64,000 nt of DNA, taken from the NCBI GenBank assembly GCA_017991635.1, contig JAGOQE010000002.1:35018-99017 (forward strand). The letters are read 5' to 3'. Source of the stretch: Minisyncoccota bacterium. Its GTDB lineage: Bacteria > Patescibacteriota > Minisyncoccia > Phycocordibacterales > Phycocordibacteraceae. This document shows, piece by piece, positions 1-64,000 of the stretch. The notes under the pieces were generated by a model, which was not told the DNA's origin, ran no database searches, and saw only the letters and a list, made by a program, of their open reading frames with translations. Position 1 is the stretch's first letter; each line of letters starts with the position of its first letter. A program made the position numbers and the translations under genes.

Positions 1-536
1 TTAAGGACAGGGTCCCATCCTTCAGTCAGCACGCCATCGTACCCTTGCGTACTTGCCCATACGCCAAGAGCGTCGTGATAGGCGAGCTCTGTATTTCTGA
101 ATACGCGTGGGTAGGCGTGGAAAAGGGTTGCAATGCGCTCTCGGTGAAGCCGTACCTGCTCTTCAAATTCCTCAAGATCGTAAAAGAAGGCCAGTGAGTG
201 GTGATACGTCTCTCCAATAAATTCTACTTTTCCTGTTGCAGAAAGGGCTTGGAGTTTCTGAATTACTTCAGGTGCGTCTTCGCTGAGTTGGTCAATCAAC
301 GTACCAGTAATTGATAGGGCAACTTTAAAATCCGGACATGTCTGAACGAGGGCAAGCAGTAGGTCGAGTGTCGGTAGATAGGATTTCTGAGCAACTTTTC
401 TGAGTACTCGGCGATTATTCAAATCATCTTCATCGTTTCCATTAAAGTATTCAGCATCATTACCGACAGAAAAAGCATCGTAGCGTTTTACGCGGTACGG
501 TTGGTGCATGTGAAGATAGAGACAGACAGCAGACAT
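1..536 (-). CDS. Glycoside hydrolase family 57 (alpha-amylase/4-alpha-glucanotransferase-like), N-terminal part; gene continues beyond window start
   Basis: Manual minus-strand translation from ATG at 534-536 gives MSAVCLYLHMHQPYR... with no stop to position 1. The HxHQPY motif is typical of the GH57 N-terminus. Not in the ORF track because no stop falls inside the window. Confidence 0.6.
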   Translation of the reverse strand, partial: MSAVCLYLHMHQPYRVKRYDAFSVGNDAEYFNGNDEDDLNNRRVLRKVAQKSYLPTLDLLLALVQTCPDFKVALSITGTLIDQLSEDAPEVIQKLQALSATGKVEFIGETYHHSLAFFYDLEEFEEQVRLHRERIATLFHAYPRVFRNTELAYHDALGVWASTQGYDGVLTEGWDPVL

Positions 537-538
537 AA

Positions 539-1918
539 TTAGTGTGGGGCCATGAGGCGCGGGTGTTTCGTAAGATCGAGTGCAATTGCCTGTATCTCCT
601 TCGCCTTCGCTTGCCAGGTGTGTGACTTCAGTGCTTGCTTTGCCTCGCGTGCACGTATGAGTGCCGTGTCTTTGTGTGTAAGTATGTCTTCCATACGTAA
701 TGCCATTTCAGCATGATTCCAAAAATCTACTGACTGTATGTGCGGTATCGCTTCTACCACACCGCTTTGCTTTGATACGAGTACAGGAGTTTGTAGATGC
801 ATTGCTTCAAGCGCTGCAATACCATACGGCTCTGATACTGAAGGCATAACGAAAAGGTCAGCTTCTTTATACGCTTCATACTGATCGTTGCCTCGCAAAA
901 ATCCAGGGAAGAGAACATGTGCAGAAATGCCAAGCCTGGCCGCCTGTTCAACGAGTGACTGTTCCATATCACCTCCACCCGCTACAACAATGGTTGTCTG
1001 AGGATGTTTCTTAAGAAGAAGTGCACATGCTTCAAGGAAGTGGTCCGGTCCTTTCTGAAGGGTAAGTCGACCCATAAATAGCACAATGCGATGACCCTGC
1101 TTTTTAAGTGCGCTCCATCTGCCTTTAGACACTCCTTGCGGGGCAGTCTGTTCATCGATTCCGTTATGTACCACTGAAATTTTTTCTTCGGGTATCTGGT
1201 ACTTGTCGATAAGGGTTTGCTTAGTCCTTTTTGACACGGCAATTACTTTGTCGGATGCATCAAGTCCTGCTTTTTCAATTTCATAGATGATTGGGTCAGC
1301 ACGATTCTCACCTGTGCGGTCAAACTCAGTTGCGTGTACGTGGGTGATGAGGGGTTTACCTGACAGGCGCTTCGCTTCTATACCTGCAGGGAAGGAGAGC
1401 CAGTCGTGCGCATAGATAACGTCGTGTGGTGTGGTGAGTGCAAGAGCGCCCCCTGAAACGGCATAGCGCATAACTTCTTCCTTGAGTGAACTTCCGTAGA
1501 CGGGAGACCCGTTTGGGAGTGTGGCGTAGGACGCTGTTGAAAGGTATGGAGAGAGTGGCGAGTCAATGACGGTAGTGCTTTCCACGCCGGCACTCAGAAA
1601 GGGTACGGTACTTGTCTGAGGTACAGACTTAGGAAGGACGAATGTAATAGATGTGCCTTCTTTGGTGAGGCCGTCCACAATTCCCTTACAGGCAACACCG
1701 AGTCCTCCGCTGTTGTGTGGTGGAAATTCCCAGCCAAACATAAGCATTTTGAGAGAGTTACCAATGTCTGAGAACGTTCGCTTCTTGTGATACCGGACAC
1801 TCACGAGTGGGTGATAGGTTTTGTCAGACGGAGGCGTGCGAAGTGCTTGAACGAGTACGAAGGCAAGGAAAACACTTATGGAGAGACTTACCGCATAGAC
1901 AAGAAGGAGAGCAAGCAT
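539..1918 (-). CDS. Glycosyltransferase family 4 (GT-B, glycogen-synthase-like) with N-terminal membrane anchor
   Basis: 459-aa ORF. The EFPPHNSGGLGVACKG motif resembles the glycogen synthase/GT4 N-terminus, and the C-terminal GT-B region resembles GT4 (VMPSVSEPYGIAALEAM). Abuts the GH57 gene with a 2-nt gap. Confidence 0.7.
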   Translation of the reverse strand: MLALLLVYAVSLSISVFLAFVLVQALRTPPSDKTYHPLVSVRYHKKRTFSDIGNSLKMLMFGWEFPPHNSGGLGVACKGIVDGLTKEGTSITFVLPKSVPQTSTVPFLSAGVESTTVIDSPLSPYLSTASYATLPNGSPVYGSSLKEEVMRYAVSGGALALTTPHDVIYAHDWLSFPAGIEAKRLSGKPLITHVHATEFDRTGENRADPIIYEIEKAGLDASDKVIAVSKRTKQTLIDKYQIPEEKISVVHNGIDEQTAPQGVSKGRWSALKKQGHRIVLFMGRLTLQKGPDHFLEACALLLKKHPQTTIVVAGGGDMEQSLVEQAARLGISAHVLFPGFLRGNDQYEAYKEADLFVMPSVSEPYGIAALEAMHLQTPVLVSKQSGVVEAIPHIQSVDFWNHAEMALRMEDILTHKDTALIRAREAKQALKSHTWQAKAKEIQAIALDLTKHPRLMAPH

Positions 1919-1972
1919 ACTGCTCTTAGCATACCGTATGGTGCCGTAGTTGTATGAGTCGTTATACCCAAG

Positions 1973-2380
1973 CTAGGCGTGGTTACCGGCTACCGCAAAG
2001 TTTATGTACAGGTTGAAAAGATAATTCATGACACCAACAAGACAAGCAACCAGTATGCGAGCAATAAGATAGGAAAGTCCTGCGTAGGTTACGAGAAGAT
2101 AGACTGCGCCCGTAATGCAGAGCGCGCCTACACCTGCAACACTAATGAAGTATAGGTATCCGCGAGGATGCGAACGTTTTGTTTGATGGAAAACGAACTT
2201 ACGCGAGAGTACGTAGTTGATGCTCACGGCAATTAAAAAGGCAAGTGGTGTTGAGACAGTGTAAGGAATGTCACAAAACTCCGTCAGCATATACAGGAGC
2301 ACTAAATCAAAGGCGAAGGTGGACCCGCCCACAAGTGTGTATGAGAAGAAACGCTTGATAGACCGTAGTGAAAGTCTCAT
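1973..2380 (-). CDS. GtrA-family small polytopic membrane protein (polysaccharide synthesis/flippase-associated)
   Basis: 135 aa with four predicted TM helices. Size and hydrophobicity pattern are typical of GtrA-like proteins. Confidence 0.55.
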   Translation of the reverse strand: MRLSLRSIKRFFSYTLVGGSTFAFDLVLLYMLTEFCDIPYTVSTPLAFLIAVSINYVLSRKFVFHQTKRSHPRGYLYFISVAGVGALCITGAVYLLVTYAGLSYLIARILVACLVGVMNYLFNLYINFAVAGNHA

Positions 2381-2438
2381 GGCACCATTCTATCCCCAAG
2401 TAGCAGAAAGAAGCCATCATAGGTATACTCACAGACGC

Positions 2439-3371
2439 ATGAGCGACACACCCGCACTCTCCATCCAAGAACTAACCAAGACATACCCTAAGGGGGCAGA
2501 AGCCCTCAAGGGTGTTTCTCTTACGGTAGAAAAGGGTGCTTTTTTCGCACTTCTCGGTCCAAACGGTGCCGGTAAGACCAGTTTGATTTCAATTGTCGCC
2601 GGGCTTGCGACAAAGACTTCAGGCGCGGTGTTTGTTGATGGGTACTCTCAGGAGATTGAGCCTGAGAAAGTGAAAGCCGCTATTGGACTCGTGCCACAGG
2701 AGTTTAATTTCAGTATTTTTGAAAAGGTTATTGATATTGTTCTTGATCAAGCTGGGTACTACGGTATTTCTCGTGTGGACGCCATGCCCTACGCAACTGA
2801 AATACTTACCAAGCTTGGACTTTGGGAGAAACACGATAAGAAAGCCGAGACGCTCTCAGGAGGCATGAAGCGCAGACTCATGATTGCGCGCGCACTTATT
2901 CATAAGCCCTCTCTTTTGCTTCTTGACGAGCCTACGGCGGGAGTTGATGTGGAGCTTCGACGAAGTATGTGGGAATTCCTTCGAGAACTTAATCAGTCAG
3001 GCACGACGATTATCTTAACGACGCATTATCTGGAAGAAGCAGAAGAGCTCTGTAAGGAAGTCGCCATCATCAATCAGGGGAGCATCATTCAAGAGGGAAG
3101 TGTTAAAGAGCTATTGCAGAAGTTGAATGTAGTTACCTTGCAACTTGATACGGTAGAACCTGTAACTGAGGCAACGATGGCACTCCTTAAAGAATTTCCA
3201 GTTACTAAGACCGATGAGCAGACACTGTCACTTGTCGTACAGCCAGGGGAAACTATTAATGAAGTGATGCGTAAGCTCACTTCAATTGGAGTGCAGGTGG
3301 CAAATGTGCGTAATCCAGGAAGTAGACTTGAGGAAGTCTTTATGAATTTGATTCAACAAGATACGGTATGA
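2439..3371 (+). CDS. ABC transporter ATP-binding protein
   Basis: Walker A GPNGAGKTS, signature LSGGMKRR, Walker B LLLDEP. Start moved to the internal ATG (MSDTPALSIQ...) to avoid overlapping the GtrA-like gene. Confidence 0.85.
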   Translation: MSDTPALSIQELTKTYPKGAEALKGVSLTVEKGAFFALLGPNGAGKTSLISIVAGLATKTSGAVFVDGYSQEIEPEKVKAAIGLVPQEFNFSIFEKVIDIVLDQAGYYGISRVDAMPYATEILTKLGLWEKHDKKAETLSGGMKRRLMIARALIHKPSLLLLDEPTAGVDVELRRSMWEFLRELNQSGTTIILTTHYLEEAEELCKEVAIINQGSIIQEGSVKELLQKLNVVTLQLDTVEPVTEATMALLKEFPVTKTDEQTLSLVVQPGETINEVMRKLTSIGVQVANVRNPGSRLEEVFMNLIQQDTV

Positions 3372-4138
3372 AATCACCCATATTCATAGGCTATGCAACG
3401 ATGGTACGAAAAGAGTTCGTACGTATTACTCGTATCTGGTCACAAACCTTGCTTCCTCCAGTCATTACGACATCACTGTACTTCCTTATCTTTGGTGGGT
3501 TCATAGGCTCTCAAGTTGCGCCGATTGCCGGGTACTCTTACATGCAGTTCATTATGCCGGGTCTTGTCATGATGACCTTGATAACGAGCGCCTACATGAA
3601 CACCGTCTCCACGTTCTACTTTTCAAAGTGGCAGAGAGTTATGGATGAGCTTCTCGTTTCGCCCATGCCTAACTGGACCATTATCGCCGGCTTTGTGACC
3701 GGTGGCCTTTTGCGTGCCTTCATGGTCGGTCTCCTTGTGGTTGGTGTGTCGATGTTCTTCACACATCTTTCTGTATTTAATATTTTTGCGCTCTTCTCGG
3801 CAGCATTTTTGACGGCGCTTCTCTTTGCGCTTGCCGGGATTATCAATGCTATCTATGCGAAGTCGTTTGACGCGATTTCAATAGTGCCGAACTTTGTGCT
3901 TACACCACTCACGTACCTTGGCGGCGTGTTCTATTCAGTGGAAGTGTTGCCACCGTTCTTCAGAGACATTTCGTATTTCAACCCAATTCTCTACATGGTG
4001 AATGCGTTTCGATATGGTTTCCTTGGTGTGTCTGACGTCTCAGTCGCTATGGCCTTTTCAATTATGGGAGGAATAGTCGTTTTACTTACTGTGTGGGTAC
4101 TTGTCTTGTTTAAACTTGGAGTTGGTATTCGCCGTTAG
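3368..4138 (+). CDS. ABC-2 family transporter permease
   Basis: 256 aa, six TM helices. Overlaps the stop of the upstream ABC ATPase by 4 nt. Confidence 0.8.
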   Translation: MKSPIFIGYATMVRKEFVRITRIWSQTLLPPVITTSLYFLIFGGFIGSQVAPIAGYSYMQFIMPGLVMMTLITSAYMNTVSTFYFSKWQRVMDELLVSPMPNWTIIAGFVTGGLLRAFMVGLLVVGVSMFFTHLSVFNIFALFSAAFLTALLFALAGIINAIYAKSFDAISIVPNFVLTPLTYLGGVFYSVEVLPPFFRDISYFNPILYMVNAFRYGFLGVSDVSVAMAFSIMGGIVVLLTVWVLVLFKLGVGIRR

Positions 4139-4938
4139 CGACGATTAAATTTTCGTTCGCGTCCAACCATACGTGCAAATTGAATCAGGACGATAAGGAG
4201 AATGAGTAGTGCTAGGTAAAACCAAAGTGGGGAAGAGGCAACAATCAAGAGAGCGCTCACCACGGCGTGAAGCAGTTTCTGTGCGCCTGACGCAATTTGG
4301 TCAACGAGATTCTCTTTTGCGGGAGCACCTTCTTGTGCTTGGTAATCTTCAGCTCCAAGAACTTCACCCTTAGGAGCGGTTGAACTAGCTAGAGAGGTTA
4401 GCGCGTCAACAACGCTTCCTCGAATATCTTCCGCAATATTTGATGTTGTGCTCGCTATGTCGGCAACAATAGGGGCGGTGTCGCCGAGTGTTCCTGCAAT
4501 CGTATCTACTGCAACTTGCGTGTCAGTCACGAGTTCTGATGGTGCTGGAGGGGGTAGCACTGAGACGGTCGTGGTACTTGTCTGCAGTGTGGTGAGTGGA
4601 ACCGAGCTTCCGGTAAGTCCTTCAATTTTCGCCGTGATGGAATGCTCGCCTTCGGTGGCTGCCCACGTTTGAGAAATAATTTCTGTGGTGCCAGGAGCAG
4701 CGCTCCACGGTTTGCTTCCGACTGGTTTCCCGTCCACCAAGAAAACGACTGTTCCTTGAAGGGACGATCCTGAACTGTTGTAAACAACAGTATAGATGGT
4801 CGCGCCGTCTCCTGTAATGAGGTTAGTCTTTGAAAGCCATACTGAACTTTGTGGAAAGCCTGCGGGGACGCTTTCGGCGTGGGCCTCGGGCGCTACTGCC
4901 ATAAGGAGAAGAAGAGGTATTATCCACAGACGTTTCAT
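4135..4938 (-). CDS. Secreted/cell-surface protein with signal peptide, Thr/Ser-rich region and C-terminal TM anchor
   Basis: Start set at internal MKRLWIIPLLLLMAVAPEAHA (signal peptide). Has a KGEVLGA motif before the C-terminal TM segment. Confidence 0.55.
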   Translation of the reverse strand: MKRLWIIPLLLLMAVAPEAHAESVPAGFPQSSVWLSKTNLITGDGATIYTVVYNSSGSSLQGTVVFLVDGKPVGSKPWSAAPGTTEIISQTWAATEGEHSITAKIEGLTGSSVPLTTLQTSTTTVSVLPPPAPSELVTDTQVAVDTIAGTLGDTAPIVADIASTTSNIAEDIRGSVVDALTSLASSTAPKGEVLGAEDYQAQEGAPAKENLVDQIASGAQKLLHAVVSALLIVASSPLWFYLALLILLIVLIQFARMVGRERKFNRR

Positions 4939-4989
4939 AAATAGGAGTATACGACAAAACAAGGAAGTATTCAGTGCTATCATACGGAC

Positions 4990-6573
4990 ATGTACCGGAT
5001 GTGGGCACTCGCTCTCCTCCTTGTGGCGCCGTCTAGTGCGTTTGCACTTTCTATTCCCCAGATAACTTCTATTGACGACGCCAGTGGCGCCGTTTTTTTT
5101 CAAACAAATTACATAAATAGCGCCAATGCAACATTCGGATTAAGTGCAAATGTGACGGCAGATGAAAGCTCAGTTATTACTATCATTGCAACAGATGGCA
5201 CGCTTTCAACTACGTTTGGTGGCACGGGTGCGTACACTGTTTCTTCACTTGGAACACTTTCTATAAATGCAGGAGACCTCTCATCACTTTCCGATGGTGA
5301 CGTGCAGGTAATAGCTCGTGCTTCTCGAAGCGGTGAGACTGTCGACTCACTCCCGGTTACGATGACGAAAGATACTGTGGTCACTGTTGCACTCTCATCG
5401 GGTATCGCTGAAGGGGGAGCAACTGGAGACACGACACCAACCTTTGCGTGGACTGCTGAAGATGGCGCAACGTTCACGTGTGCTGTTGATGGCGGAATTC
5501 CTGTTGTGTGCACCTCTCCATACACACTCCCTCTACTTTCCGACGGCGCTCACACGTTTACCGTAACGACAACAGACCTCGCTGGAAATACCCGCACATT
5601 GACGCGTTCGTTTACGGTTGACTCTCTCCTTGACGCTGTCGCGCCAACGCTTACGAGCGTCACTATGCAGTCAAACTTCACGACAACTAGTCGTGCTCGA
5701 ACAGGGGACAGAATAACGCTCAACATGCGAGCAGACGAAACTATAGCGACACCCGTGGTCACGATTCTCGGTCACTCAGTTACACCGTCAACCTTTAGTG
5801 ACCCGGCGTTTTACTTTGCAACGTATGATGTTGTCGCAGAGGATGCTGAAGGTGTGGTGACCTTTACTATCAGCGCTCAAGATACTTCAGGTAATGTTGC
5901 TGAAACCGTAAGCGCTACGACTGATAGTTCAGCAGTTCGTATTGATAGAACAGCTCCTGTACTTACCCTTACTGGAGATAATCCACTCACCCTAGATAGA
6001 GATGGTGTGTTTAGCGACCCTGGCGCAACAGCGCTCGATGAGAGCGATGGAACGCTCGTGGTGACTGAGTCAGGCGAAGTGAGTATGGGTGCGGCAGGCA
6101 CCTATACAAGAACGTATAGTGCGACTGACCTTTCAGGCAACCAAGGAACCATTACACGCACCGTTGAGGTTCTCGGGCCTGTGCAGTCAACAGGAGGTGG
6201 CGGTGGAGGTGGCAGTCATCCGAAAAGTGCTAAGCGAAAGGGTGAAGTGCTTGGCGCAACAACGTACCTGTTTACTCGAGAACTACAACGAGGAGACTCT
6301 GGTCAGGACGTCACTGAGCTTCAGAATGTTCTTATCGCGGGTGGATATTTAGAGAGTGAGCCAACAGGATTTTTTGGTCCACTTACAGAAACTGGAGTAA
6401 TGCTCTACCAGAGCGCGAACGGACTTCCTGCCGTGGGTCGTGTTGGACCTCAGACACTCGCGCTTTTGAATCAATCCTTAGGAATGAGTAAGGAAGCAGT
6501 GCTCGCACAGCTGTATGCTACATTGAACGAACTACTTATTGAGCTAGAAAAAGCAAAGAAAGCACAGTCTTAA
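4990..6573 (+). CDS. Secreted protein with tandem Ig-like repeats and C-terminal peptidoglycan-binding (PG_binding_1-like) domain
   Basis: Signal peptide MYRMWALALLLVAPSSAFA and Thr/Val-rich beta repeats. C-terminus: GDSGQDVTELQNVLIAGGYL...GFFGPLTETGVMLYQSANGLPAVGRVGPQTL. A KGEVLGA motif precedes that domain. Confidence 0.6.
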   Translation: MYRMWALALLLVAPSSAFALSIPQITSIDDASGAVFFQTNYINSANATFGLSANVTADESSVITIIATDGTLSTTFGGTGAYTVSSLGTLSINAGDLSSLSDGDVQVIARASRSGETVDSLPVTMTKDTVVTVALSSGIAEGGATGDTTPTFAWTAEDGATFTCAVDGGIPVVCTSPYTLPLLSDGAHTFTVTTTDLAGNTRTLTRSFTVDSLLDAVAPTLTSVTMQSNFTTTSRARTGDRITLNMRADETIATPVVTILGHSVTPSTFSDPAFYFATYDVVAEDAEGVVTFTISAQDTSGNVAETVSATTDSSAVRIDRTAPVLTLTGDNPLTLDRDGVFSDPGATALDESDGTLVVTESGEVSMGAAGTYTRTYSATDLSGNQGTITRTVEVLGPVQSTGGGGGGGSHPKSAKRKGEVLGATTYLFTRELQRGDSGQDVTELQNVLIAGGYLESEPTGFFGPLTETGVMLYQSANGLPAVGRVGPQTLALLNQSLGMSKEAVLAQLYATLNELLIELEKAKKAQS

Positions 6574-6577
6574 ATTC

Positions 6578-7495
6578 ATGCCTCGAAAATCTTTTTTCAA
6601 ACACGTACATAATGCCGTTGTTCCTTCAAGGGACAATGGTCACCATCCGCATCTCCTGAAGCGGGAAGTCGTTGTTGCTGTCCTTTCATTTGCGGTGCTT
6701 CTTGAAATGCTCGTCCTTACCGATGGCTTCTTGTTTCTTCGTCAGGCGGGGAACATGGCAAGCGTCCTTCCTGGAGTAGTTGCCTCTCTCACTAATCAAG
6801 AGCGAAGAGACAATCACCTGACCACGCTCACTCAGAATCCTTTACTTGCTGAAGCTGCAAGTCTAAAAGCCAAAGATATGGCTGAAAAGGGATACTTTTC
6901 ACACACAGGCCCTGATGGCGCGCTTCCGTGGAAGTGGCTTAAACAGGTTGGGTATACCTATGAATACGCGGGAGAGAATCTTGCTGTGAACTTTGTTGAT
7001 TCTGATGAAGTGGTTGATGCGTGGATGAACTCACCGACACATAAGGCAAACATCCTCAAACAGAACTTTACGGAAATTGGTGTGGGTATGGCGAAGGGAG
7101 AGTATAAGGGAGAGGAGACTATATTCGTTGTTCAGTTTTTTGGAAAGCCTTCAGCCGTTCCAACAAAGGGTGGTGCTTCTGAAGGAAACGGACTAGCGGT
7201 TTCTGCCGATACGCTAATGACGACTGGAGAGGTCTTGGGTATTTCAACAGAGAGCATTCCACTTGTTGACCACTTCATAGGAAGTCCTATGACCATGTCC
7301 AAGTATGTCTTCGTGGCGCTTGGTGTGCTTTTTGTACTGGTCTTCCTCATTGGAGTCTTTTTTGGAAGACGTCTACCTCGTCTTGCGGCGACTATCGGAG
7401 TTCTGCTTATTCTTGCGATGATGTTTGGTCTTGTAGCATTCAACAAATCAGCGTTTCTAGGAGACGTTGAAGTTATAGAGGAGCCAGCTCCATAA
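6578..7495 (+). CDS. CAP/SCP (PR-1-like, YkwD-type) domain membrane-anchored protein
   Basis: CAP-like core: YFSHTGPDGALPWKWL...YEYAGENLAVNF...WMNSPTHKANIL. C-terminal TM; TGEVLGI motif before the TM. Confidence 0.6.
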   Translation: MPRKSFFKHVHNAVVPSRDNGHHPHLLKREVVVAVLSFAVLLEMLVLTDGFLFLRQAGNMASVLPGVVASLTNQERRDNHLTTLTQNPLLAEAASLKAKDMAEKGYFSHTGPDGALPWKWLKQVGYTYEYAGENLAVNFVDSDEVVDAWMNSPTHKANILKQNFTEIGVGMAKGEYKGEETIFVVQFFGKPSAVPTKGGASEGNGLAVSADTLMTTGEVLGISTESIPLVDHFIGSPMTMSKYVFVALGVLFVLVFLIGVFFGRRLPRLAATIGVLLILAMMFGLVAFNKSAFLGDVEVIEEPAP

Positions 7496-7524
7496 AACGC
7501 ATCAGGTCTGGTACACTTGAGGGC

Positions 7525-8076
7525 ATGACGTACGATTTTTCTACCCTCAAAAAAGATATTACTGAAACAGATGAATGGCTCCAGCGTGAGCTCACTGGAG
7601 TACGTACTGGGCGCGCCACACCTGCTCTTATGGATACGGTTAAGCCTGAAGTGTATGGCTCTCGCACGCCTATGGCGCAGGTCGCCTCACTCTCTATTGA
7701 GGACGCCCGCACGCTTCGTGTGGTGCCGTGGGATAAATCTCTAGTGAAGGCAATTGAGAAGGCAATCACTGAAGCAGACCTCGGTGTTTCAGTTGCGACA
7801 GATGATATGGGTCTCCGCGTCATGTTTCCAGAATTGACTGCCGAGCGACGCGTCATGCTTGCGAAGATTGCAAACGAAAAAACTGAACATGCAAAGGTCA
7901 CACTGCGTGGTCATCGCAATGAAGCCATCAAAGCACTTGATGCAAGTGAGAAAGAAGGTGGCATGAGCAAGGACGAGCTGTTTAGGTATAAGGAAGAGGT
8001 GCAGAAGATGATTGATAAGGGTACTGAATCTCTTGAAGCGCAATTGAAGCGCAAGCAAGAGGAGATTTCTAAATAG
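7525..8076 (+). CDS. frr: Ribosome recycling factor
   Basis: 183 aa; characteristic RRF sequence throughout (VRTGRATPALMDTVKPEVYGSRTPM...). Confidence 0.9.
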   Translation: MTYDFSTLKKDITETDEWLQRELTGVRTGRATPALMDTVKPEVYGSRTPMAQVASLSIEDARTLRVVPWDKSLVKAIEKAITEADLGVSVATDDMGLRVMFPELTAERRVMLAKIANEKTEHAKVTLRGHRNEAIKALDASEKEGGMSKDELFRYKEEVQKMIDKGTESLEAQLKRKQEEISK

Positions 8077-8077
8077 C

Positions 8078-9181
8078 ATGAGCGTCCTCATCTTCATCAT
8101 CGTTCTTGTTGTGCTCATTGTCGTACATGAGCTCGGACACTTTGTAGTGGCAAAGCTCTCAGGTATGCGTGTGGATGAGTTTGGACTTGGCTATCCACCA
8201 AAAATTGTTGGAAAAAAGTACAAGGGAACAGAGTACAGTTTGAACTGGCTTCCGTTTGGAGGGTTCGTGAAAATTCACGGAGAGGATTTGGAGGAGGGAC
8301 GCGCAAAGACCTCAACAGGTGACGCGTTTACTGATAAACCTCGTCACATACAGGCACTAGTCTTGGTGGCAGGTATTGTAATGAACCTTCTTTTCGCGTG
8401 GCTGTTGATTTACGTCACGCTTGTCATGGGTGCACCTAAGGCACTCTCTTTGGAGGAAGCAAAAACCACTCCGAACGCTGTGCTTACCGTAACTCAGGTA
8501 CTCCCTGATTCTCCTGCGGATAAGGCCGGGCTTAAGGCTGGAGACGCTATTGTGAGTGCTGCTGGCCCACACGGAAACTTTAACGAAACTACTCCAGAAG
8601 CGTTCACTGCCTATGTAGGCGCTGATGTTGAAGGAACGCCCATCTCCTTTAGAGTCATGCGTTCGGGTGAAGAGCGTTTGTTCACTGCGTCCCCTGAGGC
8701 GGGTGTAGTAAAGGATGAACCAAATAGAAAAATTATCGGCGTCACGGTAGCAACCGTTGCAACCGTCTCCACGCCCCCTTTTGAAGCAATCGGTGAAAGC
8801 TTGATGACCACAGCAAACCTCACGGTACGTACTGGAGAAGGACTGCTCGCATTCTTTGGAAGTGTCTTCTCACTTTCTGCAGATCTTTCCCAAGTTTCAG
8901 GCCCGGTGGGTATTGCGGGTGTGGTAGGAGACGCTTCACAGAGCGGTCTTGCGTCTCTCCTTACTATCACGGCCCTCATCTCTATAAACCTTGCCCTCAT
9001 TAATATTCTTCCTATTCCAGCCTTGGATGGCGGAAGGCTCTTCTTTGTTCTCATTGAATCAGTAACGCGTAAGCCAATTTGGCCAAAACTCGCTGGTACC
9101 CTTAATGTTCTTGGATTTGGCTTCTTGGTCTTACTTATGGTTGCTATTACCGTAAGCGACATCTTTAAAATCGCTGCATAA
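8078..9181 (+). CDS. rseP: RseP-type site-2 zinc metalloprotease (M50) with PDZ domain
   Basis: HELGHF zinc motif, PDZ region, C-terminal LDGG motif (ALDGGRLFF). Confidence 0.85.
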   Translation: MSVLIFIIVLVVLIVVHELGHFVVAKLSGMRVDEFGLGYPPKIVGKKYKGTEYSLNWLPFGGFVKIHGEDLEEGRAKTSTGDAFTDKPRHIQALVLVAGIVMNLLFAWLLIYVTLVMGAPKALSLEEAKTTPNAVLTVTQVLPDSPADKAGLKAGDAIVSAAGPHGNFNETTPEAFTAYVGADVEGTPISFRVMRSGEERLFTASPEAGVVKDEPNRKIIGVTVATVATVSTPPFEAIGESLMTTANLTVRTGEGLLAFFGSVFSLSADLSQVSGPVGIAGVVGDASQSGLASLLTITALISINLALINILPIPALDGGRLFFVLIESVTRKPIWPKLAGTLNVLGFGFLVLLMVAITVSDIFKIAA

Positions 9182-9226
9182 TCATCCCTTTTGCAGGCTT
9201 TCATATTCCGCGTATACTTTAGGGAT

Positions 9227-10477
9227 ATGAGGCAATCAGCACTCTTCACCAAAACACGCAGAGATGCGCCTAGTGACGAAACAGCAAAGAACGCCGAACT
9301 CTTGATTCGTGCTGGATTTGTACGAAAGGAGATGGCTGGCGTGTATGCGTATTTGCCACTTGGCTACAAAACGCTACAAAACATCATTGCTGTTATCCGA
9401 GAAGAGATGAATGCCATTGGCGGAGAAGAGGTACTTTTGACATCCCTTCAGGATGCTCTGGTCTGGAAGAAGAGTGGCAGATGGAATGACGATGTCGTTG
9501 ATGTTTGGTTTAAGACTAAGCTCAAAAATGATACTGAACTTGGACTAGCTAATACGCACGAAGAAGCGCTCACGAACTTGATGCGTGATCATATTGCTTC
9601 ATACAAAGATTTACCTCGTGCGGTGTATCAATTCCAGACGAAGTTTAGAAATGAGCTCCGTGCAAAATCAGGCATCATGCGTAGTCGTGAATTTATTATG
9701 AAGGACTTGTATTCCTTCTCTAAGGACAAGGAAGAGCACGACGCATTCTACGAGCAGGCAAGTGATGCCTATACTCGAATCTTCGAGCGTATGGGAATCG
9801 GAGCAAAGACGTACAAAACCTTTGCGTCAGGTGGTTCTTTCAGTAAGTACTCTCATGAGTTTCAAACTGAGTGCGACGCGGGTGAGGACATTATCTATAT
9901 TGATGACGCACAGGGTATTGCCCTCAATAAAGAGGTGTATGACGACAACGAGCTCTTGGAGTCAAACAATATAGTGAAAGATTCACTTCGTGAGGCAAAG
10001 GCTATTGAGGTTGGAAATATCTTTACTCTCGGTACGAAATTTTCTGACGCGCTTGAGCTTTCGTACATGAACGAAGCAGGTGAAAGCGTCCCCGTCTTTA
10101 TGGGAAGCTATGGTATTGGTCCAGGGCGTGTGATGGGAACTATTGCGGAACTGCTCTCTGATGAGAAGGGACTTGTCTGGCCTGAATCGGTTGCTCCATT
10201 TATGTATCACCTGGTCTCAGTCATGCCTCATGACGATGGTGTGCGAGCCTTGGCCGACGATCTCTACAGCGAACTGACTCGTGCAGGAGCAAGTGTTTTG
10301 TATGACGACCGTGATATGCGTGCCGGAGAGAAGTTCGCTGAGAGCGACTTGCTTGGTATGCCGTGGCGCATCACCGTTGGAAAGGATGCACTTGCCGGAA
10401 ACGGATTTGAACTTACTAACCGCCAGACAGGAGAGATGATGCTTATTACCAAGGATGAATTAGTGAGACGTATATAG
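9227..10477 (+). CDS. proS: Prolyl-tRNA synthetase (short form without editing domain)
   Basis: Class II aaRS motifs: SGRWNDDVVDVW, THEEALTNL, FQTKFRNELRAKSGIMRSREFIMKD. Start set at internal MRQSALF. Confidence 0.8.
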   Translation: MRQSALFTKTRRDAPSDETAKNAELLIRAGFVRKEMAGVYAYLPLGYKTLQNIIAVIREEMNAIGGEEVLLTSLQDALVWKKSGRWNDDVVDVWFKTKLKNDTELGLANTHEEALTNLMRDHIASYKDLPRAVYQFQTKFRNELRAKSGIMRSREFIMKDLYSFSKDKEEHDAFYEQASDAYTRIFERMGIGAKTYKTFASGGSFSKYSHEFQTECDAGEDIIYIDDAQGIALNKEVYDDNELLESNNIVKDSLREAKAIEVGNIFTLGTKFSDALELSYMNEAGESVPVFMGSYGIGPGRVMGTIAELLSDEKGLVWPESVAPFMYHLVSVMPHDDGVRALADDLYSELTRAGASVLYDDRDMRAGEKFAESDLLGMPWRITVGKDALAGNGFELTNRQTGEMMLITKDELVRRI

Positions 10478-10479
10478 GT

Positions 10480-11535
10480 ATGGTTAAGCACATCAGTAAG
10501 AATTCAATTTTTTCCCAAGACATTGGTATTGATTTGGGAACGGCAAACACACTCGTCTACGTGCGTGGGCGAGGCATTGTAATGAACGAACCGTCAGTAG
10601 TTGCGGTAAACGATAAGACCGGGCAGGTCGTCGCGGTGGGACAGGGAGCAAAGGTAATGCTTGGGAAAACACCACCACACATCCGCGCAGTACGCCCTCT
10701 TTCACATGGAGTTATTTCTGATTTTGAGGTGACGCAGGAATTGCTGTCGTACCTAATACAAAAGGCAAGTGATGGACGTGCTCGCTTGATTGGTCCTCGT
10801 GTCGTAGTTGGTGTTCCAACAGGAGTTACGAATGTGGAGAGTCGTGCGGTGCGCGATGCAGCACTCTCTTCAGGAGCGCGCGAAGTCTACATCGTTGAGG
10901 AACCAACAGCAGGAGCTATCGGAGCGCTTCTCCCAATCACTGAGGCGAAGGGGACCATGGTTCTTGATATTGGAGGGGGAACAACTGACATTGCAGTCCT
11001 TGCTCTTGGAGGCACGGTTGCCTCAAAGAGTTCTCAAGTTGCTGGTGACCGTTTTAATGAAAATATTATTGACTACGTACGTAGTGAATTTCAGCTTGCG
11101 ATTGGAGAGCGTACTGCTGAAGACGTGAAGATTGATATTGGAGCTGTGATACCTCTTGCCGAAGAACTGTCTCGCCCTGTGCGTGGTCGTGATCTTGCGA
11201 CAGGACTTCCTCGAGAAATTATTCTGACTGACTCACACGTACGTGAAGCACTCTCCGCATCTTTGGATTCCTTGATGGAAGCGCTTAAAGAGGTGATTGA
11301 GAAAACGCCACCAGAACTTCTTTCAGATGTGCTTGAGCATGGCGCGGTGGTGTTTGGTGGAGGTGCTATGCTTCGTGGCTTGCCAGAACTTCTATCAAAA
11401 ATGCTTGGTGTTCCTGTGCGTGTCGCTGACGACCCATTAACCGCTGTCGTGCGTGGCACTGGTATCATTACAGAGGATCCTCGCATATGGGGAGACGTAT
11501 TCATGCATGAAGAAGCGATTCTCGCGAAGCAGTAA
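10480..11535 (+). CDS. mreB: Rod shape-determining actin homolog MreB
   Basis: IGIDLGTANTLVY, DIGGGTTD and the rest of the actin-fold pattern. Confidence 0.92.
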   Translation: MVKHISKNSIFSQDIGIDLGTANTLVYVRGRGIVMNEPSVVAVNDKTGQVVAVGQGAKVMLGKTPPHIRAVRPLSHGVISDFEVTQELLSYLIQKASDGRARLIGPRVVVGVPTGVTNVESRAVRDAALSSGAREVYIVEEPTAGAIGALLPITEAKGTMVLDIGGGTTDIAVLALGGTVASKSSQVAGDRFNENIIDYVRSEFQLAIGERTAEDVKIDIGAVIPLAEELSRPVRGRDLATGLPREIILTDSHVREALSASLDSLMEALKEVIEKTPPELLSDVLEHGAVVFGGGAMLRGLPELLSKMLGVPVRVADDPLTAVVRGTGIITEDPRIWGDVFMHEEAILAKQ

Positions 11536-12253
11536 CAGTGGTCTGTTGACCCCATCCCGCGCACTGTTTGCGGGGCTCCTTGGAGTACTCCTGGTACTTT
11601 TTGGTGTGCGCTCTTTCTTTCCAGATACTTTTGTTGGATTTGTCGCACCACTCTTTAAAGGTGGAGAACAGTTGACCTCATTGTTTGCGGGAGGAGATAG
11701 TGTTCGTGCTGAGCGCGACCAACTCTTGCGTGCCCTTGAGGAGGAGAAGGCGAAGTACGCTGTGCTAGAAGCCACATATACCGACGTGACTGGATTTAGT
11801 CCTGAGGTGTCAGGATTGCTTGCGGGCGTCACCCTTCGTCCTCCTGTCTCACCCTATGACGTGCTCGTGGTTGCACTTGGTTCTGATGCTGGGGTGCGTG
11901 CTGGTATGGTTGCGTACACACGTGCGAATGTGCCCATTGGTACTGTTGAGCAAGTATCAAACACGAGTTCACGCATACTACTCTACAGCGCTCCTGAGCG
12001 TGTGACGTTGGGCTGGGTAGGGGAAGGCAAGGTCCCTGTTTCTCTTGTTGGACGGGGTTCGGGCGCCTTTGTGGGCGAACTCTCAAAGGATAGTCAAATT
12101 GTTGTTGGTGATGGTGTTTTCATCCCAGGTCCTGGAGCACAACTAATCGGACATATTGCAGCTATAGACAATGCGCCTTCGGCGCCGTCAGCGAGAGTAC
12201 AGATACGTCCGCTTGGCAATCCCTTTTCTGTAACGTGGGTGAAGCTTCGCTAG
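11507..12253 (+). CDS. mreC: Rod shape-determining protein MreC
   Basis: Follows mreB; N-terminal TM, coiled-coil, beta-rich C-terminal domain. Start uncertain: the ATG at 11507 overlaps mreB, and an alternative start lies around 11549. Confidence 0.7.
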   Translation: MKKRFSRSSNSGLLTPSRALFAGLLGVLLVLFGVRSFFPDTFVGFVAPLFKGGEQLTSLFAGGDSVRAERDQLLRALEEEKAKYAVLEATYTDVTGFSPEVSGLLAGVTLRPPVSPYDVLVVALGSDAGVRAGMVAYTRANVPIGTVEQVSNTSSRILLYSAPERVTLGWVGEGKVPVSLVGRGSGAFVGELSKDSQIVVGDGVFIPGPGAQLIGHIAAIDNAPSAPSARVQIRPLGNPFSVTWVKLR

Positions 12254-12254
12254 T

Positions 12255-12497
12255 ATGGTGCTCAAGATTTTTATTTTTATACTCTCGCTACTTTCCTTGA
12301 TGTGGTTCCCGTGGCCTCTTACGGTCGTATTGATGTGTCTTGCCGGTCTCGTATTTCCGCCTTTTGCTCTCTTTCTTGGAGTCGTTGCAGAACTTGTATA
12401 CGGAGTGTCGGGGTTTCCTGTTGCGTTCACTACAGGCCTCTCCATTATGCTGGTTTCGTATGCCGTGCGCGTCTTTGTAAAAAAACGTATCATATAG
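12255..12497 (+). CDS. mreD: MreD-like small membrane protein
   Basis: 80-aa polytopic membrane protein in the mreC-mreD-mrdA position. Confidence 0.55.
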   Translation: MVLKIFIFILSLLSLMWFPWPLTVVLMCLAGLVFPPFALFLGVVAELVYGVSGFPVAFTTGLSIMLVSYAVRVFVKKRII

Positions 12498-12500
12498 GCC

Positions 12501-14171
12501 ATGCTACGCAGGTTCTTCAAACGACGACGTTTCCGCGAGGAGCTTGCTCCTGAGGATATTTTTCTTGATGCTTCAAACCTACCTTCATTTAACATCGGAC
12601 AGCTTGAAGGACGATTGGAGAAACCTCTCAAGAAGAGCGCCTTCACTTCACTTGGTATCGCTATCTTTCTTGTGCTTGTGGTCTTGGTAGTGCAAGCGGG
12701 AAGACTCGGTGTTATTGATGGTGAGCGCTACGCACTTCAGAGTGAGCGTAATCGTCTTCGTAATGAAGTAATTTTTGCAAAACGAGGAGCCATCGTTGAT
12801 AGGAATGGTATTCCACTTGCCTATAACGAAGACGGCGAGACTGGTTTTGATGTGCGTACCTATAAGTATCCTGGGTTCTCATCGCTTCTAGGATACGTGT
12901 CGTACCCTAAAAAGGATTCGTCAGGACACTACTACGAAACTGAAATTGAAGGACTCGCAGGTATTGAGGCGTTCTTCGACCAACAGCTTAAAGGCACTAA
13001 TGGACGACTGCTTGTTGAGGAAGATGCGAAAGGGGTAATACAGTCACAGGGTAGTGTTATTCCCGCAACTGATGGAGAAACACTTACGCTCTCAATCGAT
13101 AGTCGGGTACAGGAAGCGTTCTATAGTTCGCTCTCAGAACTTGCTGACCGAATCCCATTTCAAGGAGGAGCAGCGATGCTCCTGGATGTGGAGACGGGTG
13201 AAGTCATCGCCCTTGCTTCGTTCCCTGAGTACGACTCAAACATTCTTTCTAAGGGAGAGAATAGGGAAGTGATCGCTTCGTACAACACTAATCCGAGGCG
13301 AGTGTATCTAAACCGAGCAACGGGTGGACTTTACGCGCCTGGCTCTATCGTGAAGCCTGTAGTTGCTGCGGGTGCTTATAACGATGGCATTATTAGCGCT
13401 GAGAAAATAATCGTCTCTACAGGAGCGCTCACGATTCCAAATCCGTACAATCCAGATAATCCAACGGTGTTTAAAGACTGGAAGGCGCACGGTGCCGTTG
13501 ATATGCGTAAAGCTATTGCAGTTTCGTCTGACGTTTATTTCTACACCATTGGTGGTGGGTTTGGTGATCAGAAGGGGCTTGGTATTGAGCGACTGAAGTA
13601 CTGGTACGAAACGTTTGGGTACACAACGGAAACAGGCATTGAGCTTCCGAGCGAGAAATCAGGTTTTGTTCCTGATCCTGCATGGAAACAGGAGACGTAT
13701 GATGAACCGTGGAGAATTGGTAACACGTATCACACCTCAATTGGGCAGTATGCAATGCAAGTCACACCGCTTGAGGCGTTGCGAGCTGTTGCTGCAGTTG
13801 CTAATGGAGGAAAACTTTTAAAACCTACCTTGATTAAGGATGCGCCTCTTCAAGGAAAATCTATCACCATTTCAAGTGAGGCACTGCGCATTGCACGAGA
13901 GGGTATGCGTCAGGGAGTTCTTGAAGGGACAGCGAAAGGATTGAATGTAGGATTCACTGACATTGCTGCGAAGACTGGTACTGCTGAAATTGGTGCTGCC
14001 AAGGATTATATTAATGCATGGGTAGTTGGTTTCTTCCCGTACGATAAGCCAAAATACGCCTTTGCCGTAGTTATGGAGCGAGGACCTGTTCATAACACGG
14101 TGGGCGGTGTATACGTTGCTGTGACGGCGCTCCAGAAGCTTAATCAGAGCGCGCCAGAATACTTCAAGTAG
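12501..14171 (+). CDS. mrdA: Penicillin-binding protein 2 (elongasome transpeptidase)
   Basis: N-terminal TM, dimerisation domain and transpeptidase motifs (SIVKP..., KTGTAE). Synteny with mreBCD. Confidence 0.85.
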   Translation: MLRRFFKRRRFREELAPEDIFLDASNLPSFNIGQLEGRLEKPLKKSAFTSLGIAIFLVLVVLVVQAGRLGVIDGERYALQSERNRLRNEVIFAKRGAIVDRNGIPLAYNEDGETGFDVRTYKYPGFSSLLGYVSYPKKDSSGHYYETEIEGLAGIEAFFDQQLKGTNGRLLVEEDAKGVIQSQGSVIPATDGETLTLSIDSRVQEAFYSSLSELADRIPFQGGAAMLLDVETGEVIALASFPEYDSNILSKGENREVIASYNTNPRRVYLNRATGGLYAPGSIVKPVVAAGAYNDGIISAEKIIVSTGALTIPNPYNPDNPTVFKDWKAHGAVDMRKAIAVSSDVYFYTIGGGFGDQKGLGIERLKYWYETFGYTTETGIELPSEKSGFVPDPAWKQETYDEPWRIGNTYHTSIGQYAMQVTPLEALRAVAAVANGGKLLKPTLIKDAPLQGKSITISSEALRIAREGMRQGVLEGTAKGLNVGFTDIAAKTGTAEIGAAKDYINAWVVGFFPYDKPKYAFAVVMERGPVHNTVGGVYVAVTALQKLNQSAPEYFK

Positions 14172-14243
14172 TGTTGATTGACGTGTGGGCTGGGGCACGT
14201 ACAATACACACACCACAAACGGTTTTGTAATTATCGTACCTTC

Positions 14244-14714
14244 ATGACTGAGCAAGAAACAATAGTGAGCCAGGAGAAATTTGACGAAATGGTTAAAGAG
14301 CTTGAAACGCTTAAGACCGTACGACGTACAGAAATCGCAAAGAATCTCGAATATGCACGTTCTCTTGGAGATTTGTCTGAGAATGCTGAATACCAAGAAG
14401 CACGTGAGCTACAAGCAGCAACAGAAGAACGCATCCGAAAGCTCGAGGAATTGGTTAAGCGCGCAAAGATTGTCACTGATGGCAAAAAGAAAGATGTTGT
14501 TGGATTTAGTTCTAAGGTACAAATCAAGCGCGAGGGAAGTTCTGAATCTCACGAGTACACCATCGTAGGTTCTGAGGAAGCAGATATGCGTGAGCGAAAG
14601 CTTTCTCACGTCTCACCACTTGGAGCTGCACTCATGGGTAAGAAGAAAGGAGATACGTTTACGTTTGAAACACCAGGAGGTAAGCAGACGTATTTAGTTG
14701 AAAAAGTCTCGTAA
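14244..14714 (+). CDS. greA: Transcription elongation factor GreA
   Basis: 157 aa; the GDLSENAEYQEARE coiled-coil motif and FKBP-like C-terminal domain. Start moved to internal MTEQE. Confidence 0.88.
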   Translation: MTEQETIVSQEKFDEMVKELETLKTVRRTEIAKNLEYARSLGDLSENAEYQEARELQAATEERIRKLEELVKRAKIVTDGKKKDVVGFSSKVQIKREGSSESHEYTIVGSEEADMRERKLSHVSPLGAALMGKKKGDTFTFETPGGKQTYLVEKVS

Positions 14715-14731
14715 GTAATTGTTTGTATGAA

Positions 14732-14760
14732 AAAGGGCGGGTCCTATGGACCCGCCCTTT
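14732..14760. terminator. Bidirectional intrinsic terminator between convergent greA and the 14784..15197 gene
   Basis: 13-bp perfect stem aaagggcgggtcc / ggacccgcccttt with a 3-nt loop, A-tract before and T-tract after, so it can work in both directions. Confidence 0.6.
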
Positions 14761-14783
14761 GCCGTTGGTGATGTCTCGCAACG

Positions 14784-15197
14784 CTAGATCATCAGACCGT
14801 TGTCCCGTGCCCGGAGGCTACGGTTTGCACGCCACCGTGCGAAGCGTTCCCGTTTTCTCTTAGGAGGGAAAAGTCCAGAGAGATTGAGAAGCGCCGTCTT
14901 CAAGGCTCGCTCGAGATCTTCCTTGGGCCCTTGGCGAACCCGGAGTGCGACCATGCGCGCTGAAGAGCGAGCAAAGGTCGGCACGTGGATGTCTCGCGCA
15001 AGCAAGGCCTCGAGGGAAGTCGCCACGCGAAGAAATTTCCCCGGGAAGCGACCCTTCAGACTCGTGAAGAGGGTCGTGGCATTCGTGGGGGCGACAGGGT
15101 CTGCTCCCGTGAGAATCAGCGTACTGGCGCCAAGTTCACGGAGTGAGGCGAGAGCCGAGACAGCGAGTGCGTCGTTCTCGTGTGCAACATACAGCAT
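14784..15197 (-). CDS. Hypothetical protein, GC-rich orphan gene (unknown function, Arg/Lys-rich C-terminus)
   Basis: 137 aa with a protein-like hydrophobic pattern. AGGGGA SD 9 nt upstream of the ATG. Coding region is noticeably more GC-rich than its surroundings. The overlapping plus-strand ORF is Arg-rich antisense noise. Confidence 0.5.
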   Translation of the reverse strand: MLYVAHENDALAVSALASLRELGASTLILTGADPVAPTNATTLFTSLKGRFPGKFLRVATSLEALLARDIHVPTFARSSARMVALRVRQGPKEDLERALKTALLNLSGLFPPKRKRERFARWRANRSLRARDNGLMI

Positions 15198-15488
15198 TAT
15201 AGTTCCCCTAGGTGTCTTCTTTGGGCTAAAGACAACAGTGTGAAAGATCAGTGGTGCCCAAACTAAAACGAGCTTCCGATTTTTGGTCGGAAGCTCGCGT
15301 GAATTTTCAGTGTAGGAGAGTTAATCTGCTGAACGCTCAAGCGAAGTCCCGACCGGACGTAGAAGTCCGACCCAAATAAAGGTGTAGGTGACGTTTGAGC
15401 GCATGCGATTCATGACTGTAGAAGAATAGCGTCAGACCTCGATACGGTCAAATGAAACATACGATTTCTGGGGATAAGGTATGCGTGG

Positions 15489-15534
15489 TGGGAGATTGTG
15501 TCATATACTAGTCTACTAGTGGGATGAAGTGGGA
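15489..15534 (+). promoter_or_regulatory. Putative MraZ operator: three TGGGA direct repeats upstream of mraZ
   Basis: TGGGA at 15489-15493, 15520-15524 and 15530-15534. The last two sit inside 10-bp tandem units AGTGGGATGA and AGTGGGATAT, 28 nt upstream of the mraZ ATG. E. coli MraZ binds spaced TGGGN repeats in its own promoter. Confidence 0.4.
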
Positions 15535-15561
15535 TATTCGCTTCAAACCTAAAAACTACCT

Positions 15562-15996
15562 ATGTTCATCGGAGAATACCGTCACACTTTTGATACTAAG
15601 AATCGCGTCTCACTTCCTGCGAAGTTTCGTAAGGCTATTGGTACCTCCGTCATTGTTACTCGTGGCTTGGACCACTGTCTCTTTGTGTACTCAAAGACTG
15701 CTTGGAAGAAGGAAGCAGAGAAAATTGCTAAACACGCTACAGGAAATGCTGCTGGGCGTGGTCTTTCTCGTTTGATGCTTGCTGGCGCGTCAGAGGCTGA
15801 TGTTGATAGCGCAGGACGTATTCTTGTACCTGATTACCTACGCACCTTTGCTGGACTCTCAGACAAGGCAGTAATTGCTGGTGTGTCAGAGCGCATTGAA
15901 ATCTGGGATGAGAAGGCTTGGGAAACCTACACCAAGGCTATTGAGCGTGATGCAGATATGTTTGCAGAGACCCTCGGCACGCAAGGCGCCCTATAA
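15562..15996 (+). CDS. mraZ: Transcriptional regulator MraZ
   Basis: 144 aa; two MraZ/SpoVT-AbrB-like repeats (DTKNRVSLPAKFR...). First gene of the dcw cluster. Confidence 0.9.
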   Translation: MFIGEYRHTFDTKNRVSLPAKFRKAIGTSVIVTRGLDHCLFVYSKTAWKKEAEKIAKHATGNAAGRGLSRLMLAGASEADVDSAGRILVPDYLRTFAGLSDKAVIAGVSERIEIWDEKAWETYTKAIERDADMFAETLGTQGAL

Positions 15997-16000
15997 CAGT

Positions 16001-16948
16001 ATGAGCACGCACGTATCAGTCCTCCTTGATGAAGCAGTAGAAGCTCTCGACCTTGTAGGCGGAGATGTCGTTGTTGACGCAACTCTTGGTGGTGGGGGAC
16101 ATTTCGGCAAAATCCTTGAACGCTTGTCAGGAGAGGGAACGGCCATTGGTATCGATGCTGATCATGAAGCGATAGAGCGCGCAGAGGCTGTCTCCAAAAC
16201 CTTTGAGAGCAAAGATCTCACCGTGCATCTCGTGGAGAACAATTTCCGTAACCTAGATGAGATTCTCGACTCACTCGATATAGAAGCAATTGACGCGTCA
16301 CTCTTTGACCTTGGGTGGAGCAGTTTCCAACTTGAGCGCGGTCGTGGATTCTCTTTTAAGACAGAAGAGCCACTACTGATGACTTATGGCGAGCCTACGT
16401 CAGGAAAGACTGCAGCGGACTTAGTAAACAGTGCATCAGAGGAAGCACTCTCAGAGCTCATCTACACCTTTGGCGAAGAGCGATTTGCACGAAGTATTGC
16501 AGCAAGTATCGTCACGCTTCGCAAAGAGAAGAGCATTCTCACTACGGGTGACCTTGTTGATGCTGTGATGAAGGGAACTCCACGTTGGTACCATCATCGC
16601 CGCCTCCATCCTGCAACAAAGACCTTCCAGGCGCTCCGTATTGCGGTGAACGATGAACTACAGGTAGTTCGCGAAGGACTTCAAAGCGCACTTACCCGTA
16701 CCCGTCATGGTGGGCGTATTGCCGTGATTACTTTCCACAGTATTGAGGACCGTATCGTGAAGGGAATATTCCGTGACGCACAGTACCAGGGACTTGGCGC
16801 CTCAGTTACTAAAAAGCCGATTGCTCCTTCTGCGGGAGAAATTGCTCGTAATCCTCGAGCACGAAGCGCAAAACTCCGTGTCTTTGAACGCGGTAAGGTC
16901 GCCTCTCTTGGGGAGAAACTTACACAAAGCCGATACACCTATGCCTGA
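16001..16948 (+). CDS. rsmH: 16S rRNA (cytosine1402-N4)-methyltransferase RsmH
   Basis: HVSVLLDEAVEAL...DATLGGGGH SAM motif. Start moved to internal MSTHVSV. Confidence 0.88.
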   Translation: MSTHVSVLLDEAVEALDLVGGDVVVDATLGGGGHFGKILERLSGEGTAIGIDADHEAIERAEAVSKTFESKDLTVHLVENNFRNLDEILDSLDIEAIDASLFDLGWSSFQLERGRGFSFKTEEPLLMTYGEPTSGKTAADLVNSASEEALSELIYTFGEERFARSIAASIVTLRKEKSILTTGDLVDAVMKGTPRWYHHRRLHPATKTFQALRIAVNDELQVVREGLQSALTRTRHGGRIAVITFHSIEDRIVKGIFRDAQYQGLGASVTKKPIAPSAGEIARNPRARSAKLRVFERGKVASLGEKLTQSRYTYA

Positions 16949-17225
16949 CCGAACTATTCCACTTTTGAGTGCTACTGCCATCCTCCTCTTCGTAGGGTAT
17001 TTGGGTCTTATGGTGACCACTATTTCATTTGCAACGTGGCAGACAGAGCTTACGCGTGAAATGCGCGACACTGAAGTGCGTATCGCTTCTCTTGAGGGTC
17101 GCTACTATGACCTCATAAAGACCGTTGGAGCAGAGGACCCAAGCACCTTTGGACTTGTTGAGCCGCGCGCTGTGCGCTACGTTGCTGAGGCTTCTCGCAA
17201 TGACCTCTCACTTCGGGGGGAGTAG
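16941..17225 (+). CDS. ftsL: FtsL-like cell division protein (single TM plus coiled-coil)
   Basis: About 94 aa, bitopic, positioned between rsmH and ftsI. Start at internal MPDRTIPLL. Confidence 0.55.
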   Translation: MPDRTIPLLSATAILLFVGYLGLMVTTISFATWQTELTREMRDTEVRIASLEGRYYDLIKTVGAEDPSTFGLVEPRAVRYVAEASRNDLSLRGE

Positions 17226-17234
17226 TATGGTGCT

Positions 17235-18962
17235 ATGCGAAGAGCATTTAGAGCACGACTTCGTATCCTCATCGTAGGCGTATTTGCAGTAGCGCTCTTT
17301 CTTGTCCTTAGACTCTATTTTGTACAGGTAGTGCACCAGGAAGATTACGCGTTAAAGGCAGAACGTCAGTATGTAAGCTCAAGCGCACGTCTGTATGACC
17401 GTGGCGCTATTTTCTTTACGCGAAAGGACGGCACGCTCATTTCAGCAGCAACACTTGGAACTGGTTTCACCATTGCGATGGACCCGTCTCACGTCAAAGA
17501 CCCAGAGGCGCTCTACGCCTCTGTTTCAGCTCTCGCCACTATTGACCGTACAGCGTTTGACCAGAGCATCGCAAAGACTGATGACCCGTATGAAGTCCTC
17601 GTTAAGCAAGTTCCCGAAGACGTTGGTCAAATCCTGTCTGAGAAGAAGATTCCAGGGCTTATCATTGAGCGCAATCGTTGGCGCGAGTATCCTGCAGGTG
17701 ATATTGCCTCACAGACTATTGGTTTTGTTGCCTATGACCAAGATGTCTTGGTGGGGCGCTACGGACTTGAGCGCTACTACGAACAGACTCTGAGTCATAA
17801 CTCAGACGGACTGTTCGGAAACTTCTTTGCTGAACTGTTTGCAAGTTTGGATAACGTTCTTGCCGACGGAAAGGAGGCAAAGCAGGGAGACATCATCACT
17901 ACCATTGAACCAGTGGTTGCGGACAAACTTTCCAGCATTCTTGATGGTGTGCAGGCACAGTACGGAAGTGTTGAGACAGCCGGTATCATCATGAACCCAA
18001 AGACCGGAGAAATTATTGCTATGGAAGTGCGTCCAAGTTTTGATTTGAATAATTATCGCGAAGCAGACAGTAGTCGCTTCGCGAATCCCTTTGTTGAAGA
18101 CGTGCGTGAGTTCGGCTCCATCATGAAGCCACTCACGATGACTGCTGGCTTGGATGCTGGTGTGATTACACCGGAGACTACCTACAACGACACGGGCTGT
18201 ATTACAGTGAATAAAAGTAAAATCTGCAACTTTGACCTTCGGGGTCGTGGAGTGGTACCGATGCAACGCATTTTGTCCGACTCGCTTAATACGGGCGTAT
18301 CCTTTATTACAGGACAGCTAGGTCACGATAGATTCCGAGACTACTTTATGAAGCTTGGTTTTGGTACTGAAACAGGTATTGATTTGCCTGAGGAGACTCG
18401 AGGACTTGTAGAAAACTTGAAGAGTCCTCGCGATGTTGAGTACTACACCGCATCCTTTGGTCAGGGTGTTGCGGTGACTCCTGTTGAAATGATTCGTGCA
18501 CTCGGCTCACTCGCAAATGATGGACAAATCGTGACTCCACACTTGGTGAAATCTATTCGTCTTGAGTCAGGCATCATGAAGCAGTTGTCATGGGGTTCGC
18601 CTGAGCGAGTATTCTCTAAGGAGGCGACAGAACAAACCACGCATATGCTCGTGAAGGTGGTGGACGAGTCACTTGCACACGGCACGGTGAAAATTCCTGA
18701 AATGAGTGTTGCCGCAAAGACCGGTACGGCTCAGCTTGCCGGACCTGGAGGGAAGTACTATGAATCAAAGTACCTCCACTCCTTCTTCGGGTACTTCCCA
18801 GCGTACGACCCTGAATTTGTCATTCTCCTCTATACGCGCGAGCCACAGGGTGTACAGTATGCATCTGAGACCCTGACGCATCCCTTTATGGAGTTGACGC
18901 ACTTCCTCATCAGCTATTACGATATTGCCCCAGATAGGGCCGTATACGAAGACCCCTCGTAA
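17235..18962 (+). CDS. ftsI: Penicillin-binding protein (FtsI/PBP3-type divisome transpeptidase)
   Basis: N-terminal TM, PBP dimerisation domain and transpeptidase motifs (SIMKP, KTGTAQ). dcw synteny. Confidence 0.85.
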   Translation: MRRAFRARLRILIVGVFAVALFLVLRLYFVQVVHQEDYALKAERQYVSSSARLYDRGAIFFTRKDGTLISAATLGTGFTIAMDPSHVKDPEALYASVSALATIDRTAFDQSIAKTDDPYEVLVKQVPEDVGQILSEKKIPGLIIERNRWREYPAGDIASQTIGFVAYDQDVLVGRYGLERYYEQTLSHNSDGLFGNFFAELFASLDNVLADGKEAKQGDIITTIEPVVADKLSSILDGVQAQYGSVETAGIIMNPKTGEIIAMEVRPSFDLNNYREADSSRFANPFVEDVREFGSIMKPLTMTAGLDAGVITPETTYNDTGCITVNKSKICNFDLRGRGVVPMQRILSDSLNTGVSFITGQLGHDRFRDYFMKLGFGTETGIDLPEETRGLVENLKSPRDVEYYTASFGQGVAVTPVEMIRALGSLANDGQIVTPHLVKSIRLESGIMKQLSWGSPERVFSKEATEQTTHMLVKVVDESLAHGTVKIPEMSVAAKTGTAQLAGPGGKYYESKYLHSFFGYFPAYDPEFVILLYTREPQGVQYASETLTHPFMELTHFLISYYDIAPDRAVYEDPS

Positions 18963-18974
18963 TACCTATATTTT

Positions 18975-20261
18975 ATGAAACAAATACTCAAATCCATGGT
19001 TGCCGGTATCCTCGCCCTTTTTGCGAGAGCTATTATTCGCAAATATAAACCCTACGTAGTCATGATTACGGGTAGCGTGGGTAAGACATCCACCAAGGAT
19101 GCAGTTCACGCCGTACTCGCGTCCTCTACCTTCGTGCGTGCCAGTGAGAAGAGCTATAACAGTGAGTTTGGAGTACCGCTCACCATTATTGGCGCCAAGA
19201 ATCCCTGGAACAATCCTATTGCCTGGCTTCGTGTCTTTCACGAGGCCACCTTGCTTTTATGTACAAAAAATCATTTTCCTAAGACACTCGTTCTTGAAGT
19301 TGGGGCAGATAGACCAGGAGACCTCAAGAATATTTTAAAAATTGCCACACCAGACGCAGTCGTCGTAACAAAGCTTCCTGAAGTGCCTGTCCATGTTGAA
19401 GCGTACGCTTCTCCGAGCGCCGTTCGTGATGAGGAATTTCTCCCAGCATATGCACTTAAGTCCGGCTCTCCGCTCATCTTGAGTAGTGACGACCCCTACG
19501 CACGTGAGATGGCCTCTCGTATTCAAGCTAAGGTCACTACGTATGGCACCGCCCCTGACGCTGATGTGCGCCTATCGGAGCCACATATTCGCTTTATAGA
19601 GGATACGCCAGTTGGCATGGAAGCGACACTCACTATTAAAGGGAAGTCATATCCGCTTCAGGTAAATGGCGCTCTCGGTATTCCACAGCTCTACGCGCCC
19701 TCAGCAGCATTCGCGCTTGCGTATGAGCTTTCCATGAGTGAGGAGGATATCTTGAAAGGTGTCGCTTCCTATGTGTCTCCAGCAGGGCGGGGAAGAGTCC
19801 TTCGCGGAATCAACAACTCAGTTCTTATTGATGATACGTATAATGCCTCTCCTGCTGCAGTTGTAGAGGCTCTCAACAATCTCTCCTTTATCCCTAATCG
19901 TCGCCGTGTCGCTATTTTAGGTGACATGCTTGAGCTCGGTCGGTTCTCCATTGAGGAGCATGAGAAGATTGGAGTTCTCGCAAAAGAAAAAGCGGACGTC
20001 TTGGTTACGGTCGGTGTGCGCTCTCGGGAGACCTGCACGGCCTCAAAGAAGGCTGGTATGGAGGAAGCTGTCACACACTGCTTCGATAGTACAAAGGACG
20101 CACTAAAGGGCATTAGAGACCTCGTAGGGGAGGGTGATGTGATTCTCATAAAGGGCTCGCAGTCTATCCGTATGGAGCATATTGTTGAGACACTGCTTGA
20201 GAACCCTGATGATAGCCAGTATCTGGTCCGCCAGGATACGGAATGGAAATCTATTAAGTAG
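18975..20261 (+). CDS. murF: Mur ligase family, most likely UDP-MurNAc-tripeptide--D-Ala-D-Ala ligase
   Basis: ATP-binding TGSVGKTSTK and C-terminal IDDTYNASP motif. About 430 aa, in the dcw position after ftsI. MurE cannot be excluded. Confidence 0.65.
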   Translation: MKQILKSMVAGILALFARAIIRKYKPYVVMITGSVGKTSTKDAVHAVLASSTFVRASEKSYNSEFGVPLTIIGAKNPWNNPIAWLRVFHEATLLLCTKNHFPKTLVLEVGADRPGDLKNILKIATPDAVVVTKLPEVPVHVEAYASPSAVRDEEFLPAYALKSGSPLILSSDDPYAREMASRIQAKVTTYGTAPDADVRLSEPHIRFIEDTPVGMEATLTIKGKSYPLQVNGALGIPQLYAPSAAFALAYELSMSEEDILKGVASYVSPAGRGRVLRGINNSVLIDDTYNASPAAVVEALNNLSFIPNRRRVAILGDMLELGRFSIEEHEKIGVLAKEKADVLVTVGVRSRETCTASKKAGMEEAVTHCFDSTKDALKGIRDLVGEGDVILIKGSQSIRMEHIVETLLENPDDSQYLVRQDTEWKSIK

Positions 20262-20457
20262 AGTTTGACCACAGAGCTCACCACCTACTTCGTTACGGGT
20301 CCCAACTCGTCGCTTCACCGTACTAGAAGTACGTCTCCGCTCCTCATTCTCCCGTGCCTCGCATCTGGCGCCTCTGAAGTCAAAGGGATAATAGAGGGTT
20401 TGGGGAATAGACTTGAGAAACAGAGCAAATTGTTTTATAGTCAGAAAGTTCACAGAC

Positions 20458-20529
20458 GGCCTCATCGTCTAACGGTTAGGACAGATCCCTCTCACGGATC
20501 AAATCGGGGTTCGATTCCCCGTGAGGTCA
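20458..20529 (+). tRNA. tRNA-Glu (anticodon CUC)
   Basis: Cloverleaf folded by hand: 7-bp acceptor stem (one G-U), 4-bp D stem with a GG-containing loop, anticodon stem gatcc/ggatc with loop c-t-CTC-a-c, 4-nt variable region, T arm cgggg-ttcgatt-ccccg, discriminator A, no encoded CCA. 72 nt. Confidence 0.8.
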
Positions 20530-20541
20530 CAAATCGGCCAA

Positions 20542-20563
20542 CCCAAAAGCGTAAGCTTTTGGG
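20542..20563 (+). terminator. Hairpin directly after the tRNA (cccaaaagc-gtaa-gcttttggg)
   Basis: 9-bp stem with a GTAA loop, followed by ctgttgccgtttg. Confidence 0.4.
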
Positions 20564-20807
20564 CTGTTGCCGTTTGTAGACCTCACGGGAATCGAAGGAC
20601 GGAGGCCGCGAAGCCTTGCGAAGCAAGTGGCCGAGTCGGGCGTAGATTTTGTTGCGCGTGAGCGAGCTAGAAAATCAAGTGCAAAGCACTGCGAAATTTC
20701 AGCGGAAAATTATCTGTGGTCGATGGGCGCTCGTATTCCACACGAACGCAGTGACTCGGGAATATGCAGTCTCTTCATGAATTCACAGAAATATAAACCA
20801 CAGGCCT

Positions 20808-22931
20808 TTGACGTACAGATCAAATTTTATCCGCTATACTATATCTGTGGAATTTTTCTCGTACATTGGTTTACACACTCTATACTTGCTCGTTTTTTCT
20901 ATTGCCCTCGGGCTCGGTTTGGGTGCGTCTGCGCTGAGCCATATACTTTTTCTTTTTTCAGGTCGTGATCGAACAGTGTCGCGCGACGAGTTTAAATTGT
21001 TGAAAGTGTCGCGCATTGTGGTCTGGGTCGCAATTCTTTTGTATGGGTTTAGTGGACTAGGTCTCTTTACACTTGCGTATGAGTCGATGATTGAGCTTGG
21101 AATTTTTTACGCAAGCCTGACCATCGCAGTGATCCTTATCGGGAATGAAATTGTATTTGCTATGCGTCACCTACCTCGCGTGCGCGATATTCGCGACGGA
21201 AGGATCGCGCTCGATGCACTCGTTTTAGAAAGTGGGGCTGTATCCGCGGTCTCGTGGGTATTTTTAATGTTTCATCACACAATCTACAGGACTGATATAG
21301 GATATTTTGCATTTATGGCGCTTTACGCCGTGGCTATTGCTATTGTTATGCTTTTGACATGGACTGTACGCCGAAGAGATGCGCGCACTCACGACACAAT
21401 AGTGTTGAAGCGGTCAGTTCTTGCCGCTCTTTTTTTCGCACTTGTTTTTGCAGGTGCATGGCTCGCCAAGGCTGACAGCGTTATAAAGCCTGCCGAAATA
21501 GGAAAGCGTCTAGCCACCGAAGTTGTTGGCTCGACTTACACAATTGATGATGTTGCCCTTCATAATAATTCAGAGGATTGTTGGCTCGTCATTGATAGCA
21601 AGGTATTCAACGCGACTGAAGCGTCACGTCTTCATCCTGCAATGTTCAACTGTGGCGAGGAGGTGAGTGAGAATTATCACAAGAACCATGGCGAGGGCAT
21701 CAGAGATAAGATGATGAAGTACTACATAGGCGATCTTCGCAGCGGGAAAGGTGTAACGAATACCGACGCACCCTTCAAGAGGAACGAGACACTCAAACCG
21801 TACCGCGAGTTGTATGTTGACGAAGGATCGTGGAATGCACTTGAATTGATGCTTGTTGTTGAAAAAGATGCCGAGAAGCTCCTTGCTATCGACGGAACGA
21901 CGCACACGGTGATTGGGCGCGTGCACGATGTTGGTTTTCAGCCACACACCTCTGTCTACTCTTCGGATGCAAAATACATGTATATCATTTCTCGGGATGG
22001 ATGGCTCACGAAGATTGACCTAACTACTCTCGAGCCAGTCGCATCAGTGCTCGTAGGTGAGAATTCGCGCGGGACAGCTATCACTGATAACGATAAATAT
22101 GTTGCCATCGGCAATTACAATCCCGGGAATGTTGTTATCCTTGACGCTTCATCGATGGAAATTCTAAAAACTATACCGCTCTCGATGGAAAAGGATGGTA
22201 AACAGATTGAGTCTCGTGCGGGTGCAGTTGTCGAAGATGGAAATCGGATTATTGTTGCGCTTAAAGACGGGACCAGTGTTTGGGCGATAGATACTGACCA
22301 ATCTGGGTTCCCTGTGACGCATAAATTTTCGGACATAGGAGCCGGCAGGCCCGCGCTCCACGACGCCTTTCTCACACCAAATGGCTCGCATTATATTGTT
22401 GCATCGCAAGGATCGAAGACCGCATGGATACTTGATGTGGCGACCATGAAACCAGTTGCGGAGATAGAGACTGGCGATACACCGCACACGGGCCCGGGTG
22501 CTGCTTGGGGTAACTACATTTACATCCCGTCGTTGGGAGAGGGCCTTATTACTGTTATCGATATGACCACATGGAAGCCAGCGAAATATATAAAGACCGG
22601 CGGACCAGGTCTGTTTGTGCGGAGCTACAGTAAGGATCCGACCTATCCATATGTGTGGGCCGACACTGCATTCGGCGATCACAAGGATGAGATTTATGTT
22701 ATTGACGCGCGAGTCAATGAGATCGTGAAAACGATTATTCCGGTTAAGGGCGAAAGTTCGTGGCATCCGGAGTTCACCTATGATGGAAAATTTGTTTACG
22801 TTGTATCTCAATCTGCGAACGAAGTTGAGGTGTACGATGCGTACACCTTTGATATCGTAAAGCGCATTAAATCTGAGACACCTTCAGCGATATCTAACGT
22901 TGGCCTACGAATCGAAGAGCCAGGACTGTAA
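20808..22931 (+). CDS. Membrane-anchored fusion protein: N-terminal polytopic membrane domain, cytochrome b5-like heme-binding domain, C-terminal beta-propeller (YVTN/cd1-like repeats)
   Basis: Several N-terminal TM helices. The middle segment fits the cyt-b5 pattern (LHNNSEDCWLVIDSKVFNATEASRLHPAMF...YHKNHGEG). The C-terminal region has repeated beta-propeller-like blades. Confidence 0.6.
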   Translation: MTYRSNFIRYTISVEFFSYIGLHTLYLLVFSIALGLGLGASALSHILFLFSGRDRTVSRDEFKLLKVSRIVVWVAILLYGFSGLGLFTLAYESMIELGIFYASLTIAVILIGNEIVFAMRHLPRVRDIRDGRIALDALVLESGAVSAVSWVFLMFHHTIYRTDIGYFAFMALYAVAIAIVMLLTWTVRRRDARTHDTIVLKRSVLAALFFALVFAGAWLAKADSVIKPAEIGKRLATEVVGSTYTIDDVALHNNSEDCWLVIDSKVFNATEASRLHPAMFNCGEEVSENYHKNHGEGIRDKMMKYYIGDLRSGKGVTNTDAPFKRNETLKPYRELYVDEGSWNALELMLVVEKDAEKLLAIDGTTHTVIGRVHDVGFQPHTSVYSSDAKYMYIISRDGWLTKIDLTTLEPVASVLVGENSRGTAITDNDKYVAIGNYNPGNVVILDASSMEILKTIPLSMEKDGKQIESRAGAVVEDGNRIIVALKDGTSVWAIDTDQSGFPVTHKFSDIGAGRPALHDAFLTPNGSHYIVASQGSKTAWILDVATMKPVAEIETGDTPHTGPGAAWGNYIYIPSLGEGLITVIDMTTWKPAKYIKTGGPGLFVRSYSKDPTYPYVWADTAFGDHKDEIYVIDARVNEIVKTIIPVKGESSWHPEFTYDGKFVYVVSQSANEVEVYDAYTFDIVKRIKSETPSAISNVGLRIEEPGL

Positions 22932-22981
22932 GTCAGCACACCTCTTGCAATCGGAGCAGACGAAATATTAAACGGTCGAGT

Positions 22982-24004
22982 TTGCATGCTAAAATCCCCT
23001 CAATGCGCCCCCTACGTCTCCGCAAACTCCTCAAACGCAAACTCCCACTCCTCGTCTTCCTCATTCTCCTCGTTGTAGCTTTCTCTGTCGCATTTTATAT
23101 ATACCGAAACTCTCCCGTAGAGCCTCTAAGCCCCGAGGCATACAAAGAACTTGAGGCAAGGCTTGTAACACTTGTTGAGGACGAGGACCCGCGCGTCGCA
23201 CTCCATGCTCTACAAGAAGAAATTGATAGAAGTGAGAGTGTACTTCGCTCATGTCATGGCTTGGTACACGAAATAGGACATGAGGCATATGAGAAATACG
23301 GAGACGTGGCGAAGGCATTTTCATACCGAGACGAAATCTGCGGGGCAGGGTACATACACGGCGTGATTGAGTCCTATATGGATGATAAGGGGTTTGAGGA
23401 GAGTGAACTTTCTTCTATTTGCACTTCGTATAAAGGGGAAGATCGCGATAACTGCTTCCATGGTGTGGGGCATGGACTCATGTTCTATACGAGAAATGAT
23501 GTACCCGCGTCTATAACGTCATGTCATGCACTTACGGACGCGAAAGCACGTATGCGGTGTGCCGAGGGAGTCTTCATGGAGAACTTTGAGAGTGACGATG
23601 TCTTCCACCTCTCTGAGTATGTGGATGATAACGACCTCTTTGGAATTTGCAGGGAACAAAAAGAAATCTATCAAAAGGGTGCGTGTTACTTCTACGCACC
23701 ACTCTTTTATTTGAATGAACATGAGCGGGATTACGCCGACATGTTTGCATTGTGTAGGGAAGCTGAGGCTCCCTATATTTCTACCTGTATAAAAGGTACT
23801 TCAAGTAGGGTCACGAAGGAGAATATTGAACGCCCATCTCTAGTCTCTTCATACTGTATGAAGCAGAAAGGGTATGAGGGTGCGTGCGTTGAGGGAATAG
23901 GAAGTTACTACTATACGCACTACGGCGACACGAAAAAGGTAGAGGAACTCTGCAGTAAGGTTGCAAAGGATTATATGTCTGCCTGTACGAGCACGCTTAA
24001 GTAA
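22982..24004 (+). CDS. Hypothetical membrane-anchored Cys/His-rich repeat protein
   Basis: N-terminal TM followed by about seven spaced C-x-x-G/E-x-x-H/Y units: SCHGLVHEIGH, ICGAGYIHG, NCFHGVGHG, RCAEGVF, GACYFYAPL, TCIKGTS, GACVEGIGSYYY. Confidence 0.5.
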   Translation: MHAKIPSMRPLRLRKLLKRKLPLLVFLILLVVAFSVAFYIYRNSPVEPLSPEAYKELEARLVTLVEDEDPRVALHALQEEIDRSESVLRSCHGLVHEIGHEAYEKYGDVAKAFSYRDEICGAGYIHGVIESYMDDKGFEESELSSICTSYKGEDRDNCFHGVGHGLMFYTRNDVPASITSCHALTDAKARMRCAEGVFMENFESDDVFHLSEYVDDNDLFGICREQKEIYQKGACYFYAPLFYLNEHERDYADMFALCREAEAPYISTCIKGTSSRVTKENIERPSLVSSYCMKQKGYEGACVEGIGSYYYTHYGDTKKVEELCSKVAKDYMSACTSTLK

Positions 24005-24047
24005 AAACAGAAAAGCTCCACCAAAAGGCAAAGCCTTTCCGTAGAGC

Positions 24048-24365
24048 CTAGAAATTCCTGCGTTTTGTTCGTGTCAGTTCAGGCCAGATAGGCAGGCAGA
24101 GGACGACGATGAAAAGGAGAGCAAGGAAGGCAAGCACACTGCTTGTGGTCACGAAATAGTCACGCGGAGAGTGCTTCCAGCCAAGCCAGAAACACACACC
24201 ACAACACAAGGACCAGAAGAGGGAGTACGACCACGCGATGATTCGGTGCTGTGCCTTAGAGGCGCTCATGCGTAAGAGCGCGACTACCACAAAAACGAGA
24301 AAGAAGTTCAGTACAAACACTATAGTCCAAACGAGCACAGGAATGCTGATTCCAGCTTTTTCCAT
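24048..24365 (-). CDS. Hypothetical small polytopic membrane protein
   Basis: Start moved to the internal ATG (MEKAGISIP...), which has a GGAGGA SD 6 nt upstream. The longer GTG-started ORF in the track would overlap the divergent promoter. Confidence 0.5.
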   Translation of the reverse strand: MEKAGISIPVLVWTIVFVLNFFLVFVVVALLRMSASKAQHRIIAWSYSLFWSLCCGVCFWLGWKHSPRDYFVTTSSVLAFLALLFIVVLCLPIWPELTRTKRRNF

Positions 24366-24432
24366 AGCGTTTCCTCCAGTTTCTACCTCTACGCTATGAC
24401 CTAGAAGGCATAAAATCAAGCCCTCTAGGTAC

Positions 24433-24461
24433 TTGACTTTTGACACTATGTGTGATAATAT
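24433..24461 (+). promoter_or_regulatory. Sigma70-like promoter for the GC-rich gene: TTGACT ... TGtGATAAT (extended -10)
   Basis: TTGACT at 24433-24438. TGTGATAAT at 24451-24459 (alternatively read as TAATAT at 24456-24461 with a 17-nt spacer). Sits in an AT-rich 163-bp spacer 70 nt upstream of the 24529 ATG. Confidence 0.4.
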
Positions 24462-24528
24462 ATATGTACGTCAGGAAGGCTGACGAAGTACCTCAACATC
24501 AATCAGTTTACCTCTGGAGACGACCCAC

Positions 24529-25596
24529 ATGACCCAGTCCCAAGAAGCGCGTTTCGACTTCCCGGGTTTCAACCTGGTGAAGACGCAGGACAACGACCGC
24601 CACCAGGTGGAAGTCGGCACGATCGAGGACGGGGACCACGTGTTCACCGTCACCATGATCCGCAGCCAACAGCACCAGTTCCTCCCGTTCGCCATCTCGA
24701 CGGTGGCCGACAAGGACGGCAAAAAGATCTGGACCTTCCAGGGCGCCAAGCACGACGGTGTCGGCCTTCTGGCCTACGCCGGCGATGTGCCCGTCATCGC
24801 GCTCATCACGCGCGGCAAGGATCCCATCGTCGAGCGGGTCATTCCGCTCACTTCCCTGGTCAGCAACAAGCCCGTCGGGCTTCGTGAACTGATCAAGGGC
24901 AAGATGGGCGCCGCCATCGACCTCGACTGCCGCTACCGGCTGACCGAGGACGAGGGGAAGGTCGTCAAGATCGACGAAGGCCGGATGCACGCCGAGATGG
25001 TCCGCAAGGACCGCGAGGCGAGCGAGCGTCGGAACTCGGCCCGCGATGCGGAGAAAATCCGCAGGCAGGAAGAGGCCCGGGCACAAGAGGCGGAGCGCGA
25101 AAAGCGCGTCGCCCTGATCATGATCCGGGAAATCGTCACGGGCTACACCGCCCTGGGCGAACGGCGCTACGGCACTCCGGTCCTCGAGGCCGAGTGGCAG
25201 TCGCTTCCGAACGGCACCTTCGCCATTCTCGTCGACGCCATCGGCGAAGACGGGAAGGTCGGCAAACTGCTCGAAAGCTTCAAGATCGTGAAGCAGGCGG
25301 GCAGGCAACCGATGAAGGTGATGACCAGCCAGCTGGCCGCCAGGCAGGAAGGTCCGACGGAAATTCCGGAGGAGCTTCAGCCCACGGGCACGGTTCTGGT
25401 GGAGATCAAGGACGACTTCTTCAATGTCGGCCTCTACGCCTCCAAGGACCTGATCAACAGGGCCTGGAAGGCCGGTCTCAACGGCGGCGCCTATGTGGCC
25501 GTCGACGACCGTGACGCCGACGGCAAACTGGTCGTCTTCACCGTCACGAAGGAAACCGGCGCCAAGAAGGTCGGCTCCTTCATCCCCCTCGGCTAG
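24529..25596 (+). CDS. Hypothetical protein encoded by a strongly GC-rich (foreign-looking) ORF: two globular regions joined by a highly charged E/R-rich helix
   Basis: 355 aa; GGAG SD 9 nt upstream. The third codon position is almost always G or C (GAC, GGC, CTG, ATC, AAG, CGC...). Followed by a textbook intrinsic terminator. No family recognised. Confidence 0.6.
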   Translation: MTQSQEARFDFPGFNLVKTQDNDRHQVEVGTIEDGDHVFTVTMIRSQQHQFLPFAISTVADKDGKKIWTFQGAKHDGVGLLAYAGDVPVIALITRGKDPIVERVIPLTSLVSNKPVGLRELIKGKMGAAIDLDCRYRLTEDEGKVVKIDEGRMHAEMVRKDREASERRNSARDAEKIRRQEEARAQEAEREKRVALIMIREIVTGYTALGERRYGTPVLEAEWQSLPNGTFAILVDAIGEDGKVGKLLESFKIVKQAGRQPMKVMTSQLAARQEGPTEIPEELQPTGTVLVEIKDDFFNVGLYASKDLINRAWKAGLNGGAYVAVDDRDADGKLVVFTVTKETGAKKVGSFIPLG

Positions 25597-25645
25597 TCCG
25601 AGTACTGCACCTTAGGCCCCACCCAATTGGCCTTTCAAATGGGAA

Positions 25646-25678
25646 CCCCGTAGTCATGCGACTACGGGGTTTTGTTTT
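25646..25678 (+). terminator. Intrinsic terminator of the GC-rich gene
   Basis: Perfect 10-bp stem ccccgtagtc / gactacgggg with an atgc loop, followed by TTTTGTTTT. Confidence 0.7.
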
Positions 25679-25686
25679 ATACAGAG

Positions 25687-25717
25687 CGCCCCTGAAGACC
25701 TTCGGTCTTCAGGGGCG
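25687..25717. other. Second GC-rich hairpin (about 14-bp stem, 3-nt loop) between the convergent genes
   Basis: gcgcccctgaagacc-ttc-ggtcttcaggggcg. No clear T-tract on either strand. Confidence 0.4.
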
Positions 25718-25720
25718 TCT

Positions 25721-26035
25721 TCATTGCAGTGTCTTAAATTTTGTCGGATCAAGACCCGCAAGAACATTTATGGTGTGTTCACCAGGCACGGGCTCTGTGG
25801 GCACGTGAATCAATGCACACTCAGGAGAGAGACAGACGCCATCGCGTAGTTGCGTCAGGCACATAATGGCTCTCTCAAGCATCTCAGTAATGGCGAGAGT
25901 TGAAGCACTTTGAAGGAGGGACTTCTTTGTGCTTGTAATCACTCCGTCATAGATGACGGCACCGAAGCTTGACCCTTCAAATTCAAAGTCAAGAATCCAC
26001 GAGCCAGGTTGGTTCGGAAACAACAGGTCGTTCAT
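25721..26035 (-). CDS. Hypothetical protein (104 aa), downstream of truB on the same strand
   Basis: Host-like composition; no motif recognised. Confidence 0.45.
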   Translation of the reverse strand: MNDLLFPNQPGSWILDFEFEGSSFGAVIYDGVITSTKKSLLQSASTLAITEMLERAIMCLTQLRDGVCLSPECALIHVPTEPVPGEHTINVLAGLDPTKFKTLQ

Positions 26036-26071
26036 GGGTGTCTCCCAAGCAACGTCTAGAAAAACTCTACC

Positions 26072-26881
26072 CTAGGAAAAGCGCTTAAGCCAGAGACGAA
26101 GAAGGGGGAAGTATCTACCAATAGTTGTGCGGTGAATAGAGAGAGCGAGCCCGTTCGTGGCAAGGTTCTCTCCTATTCTTCCTGAAAGCGAACGCATGTA
26201 CGCTCCACTTCCTGAAATTACCCGTATACGAAGAACGGTAAAAGATTCCTGCGACGTAGTGGCAAAAAGTTCATCCCATGACTTCGTGATGGCATCAATT
26301 CTAAAATCGGCACCCAAATGTTTTGAAGGCTCGGTTGTCCGTGGTGTCTTATCCAAATGTTCACGTACACGCTCCATAAGCTCAGCCTTGGTGTAGGTAT
26401 TTCGCTCAATGAGACGAATAGCATAGAAGGCTTCTTGGTGTGTGGGGATGGTGATGTTTGCGAGCGTGCCTTCAAGTGCGTGTAGGAATAATGGCTTACC
26501 TGAAACAGTCTTGGAAGAAAATGCGGGGTAGGGAACTGCATGCACTCCTACAAGTGGTGTGAGCGCTTTGCGAATCTCATCGTCTGACACTGTCACGCCC
26601 TTTCCTTCGTGTGGAAGTCCAAGCACGTCCCCAGTATCGCTCCCGACACCAAGCAGTACTTCTACAATGTATTCCTTATCAAGCTTGGTGAAGTGGCGCT
26701 GGCGCTTGCACGTGTCTCCTACAAGTACGAGAAGCTTCCCGCTTGCCATAGGGTCAAGCCGTCCTGCGTAGGAGAGGCGTGTATCGTCAGGCATGGCGTG
26801 CTTCTCTTTAAGCTTCGTTACTACTTCAAGGGGCGTCTGGCCGACTTCTTTTTCAGCGATGACATAGGGAGGAAGGTTCAT
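26072..26881 (-). CDS. truB: tRNA pseudouridine synthase (TruB-like)
   Basis: Catalytic-Asp motif GRLDPMASG, 269 aa, PUA-less short form. Confidence 0.75.
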   Translation of the reverse strand: MNLPPYVIAEKEVGQTPLEVVTKLKEKHAMPDDTRLSYAGRLDPMASGKLLVLVGDTCKRQRHFTKLDKEYIVEVLLGVGSDTGDVLGLPHEGKGVTVSDDEIRKALTPLVGVHAVPYPAFSSKTVSGKPLFLHALEGTLANITIPTHQEAFYAIRLIERNTYTKAELMERVREHLDKTPRTTEPSKHLGADFRIDAITKSWDELFATTSQESFTVLRIRVISGSGAYMRSLSGRIGENLATNGLALSIHRTTIGRYFPLLRLWLKRFS

Positions 26882-26916
26882 AGGTTCACAGTACGTGCTT
26901 TGTATGAAAAGGAAAA

Positions 26917-26949
26917 GGCCGGTTTGAAAGCTGTGCTTTCAAACCGGCC
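26917..26949 (-). terminator. Intrinsic terminator of the small GC-rich gene (minus strand)
   Basis: Perfect 15-bp stem ggccggtttgaaagc / gctttcaaaccggcc with a 3-nt loop, followed on the minus strand by TTTTCCTTTTC. It ends 35 nt before the truB ATG. Confidence 0.65.
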
Positions 26950-26974
26950 CTGTCGTGTGTCCTGACTTCGGCGC

Positions 26975-27277
26975 TTACTGCACCGTCGCCGGGACTCCCA
27001 GATGACGCTTGATGCGGTCGGCGAGCGTTCTGGACTCACGAGCGATGCCCGTGTAGTGGCAGAACTTGCCGACCTTGGTGATCTCGACCTTGCCGTCCTT
27101 GTGGACGATGTCGAGCGTGCCGCCGTAGACTTCCTGCAGGGCCTCGTAGGCCGAAACGGGAATGGCGCCGGCGCGGTCGGGCATCCAGGCCTTTATGGGA
27201 AGCTCGACCCCCTTGGAGGTGAGTCCCGTAGCCGGCGGCTTCTGGACGACGGCTTCAAAGTCGATATTGCTGGCCAT
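26975..27277 (-). CDS. Hypothetical small protein (100 aa) encoded by a GC-rich ORF
   Basis: AGGGGG SD 6 nt upstream of the ATG. G/C-dominated third codon positions like the 24529..25596 gene. No family recognised. Confidence 0.55.
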   Translation of the reverse strand: MASNIDFEAVVQKPPATGLTSKGVELPIKAWMPDRAGAIPVSAYEALQEVYGGTLDIVHKDGKVEITKVGKFCHYTGIARESRTLADRIKRHLGVPATVQ

Positions 27278-27359
27278 GTGGCCCCCTGTTGAGTGGTTTT
27301 TGAGTTTACTAAAACACCATCATTGGAGCGCACCTTATACTCGATGTGCTTCCTTTACT

Positions 27360-27368
27360 ATTATACCA
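27360..27368 (-). promoter_or_regulatory. Extended -10 promoter element TGgTATAAT (minus strand) for the small GC-rich gene
   Basis: A perfect TATAAT hexamer preceded by TGn on the minus strand, about 83 nt upstream of the ATG at 27277. The surrounding sequence is AT-rich. Confidence 0.45.
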
Positions 27369-27385
27369 TAATTATGAAAAAAGCG

Positions 27386-27421
27386 AAAGGACGGCAACCG
27401 GGGTTAATCGGGCCGTCCTTT
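27386..27421 (-). terminator. Intrinsic terminator of the 27429..27857 gene (minus strand)
   Basis: 10-bp stem aaaggacggc / gccgtccttt, with an inner extension, followed on the minus strand by CGCTTTTTTC. Confidence 0.6.
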
Positions 27422-27428
27422 GCATAGG

Positions 27429-27857
27429 CTAGAAAAGCATTACGCGTTGCCCGCTCTTCTCCTCGCCAAAGAGGCTTGGATCAAGAAGCGTGCGTGACGT
27501 GACTGATTCTGGCGCAGGTGCTCTACGTTGTCTGGCGTAGTGCGCTCTGTTTGAAAACAGTTTGCTCACCGCGGAACTATAGGCATCAAACCTGACGCTG
27601 TCGTTCCTGCACTGCTGAGGCAGGAGTCGAAGCAGCGTTTCGCGCTTGGCCGTGTAGAAACTCTTCGGCCGGCGTCTGTGCTTCGTGTACCAGTGAACAC
27701 CGACAGCGTTCGCGAGTGTGCGAAGCATGTCTGGATCAAGTGTGGCACCCAAAACGACACGCTTATCTTTTCCGCGACCTACTGTGTGATCGCTACTAGC
27801 ATATGCAATTCCCTTGGCCACATCGGCCGTGGAGAAATGCAGAAATGAACTCTCCAA
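27429..27857 (-). CDS. Hypothetical Arg-rich protein (142 aa), TTG start
   Basis: TTG start with an AGGAGG SD 7 nt upstream. Consensus-like promoter upstream and terminator downstream. No family recognised (contains HWYTKHRRRP). Confidence 0.5.
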   Translation of the reverse strand: MESSFLHFSTADVAKGIAYASSDHTVGRGKDKRVVLGATLDPDMLRTLANAVGVHWYTKHRRRPKSFYTAKRETLLRLLPQQCRNDSVRFDAYSSAVSKLFSNRAHYARQRRAPAPESVTSRTLLDPSLFGEEKSGQRVMLF

Positions 27858-27908
27858 CGACGCCTCCTATGGCTACAGGGAAACAAGTATCAATGTTCTT
27901 TGCTCTAA

Positions 27909-27936
27909 ATTCTAGTATATAACTTAGACTTGTCAA
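27909..27936 (-). promoter_or_regulatory. Sigma70-like promoter TTGACA-N16-TAGAAT (minus strand) for the 27429..27857 gene
   Basis: Perfect -35 TTGACA (27931-27936, overlapping the yqeY stop) and -10 TAGAAT (27909-27914). Confidence 0.45.
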
Positions 27937-28388
27937 GCAAGAAGCTTATCAACAACTGCTTTAACGGTTGCACCGTCTGCCTTTCCTTTAAGTTCTTGCA
28001 TAACTGCACTCATAAAACGCCCTGTATCTTTTTTGTCGGTGATACCAAGTTCAGCTTTCTTAGCCTCTGCAATAGGGAAGACCTCTTCCTCGCTCATGAG
28101 TGTGGGGAGATATGCCTCAAGTAGAGCGAGCTCTTCCTTCTCGGGAACTGCAAGCTCATGGCGTCCTGCATTTTCAAACTGTTCTATTGAATCTTTACGC
28201 TGACTTGCGGCACGCTTGATTACAGCAAGCGCTTCCTCATCAGTGAGAAACTCATCGGGCTTGCGCTTCTTTGAGACAACCTCATTCGTCATCATCGTTG
28301 AAAGGGAGCGAAGGGTACGGAGGCGAATGCCGTCACGCGCTTTTAATGCTTCTGGGATACCTTGTTTGATTGATTCGTGTAGCGTCAT
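27933..28388 (-). CDS. GatB/YqeY domain protein
   Basis: About 151 aa of YqeY-like sequence (MTLHESIKQGIPEALKARD...). Start moved to the internal ATG. Confidence 0.7.
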   Translation of the reverse strand: MTLHESIKQGIPEALKARDGIRLRTLRSLSTMMTNEVVSKKRKPDEFLTDEEALAVIKRAASQRKDSIEQFENAGRHELAVPEKEELALLEAYLPTLMSEEEVFPIAEAKKAELGITDKKDTGRFMSAVMQELKGKADGATVKAVVDKLLA

Positions 28389-28427
28389 AGTGAGGTAATC
28401 GTACCACGGCTGATATACTAGCTCTAT

Positions 28428-31112
28428 ATGGATTCCCTGTGGCACTCGTTGAGTGAAGTTGAAACTGCAAATCAACTCAGTACCGATTTAGAGAAGGGAC
28501 TTACGACCCTTGAGGCGGAGCTTCGTCTTAAAGAAGGCACGAACGGTCTCCCAGAGGGAAAGAAAGATACGCTCTTTCTACGTATTCTTAGACAATTTAA
28601 AAGTCCTATTGCTCTCGTTCTCATTCTTGCAGCGCTCGCAACACTTTTCATAAGTCACGTGACTGACGCTGTGGTTATTGCGGTCGCCCTTCTTGTGAAC
28701 GTAATCATCGGCGTCTTTCAGGAGGGAAGGGCAGGCAATGCCTTTAAGAAGCTCAAGGAAAGCTCTGCATCTTTTGCTGTAGTTATCCGCGACGGTAAGA
28801 AGAAAGAGGTGCAAAGCAGGGATGTGGTGCCAGGTGATGTTGTTGTGCTCATGCTTGGTACAAAGGTACCCGCTGATGTCCGGCTCACGGAAGCGCACGG
28901 ACTCTCGCTTCAAGAGGCACAACTAACGGGTGAATGGGTACCGTCAGAGAAGGGAGAGAATGCTGTTCATGCTGAGGCACCACTCGCCGAGCGCAGTTCA
29001 ATGGCGTATGCAGGCTCACTCGTTTCTTCTGGAACTGGACAGGGAATCGTCGTTGCTACAGGTACGAAGACTGAAATTGGTGCTATTGCTAAGGCACTTC
29101 TCACCAGCCAAGAAAGTGAAACACCATTACAGAAAGACTTGGCGAAGATTGCAAACCTTCTTCTCTTCATTAGTGTCATCACGCTTGTTGTTATTTCAGC
29201 ACTCGCACTCATACGTGGAGTGTCGCTTGCTGACACAATGCTCATCGCGATTTCTATTGCCGTGTCGTCTATTCCTGAAGGGTTGCCTGCTGCAGTGACG
29301 GTAGTGCTCGCTCTTGGTATGGAGCGTATTTTGAAATCAGGAGGGCTCGTGCGTTCACTTGTCGCTGCTGAAACTCTGGGTGCGACGAGTGTCATTCTGA
29401 CAGACAAAACAGGAACACTAACTGAAGGCTCGATGCGCGTGTCGGGCGTCATCACGCTTTCTGGAACCACTGAAGAGGTGGCGAGCGAACAAGCTAAAGG
29501 AATTCTTCGAGCAGCACTTCTTGCTACAGAGGGATACCTTGAAGAAAAGGATGGACCTTCACCCGAGGGTGAGACGGTAGTGGCGCACGGTCGACCGGTG
29601 GAACAGGCAGTCATGTTGGCCGCACTTCGTGCTGGAATGTCTGAGAGCGAGTTCCGCGGAAAGTTTCCAAAAATTGACCTTATTCCATTTGCGTCTGAAC
29701 GCCGGTTTGGCGGTTCTCTCGTGCGGGAGGGCGATACGCACATGCTCTATGTCACCGGAGCACCTGAACTACTACTCTCACGCGCCGTGTGCACTAAAGG
29801 GGAAGCGTGTCGCGCACTCGTGAAGGCAGAACATGACGTACTCAATGAGGCGTTGGTGCGTGCTGCTCGTGAGGGAATGCGAGTGCTTGCTGTTGGAGAG
29901 CGCTCGTGGAGAGAACCTGACTTGCCTGAAGGCGAAGAAGAGCGTGATCAATTATTGTCTGAAGTGCACGTTCTCGGGCTTCTCTTGCTCTCAGACCCAA
30001 TTCGCAGTGAGGCACGTCAGGCGGTCGTGAGTATGCAGGAGGCAGGTGCTCGCGTGATTATGCTTACGGGTGACAATCCAGAAACTGCGCTTTGGGCCGC
30101 GCGTCTCACCAACATTGCTCAGGAAGGCGACACTGCGCTTACCGGTGTGGAGATACAGAACCTCTCAGATGAGATGTTGCTTGAAGCACTGCGCACGAAG
30201 AGCGTATTTGCGCGCGTGGCACCTGCCGATAAGATGCGCATTGCGCGTGTTTTGGAGGATGCGGGTGAAGTTGTTGCTATGACTGGAGACGGTGTGAATG
30301 ATGCGCCAGCGCTTCAACAGGCATCTATTGGCGTTGCGCTTGGAAGTGGTACTGATGTCGCAAAGGAAGCTGCTGACATTGTGCTTCTGACAGATAGTTT
30401 CTCCGTAATTACTGTCGCAATCTCAGAGGGGAGACGGCTTCGCGACAATATTAAGAAGATTTTTGTGTACATGCTCTCCACAAACTTTAGCGAGACATTT
30501 CTCATTACCGTTGCACTCTTCTTTGGACTTCCGCTTCCAATTCTTCCAACGCAGATTCTTTGGGCGAATCTTATTGAAGGAGGACTCATGAACGTTGCTC
30601 TTGCCTTTGAGCCCTTGTACCCATCAGCAATGCGTCGCTCGCCCAAGGATGATGAAAATGCCCACGTTATCTCAAAGAATGTACTTAAGCTTATTATCGT
30701 CATTGGTCTTCTTACCGGCCTGCTCTTACTCTCACTCTACTTAGTTCTTCTTGGTATTGAGTTGCCTGAAGGGGAGCTTCAAACAGCAATGTTTGTCGCA
30801 CTCTCACTCTCTTCAGTCTTTGGCGCTTTCTCTATGAAGAGCTTTGGAACACCGCTCTGGCGTCTTAATCCAAAAGGAAATCCGTTTCTTTTGATTTCAC
30901 TTCTCGTGAGTTTCCTCATGCTCGGTGTGGCGCTCTTCGTGCCTCAGGTGTCCATGATTATCAAAACCGTACCGCTTCATGGAGTAACGCTTGCTGCGCT
31001 TGCGGTCGTTGGAGTTCTCAACCTCATCATTATTGAGACGGTTAAGTATCTGCTCTACATTCGTCCTGAGGAAAAGAGAAAGGGCAGGGAAGGTGGTGAA
31101 CCTGTATACTAA
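28428..31112 (+). CDS. P2-type cation-transporting P-type ATPase (Ca2+/Mg2+-like)
   Basis: DKTGTLT phosphorylation motif, TGDGVNDAPAL, PEGLPA in M4, ten TM helices, 894 aa. Confidence 0.88.
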   Translation: MDSLWHSLSEVETANQLSTDLEKGLTTLEAELRLKEGTNGLPEGKKDTLFLRILRQFKSPIALVLILAALATLFISHVTDAVVIAVALLVNVIIGVFQEGRAGNAFKKLKESSASFAVVIRDGKKKEVQSRDVVPGDVVVLMLGTKVPADVRLTEAHGLSLQEAQLTGEWVPSEKGENAVHAEAPLAERSSMAYAGSLVSSGTGQGIVVATGTKTEIGAIAKALLTSQESETPLQKDLAKIANLLLFISVITLVVISALALIRGVSLADTMLIAISIAVSSIPEGLPAAVTVVLALGMERILKSGGLVRSLVAAETLGATSVILTDKTGTLTEGSMRVSGVITLSGTTEEVASEQAKGILRAALLATEGYLEEKDGPSPEGETVVAHGRPVEQAVMLAALRAGMSESEFRGKFPKIDLIPFASERRFGGSLVREGDTHMLYVTGAPELLLSRAVCTKGEACRALVKAEHDVLNEALVRAAREGMRVLAVGERSWREPDLPEGEEERDQLLSEVHVLGLLLLSDPIRSEARQAVVSMQEAGARVIMLTGDNPETALWAARLTNIAQEGDTALTGVEIQNLSDEMLLEALRTKSVFARVAPADKMRIARVLEDAGEVVAMTGDGVNDAPALQQASIGVALGSGTDVAKEAADIVLLTDSFSVITVAISEGRRLRDNIKKIFVYMLSTNFSETFLITVALFFGLPLPILPTQILWANLIEGGLMNVALAFEPLYPSAMRRSPKDDENAHVISKNVLKLIIVIGLLTGLLLLSLYLVLLGIELPEGELQTAMFVALSLSSVFGAFSMKSFGTPLWRLNPKGNPFLLISLLVSFLMLGVALFVPQVSMIIKTVPLHGVTLAALAVVGVLNLIIIETVKYLLYIRPEEKRKGREGGEPVY

Positions 31113-31118
31113 AGCCAT

Positions 31119-32171
31119 ATGGAAGTCTTGCTCATCATTGGTCTTGTTGTCGTAGTTCTGTTGCAGGGTATTGGTATCTTTGTGTTTTTGAAGGGAAGAC
31201 AGGCCCCAAAGGAAGACGGCACGGGGTTAGTGTTGATTCAAAAGCAAATGGAGAATCTTGAACGTTCTCTTGATACGCGTATGGCTGACTCATCTCGTCA
31301 GATGCACGAGACGATGCGTAGTCAGGTTGGAGAATCTACTCGTTTGATTAGAGAGATTACTGAGGAAATTACTTCAGTAAAGGAAATCAGTAGGCAGACT
31401 GGTGAATTTGCAAAGGAACTGCAGTCACTTTCTGACGTGCTTAAAAATCCAAAGCAACGTGGAGTACTTGGTGAGTACTATCTTGAGACGGTGCTTAAAA
31501 ATGTGCTTGCTCCAGGTATGTATCAGATTCAGTATCCGTTCAAAAACGGAGAGATTGTGGATGCGGCAGTCTTTGTGAATGATAAAATCGTACCGATTGA
31601 CTCAAAGTTCTCTCTTGAAAATTACAATCGCTTCATTCATGCAAAGGAGCCTGCAGAGAAGATTGCTCTAGAGAAGGCATTCGTGAATGACCTTAAGATG
31701 CGTATCACAGAAACGGCAAAATACATTCGACCAGAGGAAGGGACTATGGACTTCGCTTTCATGTTTATTCCTTCAGAGGGTATCTACTATGACCTTCTTG
31801 TAAATCAGGTGGGAGCCGGAGAGGACGAGAACCTTATCCAACGAGCAGCAAGTAAGTACAAGGTCATCATCGTGTCACCGACATCATTTCTTGCGTACTT
31901 GCAGACCGTGCTTCAGGGACTTCGCGCTCTTTCAATTGAGCAGAAGGCTGTTGAAATTCAAAAGCGTGTGGGAGAGCTTGGTAAGCACGTGGCAAGTTAC
32001 GAGACGTACTACAAGAAGCTCGGTACTGCTCTTGGTACTGCTGTCTCGCACTACAACACAGGCTATAAGGAACTCGGAAAGATTGATAAGGATGTGTATC
32101 GTATCAGCGAAGAAAAGATTGGAATTGAAGCGGAACTACTCGAGAAGCCATCTGAGGATGATGACGATTAG
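31119..32171 (+). CDS. rmuC: DNA recombination protein RmuC
   Basis: N-terminal TM, coiled-coil and a conserved RmuC C-terminal region. Confidence 0.75.
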   Translation: MEVLLIIGLVVVVLLQGIGIFVFLKGRQAPKEDGTGLVLIQKQMENLERSLDTRMADSSRQMHETMRSQVGESTRLIREITEEITSVKEISRQTGEFAKELQSLSDVLKNPKQRGVLGEYYLETVLKNVLAPGMYQIQYPFKNGEIVDAAVFVNDKIVPIDSKFSLENYNRFIHAKEPAEKIALEKAFVNDLKMRITETAKYIRPEEGTMDFAFMFIPSEGIYYDLLVNQVGAGEDENLIQRAASKYKVIIVSPTSFLAYLQTVLQGLRALSIEQKAVEIQKRVGELGKHVASYETYYKKLGTALGTAVSHYNTGYKELGKIDKDVYRISEEKIGIEAELLEKPSEDDDD

Positions 32172-32181
32172 ATAAAGCAAT

Positions 32182-32204
32182 CGCCCGAGCTTGTGACTCG
32201 GGCG
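32182..32204. terminator. Bidirectional terminator hairpin between rmuC and the convergent 32211..32495 gene
   Basis: 8-bp stem cgcccgag / ctcgggcg with a 7-nt loop; T-rich flank on the minus strand. Confidence 0.45.
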
Positions 32205-32210
32205 TGCGCT

Positions 32211-32495
32211 TCAGTTCTTCTGAAAGAGCGGAAGCCTTAAGAGGTCGAGCGGGATGTCTTTACGCTCCACCGATTCATAGGGGTGGTGTGCAGGTGTATT
32301 GAGAAGCTTGCGATCGCAGGCAATGAGACCAGTTTTGGTCTTGCCGATACGATATTCAAAGTCGAATATCGTTACGACACGATAGCTCATGCCCACTTCT
32401 TTCCCGTCGATGACGAGGGTAATGCTTTCAGACGATGATTGGTCGCCCATAGAGGCCTCCCTAGGTACAAGTTGATACTCATAAGACATTCCCAC
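32211..32495 (-). CDS. Hypothetical protein (94 aa)
   Basis: GGTGGGA SD upstream; no motif recognised. Confidence 0.4.
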   Translation of the reverse strand: MGMSYEYQLVPREASMGDQSSSESITLVIDGKEVGMSYRVVTIFDFEYRIGKTKTGLIACDRKLLNTPAHHPYESVERKDIPLDLLRLPLFQKN

Positions 32496-32574
32496 CTTTC
32501 AGGAGTCATTGCAAGAGGGCAGGTACGCTCATTTAGGTGTATAGTCTTCAAAGAAACAGCACAGGGGACTAGTC

Positions 32575-32775
32575 ATGGAAGCCGCATTATTCTGGCTCGG
32601 ACTACTTAGCCTTCTTGGAGCCCTCGTGTCCTTTGTGGCGGGGATTTCCGAGAGGGTAATGGGAAGACCTTCACTTTGGCACTTCATTTCAGCTGTAAGC
32701 CTGTTCATCACCTTCGTACTCATGTTTGGCGAACTCTATCTTCGGAGCGTCCTCGCCATCTCATTTCCGCTCTAA
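32575..32775 (+). CDS. Hypothetical small membrane protein (66 aa, two TM)
   Basis: AGGGGAC SD. Followed by a hairpin gccaccc...gggtggc plus T-tract around 32810-32850. Confidence 0.4.
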   Translation: MEAALFWLGLLSLLGALVSFVAGISERVMGRPSLWHFISAVSLFITFVLMFGELYLRSVLAISFPL

Positions 32776-32874
32776 GTGCCCCAAAGGCCAAAAGGGCCCA
32801 TATAAGCGACTTCGCCACCCTGAGAACTCGGGGTGGCTTGCTTTTTAGGGCTGAAATAGTAAGATGTGGGGATT

Positions 32875-33192
32875 ATGGAATACGCCGTTATAAAGACTGG
32901 TGGAAAGCAATATGTCGTTGCCCCTGGCGACCTTGTTACCATCGAGAAGATGAAAGATGAGCACAAGAAGGGTGATGCGGTAGTTTTTGATACCGTTCTT
33001 CTTGTTGATAACGGCAAGGACACTACTATTGGAGCTCCAGCTATCAAGGGAGCAAAGGTTACAGGAACCGTCTACTCTGTAGGACGCGCAAAGAAGATTG
33101 AGGTGGTGAAGTACAAGGCAAAGAGCCGATACCTCAAGCGAAACGGACACCGTCAGCCTTTCGTTAAAGTAACGATTGATTCAATCTCCTAA
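32875..33192 (+). CDS. rplU: 50S ribosomal protein L21
   Basis: MEYAVIKTGGKQYVV...; characteristic L21. Start at internal Met4 of the track ORF. Confidence 0.9.
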   Translation: MEYAVIKTGGKQYVVAPGDLVTIEKMKDEHKKGDAVVFDTVLLVDNGKDTTIGAPAIKGAKVTGTVYSVGRAKKIEVVKYKAKSRYLKRNGHRQPFVKVTIDSIS

Positions 33193-33244
33193 ACAAACAC
33201 TCCCGAAAGGGAGTTTTTGCTATCTCGCGGGATATACTTTTTGC

Positions 33245-33499
33245 ATGGATACACTAATTTTCTTATTGCTCCTGCTCGGTCCGTCACTGCTCATACTCTT
33301 CATGCTGTATGACAGCTCTACTCGTAAGAGTGTAAACAGTAAGTTTGTAGAAAAGTCACGCAAGGTAGTAAGAGTTCTTTCGATACTCCTGTTTGTCGCA
33401 ATGGCACTCACAATTCTGTACTTCCTTATTAAGGACAACAGCCTCTCAAGCTTCCCATTCTTTGCCCAGTTAGGACAGATGCTACCTCCAAGTAATTAG
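33245..33499 (+). CDS. Hypothetical small membrane protein
   Basis: Two TM helices; start at internal MDTLIFLLLL. Preceded by a short GAAA-loop hairpin plus T-tract after rplU. Confidence 0.35.
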   Translation: MDTLIFLLLLLGPSLLILFMLYDSSTRKSVNSKFVEKSRKVVRVLSILLFVAMALTILYFLIKDNSLSSFPFFAQLGQMLPPSN

Positions 33500-34095
33500 G
33501 TTTCCTTACGATTTTGAAATGCAGCCTGGAGCGTTTCCTTGTCGGAGTACTCAAGCTCGCTCCCTGTAGAAAGACCGCGTCCAAGCGTGGTGAGTTTTAG
33601 GTGGGGAGTAAGAGGTGCAAGGGTGCGCCTAAGGTGATCGGTCGTGTGCTCTCCTTCGGCCGTTGCTGAAAGGGCAAGAATAATTTCAGAGAGGCCCTTG
33701 TCCTTGTAGTGCTCGATTGCCTTTAAAAGAGCGTCCTCTCGAATAGCCCCTTTCCCAGAAAGGGTAAGCGCGCCCCCGAGGACGAGGTAGCGTCCCTTAT
33801 AGGTGCCCGAGCGTTCAAGGGCTTCAAGGTCCTGATCTTTCTCAACTACCATCAAGAGTGTGTTCTCTCGGTGTGTGTCGCTACAGTACGCACAGAGTGC
33901 CGTTTTAGCTCCTGAGAAGCGTTTACAGAGCGTACACTGACCTATCTCTCCCTGAAGTTTAGTAATGAGTGAGGCGAGCTTATCGCGTTCACTCGGAGGT
34001 ACATTCAAAAGGTGATAGACAAAACGTTTGGCCTGACGAGGTCCAATTCCTGGGAAGCGTGCAAAGGCTGAGGCGAGTTCGGAAATGCTATCCAT
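33496..34095 (-). CDS. recR: Recombination protein RecR
   Basis: HhH N-terminus, C4 zinc finger CTLCKRFSGAKTALCAYC, Toprim domain. Confidence 0.9.
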   Translation of the reverse strand: MDSISELASAFARFPGIGPRQAKRFVYHLLNVPPSERDKLASLITKLQGEIGQCTLCKRFSGAKTALCAYCSDTHRENTLLMVVEKDQDLEALERSGTYKGRYLVLGGALTLSGKGAIREDALLKAIEHYKDKGLSEIILALSATAEGEHTTDHLRRTLAPLTPHLKLTTLGRGLSTGSELEYSDKETLQAAFQNRKET

Positions 34096-34098
34096 AGA

Positions 34099-35463
34099 TT
34101 AAAACTCAGAGGCAAGTCCGCCATAGCCTGACTTATCAAGAGGTTGGAATGTGGTGCGCTTATCGTCAAAGAAGAGTTCAACCATACCGGTAGGGCCGTT
34201 ACGGTGCTTTTCAATAAGGATTTCTGCAATGTTTGGTCGGTCACTGTCTGGATTACGTTTGTCCTCGCGGTGAATGAACATAACGACGTCAGCGTCCTGC
34301 TCAATAGAACCTGAGTCACGAAGGTCTGAAAGACGAGGCTTTCCTCCGCGCTGTTCAACGGCACGAGAGAGCTGTGAGAGGGCAAGGACGGGAACCTTGA
34401 GCTCACGGGCAAGGGACTTGAGGGAGCGAGAAATTTCGGTTACTTGTTGCACCATGTTGTCTGAGTTTTTGGTATTGGTCGGAGCCATGAGCTGGAGGTA
34501 GTCCACAATGATGAGACCGATACCGTGTTCACGCTTAAGTCGTCTAGCAACGGCACGCATGGATAGAATATTGTTGCCAGGCTTATCGTCAATAAAGATA
34601 GGCGCCTTTGAAAGAGACTCAAGCGCATCTCGAATGCGTCCAAAATCTTCCTCATCCTTCACGCCTCCGGTACGAAGCTTCCATGAGTTCACGTAGCTCT
34701 CTGAGGAGAGCATACGGTCAATCAACTGCTCGGAGCTCATTTCAAGTGAGAAGATACCCACTGGAACGTTGTGACGCACGGCGGCATTACGTGCGATATC
34801 GAGGGCAAGGGAAGTCTTACCCATAGAAGGACGCGCAGCAAGAATGATGAGGTCTGAGGGGTGAAGACCTGAGAGAAGAGAATCCAAATCAGGGAAGCCG
34901 GTTGGTGTACCGCGAATACCGTCTTCTTTTTTGGAGAGGGCTTCAATACGATTCCATGCGTCTTCAATCTTTTCCGAGATGGCAATGAACTTGTGTGTCG
35001 CTGAGCGGTCTCCAATTGAGTAGATAAGCTTCTCCGCTCTATCAAGCACTGCAGCAGAGTCCTCACTGTCTTGAAAGGCAGATTCAGAAATTTCATGAGA
35101 CGCATCAATCAAGGCACGCATGACGTGCTTACGAGCCACAAGCTCAGCGTAGTGGTGATAGTTACCGGGAGCAGGAGCAGAGTTTGCAAGCTCGGCAATG
35201 TAGGCACGTCCACCAATGCGCTCCAGAGTACCCTTAGCGCTCAAGCGTTCAGAAAGTGAGACGATATCAATCGGCTCTCCACGTTCAGAGAGTTCACGCA
35301 TCGCCTCAAAAATGGAGCGGTGCTTGTCAGCATAAAAAGAATCATGACGCACGATATCTCCTACGTCATGAATAACGTCAGGCTTCAAAAGAAGTGCACC
35401 AAGAAGGGCGCGCTCAGACTCAAGACTTTGAGGTGGAATGCGGACAGTGGGGTCGTTGGCCAT
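34099..35463 (-). CDS. dnaB: Replicative DNA helicase DnaB
   Basis: Walker A GARPSMGKTS, DnaB N- and C-domain patterns, 454 aa. Confidence 0.92.
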   Translation of the reverse strand: MANDPTVRIPPQSLESERALLGALLLKPDVIHDVGDIVRHDSFYADKHRSIFEAMRELSERGEPIDIVSLSERLSAKGTLERIGGRAYIAELANSAPAPGNYHHYAELVARKHVMRALIDASHEISESAFQDSEDSAAVLDRAEKLIYSIGDRSATHKFIAISEKIEDAWNRIEALSKKEDGIRGTPTGFPDLDSLLSGLHPSDLIILAARPSMGKTSLALDIARNAAVRHNVPVGIFSLEMSSEQLIDRMLSSESYVNSWKLRTGGVKDEEDFGRIRDALESLSKAPIFIDDKPGNNILSMRAVARRLKREHGIGLIIVDYLQLMAPTNTKNSDNMVQQVTEISRSLKSLARELKVPVLALSQLSRAVEQRGGKPRLSDLRDSGSIEQDADVVMFIHREDKRNPDSDRPNIAEILIEKHRNGPTGMVELFFDDKRTTFQPLDKSGYGGLASEF

Positions 35464-35481
35464 CCGCTTGATTGTAGCACT

Positions 35482-36978
35482 TTAGCGTTTATGAACGAGG
35501 GGGCCAGAAGCGCTGTCTTCCACACGATATCCCCGTTCCTCTATGTGGATACGGAAACGGTCTGCCTCTACGAAATTCTTCGATTTCCTTGCTTCTTCGC
35601 GGTTTTTGACCAGTATTTTTACTTCTTCAGGAATTTCGTGATCGGCAAGGGGAAGGAATCGTACCGGAGGGTAGAGAAGGGAAAGTCCAAGTACGTCATC
35701 AAGTACGGTGATGACTCCAAAGGCGTCTTTTGCGCTTATTGTGTCGTCCTTGAGTACGCTCCAGAGAAAGGCAATTGCTTGAGGAGTTGAAAGGTCCTCA
35801 CGCACAATGGTTAAGGCACGACGTGAAGCATCGCTTCCGTTGGCTACTCCCTTTGCCTCGTGTTTAATCTCTTCACAGGCACGCCAGAGGCGATGCAGTG
35901 CATCGTTAGACGCTTCAAGTGATTCCCATGAGAAGGAAAGGGGAGAACGGTAGTGTGCTGTTAAAAACAGGTAGCGAAGAGAGAGTGGGTGAAAGCCTCG
36001 TTCAACAATATCTGAAACGTAAATATCATTCCCAAGTGATTTTGAAATAGGGTCACCCTGTATAGAGAGAAACGCTCCATGAATCCAGAAACGTGCGAGC
36101 GGACGCTCGTTTGCAGATTCAGACTGCGCAATTTCATTATTGTGATGAATGGCTACGAGGTCTTCACCTCCCGCATGTATATCAATCTCGTCACCCAAAA
36201 GCGCTTTAATCATTGCAGAACACTCAATGTGCCATCCTGGATTTCCAAAGCCCCAAGGAGAATTCCATTGTTGTAGGTCACCACGCTTTGCTTTGCGCCA
36301 GAGGGCGAAGTCAGCCGGACTCTTCTTCTCAGTATTTTCTCCAATACGACTGACGGCTGCGAGGTGAATACGCTTCTTTAGCGATGCGGCGGAGCCCTGC
36401 TTGATAACGGCCTCAGGGGCGTGTCCGCCGAGCCTTCCGTAATTTGCAAACTGCGCAGTGTCAAAATAGAGACCATCACTTGTCTGGTACGTGTAGCCCT
36501 TCTTTTCAAGAACCTTAACCATGGCAATCTGCTCCTCAATATATTCAGTTGCTTTAGGAAAGCGGATGCTTCTGGTGTTAACTCCAAGAAGTTCCAAATC
36601 CTCTATAAACATATCGGTGTAGCGTTTCGCAATTTCTGCAGGCGTCGTGCCTTCGCGTTTGGCGCCGAGCGTCATCTTGTCTTCACCTGTCTCTTGGTCG
36701 GCTACGAGGTGACCCACGTCAGTGATGTTCGTAATACGATGTACGTGTAGTCCTGCCTGTGCAAGGGTGCGCGCAATACTGTCTGCCATGATGTGCGTGC
36801 GCATGTTACCGATGTGCGCTTTTCCGTACACTGTTGGACCGCAAGCATAAAAGGAAACCTCACCCTTATGCAGGGGCGCAAAAGCCTCACGCTTGCCCGA
36901 CTGTGTATTGGTGAAAAATATAGGGGCAGAACAATCGAGTGGTTTTGGAGCAGTCTTACGGACAAGAAATGAAAACAT
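35482..36978 (-). CDS. cysS: Cysteinyl-tRNA synthetase
   Basis: CGPTVYGKAHIGN (HIGH) and the KMSKS-equivalent ISKSLGN. Start ambiguous between Met1 (36990) and Met5 (36978). Confidence 0.88.
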   Translation of the reverse strand: MFSFLVRKTAPKPLDCSAPIFFTNTQSGKREAFAPLHKGEVSFYACGPTVYGKAHIGNMRTHIMADSIARTLAQAGLHVHRITNITDVGHLVADQETGEDKMTLGAKREGTTPAEIAKRYTDMFIEDLELLGVNTRSIRFPKATEYIEEQIAMVKVLEKKGYTYQTSDGLYFDTAQFANYGRLGGHAPEAVIKQGSAASLKKRIHLAAVSRIGENTEKKSPADFALWRKAKRGDLQQWNSPWGFGNPGWHIECSAMIKALLGDEIDIHAGGEDLVAIHHNNEIAQSESANERPLARFWIHGAFLSIQGDPISKSLGNDIYVSDIVERGFHPLSLRYLFLTAHYRSPLSFSWESLEASNDALHRLWRACEEIKHEAKGVANGSDASRRALTIVREDLSTPQAIAFLWSVLKDDTISAKDAFGVITVLDDVLGLSLLYPPVRFLPLADHEIPEEVKILVKNREEARKSKNFVEADRFRIHIEERGYRVEDSASGPLVHKR

Positions 36979-36980
36979 AC

Positions 36981-37898
36981 CTATATCCAACGCTTAACTT
37001 TGAAGAAGGTCAAGAAGGAGAGGGCGAGGGAGAGCATGATGGCAAGAATAATCCAGAAATCACCATGAATACCAATAATAGGTAGGTAATCAGTTTCCAT
37101 GGCAAACAAGGCCGCGAGGAAGGTGAGCGGGAAGGTCACGAAGGACATGATGGTGAGACTCTTCATGACTTGGTTTTGAGAAGAGGATAGGAGGGAGTCG
37201 TTGGTGATACGTAACTCTCCTGCAACTTCACGATAGGAAGCGATAAGTGCTGCCACATGGTCACGTTCAGCCGCAATGTGTGAGGCGTGCACCATGAATC
37301 CTTTTCCAAAGAATGACGCTGCAGAAAGGTGTTCGAAAACTAAATCAAGCGATTCTGCGTGACGACGAAGGGTTGTGTCAAAACGGAGGAGTACGCGATT
37401 TACTTCAGAAATAGTGTGCACGATTTCTCGCTCGTGACCGGCAAAAATATCCTTCTCAATACGTTCAAGCATGATACCGATGCGCTCACTCTCCTGACGA
37501 ATAGCACCATAGAGTCTACGCATCATGCGTTCAAATAGTTCGCTTGCATGAGTCTCGTGAATAGGAAGATCAAGGAGTTCTTCTGCTTCAAATACTTTGT
37601 GTAGGTTGTGAATCGTTTCGATGACTTCGTACCTCGCGGTAATGAGGAAGTTTTTTCCAACAATAAAGTCAATTTCCTGACGCTTAGCTCCTCCAGAGGC
37701 TTCCGTCGTTGGGAAGTGGAGAATCATGTAGATGTAGCTTGGGAAGGAGACGACAATAGGATACGGAGTGGGACTTATGATTTCCTCTTCAACGCGCGCA
37801 TCAATTCTGAACTCCCGCATAATGCTTTGGAGTTCATCAAGCGTGGGTGACTCCATGTCTACCCACACCACCTTGCCTCGCGTATGGCGTGTAATCAT
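36981..37898 (-). CDS. CorA-family divalent cation transporter (variant GMN motif)
   Basis: Cytoplasmic alpha/beta domain plus two C-terminal TM helices with MKSLTIMSFVTFPLTFLAALFAMET, where the canonical YGMNF is replaced. Confidence 0.65.
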   Translation of the reverse strand: MITRHTRGKVVWVDMESPTLDELQSIMREFRIDARVEEEIISPTPYPIVVSFPSYIYMILHFPTTEASGGAKRQEIDFIVGKNFLITARYEVIETIHNLHKVFEAEELLDLPIHETHASELFERMMRRLYGAIRQESERIGIMLERIEKDIFAGHEREIVHTISEVNRVLLRFDTTLRRHAESLDLVFEHLSAASFFGKGFMVHASHIAAERDHVAALIASYREVAGELRITNDSLLSSSQNQVMKSLTIMSFVTFPLTFLAALFAMETDYLPIIGIHGDFWIILAIMLSLALSFLTFFKVKRWI

Positions 37899-37996
37899 CG
37901 TACGTAAAGTATATCAGCGAACGGTTACTTCTTTATTGCGTACCCTGTGCGCCTTGTGTACAGAGCGAGACGGGTGCGTGATACACTGACTTCACG

Positions 37997-39253
37997 ATGG
38001 AGGATACACATACAAAAAATACATTTACTGGATGGAAGGGTGCACGCATGGCGATAGCGTTTGCTGTCGTGCTCGCCCTTGGTTTTGTTGGCGGAGTTTC
38101 AGTAGGCGCAAGTGGCGGACAGAATGTATTTTCAGGTAACGCACTTCTTGGTGGTCCTTCTGCACTCCCTGATCAAAGTGCTGACCTCGCTGATTTTTGG
38201 CGTGCATGGAACACCTTGAACGAGAAGTTTGTTGAGACGCATGCGTCTACGACACTACCTACGTCCGAAGAGCGTGTGTGGGGAGCTATTGAAGGACTCA
38301 CGAGTTCATACGGAGATCCGTACACTATCTTTATGCCACCAGAAAAGGCAAAGATTTTCAACGCAGACATTCAAGGAAACTTTGAGGGTGTGGGTATGGA
38401 AATTGGCATGAGTAAAAATAAGATTATCTCAGTCATTGCTCCTTTGAAGGGAACTCCTGCAGAGCGTGCTGGTATGCGCACCGGAGATGAAATTCTCGCC
38501 ATTAACGACACTTCAACTGAAGGCATGTCTACAGATGCTGCGGTAAAGATTATTCGTGGACCAAAGGGAACCGAAGTGGTATTCAAGGTGCTTCGTGAGG
38601 GAGAAATTTCTGAAATTACCGTTGTGCGTGATGTCATCAACGTGCCATCAATGGAGGCGATTAACGACCCATCAACAGGAGTATTCACCATCTCGTTCTA
38701 TTCCTTTAGTGGAAACTCAGCGCAACTATTTGCTAAGTCAATGGAAGAGTTCAAGGCTTCCGGCAGCACGCGACTTCTGATTGATCTTCGCGGTAATCCT
38801 GGAGGGTATCTTGATGCTGCGGTAAAGATTGCAGGTCACTTCCTTGCTAAGGGAGAGGTTGTGGTCACAGAAGACTACAAGGGTAACAGAGAGAATGTCG
38901 TGCACCGAAGCCCTGGCCCAGGCGTTCTGCCTCAAGGAACTCGTGTTGCGATTCTCATTGACCAAGGTTCAGCTTCTGCATCTGAAATTCTAGCGGGTGC
39001 GCTTCAAGACCATGAGAAAGCAACCCTTATTGGTACCCGTTCATACGGAAAGGGTTCTGTGCAGGAGTTGGTAAAGATTGGAGAGGCATCTCTTAAGGTT
39101 ACGGTAGCTCGCTGGCTCACTCCCGAAGAGCGCTCAATCTCAGATGGTGGATTAACTCCTGATATCGAGGTGCTTCGTACGCCTGAGGAAGCTAAGGCAG
39201 GAAAGGACCCGCAGAAAGAAAGAGCTCTTGAGTTCCTTCGTACTCTAGAATAG
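37997..39253 (+). CDS. ctpA: C-terminal processing peptidase (S41) with PDZ domain
   Basis: PDZ region, catalytic Ser region GSASASEILAGAL, Lys-region KGSVQ. Confidence 0.85.
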   Translation: MEDTHTKNTFTGWKGARMAIAFAVVLALGFVGGVSVGASGGQNVFSGNALLGGPSALPDQSADLADFWRAWNTLNEKFVETHASTTLPTSEERVWGAIEGLTSSYGDPYTIFMPPEKAKIFNADIQGNFEGVGMEIGMSKNKIISVIAPLKGTPAERAGMRTGDEILAINDTSTEGMSTDAAVKIIRGPKGTEVVFKVLREGEISEITVVRDVINVPSMEAINDPSTGVFTISFYSFSGNSAQLFAKSMEEFKASGSTRLLIDLRGNPGGYLDAAVKIAGHFLAKGEVVVTEDYKGNRENVVHRSPGPGVLPQGTRVAILIDQGSASASEILAGALQDHEKATLIGTRSYGKGSVQELVKIGEASLKVTVARWLTPEERSISDGGLTPDIEVLRTPEEAKAGKDPQKERALEFLRTLE

Positions 39254-39298
39254 GGCTTAGTTGCGCCATACCCGCATACACGGTAGGATAGACACACT

Positions 39299-39724
39299 AT
39301 GAAAGTTGTACTACTAAAAGACGTGAAGGACATGGGCCGTGCGCATACTACCGTTGAAGTTTCTGACGGACACGCTATTAATTTTCTTATTCCCCGAAAG
39401 CTTGCTGTTGCCGCAACTGAAGGAGCTCTCAAAAATGCCTCAGTTCGTGTGAAGCAGGTGATTGACCGAAAGGAGCTTGACCACAAGCTTGTGGAGGAGC
39501 GTCTTCAGGCCCTTTCTGAGGGAGTTCTTGAGATTATCAAGAAAGCGAACGAGCAGGGTCACCTCTACGATGGAGTTGATGCAAAGGAGCTTGCAGAGGT
39601 TGCTGCACTTCCTGCTGACGTTATCCGTATTGAGAAGCCTTTCAAGGAGCTCGGTGATTTTGAAGTGCCTGTCTCTTACGGTGAAGCTTTCGGCTCATTC
39701 CACATCCGTATTGTTGCTGAGTAG
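39299..39724 (+). CDS. rplI: 50S ribosomal protein L9
   Basis: MKVVLLKDVKDMG...; characteristic L9. Confidence 0.88.
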   Translation: MKVVLLKDVKDMGRAHTTVEVSDGHAINFLIPRKLAVAATEGALKNASVRVKQVIDRKELDHKLVEERLQALSEGVLEIIKKANEQGHLYDGVDAKELAEVAALPADVIRIEKPFKELGDFEVPVSYGEAFGSFHIRIVAE

Positions 39725-39736
39725 TGAATATACAGG

Positions 39737-39769
39737 GAAAGGGCGCGGAAGAATCTCTTCCGCGCCCTT
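39737..39769 (+). terminator. Intrinsic terminator of rplI
   Basis: 15-bp perfect stem aaagggcgcggaaga / tcttccgcgcccttt with a 3-nt loop, followed by TTTCGTTTTTCT. Confidence 0.7.
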
Positions 39770-39785
39770 TTTCGTTTTTCTCGTG

Positions 39786-40382
39786 CTAGAAGAAGCTTTC
39801 GCCTCTCGCACGATTTCGCTTCGAGAGCGTGCCACCCTTTTGGCGGCTCCATTTTTTACCAGATTTCTGCCATCTCCATCCGAGGACAATGATTGAGAAC
39901 ACGCGCCACAGAAAGAAGAGGAACGAACAGATAGGCTTTATGAGAACAATGATCAGCAAAGTAAAGAAGCCGACCACGTAGAATTCATAATTTTCCTTGA
40001 ACGTATTAGGCCGAAGCTCGCGATCAAGCGCTTCTTTCAGTTCGCGGGCTTGTCCTTCAGCGGTGGCAGCTTTCGCCTGTGCCTCTGTAACGAGTGCGTC
40101 CTTACTGGCAAGAAGTGCTTGGTCAGCTATGGCGCGTGCGCACACGTCACCAGGCATCTCGCCTAGAGCAATAGGGTACGTTCGCTCGAAAAGCGTGAAG
40201 CGAAAGCCCGGCTGGATTCGCGTAAGGTCCTCTTGGCCGTACTTTTCGACAAGACCAGCTTCACACTGTGCTTTTGGCGAAGAGACGCTTGCGGGCACCG
40301 CCTCTGCTGGAGTTTGGGCTCCAGACAGAGAGGGGACCGCAAAAGCTATTAGCAACACGAGTGCCGTCAAATATCTATGCAT
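39786..40382 (-). CDS. Hypothetical secreted/membrane protein (signal peptide plus C-terminal TM)
   Basis: N-terminus MHRYLTALVLLIAFAVPSLSGAQ; hydrophobic C-terminus. Confidence 0.45.
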   Translation of the reverse strand: MHRYLTALVLLIAFAVPSLSGAQTPAEAVPASVSSPKAQCEAGLVEKYGQEDLTRIQPGFRFTLFERTYPIALGEMPGDVCARAIADQALLASKDALVTEAQAKAATAEGQARELKEALDRELRPNTFKENYEFYVVGFFTLLIIVLIKPICSFLFFLWRVFSIIVLGWRWQKSGKKWSRQKGGTLSKRNRARGESFF

Positions 40383-40497
40383 GTGCCCCTCCCGAAAGGC
40401 TCAAAATGATCTATAAGGGCCGTTTGCCCCAAGAAAGGATACTGACACAAAAAGACCCTGGAAACAACTCCAGGGTCTTTTTAGGGAAGGGTAATCC

Positions 40498-40776
40498 TTA
40501 TGCTGGGATAACGTGCACGATTTTCTTTCGGCGAGTATTGCCGTCAAAGTTAGTCTTGCGCATTTCTCCGAACTTAACGACACCTGTAACCATTGAGAAA
40601 AGGGTGTGGTCACGGCCTACGCGAACATTCTTGCCTGGTTCAACCTTTGTACCGCGCTGACGAATGATAACCATGCCTGGGCGAGCAGATGCGCCGTCAG
40701 CAAGCTTAACCCCAAGGTATTTTGGGTTTGAGTCGCGTAAGTTTTTTGTTGAGCCGCCGGCTTTTGTACTTGCCAT
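40498..40776 (-). CDS. rpmA: 50S ribosomal protein L27
   Basis: [24 protein letters not shown]...; characteristic L27. Confidence 0.9.
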
Positions 40777-40833
40777 AATGGTATGCTGTTAGTGCGTATG
40801 AGTATAGCAACACTCACCCAGAAAGGCAAGGAT

Positions 40834-41214
40834 ATGCTCACTTCAGTGCCAAATCACGTCCTCTATGTCCTTCTTCTCCTCGTTACGGCAATTCTAGCCT
40901 TTTCCCTAGGTATATTGGCGGGGAAAGATCTTGAACGAGGCGCCCTGGAGCTTCAAATGACGACTTTTCCTATGGAAGAGGTACAGACTACCAAGAACAC
41001 GTCAGAAGCCAGTGTTTCCAAGGCTGTTCAGGAGCAAGCAGTTGTGCCTAAGGAGGGTGGGGGATATGTGGCTTCTAAAAGTGGCACTCGCTACTACCTC
41101 CCATGGTGCAGTGGTGTCTCCCGTATTAAGGAAGAAAATAAGGTCTGGTTCAGTACGAAGGAAGAGGCTGAGGCTCGCGGACTTACTCCAGCAAAGAATT
41201 GTGAGGGTATGTAA
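40834..41214 (+). CDS. Hypothetical membrane-anchored protein with an Ada-N-like C-terminal motif
   Basis: TM at the N-terminus. The C-terminus YYLPWCSGVSRIKEENKVWFSTKEEAEARGLTPAKNC resembles the Ada metal-binding/HTH N-domain pattern but has only two Cys. Confidence 0.4.
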   Translation: MLTSVPNHVLYVLLLLVTAILAFSLGILAGKDLERGALELQMTTFPMEEVQTTKNTSEASVSKAVQEQAVVPKEGGGYVASKSGTRYYLPWCSGVSRIKEENKVWFSTKEEAEARGLTPAKNCEGM

Positions 41215-41259
41215 CTATCCCCGAGGAGTGGGGAAGTTGTCCTGGTATAGTGTATCTAC

Positions 41260-41859
41260 ATGATTGCTCTTGATGTTGAGACAACTGGCATGAGTCCTGA
41301 GCATTGCTCCATTGTTTCCTTGGGCGCTGTTGATACAAAGAACCCTTCTAATCAGTTTTATGAAGAGTGCGGAGTGAGAGAAGATGCGCACATCCACGAA
41401 GAAGCACTCGCCGTACATGGCTTCACGAGGGAAGAGCTTCTTCATGGTGGGAAGCAGTCGGAATCTGAGCTTATTAAAAACTTTGTTGCGTGGGCACTCG
41501 ATGGTATTGAGGACAGGACACTCATTGCACAGAATCCATCCTTCGACCATGACTTCGTGAGGAGCGCGTGTGACAGAGCAAATATAGAATTTCCTTTCGC
41601 AAAGCGTACGCTCGATGTCCATTCGCTTGTTTGGCTGCATATGCAACACAAGGGAATCCCACAGCCAACAGGCAGACATCACTCACTTATAAATTTGGAC
41701 TTTGCACTTCGCTACTGCGGTATTCCTGAAGAGCCACATCCACACAATGCACTCACCGGAGCACTATCCCATGCGGAGGTGTTCTTTCGCGTAGCGTATA
41801 ATCAAAAAACATTGCCAGAGTTTCTAGCGTACGACATACCATGGATGACGAATCAGTAG
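41260..41859 (+). CDS. DnaQ-like (DEDDh) 3'-5' exonuclease
   Basis: Exo I LDVETTG, Exo II FDHDF and an Exo III H/D region. Confidence 0.75.
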   Translation: MIALDVETTGMSPEHCSIVSLGAVDTKNPSNQFYEECGVREDAHIHEEALAVHGFTREELLHGGKQSESELIKNFVAWALDGIEDRTLIAQNPSFDHDFVRSACDRANIEFPFAKRTLDVHSLVWLHMQHKGIPQPTGRHHSLINLDFALRYCGIPEEPHPHNALTGALSHAEVFFRVAYNQKTLPEFLAYDIPWMTNQ

Positions 41860-42599
41860 TGCCAACAACCATCAAGGAGCCAAACCACCGAGCCGTAGCA
41901 GAAAAGCTCACTCGCGCCATAGAGGAAGGTAGACATGAGATGCCCGAATCTCCTGAGCCTCTTGTGTGTAAACCACGACAACTTGAATCGTGGAGAGTGT
42001 TTAAGATTATGTCTGAATTTGTTGAGGGCTTTGAACTTATTCAGAAGTACGGTCTAGCGGCTTCAGTGTTTGGCACTGCGCGTTGCGGTTTTGATGATGA
42101 AGTGTACCAGTCTGCTACCGAACTTTCGGCACGACTTGCCAAAAGTGGCTATGCAATTATCACCGGAGGAAGTGCCGGGGTGATGGAGGCTGCCAACAAG
42201 GGAGCGTATGACGCTGGAGGTGCTTCTATTGGGCTCAATATCGAACTACCGCATGAGCAGAATGAGAACGGCTATCTGACTGAGTCACAGACGTTCCATC
42301 ACTTTTTTGTTCGTAAGGTGATGCTCACGTTTGCGTCAGAGGTGTACATCTATTTCCCCGGAGGTTTCGGCACACTGGATGAGTTTACAGAAATTCTAAC
42401 GTTGGTGCAGACAAAGAAAATAAAGCGCGTGCCGATTGTGCTCTATGGAAAGGATTACTGGTCTCCACTCATCACGTTCTTTGAGAACGACCTCTTCAAG
42501 AAGCATCACGCAATAGATGAAGCGGACTTGGAACTCTATAAGGTCGTTGACTCAGTTGATGATGCGTATGACTACATCATCAAGACGGTGCGGTGCTAA
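41841..42599 (+). CDS. LOG family protein (cytokinin riboside 5'-monophosphate phosphoribohydrolase-like)
   Basis: GGSAGVMEAANKGA and PGGFGTLDEF motifs. Confidence 0.8.
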   Translation: MDDESVVPTTIKEPNHRAVAEKLTRAIEEGRHEMPESPEPLVCKPRQLESWRVFKIMSEFVEGFELIQKYGLAASVFGTARCGFDDEVYQSATELSARLAKSGYAIITGGSAGVMEAANKGAYDAGGASIGLNIELPHEQNENGYLTESQTFHHFFVRKVMLTFASEVYIYFPGGFGTLDEFTEILTLVQTKKIKRVPIVLYGKDYWSPLITFFENDLFKKHHAIDEADLELYKVVDSVDDAYDYIIKTVRC

Positions 42600-42600
42600 G

Positions 42601-42629
42601 TTGACATACTTCATTTTTCGGGTTAGATT
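42601..42629 (+). promoter_or_regulatory. Promoter-like TTGACA-N17-TAGATT upstream of the leader region of the ABC exporter
   Basis: Perfect -35 directly after the LOG stop; weaker -10. Confidence 0.35.
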
Positions 42630-42810
42630 CTTTCTACGTCGGATAACCGGCAGAACTACTATGACAAATACCATTTCACAGTTTGCGCCAACAACCATGC
42701 GTTTTGCAGGGTTTTCAGGTGTGTTCCTACCTTCTGGTGCGCCACGCGCGTACACCAAGAGTGGAGGGCAGTGTGTTATGGCTACGTAATCAGTATTCTG
42801 ATAGGTACCC

Positions 42811-42840
42811 ACAACGCCCTGCTCTCAAGCAGGGCGTTGT
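42811..42840 (+). terminator. Hairpin (12-bp stem) 33 nt upstream of the ABC exporter start; candidate attenuator/terminator
   Basis: acaacgccctgc-tctcaa-gcagggcgttgt, followed by TCGTTG. Confidence 0.45.
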
Positions 42841-42873
42841 TCGTTGATATAGGGAAAGAAAAAGGAGACAGAC

Positions 42874-44709
42874 ATGTCTACACCCCAAACAGTATCTGAG
42901 GTAGGTTTCAGTGCGTATGTGCGCGAAATAAAGCATACGGCAGATGCACTGTCGTGGATCTGGAAGGTGCTTGTTGGTCCTGAAGGGAAGCGGTTCACGC
43001 TCCTCATGTTCGTGGCCTTCATTGTGTCTGCGTTATTTGGGACACTCCAACCACTCATGTTCTCTCGTGCAGTTAACCTTGTTGACGATAGTAAGCTTCA
43101 AATGCTTCTTCTGGCCTGTGGCGCGCTAGCATCCGTTGCTCTCGTTCACCTCATTTCTCAAGTGACACAACAGTTGTTGCGTGAGAGAGCGTGGAATAGG
43201 AACATGCTGCACTTGCAGTCAAAGGTAAATGAACTCTTCTACGAGAAATCTCTGGGACAACACTCTAGCGAGGGAAGTCTTCTGAGTCACACCACTATCG
43301 ACAGGGCAAAAGGTCGAGTAGAGAACGTGCAAATGATCTTGTTCTTCGATGTGGGTTCATCGCTCGTACAGTTGCTGTTCGTGTATATCCTACTGTGGAC
43401 GCTTGGTCCCTTGATTGGACTGATTGCAACGCTGCTCATACTGGTGCACGTTTCGTGGTCGCTCTACTTGAATTACCACGTCTCAACAAAGACGGAGTCA
43501 ATCGAGAAACAGTTCCGCGCTCATAACCGACAACTGATTGAGCGATGGGAAAAAATCTCCCGCGTGAAGACGAGTGGAAAGTCGAGTGCTGAGCATGAAC
43601 GTCTTACCTTGTGGTTTGATGAAATTCTACGTACTGACCTTTCGTTTTGGACGTGGTTCATTACTCGTTCCGCTTTGCGCGACGCGCTTGCTCTCTCGGT
43701 GAACCTCGGCGTGATTGGGTATGGAGTCTTTTTGGTCTACACAGACGTGTGGCCCGTTGGCTCACTCATCCCTCTCTTTGCGTGGATGACGACGTTGTAT
43801 CAGAACCTCGGCTACATTGGTTTGGCCGAACGGCGGTTGAGTCAACAAGTTCCTTTCATTAAGTCCATGCAACGAGCTCTTGAGCTTCCTGTGGATTTTG
43901 TTGAAGGGGCAGGGAAGACGCTCTCGCACACCACGCCTATCAGTGTTCGGTTTGAAGGTGTCGGACTCTCCTATGAGGACGGCACATACCCGATTCTCGA
44001 GGACATCCATTTCACGATTAATCCCGGAGAAAAGGTTGCCTTGATTGGTTCTTCAGGAGCAGGGAAGACAAGCATCATGAAGCTCCTGCTCAGGTACACT
44101 GACCCTTCAGAAGGAGAAATCTGGGTTAATGGGTCTCGGCTCACCGATATCGCCCTTCCGTCATGGATGGAGCGTGTGGGGTACATTCCTCAGCAGTCAG
44201 AAGTGTTTGATGGCACCATTCGGTACAATCTCACCTTTGGCTTGCCTGAGGAGCGAAAGAACACTATCACTGACGAAGAGATATGGGACGTAATGCAACT
44301 CTTGCAGATAGACTTTGGTGCCCGGCTGACTGACGGTCTTGAAACACGCGTCGGCAGGAATGGGCTCAAGCTCTCTGGAGGACAAGCACAACGACTCATG
44401 ATTGGTGCTGCAGTCATCAAGAAGCCCATCTTCATGGTGATTGATGAAGCAACATCATCGCTCGACTCAACTACTGAACGACTGGTACAAAAGGGTCTTG
44501 AAGCAGTACTCTCAGGGCCTGTGGGTGCGCTTATCGTTGCTCACCGACTCTCGACAGTGCGAACGATGTGTAATCGATTCATCGTACTTCGTCCTCATCA
44601 AGGAAGAGGCATTCCTCAGATTGAGGCAGACGCCAGTTCGTTCGAGGAACTCTACAAAGGTTCAGAGACGTTCCGTAGGCTTGCCGATGATCAAGGGATC
44701 GTAATCTAA
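42874..44709 (+). CDS. ABC exporter, fused permease-ATPase (MsbA/lipid A-like type I exporter)
   Basis: Six TM helices plus an NBD with Walker A GSSGAGKTS, signature LSGGQAQR and Walker B MVIDEA. AAAAAGGAG SD. Confidence 0.88.
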   Translation: MSTPQTVSEVGFSAYVREIKHTADALSWIWKVLVGPEGKRFTLLMFVAFIVSALFGTLQPLMFSRAVNLVDDSKLQMLLLACGALASVALVHLISQVTQQLLRERAWNRNMLHLQSKVNELFYEKSLGQHSSEGSLLSHTTIDRAKGRVENVQMILFFDVGSSLVQLLFVYILLWTLGPLIGLIATLLILVHVSWSLYLNYHVSTKTESIEKQFRAHNRQLIERWEKISRVKTSGKSSAEHERLTLWFDEILRTDLSFWTWFITRSALRDALALSVNLGVIGYGVFLVYTDVWPVGSLIPLFAWMTTLYQNLGYIGLAERRLSQQVPFIKSMQRALELPVDFVEGAGKTLSHTTPISVRFEGVGLSYEDGTYPILEDIHFTINPGEKVALIGSSGAGKTSIMKLLLRYTDPSEGEIWVNGSRLTDIALPSWMERVGYIPQQSEVFDGTIRYNLTFGLPEERKNTITDEEIWDVMQLLQIDFGARLTDGLETRVGRNGLKLSGGQAQRLMIGAAVIKKPIFMVIDEATSSLDSTTERLVQKGLEAVLSGPVGALIVAHRLSTVRTMCNRFIVLRPHQGRGIPQIEADASSFEELYKGSETFRRLADDQGIVI

Positions 44710-44741
44710 CCATCACCCTCTCCTTTTCGATTCCCAAACTT

Positions 44742-44768
44742 ACACCCGCGACTAAACATCGCGGGTGT
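44742..44768 (+). terminator. Intrinsic terminator of the ABC exporter
   Basis: 9-bp stem acacccgcg / cgcgggtgt with a 9-nt loop, followed by CTTTAT. Confidence 0.5.
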
Positions 44769-45210
44769 CTTTATATGTAGGGTAGGGGAGTTAGGCGTCT
44801 TTTTCTAAGGTCTTCAAACTATCAACTTACACAATCCCCCGCTCTTCCAGAACAAAATCGGGGGAGGGGTTGCAGTAGCAAAAGATACGTATGAACACAT
44901 ATGATGAATGACATTGAAGGCGTACAGAAGAAAATTATGAGTCGCTAGGGAAGGGGTGGTTATTAATAGAATGTGATTTGGGTCAATGGATTCCTACTCT
45001 TGAGTGTCGCACAATGTATCTTTTGCGACTAAGTCTCTAGAAAAACCAAGGCTGGATTGAATTCCGGCATCGCCTTGCATGGGCTCATTATTCGTACCGC
45101 TTCTCTACTATCTCAGTGATTTGCTTGCGAGTGTTGGCGGTAGATATATTTGTGTATACAAAGAGCGCCAGTAAGGCGCTCGTGTACCACTTCCCCGAAC
45201 GGTCATTTTT

Positions 45211-45468
45211 TTACGAAGCATCGGCGGGTAGATGTCGTGTGAAATGTTGTTTAATTGTTTGATCAAGTGCACGGCTGAACTCTATGGCGTGTTTTGGTGA
45301 CAATACAATCTCAGATACCAGTTGTCCTTGTGGTGTTCCTGGTCGTAGGTACGCAAATTGTATGACCACAGAGTCATCTGAAACGTTTACCTGAGTCGCA
45401 TTTGAGAATGCGGGCATCTGTCCTTGTGGAATGGTAATAGAGAACTCCTTGGGTGTTTCGTCTGGCAT
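45211..45468 (-). CDS. Hypothetical small protein (DUF3467-like?)
   Basis: 85 aa; loose resemblance to the DUF3467 pattern (VNVSDDSVVIQFAYLRP). Low certainty. Confidence 0.4.
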   Translation of the reverse strand: MPDETPKEFSITIPQGQMPAFSNATQVNVSDDSVVIQFAYLRPGTPQGQLVSEIVLSPKHAIEFSRALDQTIKQHFTRHLPADAS

Positions 45469-45507
45469 ACGAGAGGTGTGTAAGGCTTATAAGCCTCTCT
45501 ATTGTAT

Positions 45508-45729
45508 CTATCCGCGGAGAATCTGACCAATTGCGCCAATCCATGTGGTGACAAAGGCCCAGCCATCACGAAGAAGTGTCTGGAGGAAACGGAAGTTATC
45601 TACCGTCTGTGGATCCTGCACCAACTCTCGTAAAGAAATTCCAAAGAAGGAGAGGGCAAGGACTCCTATGACGACCCAGGCAATAAGCTTTAGCATGGTA
45701 TTAAGTATATATCTTCTTTTGTCGTACAA
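45508..45729 (-). CDS. Hypothetical small membrane protein
   Basis: 73 aa, two TM helices. Confidence 0.35.
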   Translation of the reverse strand: MYDKRRYILNTMLKLIAWVVIGVLALSFFGISLRELVQDPQTVDNFRFLQTLLRDGWAFVTTWIGAIGQILRG

Positions 45730-45737
45730 TAGCGCTA

Positions 45738-46370
45738 ATGACTGATTCTGTTGAGAAGCGTGCCAAGAAGCATTTTAAAAAGACGGACGAAGTCATGTAT
45801 CGTCTAGCCGAGAATGCCGAGAAAAAGCACCTGTGGACAACTCGCCTGACCGAGAAGCGAGTAAGTGGGCGCTTGTTTGAGACCCTTGCTTCTTCAGTCG
45901 TAAGTCAGCAACTTTCAACGAAGGCGGCAGACACTATCTGGAATCGACTCAAGGGTGTGTGTGGTGGCAGGGTCACCCCTGACACTATTTTGGCTACGCC
46001 ACTTCCCTCTCTCCGTAGTGCGGGACTCTCTAATGCAAAGTGCAAAACGCTTACCGAACTTTCCCTTGCTATAAAAAATGGACTCAACCTCCCTGCCCTC
46101 AGGAACATTTCAGAAGATGAAGCTATCAAGAAATTATCTGCTGTCTGGGGTATTGGCACATGGACCGCTGAGATGTTTCTCATCTTTGCCTTGCAGAGAG
46201 AGGATGTTTTTTCCGTAGGTGATCTTGGTCTCGTGCGCGCTGTTGAAGAGGCGTATGGACTTCCAAAAGATACGCCAAAGAAAACTATTGAGGAGATGAG
46301 TCTTGCGTGGGCGCCGTATCGTTCGTACGCCTGCCTACTGTTGTGGAATTTTCGCGATACCAAATCCTAA
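45738..46370 (+). CDS. HhH-GPD superfamily DNA glycosylase (AlkA/3-methyladenine glycosylase II-like)
   Basis: VWGIGTWTAEMFLIFAL...VGDLGLVRA hairpin-helix-GPD region with the catalytic Asp. Confidence 0.7.
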   Translation: MTDSVEKRAKKHFKKTDEVMYRLAENAEKKHLWTTRLTEKRVSGRLFETLASSVVSQQLSTKAADTIWNRLKGVCGGRVTPDTILATPLPSLRSAGLSNAKCKTLTELSLAIKNGLNLPALRNISEDEAIKKLSAVWGIGTWTAEMFLIFALQREDVFSVGDLGLVRAVEEAYGLPKDTPKKTIEEMSLAWAPYRSYACLLLWNFRDTKS

Positions 46371-47734
46371 AGGAAGGACATTGGGTTTAGGTATCCATCC
46401 TTCGGAGCGACTGGCATACGAGCATTTGCGCATGGTGATGTTGCACCTCGGTACTGTGCAAGCGTCATAATCTGTACTGCCTGACTTGCGTACACACTAA
46501 AGTGAAGGTGAGGACCAGTTGCGTAGCCAGTCATGCCTGAGTAGCCGATAGTTTGTCCTGTCGTGACTGTCTGTCCAGCAACGACATCAATAGTTGAGAG
46601 ATGGGCGTAGAGCGTTGACAGGCCGTTAGCGTGCTTTATGAGCACCCATTTTCCGTAGGAATAACAACCAGCAACGGCATCGGTATTTCCGGTTCCAGAC
46701 ACTGTGCCAGAAAGGGCTGCGAGAAGTGGAGTACCTACAGGAAGACCGATATCAATGGCATTGTGGCCGTTGCCGTTATAGACCTGTGAGTTTGCTGTAG
46801 CGAAGGGAGTATTACCAAAATACTGAGTAATACAGTAGGGATTTCCAAGCGCTGAAGCCTTCCCGCGACAGCTCTCTGCGACTGAGGCTGAGTAGGGCCA
46901 AATGAGGACACCAGAGCCAACTGAAGGAATGCGCGTCGAGTCAATGTCTACCTTCAGGCTGTTTTCGAGTGCTTGGAGTTCGCTCTCAAAGGCTTTCTGC
47001 TGAGCGCGCTTCTGCGCGATGAGTGTTTGGTAACTTCCCTCTTGAGACTTCGTTTGCGCAAGGAGTTGCTCCTTTGCGCGCTTGTTTGCAACAAGCTCGG
47101 CCTCTTGAGAGCTGAGGTCATTGTTGAGTGAGATGAGCTCCTTTCGTGATTTTGCAACTTCAGCCTGTTGGTCCACGAGCACAATCTTTGCTGAGGCAAG
47201 ATCAATAGTTCGTTCACGAAGCGCGTCTGAAAGTTGAGCCATGTCATCAGCAGCAGTCCACGCTTCAGTTAAGCTTCTTGATGAAAAAAGGTGTTCGACG
47301 AGCGTAGTATCGTCGGCACTATCTAGGGAGCGTATGGAGGCGGCAATTGCCTGCCTATCAAGGGCAATAGCCTCCTCCTTACTTCCAATCATGGAACCAA
47401 GTTCCTCTATGCGAAGATTTGCAGCGCTAATTTTACTCTGGGTGAGTTTAATCTGGGCGGTGATTTTAGACCGGGAGACATCAAGTCCCTTAATGGCTGA
47501 CTGAAGTGTCTGGCGCTGATTGCCTAGAGCATTTAGTTCTTTCTGATAGCCCGCGATTTCTTTCTCAAGATCCTTAATCTTGTCGTTTGTCGTACTAATT
47601 TGAGACTTAATATCATCAACCGCTTGTCCAAAAACAGTTTGTGGAGAATTTCCTAACAGAAAGAAGATACTAAGGAGAAAAACAAAGGCAAGAGACCCTT
47701 GTCTAAGCTCTGAAGGAACACGGGACAAACTCAT
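46367..47734 (-). CDS. M23 family peptidase with N-terminal coiled-coil (EnvC-like murein hydrolase/activator)
   Basis: Signal/TM, long coiled-coil, C-terminal LytM domain (HxxxD...H..GYSGMTGYATGPHLHF). Confidence 0.8.
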   Translation of the reverse strand: MSLSRVPSELRQGSLAFVFLLSIFFLLGNSPQTVFGQAVDDIKSQISTTNDKIKDLEKEIAGYQKELNALGNQRQTLQSAIKGLDVSRSKITAQIKLTQSKISAANLRIEELGSMIGSKEEAIALDRQAIAASIRSLDSADDTTLVEHLFSSRSLTEAWTAADDMAQLSDALRERTIDLASAKIVLVDQQAEVAKSRKELISLNNDLSSQEAELVANKRAKEQLLAQTKSQEGSYQTLIAQKRAQQKAFESELQALENSLKVDIDSTRIPSVGSGVLIWPYSASVAESCRGKASALGNPYCITQYFGNTPFATANSQVYNGNGHNAIDIGLPVGTPLLAALSGTVSGTGNTDAVAGCYSYGKWVLIKHANGLSTLYAHLSTIDVVAGQTVTTGQTIGYSGMTGYATGPHLHFSVYASQAVQIMTLAQYRGATSPCANARMPVAPKDGYLNPMSFL

Positions 47735-47736
47735 TC

Positions 47737-49167
47737 CTACAGTATAGCAAGAGCTCCTTCTATGCGTGAAATGACTTCCTTGCGGGGTAGGATATGAATA
47801 AGAGTAAACGGATCGGGAGAACGCTCTTGTCCTGTGAGTGCGTATCGAAGTGGCCAGAGCACAGCTCCTCTTCCTCCGCGCTCCTTCGAAATTGAATCTG
47901 CGTATGGCATGAGGTGCGATTTAATCGTCTCTACATCAGCTAATTCAGGTAGGGAGTCAACGAGAGCCTGTAGCGCATGAAGATGCTCTCCTGTTGCGGA
48001 AGTGTCCTTCGTGGGCTCTTTGCTGACCAAGAGCTCTTTATCTAGGGTCGGAGCGTTGAAAAAGAATGAGAGCTCTGTTGCGAGCATGTCACGTGCCTCG
48101 CTAAAGGTAGCTGCCCGCTCTTTGAGGAGAGGTACAAGCATAGGTAGGAGTTCTCGGCTCGCACTCGTCTCACCGAGCTTCTCTATGTATGTCTCCTCGC
48201 TGAGAGTACGCATCCACTCACGATTAATGTGAAGTAGTTTATCTTCATCAAAACGAGCACCGCTTTTACCTATATCGGTGATATCAAAAGCTGCAGTTAT
48301 GTCCTCTAGGGAAAGTACCTCACTTCCCTCCTCTGGGTGCCAGCCAAGCAAAGAGAGGAAATTCACCATTGCGTGCGGAAGATACCCCTCAGCACGGTAG
48401 TCGAGAATATCTTTTGCGCCATCGCGCTTACTTAGTTTCTTAGTGCCTGCCTCTCCAAGAATTGGTGGCAACGTTACGAAAATAGGTGGTGGCATATCCA
48501 GTGCCTCGTACAAAGAAAGGAATTTAGGCGTTGAGGACACAAACTCGTTCCCACGCATGACGTGCGTGACACCCATCTCAATATCATCTACTACGTGAGC
48601 AAAGTTATAGGTGGGGTATCCGTCATTCTTGATTAATACAAAGTCATCAAGCGCTTCTTCGCCTGCAGAGAGTTCTCCGAGGACAGCATCCTGCCAGGTG
48701 TAGCGCACTACGCGAGGTACCTTGAAACGAAGTGTTGTTTCACCATCCCACTCACCTGCCTGCTCTGGACGATGTTCTCGGTAGAGAAACGGACGTCCTT
48801 CAGACTCTGCGCTTTTGCGAAGCTCGTCTATTTCTTCCTCAGTAAAGGGGTCAGGATATGCAAATCCGGCTTCAAGAAGACGACGTGCGTAGTCTTGATA
48901 GAGCGGTAGTCGTGCAGACTGAATGTATGGGCCATACGGGCCATCAACGTCTGGTCCTTCATCCCACTCTATGCCAAGCCAACGGAGACTCTCCATAATG
49001 TGTCCAATAGCGCCTTCAACTTCCCGTTCCTTATCGGTGTCCTCAATACGAAGAAGAAACTGACCTCCCATTTTGCGAGCGTAGAGCCACGCAAAAAGTG
49101 CGGTGCGAACACCGCCTACGTGCATAAAGCCAGTTGGACTTGGGGCGAAACGGGTACGTACACTCAT
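47737..49167 (-). CDS. gltX: Glutamyl-tRNA synthetase
   Basis: RFAPSPTGFMHVGG (HIGH) and KLSKR (KMSKS). Confidence 0.9.
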   Translation of the reverse strand: MSVRTRFAPSPTGFMHVGGVRTALFAWLYARKMGGQFLLRIEDTDKEREVEGAIGHIMESLRWLGIEWDEGPDVDGPYGPYIQSARLPLYQDYARRLLEAGFAYPDPFTEEEIDELRKSAESEGRPFLYREHRPEQAGEWDGETTLRFKVPRVVRYTWQDAVLGELSAGEEALDDFVLIKNDGYPTYNFAHVVDDIEMGVTHVMRGNEFVSSTPKFLSLYEALDMPPPIFVTLPPILGEAGTKKLSKRDGAKDILDYRAEGYLPHAMVNFLSLLGWHPEEGSEVLSLEDITAAFDITDIGKSGARFDEDKLLHINREWMRTLSEETYIEKLGETSASRELLPMLVPLLKERAATFSEARDMLATELSFFFNAPTLDKELLVSKEPTKDTSATGEHLHALQALVDSLPELADVETIKSHLMPYADSISKERGGRGAVLWPLRYALTGQERSPDPFTLIHILPRKEVISRIEGALAIL

Positions 49168-50318
49168 ACTGTTTCCTCTGTTATGTCATGAGCTCGTCCG
49201 ATAGACAAGAGCGCTTCCGCTATACGGGTAGAGGCCATTCCATCTGAAAAGAGCGCTCCCTTTGCTCCCATATCAGACCCTAGAGAAGGATTCTCAGCAA
49301 TACGGCGTATCTCAGATACCAGCACGTGAGGGGTGAGGTTGGATTGCTCCACAACGACTGCGGCGCCTGTGTGTGCGTATGAGTAGGCATTAGTGCGCTG
49401 GTCGTGACTTACATCCTCTGGGATTGGAATAAGCACGGCAGGACGTCTCCATAGTGAGGCTTCAGCAATAGCTGTTGCGCCTGCTCGAGAGACAATAACG
49501 TGCGCGGCACCAGCGGCCATCTTGAGCGATTCTGCTGAGAAAAATGGCTGGGCATGGTAGCGAGTTGCGTACGGATTCTTGTGAAGAATCACTTCAGCCG
49601 TCTTTGCCACTTCCTTGTAGTGTTCCTTTCCTGTTTGATGAATAACATTAATGTGCGAAACCAAATCAAGAAGGCCAGCAAGAACAATTTCATTAATGGC
49701 AACAGAGCCCGATGAACCACCCAGGATGAGTACTGTAGGTACCGAAGCATCAAGCCCAAAATGAGCGATACCTCCAGAAGGGTCAAGGTGTTGAAGCGTC
49801 TTTCGAAGCGGAATACCCGTCTTAGCTATTTTTGCGCGAGCCTTTAGAGGAAAGTATTTAGCGGAGTCATCAAAGGAGACGGCAATGTGTGTTGCGAACC
49901 GTGAAGCAAGGAGATTTGCGCGCCCGGGTTTCGCGTCTGACTCGTGGATAATAATAGGGATACGCAGAAGGTGTGCTGCAAGCACTGTGGGCACACTCGC
50001 GTACCCTCCCTTTGAAAAAACGACATCAGGATAGATTTTAAAAAGTGTGACGAGACACCAAAAAGTCCCCCAGAGTGTCACAAAGGGGTCAGTAAGATTC
50101 TTCAAGCTCGCATAACGGCGCATCTTCCCTGCAGGACTCTTGATGTAACGAATGCCGTTAGCAAAGAGGGACTCCTCGTCATAGGGGCTTGGCGCAATAT
50201 AAAAGAGTTCGGGCTCAAGTTCCCTCTTCTCATTACGGATATCTCGCAGTGCCTCGGCTACTGCAATAATGGGGTAAAAATGCCCTCCTGTGCCTCCTCC
50301 GGTAAAGACAATTTTCAT
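49164..50318 (-). CDS. murG: UDP-GlcNAc:lipid I N-acetylglucosaminyltransferase MurG
   Basis: FTGGGTGGHFYP N-terminal motif; GT-B fold GT28. Confidence 0.88.
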   Translation of the reverse strand: MKIVFTGGGTGGHFYPIIAVAEALRDIRNEKRELEPELFYIAPSPYDEESLFANGIRYIKSPAGKMRRYASLKNLTDPFVTLWGTFWCLVTLFKIYPDVVFSKGGYASVPTVLAAHLLRIPIIIHESDAKPGRANLLASRFATHIAVSFDDSAKYFPLKARAKIAKTGIPLRKTLQHLDPSGGIAHFGLDASVPTVLILGGSSGSVAINEIVLAGLLDLVSHINVIHQTGKEHYKEVAKTAEVILHKNPYATRYHAQPFFSAESLKMAAGAAHVIVSRAGATAIAEASLWRRPAVLIPIPEDVSHDQRTNAYSYAHTGAAVVVEQSNLTPHVLVSEIRRIAENPSLGSDMGAKGALFSDGMASTRIAEALLSIGRAHDITEETV

Positions 50319-50343
50319 ACCTAACGTCTATAGAGTATAGCAC

Positions 50344-51435
50344 TTAGTCCAAAGTGAGCTTCTCGGGTGGCTTGGTCGCCTTCTCAAGAAGCATTTCCGT
50401 GTAATCTTTAAGATGAGGAACAATAATACTGTCGGCAAGGTGTGTGTAGTACCGAAATACGGAAGACACAACACTTACACTCCTTTCTCCTGAGACACCT
50501 TGAGTCCGAGCATCTCTTGCAGGACAGCCAAGACGAAGTTCGTCGTTGTCATTGCCTCCCCTGACTTTTTTGTATAATTCAAACTGCGTCAGCGCTTCCT
50601 GATCGAAGACTAGTCTCGGTGAGCCTTCATTATCCTCAAGCGAGAAGAACTCAAGGGGAAACTCAAGGCGTACCGATTTATTGAGCGACTTCCCTGCCCG
50701 AGCAAATTGTAAGAGACGCGAGAAGCTGTGTATGTGTAGTGAGGAAAGTTGTATGACGAGCGCTTCAGCTTGCCGTGCTACCTCTCGATACTCGTCTTCT
50801 GAAATAACCTTTCCGTACGTGTTGTAGTAGGCAAAAGGAATAGCTCGAAGAATATCGAAGGAGACACTTCCTACAGTATTGGCTCCTCGGATAATAAACG
50901 ATTCGACGTGATGATAAGGGTCAATCTTTCTTGTGTTGGTAAGTGAGGTCTCAATAAAGAGGTCGTGGAGTCTACTGTACACTCTGTGGTCATACTGAGC
51001 GTCTCCCTTCCCTGCCTTGGCGCGATTTGACCACGCTTCAAGAGAATCAGTAAACGCAGTAACGTACGCCTGCTCTGCCCACTCAAGAACCGTTTTGGCA
51101 TAGGAGGCGTCTTCACGAGACTTGCGTAAATCATACACGTGAACCTCTCCATCCTCAGGCACTGGAAATTTAATAATGTTTCTCACCACAAGTTTATCTG
51201 GATTCTCAGTAAGCTCTTTAAAAGCTTCATCATGCACTTTTTCAATAATATAGGCTGAGAGTGCATATGCTTCAGTTTTCACTTTCTCGTATTCAGGAAG
51301 TTCAATAGTGTCAGGATCTTCAGGAGAGTGCGGAATGGGATAGACGTGTTCACGAAGCTCTTTCAGTTTTCGGGCAATTGGCTCCCCGGTTCTTTCCGGA
51401 TACAAAATACTTTTGATTGGAAATTTCTCACTCAT
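50344..51435 (-). CDS. Hypothetical protein (363 aa) between ftsW and murG
   Basis: Soluble; no motif recognised. Occupies a slot inside the conserved mraY-ftsW-murG block. Confidence 0.5.
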   Translation of the reverse strand: MSEKFPIKSILYPERTGEPIARKLKELREHVYPIPHSPEDPDTIELPEYEKVKTEAYALSAYIIEKVHDEAFKELTENPDKLVVRNIIKFPVPEDGEVHVYDLRKSREDASYAKTVLEWAEQAYVTAFTDSLEAWSNRAKAGKGDAQYDHRVYSRLHDLFIETSLTNTRKIDPYHHVESFIIRGANTVGSVSFDILRAIPFAYYNTYGKVISEDEYREVARQAEALVIQLSSLHIHSFSRLLQFARAGKSLNKSVRLEFPLEFFSLEDNEGSPRLVFDQEALTQFELYKKVRGGNDNDELRLGCPARDARTQGVSGERSVSVVSSVFRYYTHLADSIIVPHLKDYTEMLLEKATKPPEKLTLD

Positions 51436-51437
51436 AC

Positions 51438-52553
51438 TTAGGTAACGGCTCGCTTAACTTTGGGACGATGGGCGGCAATATTCAAAATAACACCCACCGA
51501 GGCTAGGGTGACCAAGAGCGCTGTTCCTCCATGGGAGATGAATGGAAGTGGAAGACCCGTGAGTGGCATAACACCGAGCATGGCACCCATGTTCATAAAG
51601 GCCGATATGGCTATCATTAAGGTAAGGCCTGTGGCAGCCAGAAGTCCAAAAAGGTTCGGTGCGTCTGCCGCAATCATAAAACCTCTTGCCGTGAACATAA
51701 GGAAAAGAAAGACCAGGAATATGGTTCCCAGAAGTCCAAACTCCTCTCCGTAGACTGCAAAAATAGAGTCGCCGTGAGGCTCGGGAAGATAGTTAAACTT
51801 CTGGACGCTCTGACCATATCCGCGTCCAAGGAGCCCGCCAGAACCAATGGCGATGAGTGATTGCTGTACTTGATACCCTTCATGAAGTGGGTCTGCTGCA
51901 GGATTAACAAAGGTCATGACACGGTCCATGAGGTACGGTCGGAATGAAATAAGTATGGCAAGTCCCACGATAGCCGTTGCAATAATGATTGCGATGTCAC
52001 GTAGTTTGGCTCCTGCGAGGAAGTAGAGAGCAAGAGACGTCGCACCAATGACGAGGACTGTTGAGGTGTTTGGTTGCAGAAGAAGAAGTATGGACGGAAG
52101 TCCTACAATTATGCCAAGGCCAAGGAGACCGAACCGTGGACTTTGAATCTTAGTTTTAATATGCGCCAGGTACGCTGAGAGCATTAAGATAGTACCTATT
52201 TTAATAAATTCAGCTGGCTGAATAGTGGTGAATCCCAGATTAATCCAACGCGTAGCACCGTTTGCACTCTGTCCAATCCCGGGAACGAAAACGAGAGCAG
52301 TTAGTATGAGTGCAACGATATAGAGTGGGAGAATCCCCTTCGCGAGAAGCTTGGGTGGTGTAAAACGAACGGCAATGAGGGCTATGATACCTGGCACAAG
52401 ACCAAGAAGAAGTTGGGTAAAGGCAAGTCGCCATGGAGAGGCTCCTTCAGTACGTGCGAGAAGACCGAGTGCTGCAGAAGCGAAAAGCGCGATGCCAAGC
52501 ACTACCAATACAAGAACAATGAGTGCGAAGAGTCGGTCTCCAGTAAGGTGCAT
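51438..52553 (-). CDS. ftsW: SEDS-family peptidoglycan glycosyltransferase FtsW/RodA
   Basis: Ten TM helices, SEDS pattern, dcw context. Confidence 0.85.
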   Translation of the reverse strand: MHLTGDRLFALIVLVLVVLGIALFASAALGLLARTEGASPWRLAFTQLLLGLVPGIIALIAVRFTPPKLLAKGILPLYIVALILTALVFVPGIGQSANGATRWINLGFTTIQPAEFIKIGTILMLSAYLAHIKTKIQSPRFGLLGLGIIVGLPSILLLLQPNTSTVLVIGATSLALYFLAGAKLRDIAIIIATAIVGLAILISFRPYLMDRVMTFVNPAADPLHEGYQVQQSLIAIGSGGLLGRGYGQSVQKFNYLPEPHGDSIFAVYGEEFGLLGTIFLVFLFLMFTARGFMIAADAPNLFGLLAATGLTLMIAISAFMNMGAMLGVMPLTGLPLPFISHGGTALLVTLASVGVILNIAAHRPKVKRAVT

Positions 52554-52557
52554 TTTC

Positions 52558-53619
52558 CTATTGTAACAGGGCGATGGCTACTCCGAACATGCCAGAGATG
52601 ATGGTGATAACCCAGTAACGCATAGTGACCTTATAGGGTGGCCAGCCAAGTGCTTCAAAGTGGTGATGAATAGGGGCAATCTTGAAAAGCTTTCGTTTGA
52701 ATACTTTCTTCGAGAAGACCTGAAGTACGTCGGTCACTACTGTTACAAAAAGTGGCAGTGCAATTATGGGAAGTACAGAAACACCCACTCCCTCTGAAAG
52801 CACGTCTGAGGAGAACGCAGTGAGTGTAAGCGCCATGGTAAGCGCCATGGTCCCAGTCTCTGATAGGTAGAATCGCGCTGGCGGAATATTGAACCAAAGA
52901 AAGGCAAACAAGCTTCCGGCGACCGTGGCCGCAAATCCAGCAAGGGCTATTTGATTCTGTGAGAATGCTATTCCTGCGTAGGCAAGGAAAATAATAGCGA
53001 ATACGCCTCCAGCCAAGCCATCAATTCCATCAATGACACCACTGGCGTAGACGGCGAGTGCGACGAGTACAAAAAACACAATGAAGAGCGGACCTAGAGG
53101 CAATGCTCCCATAAACGGTATTCCTACTGCTGACACGCCAAGTTTTGCATAAAACCACCAGCCAGCAAAAAGACCAAAACCTCCAACTAGGAGAAGACGC
53201 TTGGTAAGTGAAAGGCCTCCCTTCCCCCGAGTAACTTCAAGAATATCGTCTATAAGTCCTACACAGCCTCCAAGGACAAGTGCAAATAACGGAAGCCATG
53301 TTTGACCACGGTTAAGGAAATCAAGATCAGTAAATGCGCCATTGAAGAGTGCGGCGAGGATGACGAGAATAAGGGTCACGACAAGCGTGGTGCCCCATAC
53401 CAACACGCCTCCCATGCGAGGTGTGTTTACTTCACGTTCCTTATGAAGTTCATTGAAGAGTGGTGTGCCTGAGGCGTCACCGAGTCCCTTTTCCTTACCG
53501 CCTTTCTTCTTCCATGCCTTGTGTGCGTAGAGGTAGTGCGCAAGTACAGGAGCGAGCGCGATGCCGAGCGTAAAGGCAATAACAAAAGGAATAAGGACTC
53601 GTGCGGCGTCTAGAATCAT
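52558..53619 (-). CDS. mraY: Phospho-N-acetylmuramoyl-pentapeptide transferase MraY
   Basis: Polytopic; MraY conserved Asp and His region (PIHHHFE). Confidence 0.9.
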   Translation of the reverse strand: MILDAARVLIPFVIAFTLGIALAPVLAHYLYAHKAWKKKGGKEKGLGDASGTPLFNELHKEREVNTPRMGGVLVWGTTLVVTLILVILAALFNGAFTDLDFLNRGQTWLPLFALVLGGCVGLIDDILEVTRGKGGLSLTKRLLLVGGFGLFAGWWFYAKLGVSAVGIPFMGALPLGPLFIVFFVLVALAVYASGVIDGIDGLAGGVFAIIFLAYAGIAFSQNQIALAGFAATVAGSLFAFLWFNIPPARFYLSETGTMALTMALTLTAFSSDVLSEGVGVSVLPIIALPLFVTVVTDVLQVFSKKVFKRKLFKIAPIHHHFEALGWPPYKVTMRYWVITIISGMFGVAIALLQ

Positions 53620-54560
53620 GGTGCGTCTGGGTAAGCAAAGCCGTCTAGGGTTGCATCCATAAGTGCTTCAACATCACTGAAGCGACCTTCCTTGGTAGAG
53701 CCTAGTACCACCACTGCTATAGGGTGATTAAAGGACGCATCAAATACCACAGCAAGGTTCCCTCCTGCTAGGTCGGTGAATCCAGTCTTTGACAAGAGTG
53801 TTCCTGGCTGGCTTGAGACATGCTGATTCGTGTTTTGAAGTGTATGCAGAGCCCCCTCTTCGCTGTAGACACTCACGCTATTTGAGACAGTGGCCGAAGC
53901 AAGCTCAGGCGCTGCTGCGAGAAGTGCTCCAGATAGAAGAGCAACATCTCTTGCTGAACCATAGGCCCCAGAAACATTGGTGCTCTCATCAAGTCCTGTT
54001 CCGTTCACCGCATAGGTTTGAGTGAGTTTTGCAGCAGTAATAGCACTTCCCATAAGCGCAGCCTTCGCGACTCCCTTCTTGGTGCTTGCTGTTTCCGCAA
54101 TCGCCGCCGCCGCATCGTTTGATGAGGCCACAAGCGCAAGTTTGGCGAGGCGTTCAAATGTAAACGACTCACCTAAGGCAAGACCACTCTCGCCTTCAAC
54201 GGCAAGTGCTGAGTCAGAAATAGTGATGCGAGTTTCTTTAGGAATAGCACCAAGAGCTGCATAGACGGTAAGAAGCTTGGTCAAAGATGCGAGTGGAAGT
54301 TGTGCCTCTGCATTCTTTTCATACAGAGTCTCTCCAGTAGTGAGGTCATATACAATTGCAGCCTTTGCAGTAACTCGAACAGAACTCAAGCGCTCGCTTG
54401 AGAATGTAGGAAGAACAGCAGTTTGCGATGGTGGCTTCTGTACTATCGGGAAGAACAAAGTAAGGATGCCGAGAATGATGCTGAGCACAATGATTGCAGC
54501 ACCAGCCTGAAGCCAGCGTTTATCTCCGGTCCAAAAATGTGAAAGTCTAGGCAGTGTCAT
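53616..54560 (-). CDS. D-alanyl-D-alanine carboxypeptidase (S11/PBP5-like), membrane-anchored
   Basis: SxxK motif ASLTKLLT, SxN SSN and KTG motifs. Start moved to the internal ATG (MTLPRLSHFW) to reduce overlap with scpB. Confidence 0.75.
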   Translation of the reverse strand: MTLPRLSHFWTGDKRWLQAGAAIIVLSIILGILTLFFPIVQKPPSQTAVLPTFSSERLSSVRVTAKAAIVYDLTTGETLYEKNAEAQLPLASLTKLLTVYAALGAIPKETRITISDSALAVEGESGLALGESFTFERLAKLALVASSNDAAAAIAETASTKKGVAKAALMGSAITAAKLTQTYAVNGTGLDESTNVSGAYGSARDVALLSGALLAAAPELASATVSNSVSVYSEEGALHTLQNTNQHVSSQPGTLLSKTGFTDLAGGNLAVVFDASFNHPIAVVVLGSTKEGRFSDVEALMDATLDGFAYPDAP

Positions 54561-55110
54561 GAATGGTTTCTGAGGCGGTCTGGCGTACTTCTTCCTTTGC
54601 AAGAGCGACTTTAAATGTTTGGTACTCGGGAAGCTCAGTAAGTGATGAGACTCCAAGGTGTGAAAGAGCGTCTACTGTAGGTTCGTAACAGGCTCTTCGC
54701 TTGTCGCTCGGGTCGTCTACACGCTTCACCAGTCCTCGCATCAAGAGAGAGCGGAGCGCTGCTCCAGAGTTCACACCACGCACCCAGTCTATGTGTCCAC
54801 GCGTTGCTTGTCCGCGATACACAATTACAGCAAGTGTCTCAAGACCGGCCTTTCCTAGGTCACGAGAGAGCTCGGCCTCACGAAGCTTCTTGGTAAGTTC
54901 AAAGGTCTCCGGATGAGTGCGGAGTTCAACGTCGTCATTAACTTCAACCAATGCTAGTCCACGGTCGTCTAAGTCGGTACGAAGCTGGCCAAGGGCCATT
55001 TCTAGGAGGTCAGGACTCACTCCAAGAAGCGTACATAGCTTCTTTTTAGAAAGAGGCTCTCCTGCGGCAAACAGAAGGGCTTCAAGAGTTGCTCCAGGCG
55101 AACGTGCCAT
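54547..55110 (-). CDS. scpB: Segregation and condensation protein B
   Basis: Winged-helix ScpB pattern (ALLFAAGEPLS...). Start at internal MARSPG. Confidence 0.75.
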   Translation of the reverse strand: MARSPGATLEALLFAAGEPLSKKKLCTLLGVSPDLLEMALGQLRTDLDDRGLALVEVNDDVELRTHPETFELTKKLREAELSRDLGKAGLETLAVIVYRGQATRGHIDWVRGVNSGAALRSLLMRGLVKRVDDPSDKRRACYEPTVDALSHLGVSSLTELPEYQTFKVALAKEEVRQTASETIHDTA

Positions 55111-55164
55111 ATCTATAGAGAATACCCTACTAAAACTCGAAGACCAACCTGTTTCAAGTGAGTT

Positions 55165-55953
55165 TTGGCGTATACTACGAAGTACATGACGTATATAGAT
55201 AGTATTATCCTCGGCATCATAGAAGGATTCACCGAGTTTCTCCCTATTTCTTCCACAGGTCACCTTATTTTGGGAAGTGTTCTGCTTGGCCTTCCCCAGA
55301 CTGATGTTCTAAAAAGTTTTGAAATAGCTATCCAGCTTGGTGCTATTTGTGCAGTTGCCCTGTTGTTCTGGAAGCGATTTTTAGACTGGAGTATCCTTAC
55401 GCGCCTTCTTTCGGCATTTATACCAACGGCTGTTATTGGTCTCCTCCTCCATTCTTTTGTAAAAGAGCACTTGCTTGGTAATCCTTACGTCGTGGTGGCG
55501 GCGCTCTTTCTTGGTGGTGTTTTTCTTATCGTCTTTGAGTTTTTTCACAAAGAGGACAAAACTAAAGAAGAAGACATCACTGACATTTCACACAAGCAGG
55601 CCTTCATTGTCGGTGTGTGTCAGGCTTTCGCCATAGTTCCAGGCGTGTCGCGTTCTGCTGCAACTATTGTGGGCGGTCTTTCGCTCGGCCTCCGCCGTGC
55701 ATCAATTGTTGAGTTTTCATTCCTGCTCGCTGTTCCTACCATGCTCGCAGCAACGACGCTTGATGTCGCAAAAAGCTACCAGCTATTTTCCGTTAACGAT
55801 ATCGGTCTTATCCTAACTGGATTTACCACTGCCTTTCTTGTTGCTCTCGTTTCAGTTAAATTCCTCCTTCACTATGTAAAGCGCTACACATTTATGCCAT
55901 TTGGTGTGTACCGTATTATTGTGGCACTACTCTTTTTCTTCCTAGTGCTTTAA
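55165..55953 (+). CDS. uppP: Undecaprenyl-diphosphatase
   Basis: BacA/UppP conserved regions (EGFTEFLPISSTGHL, PGVSRSAAT). Confidence 0.9.
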   Translation: MAYTTKYMTYIDSIILGIIEGFTEFLPISSTGHLILGSVLLGLPQTDVLKSFEIAIQLGAICAVALLFWKRFLDWSILTRLLSAFIPTAVIGLLLHSFVKEHLLGNPYVVVAALFLGGVFLIVFEFFHKEDKTKEEDITDISHKQAFIVGVCQAFAIVPGVSRSAATIVGGLSLGLRRASIVEFSFLLAVPTMLAATTLDVAKSYQLFSVNDIGLILTGFTTAFLVALVSVKFLLHYVKRYTFMPFGVYRIIVALLFFFLVL

Positions 55954-56684
55954 TAGCGAGGCACGTCAGCCTTTGAATTAGTTATCGTGATGTCCTCAAA
56001 TTTTTCGTGTTGCTCTGCGCCAACGACACCTTGCTTCACAAGCTCCAAGAGAGCAAGAAACGACACAATTACCTCAACCTTTTCCTTTGAGTTTCCAGAA
56101 AACTCTTTAAATGAAAGCGTCAGTGCAGTCTGCACACGCTTTGTCAGTGTATCCATAACCTCTTCAAGGGAAATAATAGAACGCACTCTCGCCTCAGGAA
56201 GTTCGACCTGTTTCTCAAGCGCCATAAGAGCATCACGAAGTGCACTTTGAAGGGATGCGGATGAAAGGTCTTTGCTTGGTGCAAAAATAATTTCTGGAGC
56301 TTTCTCCCCTCTCTCAAGTAGCACTGCTTTTCCGAACATGCCCGAAAGAATGCGCGAAGCTCTACGTGCTTCCTCATATGCCTTAAGTCTTCGCGTGAGA
56401 TCATCAACATCTCCTTCCTCTTCCTCAGTGAGTTCAAGTTGCGGAAGAAGTGATTTTGATTTTATTAAAAGTAGTGTGGCGGCAACAGCGATGAAGTCAG
56501 TCGCCTGCTCCATAGGAAATTCTGCGTGAGAACGGATATGGAGAATAAAGTCGTCAGTGACGCTCGTGAGCGATACTTCGTTCACGAGAAGTTTACGCTT
56601 TTCTATAAGGTCCAAGAGAAGTTCTAATGGGCCTTCAAAGCTCGTGGTGCGTACGGTGTAGTTCTTCTGTACTAGTTCTTCCAT
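55950..56684 (-). CDS. scpA: Segregation and condensation protein A
   Basis: ScpA kleisin pattern, 244 aa. Confidence 0.75.
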   Translation of the reverse strand: MEELVQKNYTVRTTSFEGPLELLLDLIEKRKLLVNEVSLTSVTDDFILHIRSHAEFPMEQATDFIAVAATLLLIKSKSLLPQLELTEEEEGDVDDLTRRLKAYEEARRASRILSGMFGKAVLLERGEKAPEIIFAPSKDLSSASLQSALRDALMALEKQVELPEARVRSIISLEEVMDTLTKRVQTALTLSFKEFSGNSKEKVEVIVSFLALLELVKQGVVGAEQHEKFEDITITNSKADVPRY

Positions 56685-58087
56685 GACTCTATGAAGTGTA
56701 GCAGAAGTCTGACCGGAGAACCGGCAGCACCCTTCCCTAACTCTTCACCCGGAGCTGAGGTCATTCTTGGAGCTATATCAATGTGCGCCCAAGGTGCGTC
56801 TATTTCCTTTGCAAACTGATAGAGGAAGACTGCGCCTTCAATAGCGCCCCCTCCCTTACTTCCTCCGTTTGCTACGTTTGCGAGGTCGGCAAAGGTACCT
56901 TTAATTGAGGACTCATACTCGTCCCACAAAGGAAGACGCCATGCGTAGTCACCGCTATTTTCTGCGTGTGTGAGAAGGGTCTCTGCAAGTGTGTCGTCCT
57001 TAGTCATAAGTGCATTTGCATGAAGTCCAAGAGCGGTAATGGCGGCACCTGTAAGTGTTGCTACATCAACTACAACACTTGGATTAAGACGCTTCGCGTA
57101 TGTAAGTGCGTCAGCGAGAACGAGTCTTCCTTCAGCGTCAGTGTTCAATACTTCAATAGTTTTTCCTGAAAGCGAGGTGAGAATGTCTCCTGGGCGATAG
57201 CTCTCTCCTGAAAGTGAGTTCTCCGCTGAAGGCATAAGGGCAATGACGTGTTGCTTCACTTTTAGGCGTGAGGCAAGCACAACGGCAAAGAGAACTGCCG
57301 CAGCACCAGACATGTCCATGTGCATCTCGTAAATTCCTGATGTTGGTTTTAGATTCAAGCCGCCCGAATCAAAGGTAATTCCTTTCCCAGCGAGAATGAT
57401 AGGTTTGGTTTTCTTTCCAGCCTTTGTGCCGTTGTAGGAGACGATGGTGAAAGTTGGTTCATTTACAGAGCCCTGGGCCACACCAAGGAGTGCTCCCATG
57501 CCGAGCTTTTGCATCTCCTTCTTTCCAAGCACCTCAACCGTGATTCCTCCCTTCCCTCCAAACTTCTTTGCAGCTTCAGAGAGTTTACGAGGTGTCATGA
57601 GTCCTCCCGGAGTATTGGCAAGGACACGACACTCATTTACGGTGTCGCCAATAATCTGTCCGCGCGAAAATCCACGACGCGTCTCCAAATCAAACTCTCC
57701 CACAAAGAGTACTTCTTTAAGTTCTGGAAATCCTTCCTTTGGCTTTGACTTATAGTTGGTGAACTCAAAGTCAGCCATGATGAGGTTCTCCGCAATACGC
57801 TCCGCAAGTGTCGCGCGCTCAATGTGCGCAAGTTCCCTAAACGAGAACAGTTCTTCTCCGATACTTATCTTTGAGAGTCTGTGCTGTTTTGCGGTGCGTG
57901 CAATCTTGCGTACAAGAATGATGAAGGTTCGAAGCGTCTGCTTCTTCACATCACCCAGGGGAAAATCCAAGTACTCGTATCCGTCTTCGCGCACGATACG
58001 TGCAACTGCTTTGTCTTCCTGGCTTATGCGTACTCGAACGACCCCTTTCAGTTCCCTGCTCTCAAGCGTATGGAAGGAGAACTTCAT
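56672..58087 (-). CDS. pepA: Leucyl aminopeptidase (M17)
   Basis: NTDAEGRL and the surrounding M17 metal ligand pattern. Confidence 0.88.
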   Translation of the reverse strand: MKFSFHTLESRELKGVVRVRISQEDKAVARIVREDGYEYLDFPLGDVKKQTLRTFIILVRKIARTAKQHRLSKISIGEELFSFRELAHIERATLAERIAENLIMADFEFTNYKSKPKEGFPELKEVLFVGEFDLETRRGFSRGQIIGDTVNECRVLANTPGGLMTPRKLSEAAKKFGGKGGITVEVLGKKEMQKLGMGALLGVAQGSVNEPTFTIVSYNGTKAGKKTKPIILAGKGITFDSGGLNLKPTSGIYEMHMDMSGAAAVLFAVVLASRLKVKQHVIALMPSAENSLSGESYRPGDILTSLSGKTIEVLNTDAEGRLVLADALTYAKRLNPSVVVDVATLTGAAITALGLHANALMTKDDTLAETLLTHAENSGDYAWRLPLWDEYESSIKGTFADLANVANGGSKGGGAIEGAVFLYQFAKEIDAPWAHIDIAPRMTSAPGEELGKGAAGSPVRLLLHFIESWKN

Positions 58088-58090
58088 AGG

Positions 58091-59482
58091 CTACTTGTCC
58101 TTGGTGGGCTTAACAGTAAGACCGAGTTCAGTAAGTTGCTTGTCGTTGATTGCTGCCGGCGCTCCGGTCATGAGGTCCTTTCCCTCTCCAGTTTTAGCAA
58201 AGGCAATCACTTCTCGAATATTTGGCTGATTCTCCAAAATCATAACAATACGGTCGATACCTGGAGCAAATCCACCGTGAGGTGGCGTACCAAAGGTGAA
58301 GGCCTTAAGCATGTGACCAAAGCGTGACTGCTGTTCCTCTTCGCTAATACCAAGAAGATTGAAGACCTGCTTCTGCTCCTCGGCTTTGTGAATACGAATT
58401 GAACCTGATGAAAGTTCGTAACCGTTAAGCACTAGGTCGTATGAGTTAGCGCGAATTGAGAGAAGATCCTCTCCTTTCATAAACTTCTCATTATCCTCTG
58501 GCTTCACTGAACAGAATGGGTGGTGGGCAGCCTGTAGGCTTCCGTCGTCCATCTTTTCAAACATGGGGAAATCAACAATCCATGCAAAGGCGAGCTCGTT
58601 AGGGTCGTTCTTATCTTTTCTGAGGTCTGGCTTGTCTGAGCCGTAACGCTCCATACTCTCGGCATACGTGAGGCGAGGAAATGGTACCTCAGTGAAGTGC
58701 TTCTCTGGGTAGAGGGTCTGTACCATGCCAATAAACATGGCTTCGGTGTAGGTGAGAACATCCTCTTGCTCTACAAAGGACATCTCAAAGTCGAGCTGAG
58801 TAAATTCAGGCTGACGATCACCCCGAGTATCTTCGTCGCGCATACAGCGTGCAATTTGGAAGTACTTTTCAAATCCAGCAACCATAAGCAGTTGCTTAAA
58901 CTGCTGAGGTGACTGTGGAAGAACATAAAACTTTCCCTGTTCCAATCTGGAAGGTACGACGTACTCACGACTGCCTTCAGGAGTTCCCTTCATCATGAGT
59001 GGAGTCTCAATTTCAACGAAGTCGTGTGAGCGCATGTAGTTTCGAAGGAAGGCCACGATGCTGTCGCGCATGCGTAGGTTTCTCTGCATGCGTGGAGAGC
59101 GAAGGTCGAGGTAGCGGTAGGTCAAACGTGTTGCCTCATCAATTCCAAGCGTGTCGCCAGTGACATCAAAAGGAACGGGCTCACTTTCGTTAAGGACGGT
59201 AATGCCCTTAATCTCAAGCTCAATGTCGCCATTTATCTTTCCTTCCTGCACGTTCTTCTCGGGGCGCTTGTTTACTATGCCCTCGACAGAAACGACGTAT
59301 TCGTGGCGAACTTCTTTGGCTACTGTCATCAACTCGTCGTTTCCAGGAAGCACGACTCCCTGCACCGAGCCTGTGCGGTCACGAAAATCAAAAAACACCA
59401 TTTTCCCCTGGTCACGGCGCACGTCCACCCAGCCTGAAATAGACACCGTTTCCCCTGTCTTGCGGGCCAGTTCCCCAATCAT
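58091..59482 (-). CDS. aspS: Aspartyl-tRNA synthetase, archaeal/eukaryotic short type
   Basis: OB-fold N-terminus and class II motifs; no GAD insertion. Start at internal MIGELARK. Confidence 0.85.
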   Translation of the reverse strand: MIGELARKTGETVSISGWVDVRRDQGKMVFFDFRDRTGSVQGVVLPGNDELMTVAKEVRHEYVVSVEGIVNKRPEKNVQEGKINGDIELEIKGITVLNESEPVPFDVTGDTLGIDEATRLTYRYLDLRSPRMQRNLRMRDSIVAFLRNYMRSHDFVEIETPLMMKGTPEGSREYVVPSRLEQGKFYVLPQSPQQFKQLLMVAGFEKYFQIARCMRDEDTRGDRQPEFTQLDFEMSFVEQEDVLTYTEAMFIGMVQTLYPEKHFTEVPFPRLTYAESMERYGSDKPDLRKDKNDPNELAFAWIVDFPMFEKMDDGSLQAAHHPFCSVKPEDNEKFMKGEDLLSIRANSYDLVLNGYELSSGSIRIHKAEEQKQVFNLLGISEEEQQSRFGHMLKAFTFGTPPHGGFAPGIDRIVMILENQPNIREVIAFAKTGEGKDLMTGAPAAINDKQLTELGLTVKPTKDK

Positions 59483-59550
59483 TGTTCGTCCCTTCATATA
59501 GCTATAAAGTACCACGCCCGAGCTTTTTAGGCTCGGGCGTGAGGGCGGGA

Positions 59551-59670
59551 CTACTTGTCCCGAAACAGCTTGTGAAGTTGAAGGCCGATGGCGACACTGA
59601 CGACAATAATGCCGACAATCCAGACAAGGGTCGTGTCGCTTCCGTACGAGATGGTGGTCCCGTTATCCAT
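59551..59670 (-). CDS. Candidate small ORF: 39-aa hydrophobic peptide (MDNGTTISYGSDTTLVWIVGIIVVSVAIGLQLHKLFRDK)
   Basis: AGGGAG SD 8 nt upstream; single TM helix. Below the ORF-track size cutoff; purely an in-silico call. Confidence 0.3.
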   Translation of the reverse strand: MDNGTTISYGSDTTLVWIVGIIVVSVAIGLQLHKLFRDK

Positions 59671-59732
59671 AGCACGACTCCCTAGGTACAAAGGTCTGCG
59701 TATTATCATCGCGCTGACTCACAAAAGCGCAA

Positions 59733-60275
59733 TTAGTGTGAGTGCATATCCAAATATTCCTTCAAACTATCCAAGGCAGGCTTTCTAATGGATGCACGTA
59801 CATACTCATCAGGAGAGAGTTCCGAGCGCGTTACCGAATACCCTTCTTGAATAAAAATTGCATCCCAACCATATCCTCCACTTCCTTTCGGTTTGTCTGA
59901 AATAGTTCCGTTCACGCTTGAAACAAATGCAATAAAGTCCTTTCCATCAAAATAGCCAATAGCAACAGTCGCAATAGCTTTTCTGTTTCCATGTGCAGTC
60001 AAATTGCAAACACCTTCGTTACCAACTGTCTTCAGAAACCATTTAATCAATGGTCCAGGTAATCCGTGAAGTGACTCTATCTCAACACTTGCATCGTCAA
60101 CAAGAACAGGTGTCGCGAGTATACGGTAGGCTTCTCTAGCCTTTGCCTCAATAATTTCACGCACATCAAGTGATTGAATCTCATAGAGATCCAACGATGC
60201 GTGTGCTATTGGGTAGCCCAACTGCTGCCCAATTTCGCTCGCCTTGTCCTTGTTGCCAGTTACAAAGGTGAGCAT
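59733..60275 (-). CDS. rdgB: Non-canonical purine NTP pyrophosphatase (RdgB/HAM1)
   Basis: FVTGNKDKASE N-terminus and the Ham1 fold pattern. Confidence 0.8.
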   Translation of the reverse strand: MLTFVTGNKDKASEIGQQLGYPIAHASLDLYEIQSLDVREIIEAKAREAYRILATPVLVDDASVEIESLHGLPGPLIKWFLKTVGNEGVCNLTAHGNRKAIATVAIGYFDGKDFIAFVSSVNGTISDKPKGSGGYGWDAIFIQEGYSVTRSELSPDEYVRASIRKPALDSLKEYLDMHSH

Positions 60276-60281
60276 ACGAAG

Positions 60282-61298
60282 CTATGTGACTCCAACCACT
60301 TTTCGAACCTCTTCCATCTTCTTTTCGGCACGTTCTCTTGCTAGAGCGTTACCTCTCTCAAGTGCCTTCTCTACTACCTCAGGACTTGCTTTAAGTTCGT
60401 TATAGCGAGCGCGCATGGGTGCGAGGTATGCGTTTAGGTCTTCTGCAAGCGCATCCTTGAGTGGTTTGTATCTACCCTTATGCTCCTCATAAAGTGGTGC
60501 AAGTTCTTCCTCGCTCTTTATGAGTCGGTGAAGAGCATAGACGTTTTCAGGTCGCTCTCCTTCTGAGTCAGTGACGATGCTCATCACGCGCTCAGTAGTT
60601 TCCTCGGGTGTAGCGAAAAGTTTAATCGTGTTTCCGTAGCTCTTGCTCATTTTCTGACCATCAAGACCTGGGACAATTGCAACGTCCTCAACAATTTTTT
60701 CAGCAGGAAGTCTAAAGGTCTCACCAAAGACGCGATTAAATTTCTCCGCAGTATCACGCGCGTACTCAATGTGCTGTTTTTGGTCTTGCCCGACAGGAAC
60801 CACTGCTGTGTCATAGAGGAGAATGTCCGCAGCCATAAGCATCGGATAGTTAAACGTGCCTACTGAAATTTCTGGTGCCATTTTTGCTCTCAATGCCTTA
60901 CCTATAGCACCTCCAATAGGTCCAATTTCCTCCGTCGCCTTATCGAAAGCGGCCTTATAGGCGTGCGCGCGCATGAGGTACGGCACTGTGGTGATGGTGT
61001 CAAAAATCCATGCAAGTTCAGTGTGTGCAGAAACAGCAGATTGCTTAAAGAGAACTACCTTTTCAGGGTCAAGACCTGAAGCCATATAGGAGAGCATGAG
61101 TTCGTGGATGAGTGCGCGCATCTCTTCCCCATTTTGGACAAAGTTAAGAGCGTGGTAGTCAGCAACCATAATCATGACGTCGTGCGTGTCGTCCTTGCTC
61201 ATTTCAACAAACTGACGCACTGCGCCGAAGTAATTTCCAAGATGGAGTTCTCCCGTGGGCTTAATGCCCGAGAGAAGGACAGGTTTTGACTCGTTCAT
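60282..61298 (-). CDS. trpS: Tryptophanyl-tRNA synthetase
   Basis: GIKPTGELHLGNY (HIGH) and KMSKS. Start at internal MNESKP. Confidence 0.88.
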   Translation of the reverse strand: MNESKPVLLSGIKPTGELHLGNYFGAVRQFVEMSKDDTHDVMIMVADYHALNFVQNGEEMRALIHELMLSYMASGLDPEKVVLFKQSAVSAHTELAWIFDTITTVPYLMRAHAYKAAFDKATEEIGPIGGAIGKALRAKMAPEISVGTFNYPMLMAADILLYDTAVVPVGQDQKQHIEYARDTAEKFNRVFGETFRLPAEKIVEDVAIVPGLDGQKMSKSYGNTIKLFATPEETTERVMSIVTDSEGERPENVYALHRLIKSEEELAPLYEEHKGRYKPLKDALAEDLNAYLAPMRARYNELKASPEVVEKALERGNALARERAEKKMEEVRKVVGVT

Positions 61299-61396
61299 GC
61301 CTCTAAAGATACCACAAGGCGCTATGGAAAAAGAAAAAAGGTCGCGCAGGCACAGGACGTGTAGCGCGACCCTTTTCGAAGGCTGACCATAGGTCA

Positions 61397-61615
61397 CTAG
61401 ACCTTTCTGATGAGGACGATTTTGCCGTAAACGACGTTCTCCTCACCAGCAGGCAGGGTCACCGTGTCGCCGACTTTGTGGCCGATAACGATAGCTTCCC
61501 AGTGACCCGCAGGGCTCCTCCTTGCCACAAGCGTCTTCTGGCGCGGACGACGCCGGCCGGTTACGCCTGTGATTTTCATGCGGACGGTATCTCCGTCCGA
61601 AACAACAATGGGCAT
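61397..61615 (-). CDS. Hypothetical small basic protein (72 aa, OB/barrel-like?)
   Basis: AAGGAGGG SD before the internal ATG (MPIVVSDGDTV...). Moderately GC-rich; no family recognised. Confidence 0.4.
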   Translation of the reverse strand: MPIVVSDGDTVRMKITGVTGRRRPRQKTLVARRSPAGHWEAIVIGHKVGDTVTLPAGEENVVYGKIVLIRKV

Positions 61616-61738
61616 GGTGCCCTCCTTTTCTTTGGTCTGACCGAGTGTCAGACCATCGTTATACAGTACCCAGTCCAAGTGCTCAAGGTTACAAAATGTA
61701 GTGTCCCCGCGCATGCTTGGCATGCGCGGGGACCAGAA

Positions 61739-62332
61739 TCACGAAGCGGGACCGCCTTCCGTGATAATTTTCGTTTCAGGTACGGGCTTAGGCTTTTGCT
61801 TCGGCTTGGGAAGTTTCGTCACGGACTCAACTGGACGCTCACCTTTCTTGAGTGACTGAAGCTCCTCAATGAGCGGAGAGAGCGCCTTGTCAGCTTCAGC
61901 AACAGCCCTGTCTCGGGCTTTTTTGATTTCAAGCTCAAGATAGGCAATGCGAGTGAGGTCCTCCCAATTTCGGTATACGATGGCGAGCTCTTTCTCAGCA
62001 GCAATCAGTATGGCGCGAAGGACTGCACGGACCGAAATAGGTGATTCGTCCTGAGGCCAAACGAGACCACCCTTGGTGATCAGGAATTCGCTGATACCAT
62101 TTGCGAGCGAGCTAATCTTGACTTCATTCAGTTTTTCAAGCGCTTCGGAGTTAAAGCTTGCGCGCAGGATGTTGCCAACCTCAGTCGCGACCCGTTCCTC
62201 ATGAACGATGTCGATACATAGCTCGACACATTCATCACAGATGAACACGGTCGGCCCTGCAATGAGCTTTTTCACCTCGTGCTGGCTTTTTCCGCAGAAG
62301 GAGCAGTACAGAGTTGATTTCGGTTCGGCCAT
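61739..62332 (-). CDS. Standalone ClpX-type C4 zinc-finger protein (no AAA+ domain)
   Basis: N-terminus [35 protein letters not shown] matches the ClpX zinc-finger. The rest is a coiled-coil/Lys-Pro-rich tail. Confidence 0.65.
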
Positions 62333-62400
62333 GAGGCCCTCCTTGGTTTCTGGGCGTATTCCTCTACCACTTCACTACAACTGGCTATTTAAGTCAACGT

Positions 62401-63027
62401 CTAGAGCAAGATGGCTTGAGTCATGAATAATGTTCCGGCAATAAGTGGAAGGGCGAGATTGTCGAGGCCTTTATCTAGAGAAAGCTCAAGCGCGGTAAGA
62501 ATCAGTGGAATAAAAAGAAGGTGGAGCCCGAGAGTGGGTATGAAGCAAAACGTAATAACAAACGTTGTTAGAAAAAATACCAGAGACCCTTCGACACTTT
62601 TTGTTGCTCCCCATACCTTTAGTGGATGTTTTCCAAAATACTCTCCAACTATGCCAGCAAGAGCATCCGCAATACCCATGATAAGTACACCAGCTTGAAA
62701 TGCCATGAGTGAGTGTGGCAGTACTACAAAGGCAGACAACGCAACACCAAGAGGCAGATACACTTCTCCGTACGTGTGCCTCTCAACGCTGTGTAGTGAA
62801 CGCAGTATTTTGTATTTCTTACTTACATAAAGAAGTAGAGCAAGGAAAACACAGATGTATACAAAAAGTAGATGTGAGACATATAAGGGAGCAATCACCG
62901 CCACTATGGACGTGCCTATGTGTGCCCCTCTTCTGGTGAGCGTTGTAGCTACCTTGTGTCGGCGTTTACCGTATTCAGCCATTGCAATACATGCACCTGA
63001 AATCAGTAAGAGTACAAAAATCTCCAT
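62401..63027 (-). CDS. CTP-dependent cytidylyltransferase/kinase-like membrane protein (CdsA/dolichol-kinase superfamily)
   Basis: Polytopic. The C-terminal motif DALAGIVGEYFGKHPL...KSVEGS resembles the CdsA/DUF46 signature. Confidence 0.4.
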   Translation of the reverse strand: MEIFVLLLISGACIAMAEYGKRRHKVATTLTRRGAHIGTSIVAVIAPLYVSHLLFVYICVFLALLLYVSKKYKILRSLHSVERHTYGEVYLPLGVALSAFVVLPHSLMAFQAGVLIMGIADALAGIVGEYFGKHPLKVWGATKSVEGSLVFFLTTFVITFCFIPTLGLHLLFIPLILTALELSLDKGLDNLALPLIAGTLFMTQAILL

Positions 63028-63029
63028 AA

Positions 63030-63851
63030 TTACAGTCTAAAGGTAAAAGCAGAGTATTCTCTGAATATAGTCAGGTCCTCTGTAGGAAATTTATGCACGC
63101 CATTCCCCTTTCGTATGAGTGCGTAGATTATTGTCTTATATCTGCGCGCAAGCGCGTCCTTGTGTAGTCTGTACGCAAGCGCTCTTCCTAGCCCTTTCCC
63201 TTGATATGAGGGTTTAAGTGCAATCGTTTTGCAGATGAGTGTTTTTTCGTCTTCGCGGCCTGTACTTAAAAATCCCACAATGGTCTTGCCTTTGTAGAGG
63301 AGATACAGCGAGTTCATGTAGGTGCTTAACTTTTGTTTTGCGTACAGTTCGAGAAAGGCCGTAGGGCTTAGTGGTGTGTAAGCGAAACTATTTGAAAATG
63401 CTTCAAGGGAAATCTCGTACAGTGCTTGTGCTATATCCTCCGATACATGTGTCACTTCTTCTATGCGTACACCTTGCGTCATTAATTGAATTTGAGTCCC
63501 GGGCCCAAGTATGGGTATGAGAAAGCTAAACGCTTTTCTTAGAGCAGAGAGGTACTGAATCTCTTCTTGCGGAAGCTTTCCAAGCAGGAGGTGGTGATAG
63601 TACTCTTTTGAAAGTGGCTCAGAAGTAACGTAGGGTGTCCCGTCAGAATATGATACGCAACGGTATGAGTGCCAAATACTTCCTTGTATAGGTCCCTTAA
63701 GTGTTTCAATTCTCTCGTTGCGGGCTTTCTCTAAAAGCGCACCCCACAGTAGTTCAAATATCTCTTTGCTCTCGGGGAAATCCATAAAGCCAAAGAATGC
63801 TTCTGTCTTTGGTAGGCGGACATCCTTTATAAGAGCGATGTGTCCCACCAT
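63030..63851 (-). CDS. GNAT-family N-acetyltransferase domain protein
   Basis: Motif A LKPSYQGKGLGRALAY. The frame stays open upstream of the ATG to the window edge, so the gene may extend further. Confidence 0.5.
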   Translation of the reverse strand: MVGHIALIKDVRLPKTEAFFGFMDFPESKEIFELLWGALLEKARNERIETLKGPIQGSIWHSYRCVSYSDGTPYVTSEPLSKEYYHHLLLGKLPQEEIQYLSALRKAFSFLIPILGPGTQIQLMTQGVRIEEVTHVSEDIAQALYEISLEAFSNSFAYTPLSPTAFLELYAKQKLSTYMNSLYLLYKGKTIVGFLSTGREDEKTLICKTIALKPSYQGKGLGRALAYRLHKDALARRYKTIIYALIRKGNGVHKFPTEDLTIFREYSAFTFRL

Positions 63852-64000
63852 TCCTTCATCAGAAACGACGCGAATTGGAAAGAATGAAATTGAAGGCTCG
63901 GTGAGTACATATCGGTACGCCGTGAGGGAATCGTGTATTGCGTACTCCGCACCTCGCTGGCCTTGGTAGTTCCTTCTTAAGAAAGATTCGTACCCATCTG

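Follow-up and report, generated by a model that had tools for sequence, protein, structure and literature searches.

A soluble 363-aa protein encoded between ftsW and murG represents an undescribed Paceibacterota family with an invariant Cys-Pro loop

Within the 64-kb stretch of DNA analyzed here (the window), the cell-wall genes ftsW and murG are separated by a single open reading frame, which we refer to as X. We find that X is a genuine gene belonging to a small undescribed protein family, so far seen only in the ultra-small Paceibacterota/Minisyncoccia of the CPR. Novelty is established at the level of the protein family, while the mechanism proposed for X stays putative. Neither the family libraries nor the PDB contain a detectable relative of this protein or of about 177 related clusters, and yet X is modelled with a confident fold and carries an invariant Cys-Pro loop. 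Its insertion is confined to one subclade of related loci, and it is dispensable, because relatives without X exist. We infer that X is an accessory enzyme or insertion, neither a core component of lipid II synthesis or the divisome nor a replacement of MurD.

Results

X is a member of a compact gene block

The ORF list and translation show X running from an ATG start to a stop codon without internal stops. Its product has the properties of a soluble protein: the maximal 19-residue Kyte-Doolittle score is 0.92, GRAVY is -0.49, no hydrophobic segment is present, and the pI is 5.65. C304 is its only cysteine. Neighboring genes were assigned with Pfam and NCBIfam (Table 1). The gap between ftsW and X is 2 nt and that between X and murG is 25 nt; mraY and ftsW are 4 nt apart, the S11/mraY and murG/gltX pairs have 4-nt overlaps, and the remaining same-strand junctions of the block are mostly overlaps or gaps of at most 4 nt. 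A consensus scan of the regions flanking X revealed no promoter-like or terminator-like sites beyond chance. X is very probably co-transcribed with ftsW and murG. GC content over X is slightly lower than in the flanks (0.45-0.47 vs 0.49-0.52), and no repeats, integrase or tRNA were found at its borders.

Table 1. Features of the window discussed in the text (positions count from its first letter)
Feature	Position	Strand	Identification or remark
Second cell-wall block (mreB, mrdA, rsmH, ftsI, murF)	10480-20261		
murF	18975-20261	+	No other Mur ligase detected in the window
Block hosting X: scpA, (uppP, +), scpB, S11, mraY, ftsW, (X), murG, gltX, M23	46367-56684	-	
M23 peptidase	46367-47734	-	Pfam/NCBIfam
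gltX	47737-49167	-	Pfam/NCBIfam
murG	49164-50318	-	Pfam Glyco_transf_28 and Glyco_tran_28_C; TIGR01133, 1.4e-67; directly downstream of X
X	50344-51435	-	Soluble 363-aa protein, undescribed Paceibacterota family; central finding
Codons of the signature loop R301-L-G-C304-P-A-R-D-A-R310	50506-50535	-	Contains the sole Cys of X
Codons of G184-A-N-T187-V188	50872-50886	-	Central helix; second most conserved site
ftsW (SEDS, FtsW/RodA family)	51438-52553	-	Pfam FTSW_RODA_SPOVE, 1.7e-94; TIGR02614, 337 bits; directly upstream of X
mraY	52558-53619	-	Pfam Glycos_transf_4; TIGR00445, 1.5e-31; ftsW next, no murD
S11 DD-carboxypeptidase	53616-54656	-	Pfam/NCBIfam
scpB	54547-55263	-	Pfam/NCBIfam
uppP	55165-55953	+	Opposite to the block
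scpA	55950-56684	-	Pfam/NCBIfam

X belongs to an undescribed family

X matches nothing in Pfam, NCBIfam, PHROGs, PADLOC or the PDB sequences. No Pfam domain was detected in 90 diverse members of its family even at E <= 10, PHROGs and PADLOC gave no match for X and five diverse members, and both phmmer with X and a profile hmmsearch returned 0 PDB sequences at E <= 10. Homologs themselves are readily found. A word-indexed search of 5.8 billion proteins retrieved nine of them with 98-30% identity, all unnamed or annotated as 'hypothetical'; its repetition with the 90-sequence alignment added one protein only. When 1.84 billion cluster representatives were searched exhaustively with a profile, 177 of them matched at E <= 1e-3, including 18 at E <= 1e-30, and the identity of homologs to X ranges from 98% down to under 25%. 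A scan of genome contigs yielded one Paceibacterota MAG with a family member, and an alignment-based scan of JGI metagenome contigs (alignment A5) yielded none. Where family members carry an organism name, it is either 'Candidatus Paceibacterota bacterium' or 'Minisyncoccia bacterium'. CPR genomes commonly contain orphan families.

Several members of the family have an unusual architecture. In one locus (L006) the X homolog is adjoined by a tandem paralog carrying Q-C-P-V. Protein P0065 is a fusion of two X domains with x-G-C-P-F in each, so the Cys-Pro pair is kept in the paralog and in both halves of the fusion. Protein P0127 is an X domain fused to an N-terminal domain of about 325 residues with faint kinase-like similarity.

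The range of homologs (98% to <25% identity), a dN/dS of about 0.10 and an AlphaFold pLDDT of 91.3 together establish X as a real gene. The sequence-only reading of this stretch had described an unknown gene for a soluble protein without recognizable motifs, possibly specific to its lineage and tightly packed between ftsW and murG, apparently as an operon member. The coordinates, hydropathy, intergenic distances, empty library searches and taxonomic names given above bear this out, operon membership being very probable.

The lack of murD is a feature of the lineage

The sequence-only reading had also pointed to the lack of murD from the mraY-ftsW-murG series. The gene is indeed absent, but this is not special to the locus: no Mur ligase was found between MraY and FtsW in any of the ~58 related loci in which both were detected, most of them without X, and the two are directly adjacent in most cases. 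Since relatives lacking X also have no murD next to mraY, the gap is unrelated to X, and the absence of murD from the block reflects a lineage-wide fragmentation of the dcw cluster. Searches by phmmer with the MurF of the window and with E. coli MurD detected no other Mur ligases in the window, nor any between MraY and FtsW in the related loci. Mur ligase genes are dispersed in this lineage: MurF of the window lies ~30 kb away from the block, in L074 a MurE gene follows the block, and in L029 a MurF gene precedes it. The presence of MraY, MurG, MurF, PBPs and a DD-carboxypeptidase leads us to expect that murD is carried by the source genome somewhere beyond the window. X itself was ruled out as a MurD substitute; it contains no Mur_ligase_M or Mur_ligase_C domain and no P-loop, and the phmmer searches with MurF and MurD miss it.

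X was inserted at a permissive junction in one subclade

Metagenome contigs scanned with a MurG alignment provided 80 loci with MurG identities of 44-62%, which were annotated by phmmer and hmmsearch. The ScpA-ScpB-S11-MraY-FtsW-MurG-GltX-M23 block is conserved throughout these loci, most of which lack X; X was found in only one (L020) of the 73 that have both FtsW and MurG. With the loci identified through X included, the gene stands between ftsW and murG in 6 of 78 loci, in addition to the window. At 64 of the 72 junctions without X the ftsW-murG gap is shorter than 200 bp. Unrelated genes also occur at the ftsW-murG junction and encode a histidine phosphatase in L001, an APH/homoserine-kinase-like protein of 329 aa in L075, and orphan proteins in L062 (229 aa) and L017 (149 aa).

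Seven loci keep the order ftsW-X-murG, and over them the identity of X falls from 98% to about 29-35%. It equals 73% in L010, 70% in L005, 58% in L011, about 34% in L012 and about 33-35% in L001, where the extra histidine-phosphatase gene lies between ftsW and X. The persistence of this order across deep divergence of X represents a long-lived linkage, an observation that runs counter to regarding X as not peptidoglycan-specific.

On a neighbor-joining tree of MurG, the X-positive loci all fall within one subclade of nine leaves. Three of its members (L014, L015 and L033) lack X, and tblastn revealed no remnants of the gene at their junctions. Most simply, X would have entered a permissive junction once and been lost afterwards from some loci. 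X does not accompany the operon wherever the latter occurs: it is missing from 72 of the 78 junctions, and three loci within its own subclade do without it.

The family is not consistently linked to cell-wall genes. Other members are found between MGMT and DUF192-RNR genes (L002), between purD and purE...purM-purC-purB of a purine operon (L007), next to IMPDH (L008), next to infC-rpmI-rplT and DUF805 (L093), between a hibernation factor gene and fmt-def (L094), and between a TraG-like gene and NDK (L095). The tandem pair of L006, with the paralog preceding X, has HAD, MarR, FMN-reductase, Na/Ca-exchanger and beta-CASP genes nearby. Together with L003/L004, which are too short to show neighbors, these make up the 8 of 15 contexts counted as non-cell-wall.

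X evolves faster than its neighbors

Comparison of the window with related loci showed that X diverges several-fold faster than the adjacent genes and in a different order. Relative to L011, identity is 98% for FtsW, 96% for MraY and 93% for MurG (available fragments for the latter two), while it is 58% for X. The corresponding values for FtsW and X are 96% and 70% in L005, and 91% and 73% in L010. The dN/dS ratio of X orthologs is 0.095-0.098 compared to 0.02-0.05 for FtsW, MurG and MraY; purifying selection on X persists. This pattern suggests rate heterogeneity or allelic replacement.

A confident model places the invariant cysteine in a structured loop

Using the 90-sequence alignment, AlphaFold2 modelled X with pLDDT of 91.3 and pTM of 0.91; with the nine homologs, pLDDT was 70.8. 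The model is mostly helical. A long helix (residues 49-77) is followed by a hairpin (81-102) and four helices extending up to residue 163. The middle of the protein contains a 35-residue central helix (173-207), helices 213-231 and 235-247, a hairpin (264-277) and helix 279-291. The C-terminal part is formed by the loop with C304, a short helix (305-308), a hairpin (310-321) and two final helices. C304 stands just before the short helix.

Conservation is concentrated at a few positions. Among 90 family members, C304 is kept in 100%, G184 in 98%, E55 in 93%, P305 in 92%, A306 in 91% and R155 in 89%, followed by G303 (86%), K53 and P340 (83% each), P200 (81%), G316 (80%), T187 (74%) and R301 (71%). 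Position 188, a valine in X, is an alanine in 76% of members. In close homologs, residues 1-60, 173-265 and 299-325 are conserved, and the region from roughly 66 to 170 is variable.

Three assignments suggested by local motifs or by structural matches were ruled out. The G-C-x-R motif resembles that of L,D-transpeptidases, a family which has a beta fold. R310, needed for a C-x5-R phosphatase loop, is not conserved across the family. Foldseek noise from SAMHD1 and PDE pointed to HD-domain hydrolases, and X has no conserved His/Asp metal motif.

A possible weak resemblance of the fold to the core of cytochromes P450

When both models of X were compared with the PDB by Foldseek, no significant match was obtained. 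Cytochromes P450 ranked at the top for either model at a level that is not significant (E >= 0.3, TM <= 0.21, about half of the protein aligned). Judging by these models, the helical fold of X appears nearest, if weakly, to the heme-binding core of P450s.

None of the criteria tested places X within the P450 family. PF00067 (p450) matches neither X nor any of the 90 members even at E <= 10, and hhalign of the X family against a profile of 52 CYP119-type P450s gave probabilities <0.5% with first-sequence match states for each of the alignments A1, A2 and A3. The P450 cysteine-ligand signature F-x-x-G-x-[RH]-x-C-x-G is absent. The family consensus is R-x-G-C-P-A, in which there is no Phe at -7, Arg occupies -3 and not -2, and Cys is followed by Pro-Ala and not by x-Gly. 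The E-x-x-R of the K-helix is not conserved in the family: X itself has E218-x-x-R221, neither residue of which is conserved, and the nearby conserved acidic residue, E215 (68%), has no Arg at +3. When the I-helix motif (A/G)-G-x-(D/E)-T-(T/S) is set against G184-A-N-T187-A/V, the G-to-T spacing of 3 matches, the acidic residue is missing, and the equivalence has no alignment support. Distances along the chain may be compared with those of CYP119. G184 and T187 are separated by 3 residues, as are G210 and T213; T187 and C304 by 117, compared to 104 between T213 and C317; and 59 residues follow the cysteine in X, compared to 51 in CYP119. These spacings are compatible and would amount to a resemblance only.

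Discussion

Candidate functions of X

The reading that we prefer, with a probability of roughly 0.45, is that X is a cytoplasmic enzyme using the thiolate of C304 as a ligand or nucleophile, with a P450-like helical core and a variable substrate region, the expression of which is coupled to envelope growth. Its functional center would be formed by C304, which the G-C-P-A loop presents where a short helix begins, together with G184-x-x-T187 of the long central helix, K53/E55 and R155. The thiolate may ligate a cofactor, as in heme-thiolate proteins, or act as a nucleophile on a cytoplasmic small-molecule substrate, and the variable residues roughly from 66 to 170 in the N-terminal half are a possible substrate-recognition region. 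Co-transcription with mraY-ftsW-murG would tie the dose of X to envelope growth in this subclade; action on peptidoglycan is not implied.

The sequence-only reading had instead proposed a lineage-specific factor of cell wall synthesis or division. Such a protein, working with FtsW and MurG, might modify lipid I/II or its carrier, or regulate or scaffold the SEDS-MurG step. Its appeal lies in the position of X inside the operon with gaps of 2 and 25 nt and no internal promoter or terminator detected, and in the seven loci that keep the gene order while X diverges. Operon membership says little about function here, because the block also carries gltX and scpAB, and the proposed check by phyletic profile and synteny, which did confirm a real family, showed limited presence (6 of 78 junctions) and mixed contexts. 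Synteny is seen in one subclade only, three members of which do without X; family members elsewhere adjoin purine, NDK, IMPDH, RNR, ribosomal and other genes, in one case as a tandem pair; unrelated genes occupy the ftsW-murG junction in other lineages; and the evolution of X is much faster than that of the peptidoglycan genes. We consider a dedicated cell-wall or division role unlikely, and the claim is not upheld. Structure prediction followed by Foldseek, also proposed there as a check, gave a confident model but no significant PDB match.

The thiolate-enzyme reading that we prefer overlaps with a narrower one, in which X is an extremely divergent minimal P450-type oxygenase or peroxygenase with C304 as the proximal heme ligand and G184-x-x-T187 forming the oxygen groove. 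The lack of any profile match, the hhalign probabilities and the absence of both FxxGxRxCxG and a conserved ExxR argue against a true P450, as do the usual lack of heme synthesis and the mostly anaerobic life of CPR bacteria; we regard this version as rather improbable. A more speculative extension, less probable still, is that X founds a minimal heme-thiolate family of the CPR, derived from the P450 fold and equipped with its own G-C-P-A ligand loop, which might oxidatively modify a polyprenyl- or nucleotide-linked envelope precursor. In this subclade such an enzyme would be co-expressed with MraY, FtsW and MurG, in organisms presumed to be without heme synthesis or oxygen-dependent chemistry.

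The invariance of the Cys-Pro pair around the sole cysteine would also fit a non-enzymatic role, either structural or as a thiol-based sensor or regulator, such as a Cys-Pro protein that senses redox state or heme. Tandem paralogs and the two-domain fusion suggest dimeric assembly, and one member has the extra N-terminal domain with kinase-like similarity. X, however, has no DNA-binding or signalling domain, its cysteine sits in a structured, confidently modelled loop and not in a disordered heme-regulatory motif, and the conservation of the polar residues E55, K53, R155 and T187 is of the kind expected in a catalytic pocket, which makes such a role very unlikely. Hardly any credence can be given to X being mobile, phage-derived or defence cargo within the operon, or a replacement of MurD. 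In comparison with most relatives X is an inserted gene, its GC is slightly lower, and it diverges incongruently with its flanks; yet PHROGs and PADLOC are silent, the borders are free of repeats, integrase and tRNA, and the position of X has been stably inherited across deep divergence. The MurD variant is effectively refuted by an all-helical fold with small hairpins that has neither Mur ligase domains nor a nucleotide-binding motif, and by the murD-less gene order of relatives without X.

If the thiolate-cofactor or P450-like reading is true, X would represent an unexpected class of redox enzymes in CPR bacteria and would open a way into envelope or nucleotide chemistry specific to the lineage, in organisms not culturable alone. 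If X is simply an accessory orphan, adjacency of mraY and ftsW without murD is the normal architecture of the lineage, the ftsW-murG junction tolerates insertions, and membership in this operon is no proof of a cell-wall function. With its invariant Cys-Pro loop, a novel and confidently modelled fold of specific if weak P450 likeness, and its odd evolution, X is a sensible choice for expression and spectroscopic work.

Comparison with known systems

Literature searches on dcw clusters of CPR bacteria and on P450s in Patescibacteria found nothing relevant. What X may have in common with P450s is a helix with an invariant Cys at its N-terminus, a G-x-x-T within the longest helix, and a conserved C-terminal core combined with a variable N-terminal half. 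Unlike P450s, X has a beta-hairpin separating the Cys from the long C-terminal helix. Minimal P450s (CYP119 and CYP231A2, PDB 2rfb) show no sequence or profile similarity to X, and the N-terminal half of X remains unaligned with them.

The Cys-Pro dipeptide, with the cysteine thiolate as a heme ligand, is found in chloroperoxidase and UPO (P-C-P) and in Cys-Pro heme-regulatory motifs. In CPO and UPO the proximal helix carries the cysteine at its N-terminus, with an acidic residue active on the distal side. What X would share with these heme-thiolate peroxidases and peroxygenases is an invariant cysteine within C-P-A and the conserved E55, a likeness of a short motif. Its fold is different, and it has no match to Pfam Peroxidase_2.

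The canonical dcw cluster has the order mraZ-rsmH-ftsL-ftsI-murE-murF-mraY-murD-ftsW-murG-murC. The window preserves the canonical relative order of mraY-ftsW-murG and, in the second block, of rsmH-ftsI-murF. Unlike the canonical cluster, it has these genes in two blocks ~30 kb apart on opposite strands, with murC, murD and murE in neither. Its mraY block is flanked by scpAB, the DD-carboxypeptidase, gltX and the M23 peptidase, an architecture common to about 80 relatives, to which one subclade only has added X as an extra gene.

Position of X within the cell-wall operon

The gene for glutamyl-tRNA synthetase, gltX, lies between murG and the M23 peptidase gene with junctions of 4 and 2 nt, and it occupies the same place in about 70 related loci. 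This embedding shows that operon membership in the lineage does not imply shared function. Among relatives, the ftsW-murG junction, which in the window holds the orphan-family protein X, is a permissive insertion point: four other loci carry an unrelated gene there (see table).

X also differs from its neighbours in how it diverges. Between the window and a related locus, L011, the flanking genes are almost the same (FtsW 98%, MraY 96% and MurG 93% identity), while the two copies of X are only 58% identical. Closer copies (70–73%) are found in L005 and L010, loci that are less similar to the window. Because the identities of X are thus incongruent with those of the flanking genes, they suggest recombination or allelic replacement of X.

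The dcw cluster in the window is divided into two blocks on opposite strands. In the block containing X, the ORFs of the S11 carboxypeptidase and ScpB overlap by about 110 nt when their mechanical starts (TTG and GTG, respectively) are used; called orthologues are shorter (313–317 and 185–187 aa, respectively), and both starts are probably over-extended.

Features in the window and in related loci (L numbers)
Feature	Locus	Position	Strand	Remark
Second cell-wall/shape block	window	10480-20529	+	mreB, mrdA, rsmH, ftsI, murF, then tRNA
mrdA	window	12501-14171	+	
rsmH	window	15875-16948	+	
ftsI	window	17235-18962	+	
murF	window	18975-20261	+	
tRNA	window	20458-20529	+	after murF
707-aa protein	window	20808-22931	+	residues 246-310, heme-binding domain, cytochrome b5-like; residues 343-698, beta-propeller domain of the Cytochrome D1 type
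gltX	window	47737-49167	-	
X	window	50344-51435	-	
S11 carboxypeptidase	window	53616-54656	-	346 aa from mechanical start
ScpB	window	54547-55263	-	238 aa from mechanical start
X	L011	1470-2561		
Histidine phosphatase	L001	9462-10004		ftsW-murG junction
APH/homoserine-kinase-like protein	L075	4117-5106		ftsW-murG junction
229-aa orphan	L062	4822-5511		ftsW-murG junction
149-aa ORF	L017	2944-3393		ftsW-murG junction
purD / X / purE	L007	2-2744		
X / NDK	L095	5001-6695		
X / IMPDH	L008	8001-10117		
X / DUF192 / RNR	L002	8001-12161		
Tandem X paralogue	L006	9012-9971		Cys-Pro retained

Heme, other neighbourhoods and domain architectures

The 707-aa protein encoded in the window is a putative heme protein, unusual in a CPR-type genome, and is relevant to the question of heme availability for X.

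Homologues of X that lie outside the cell-wall operon often have nucleotide-metabolism genes at most two genes away; in L007, L095, L008 and L002 this amounts to a weak recurring association.

Besides the tandem paralogue, the family includes fusions. P0065 (690 aa) consists of two X domains, and P0127 joins X to an uncharacterised N-terminal domain of about 325 aa that bears a faint likeness to the protein-kinase C-lobe (PIM-2, E 0.54).
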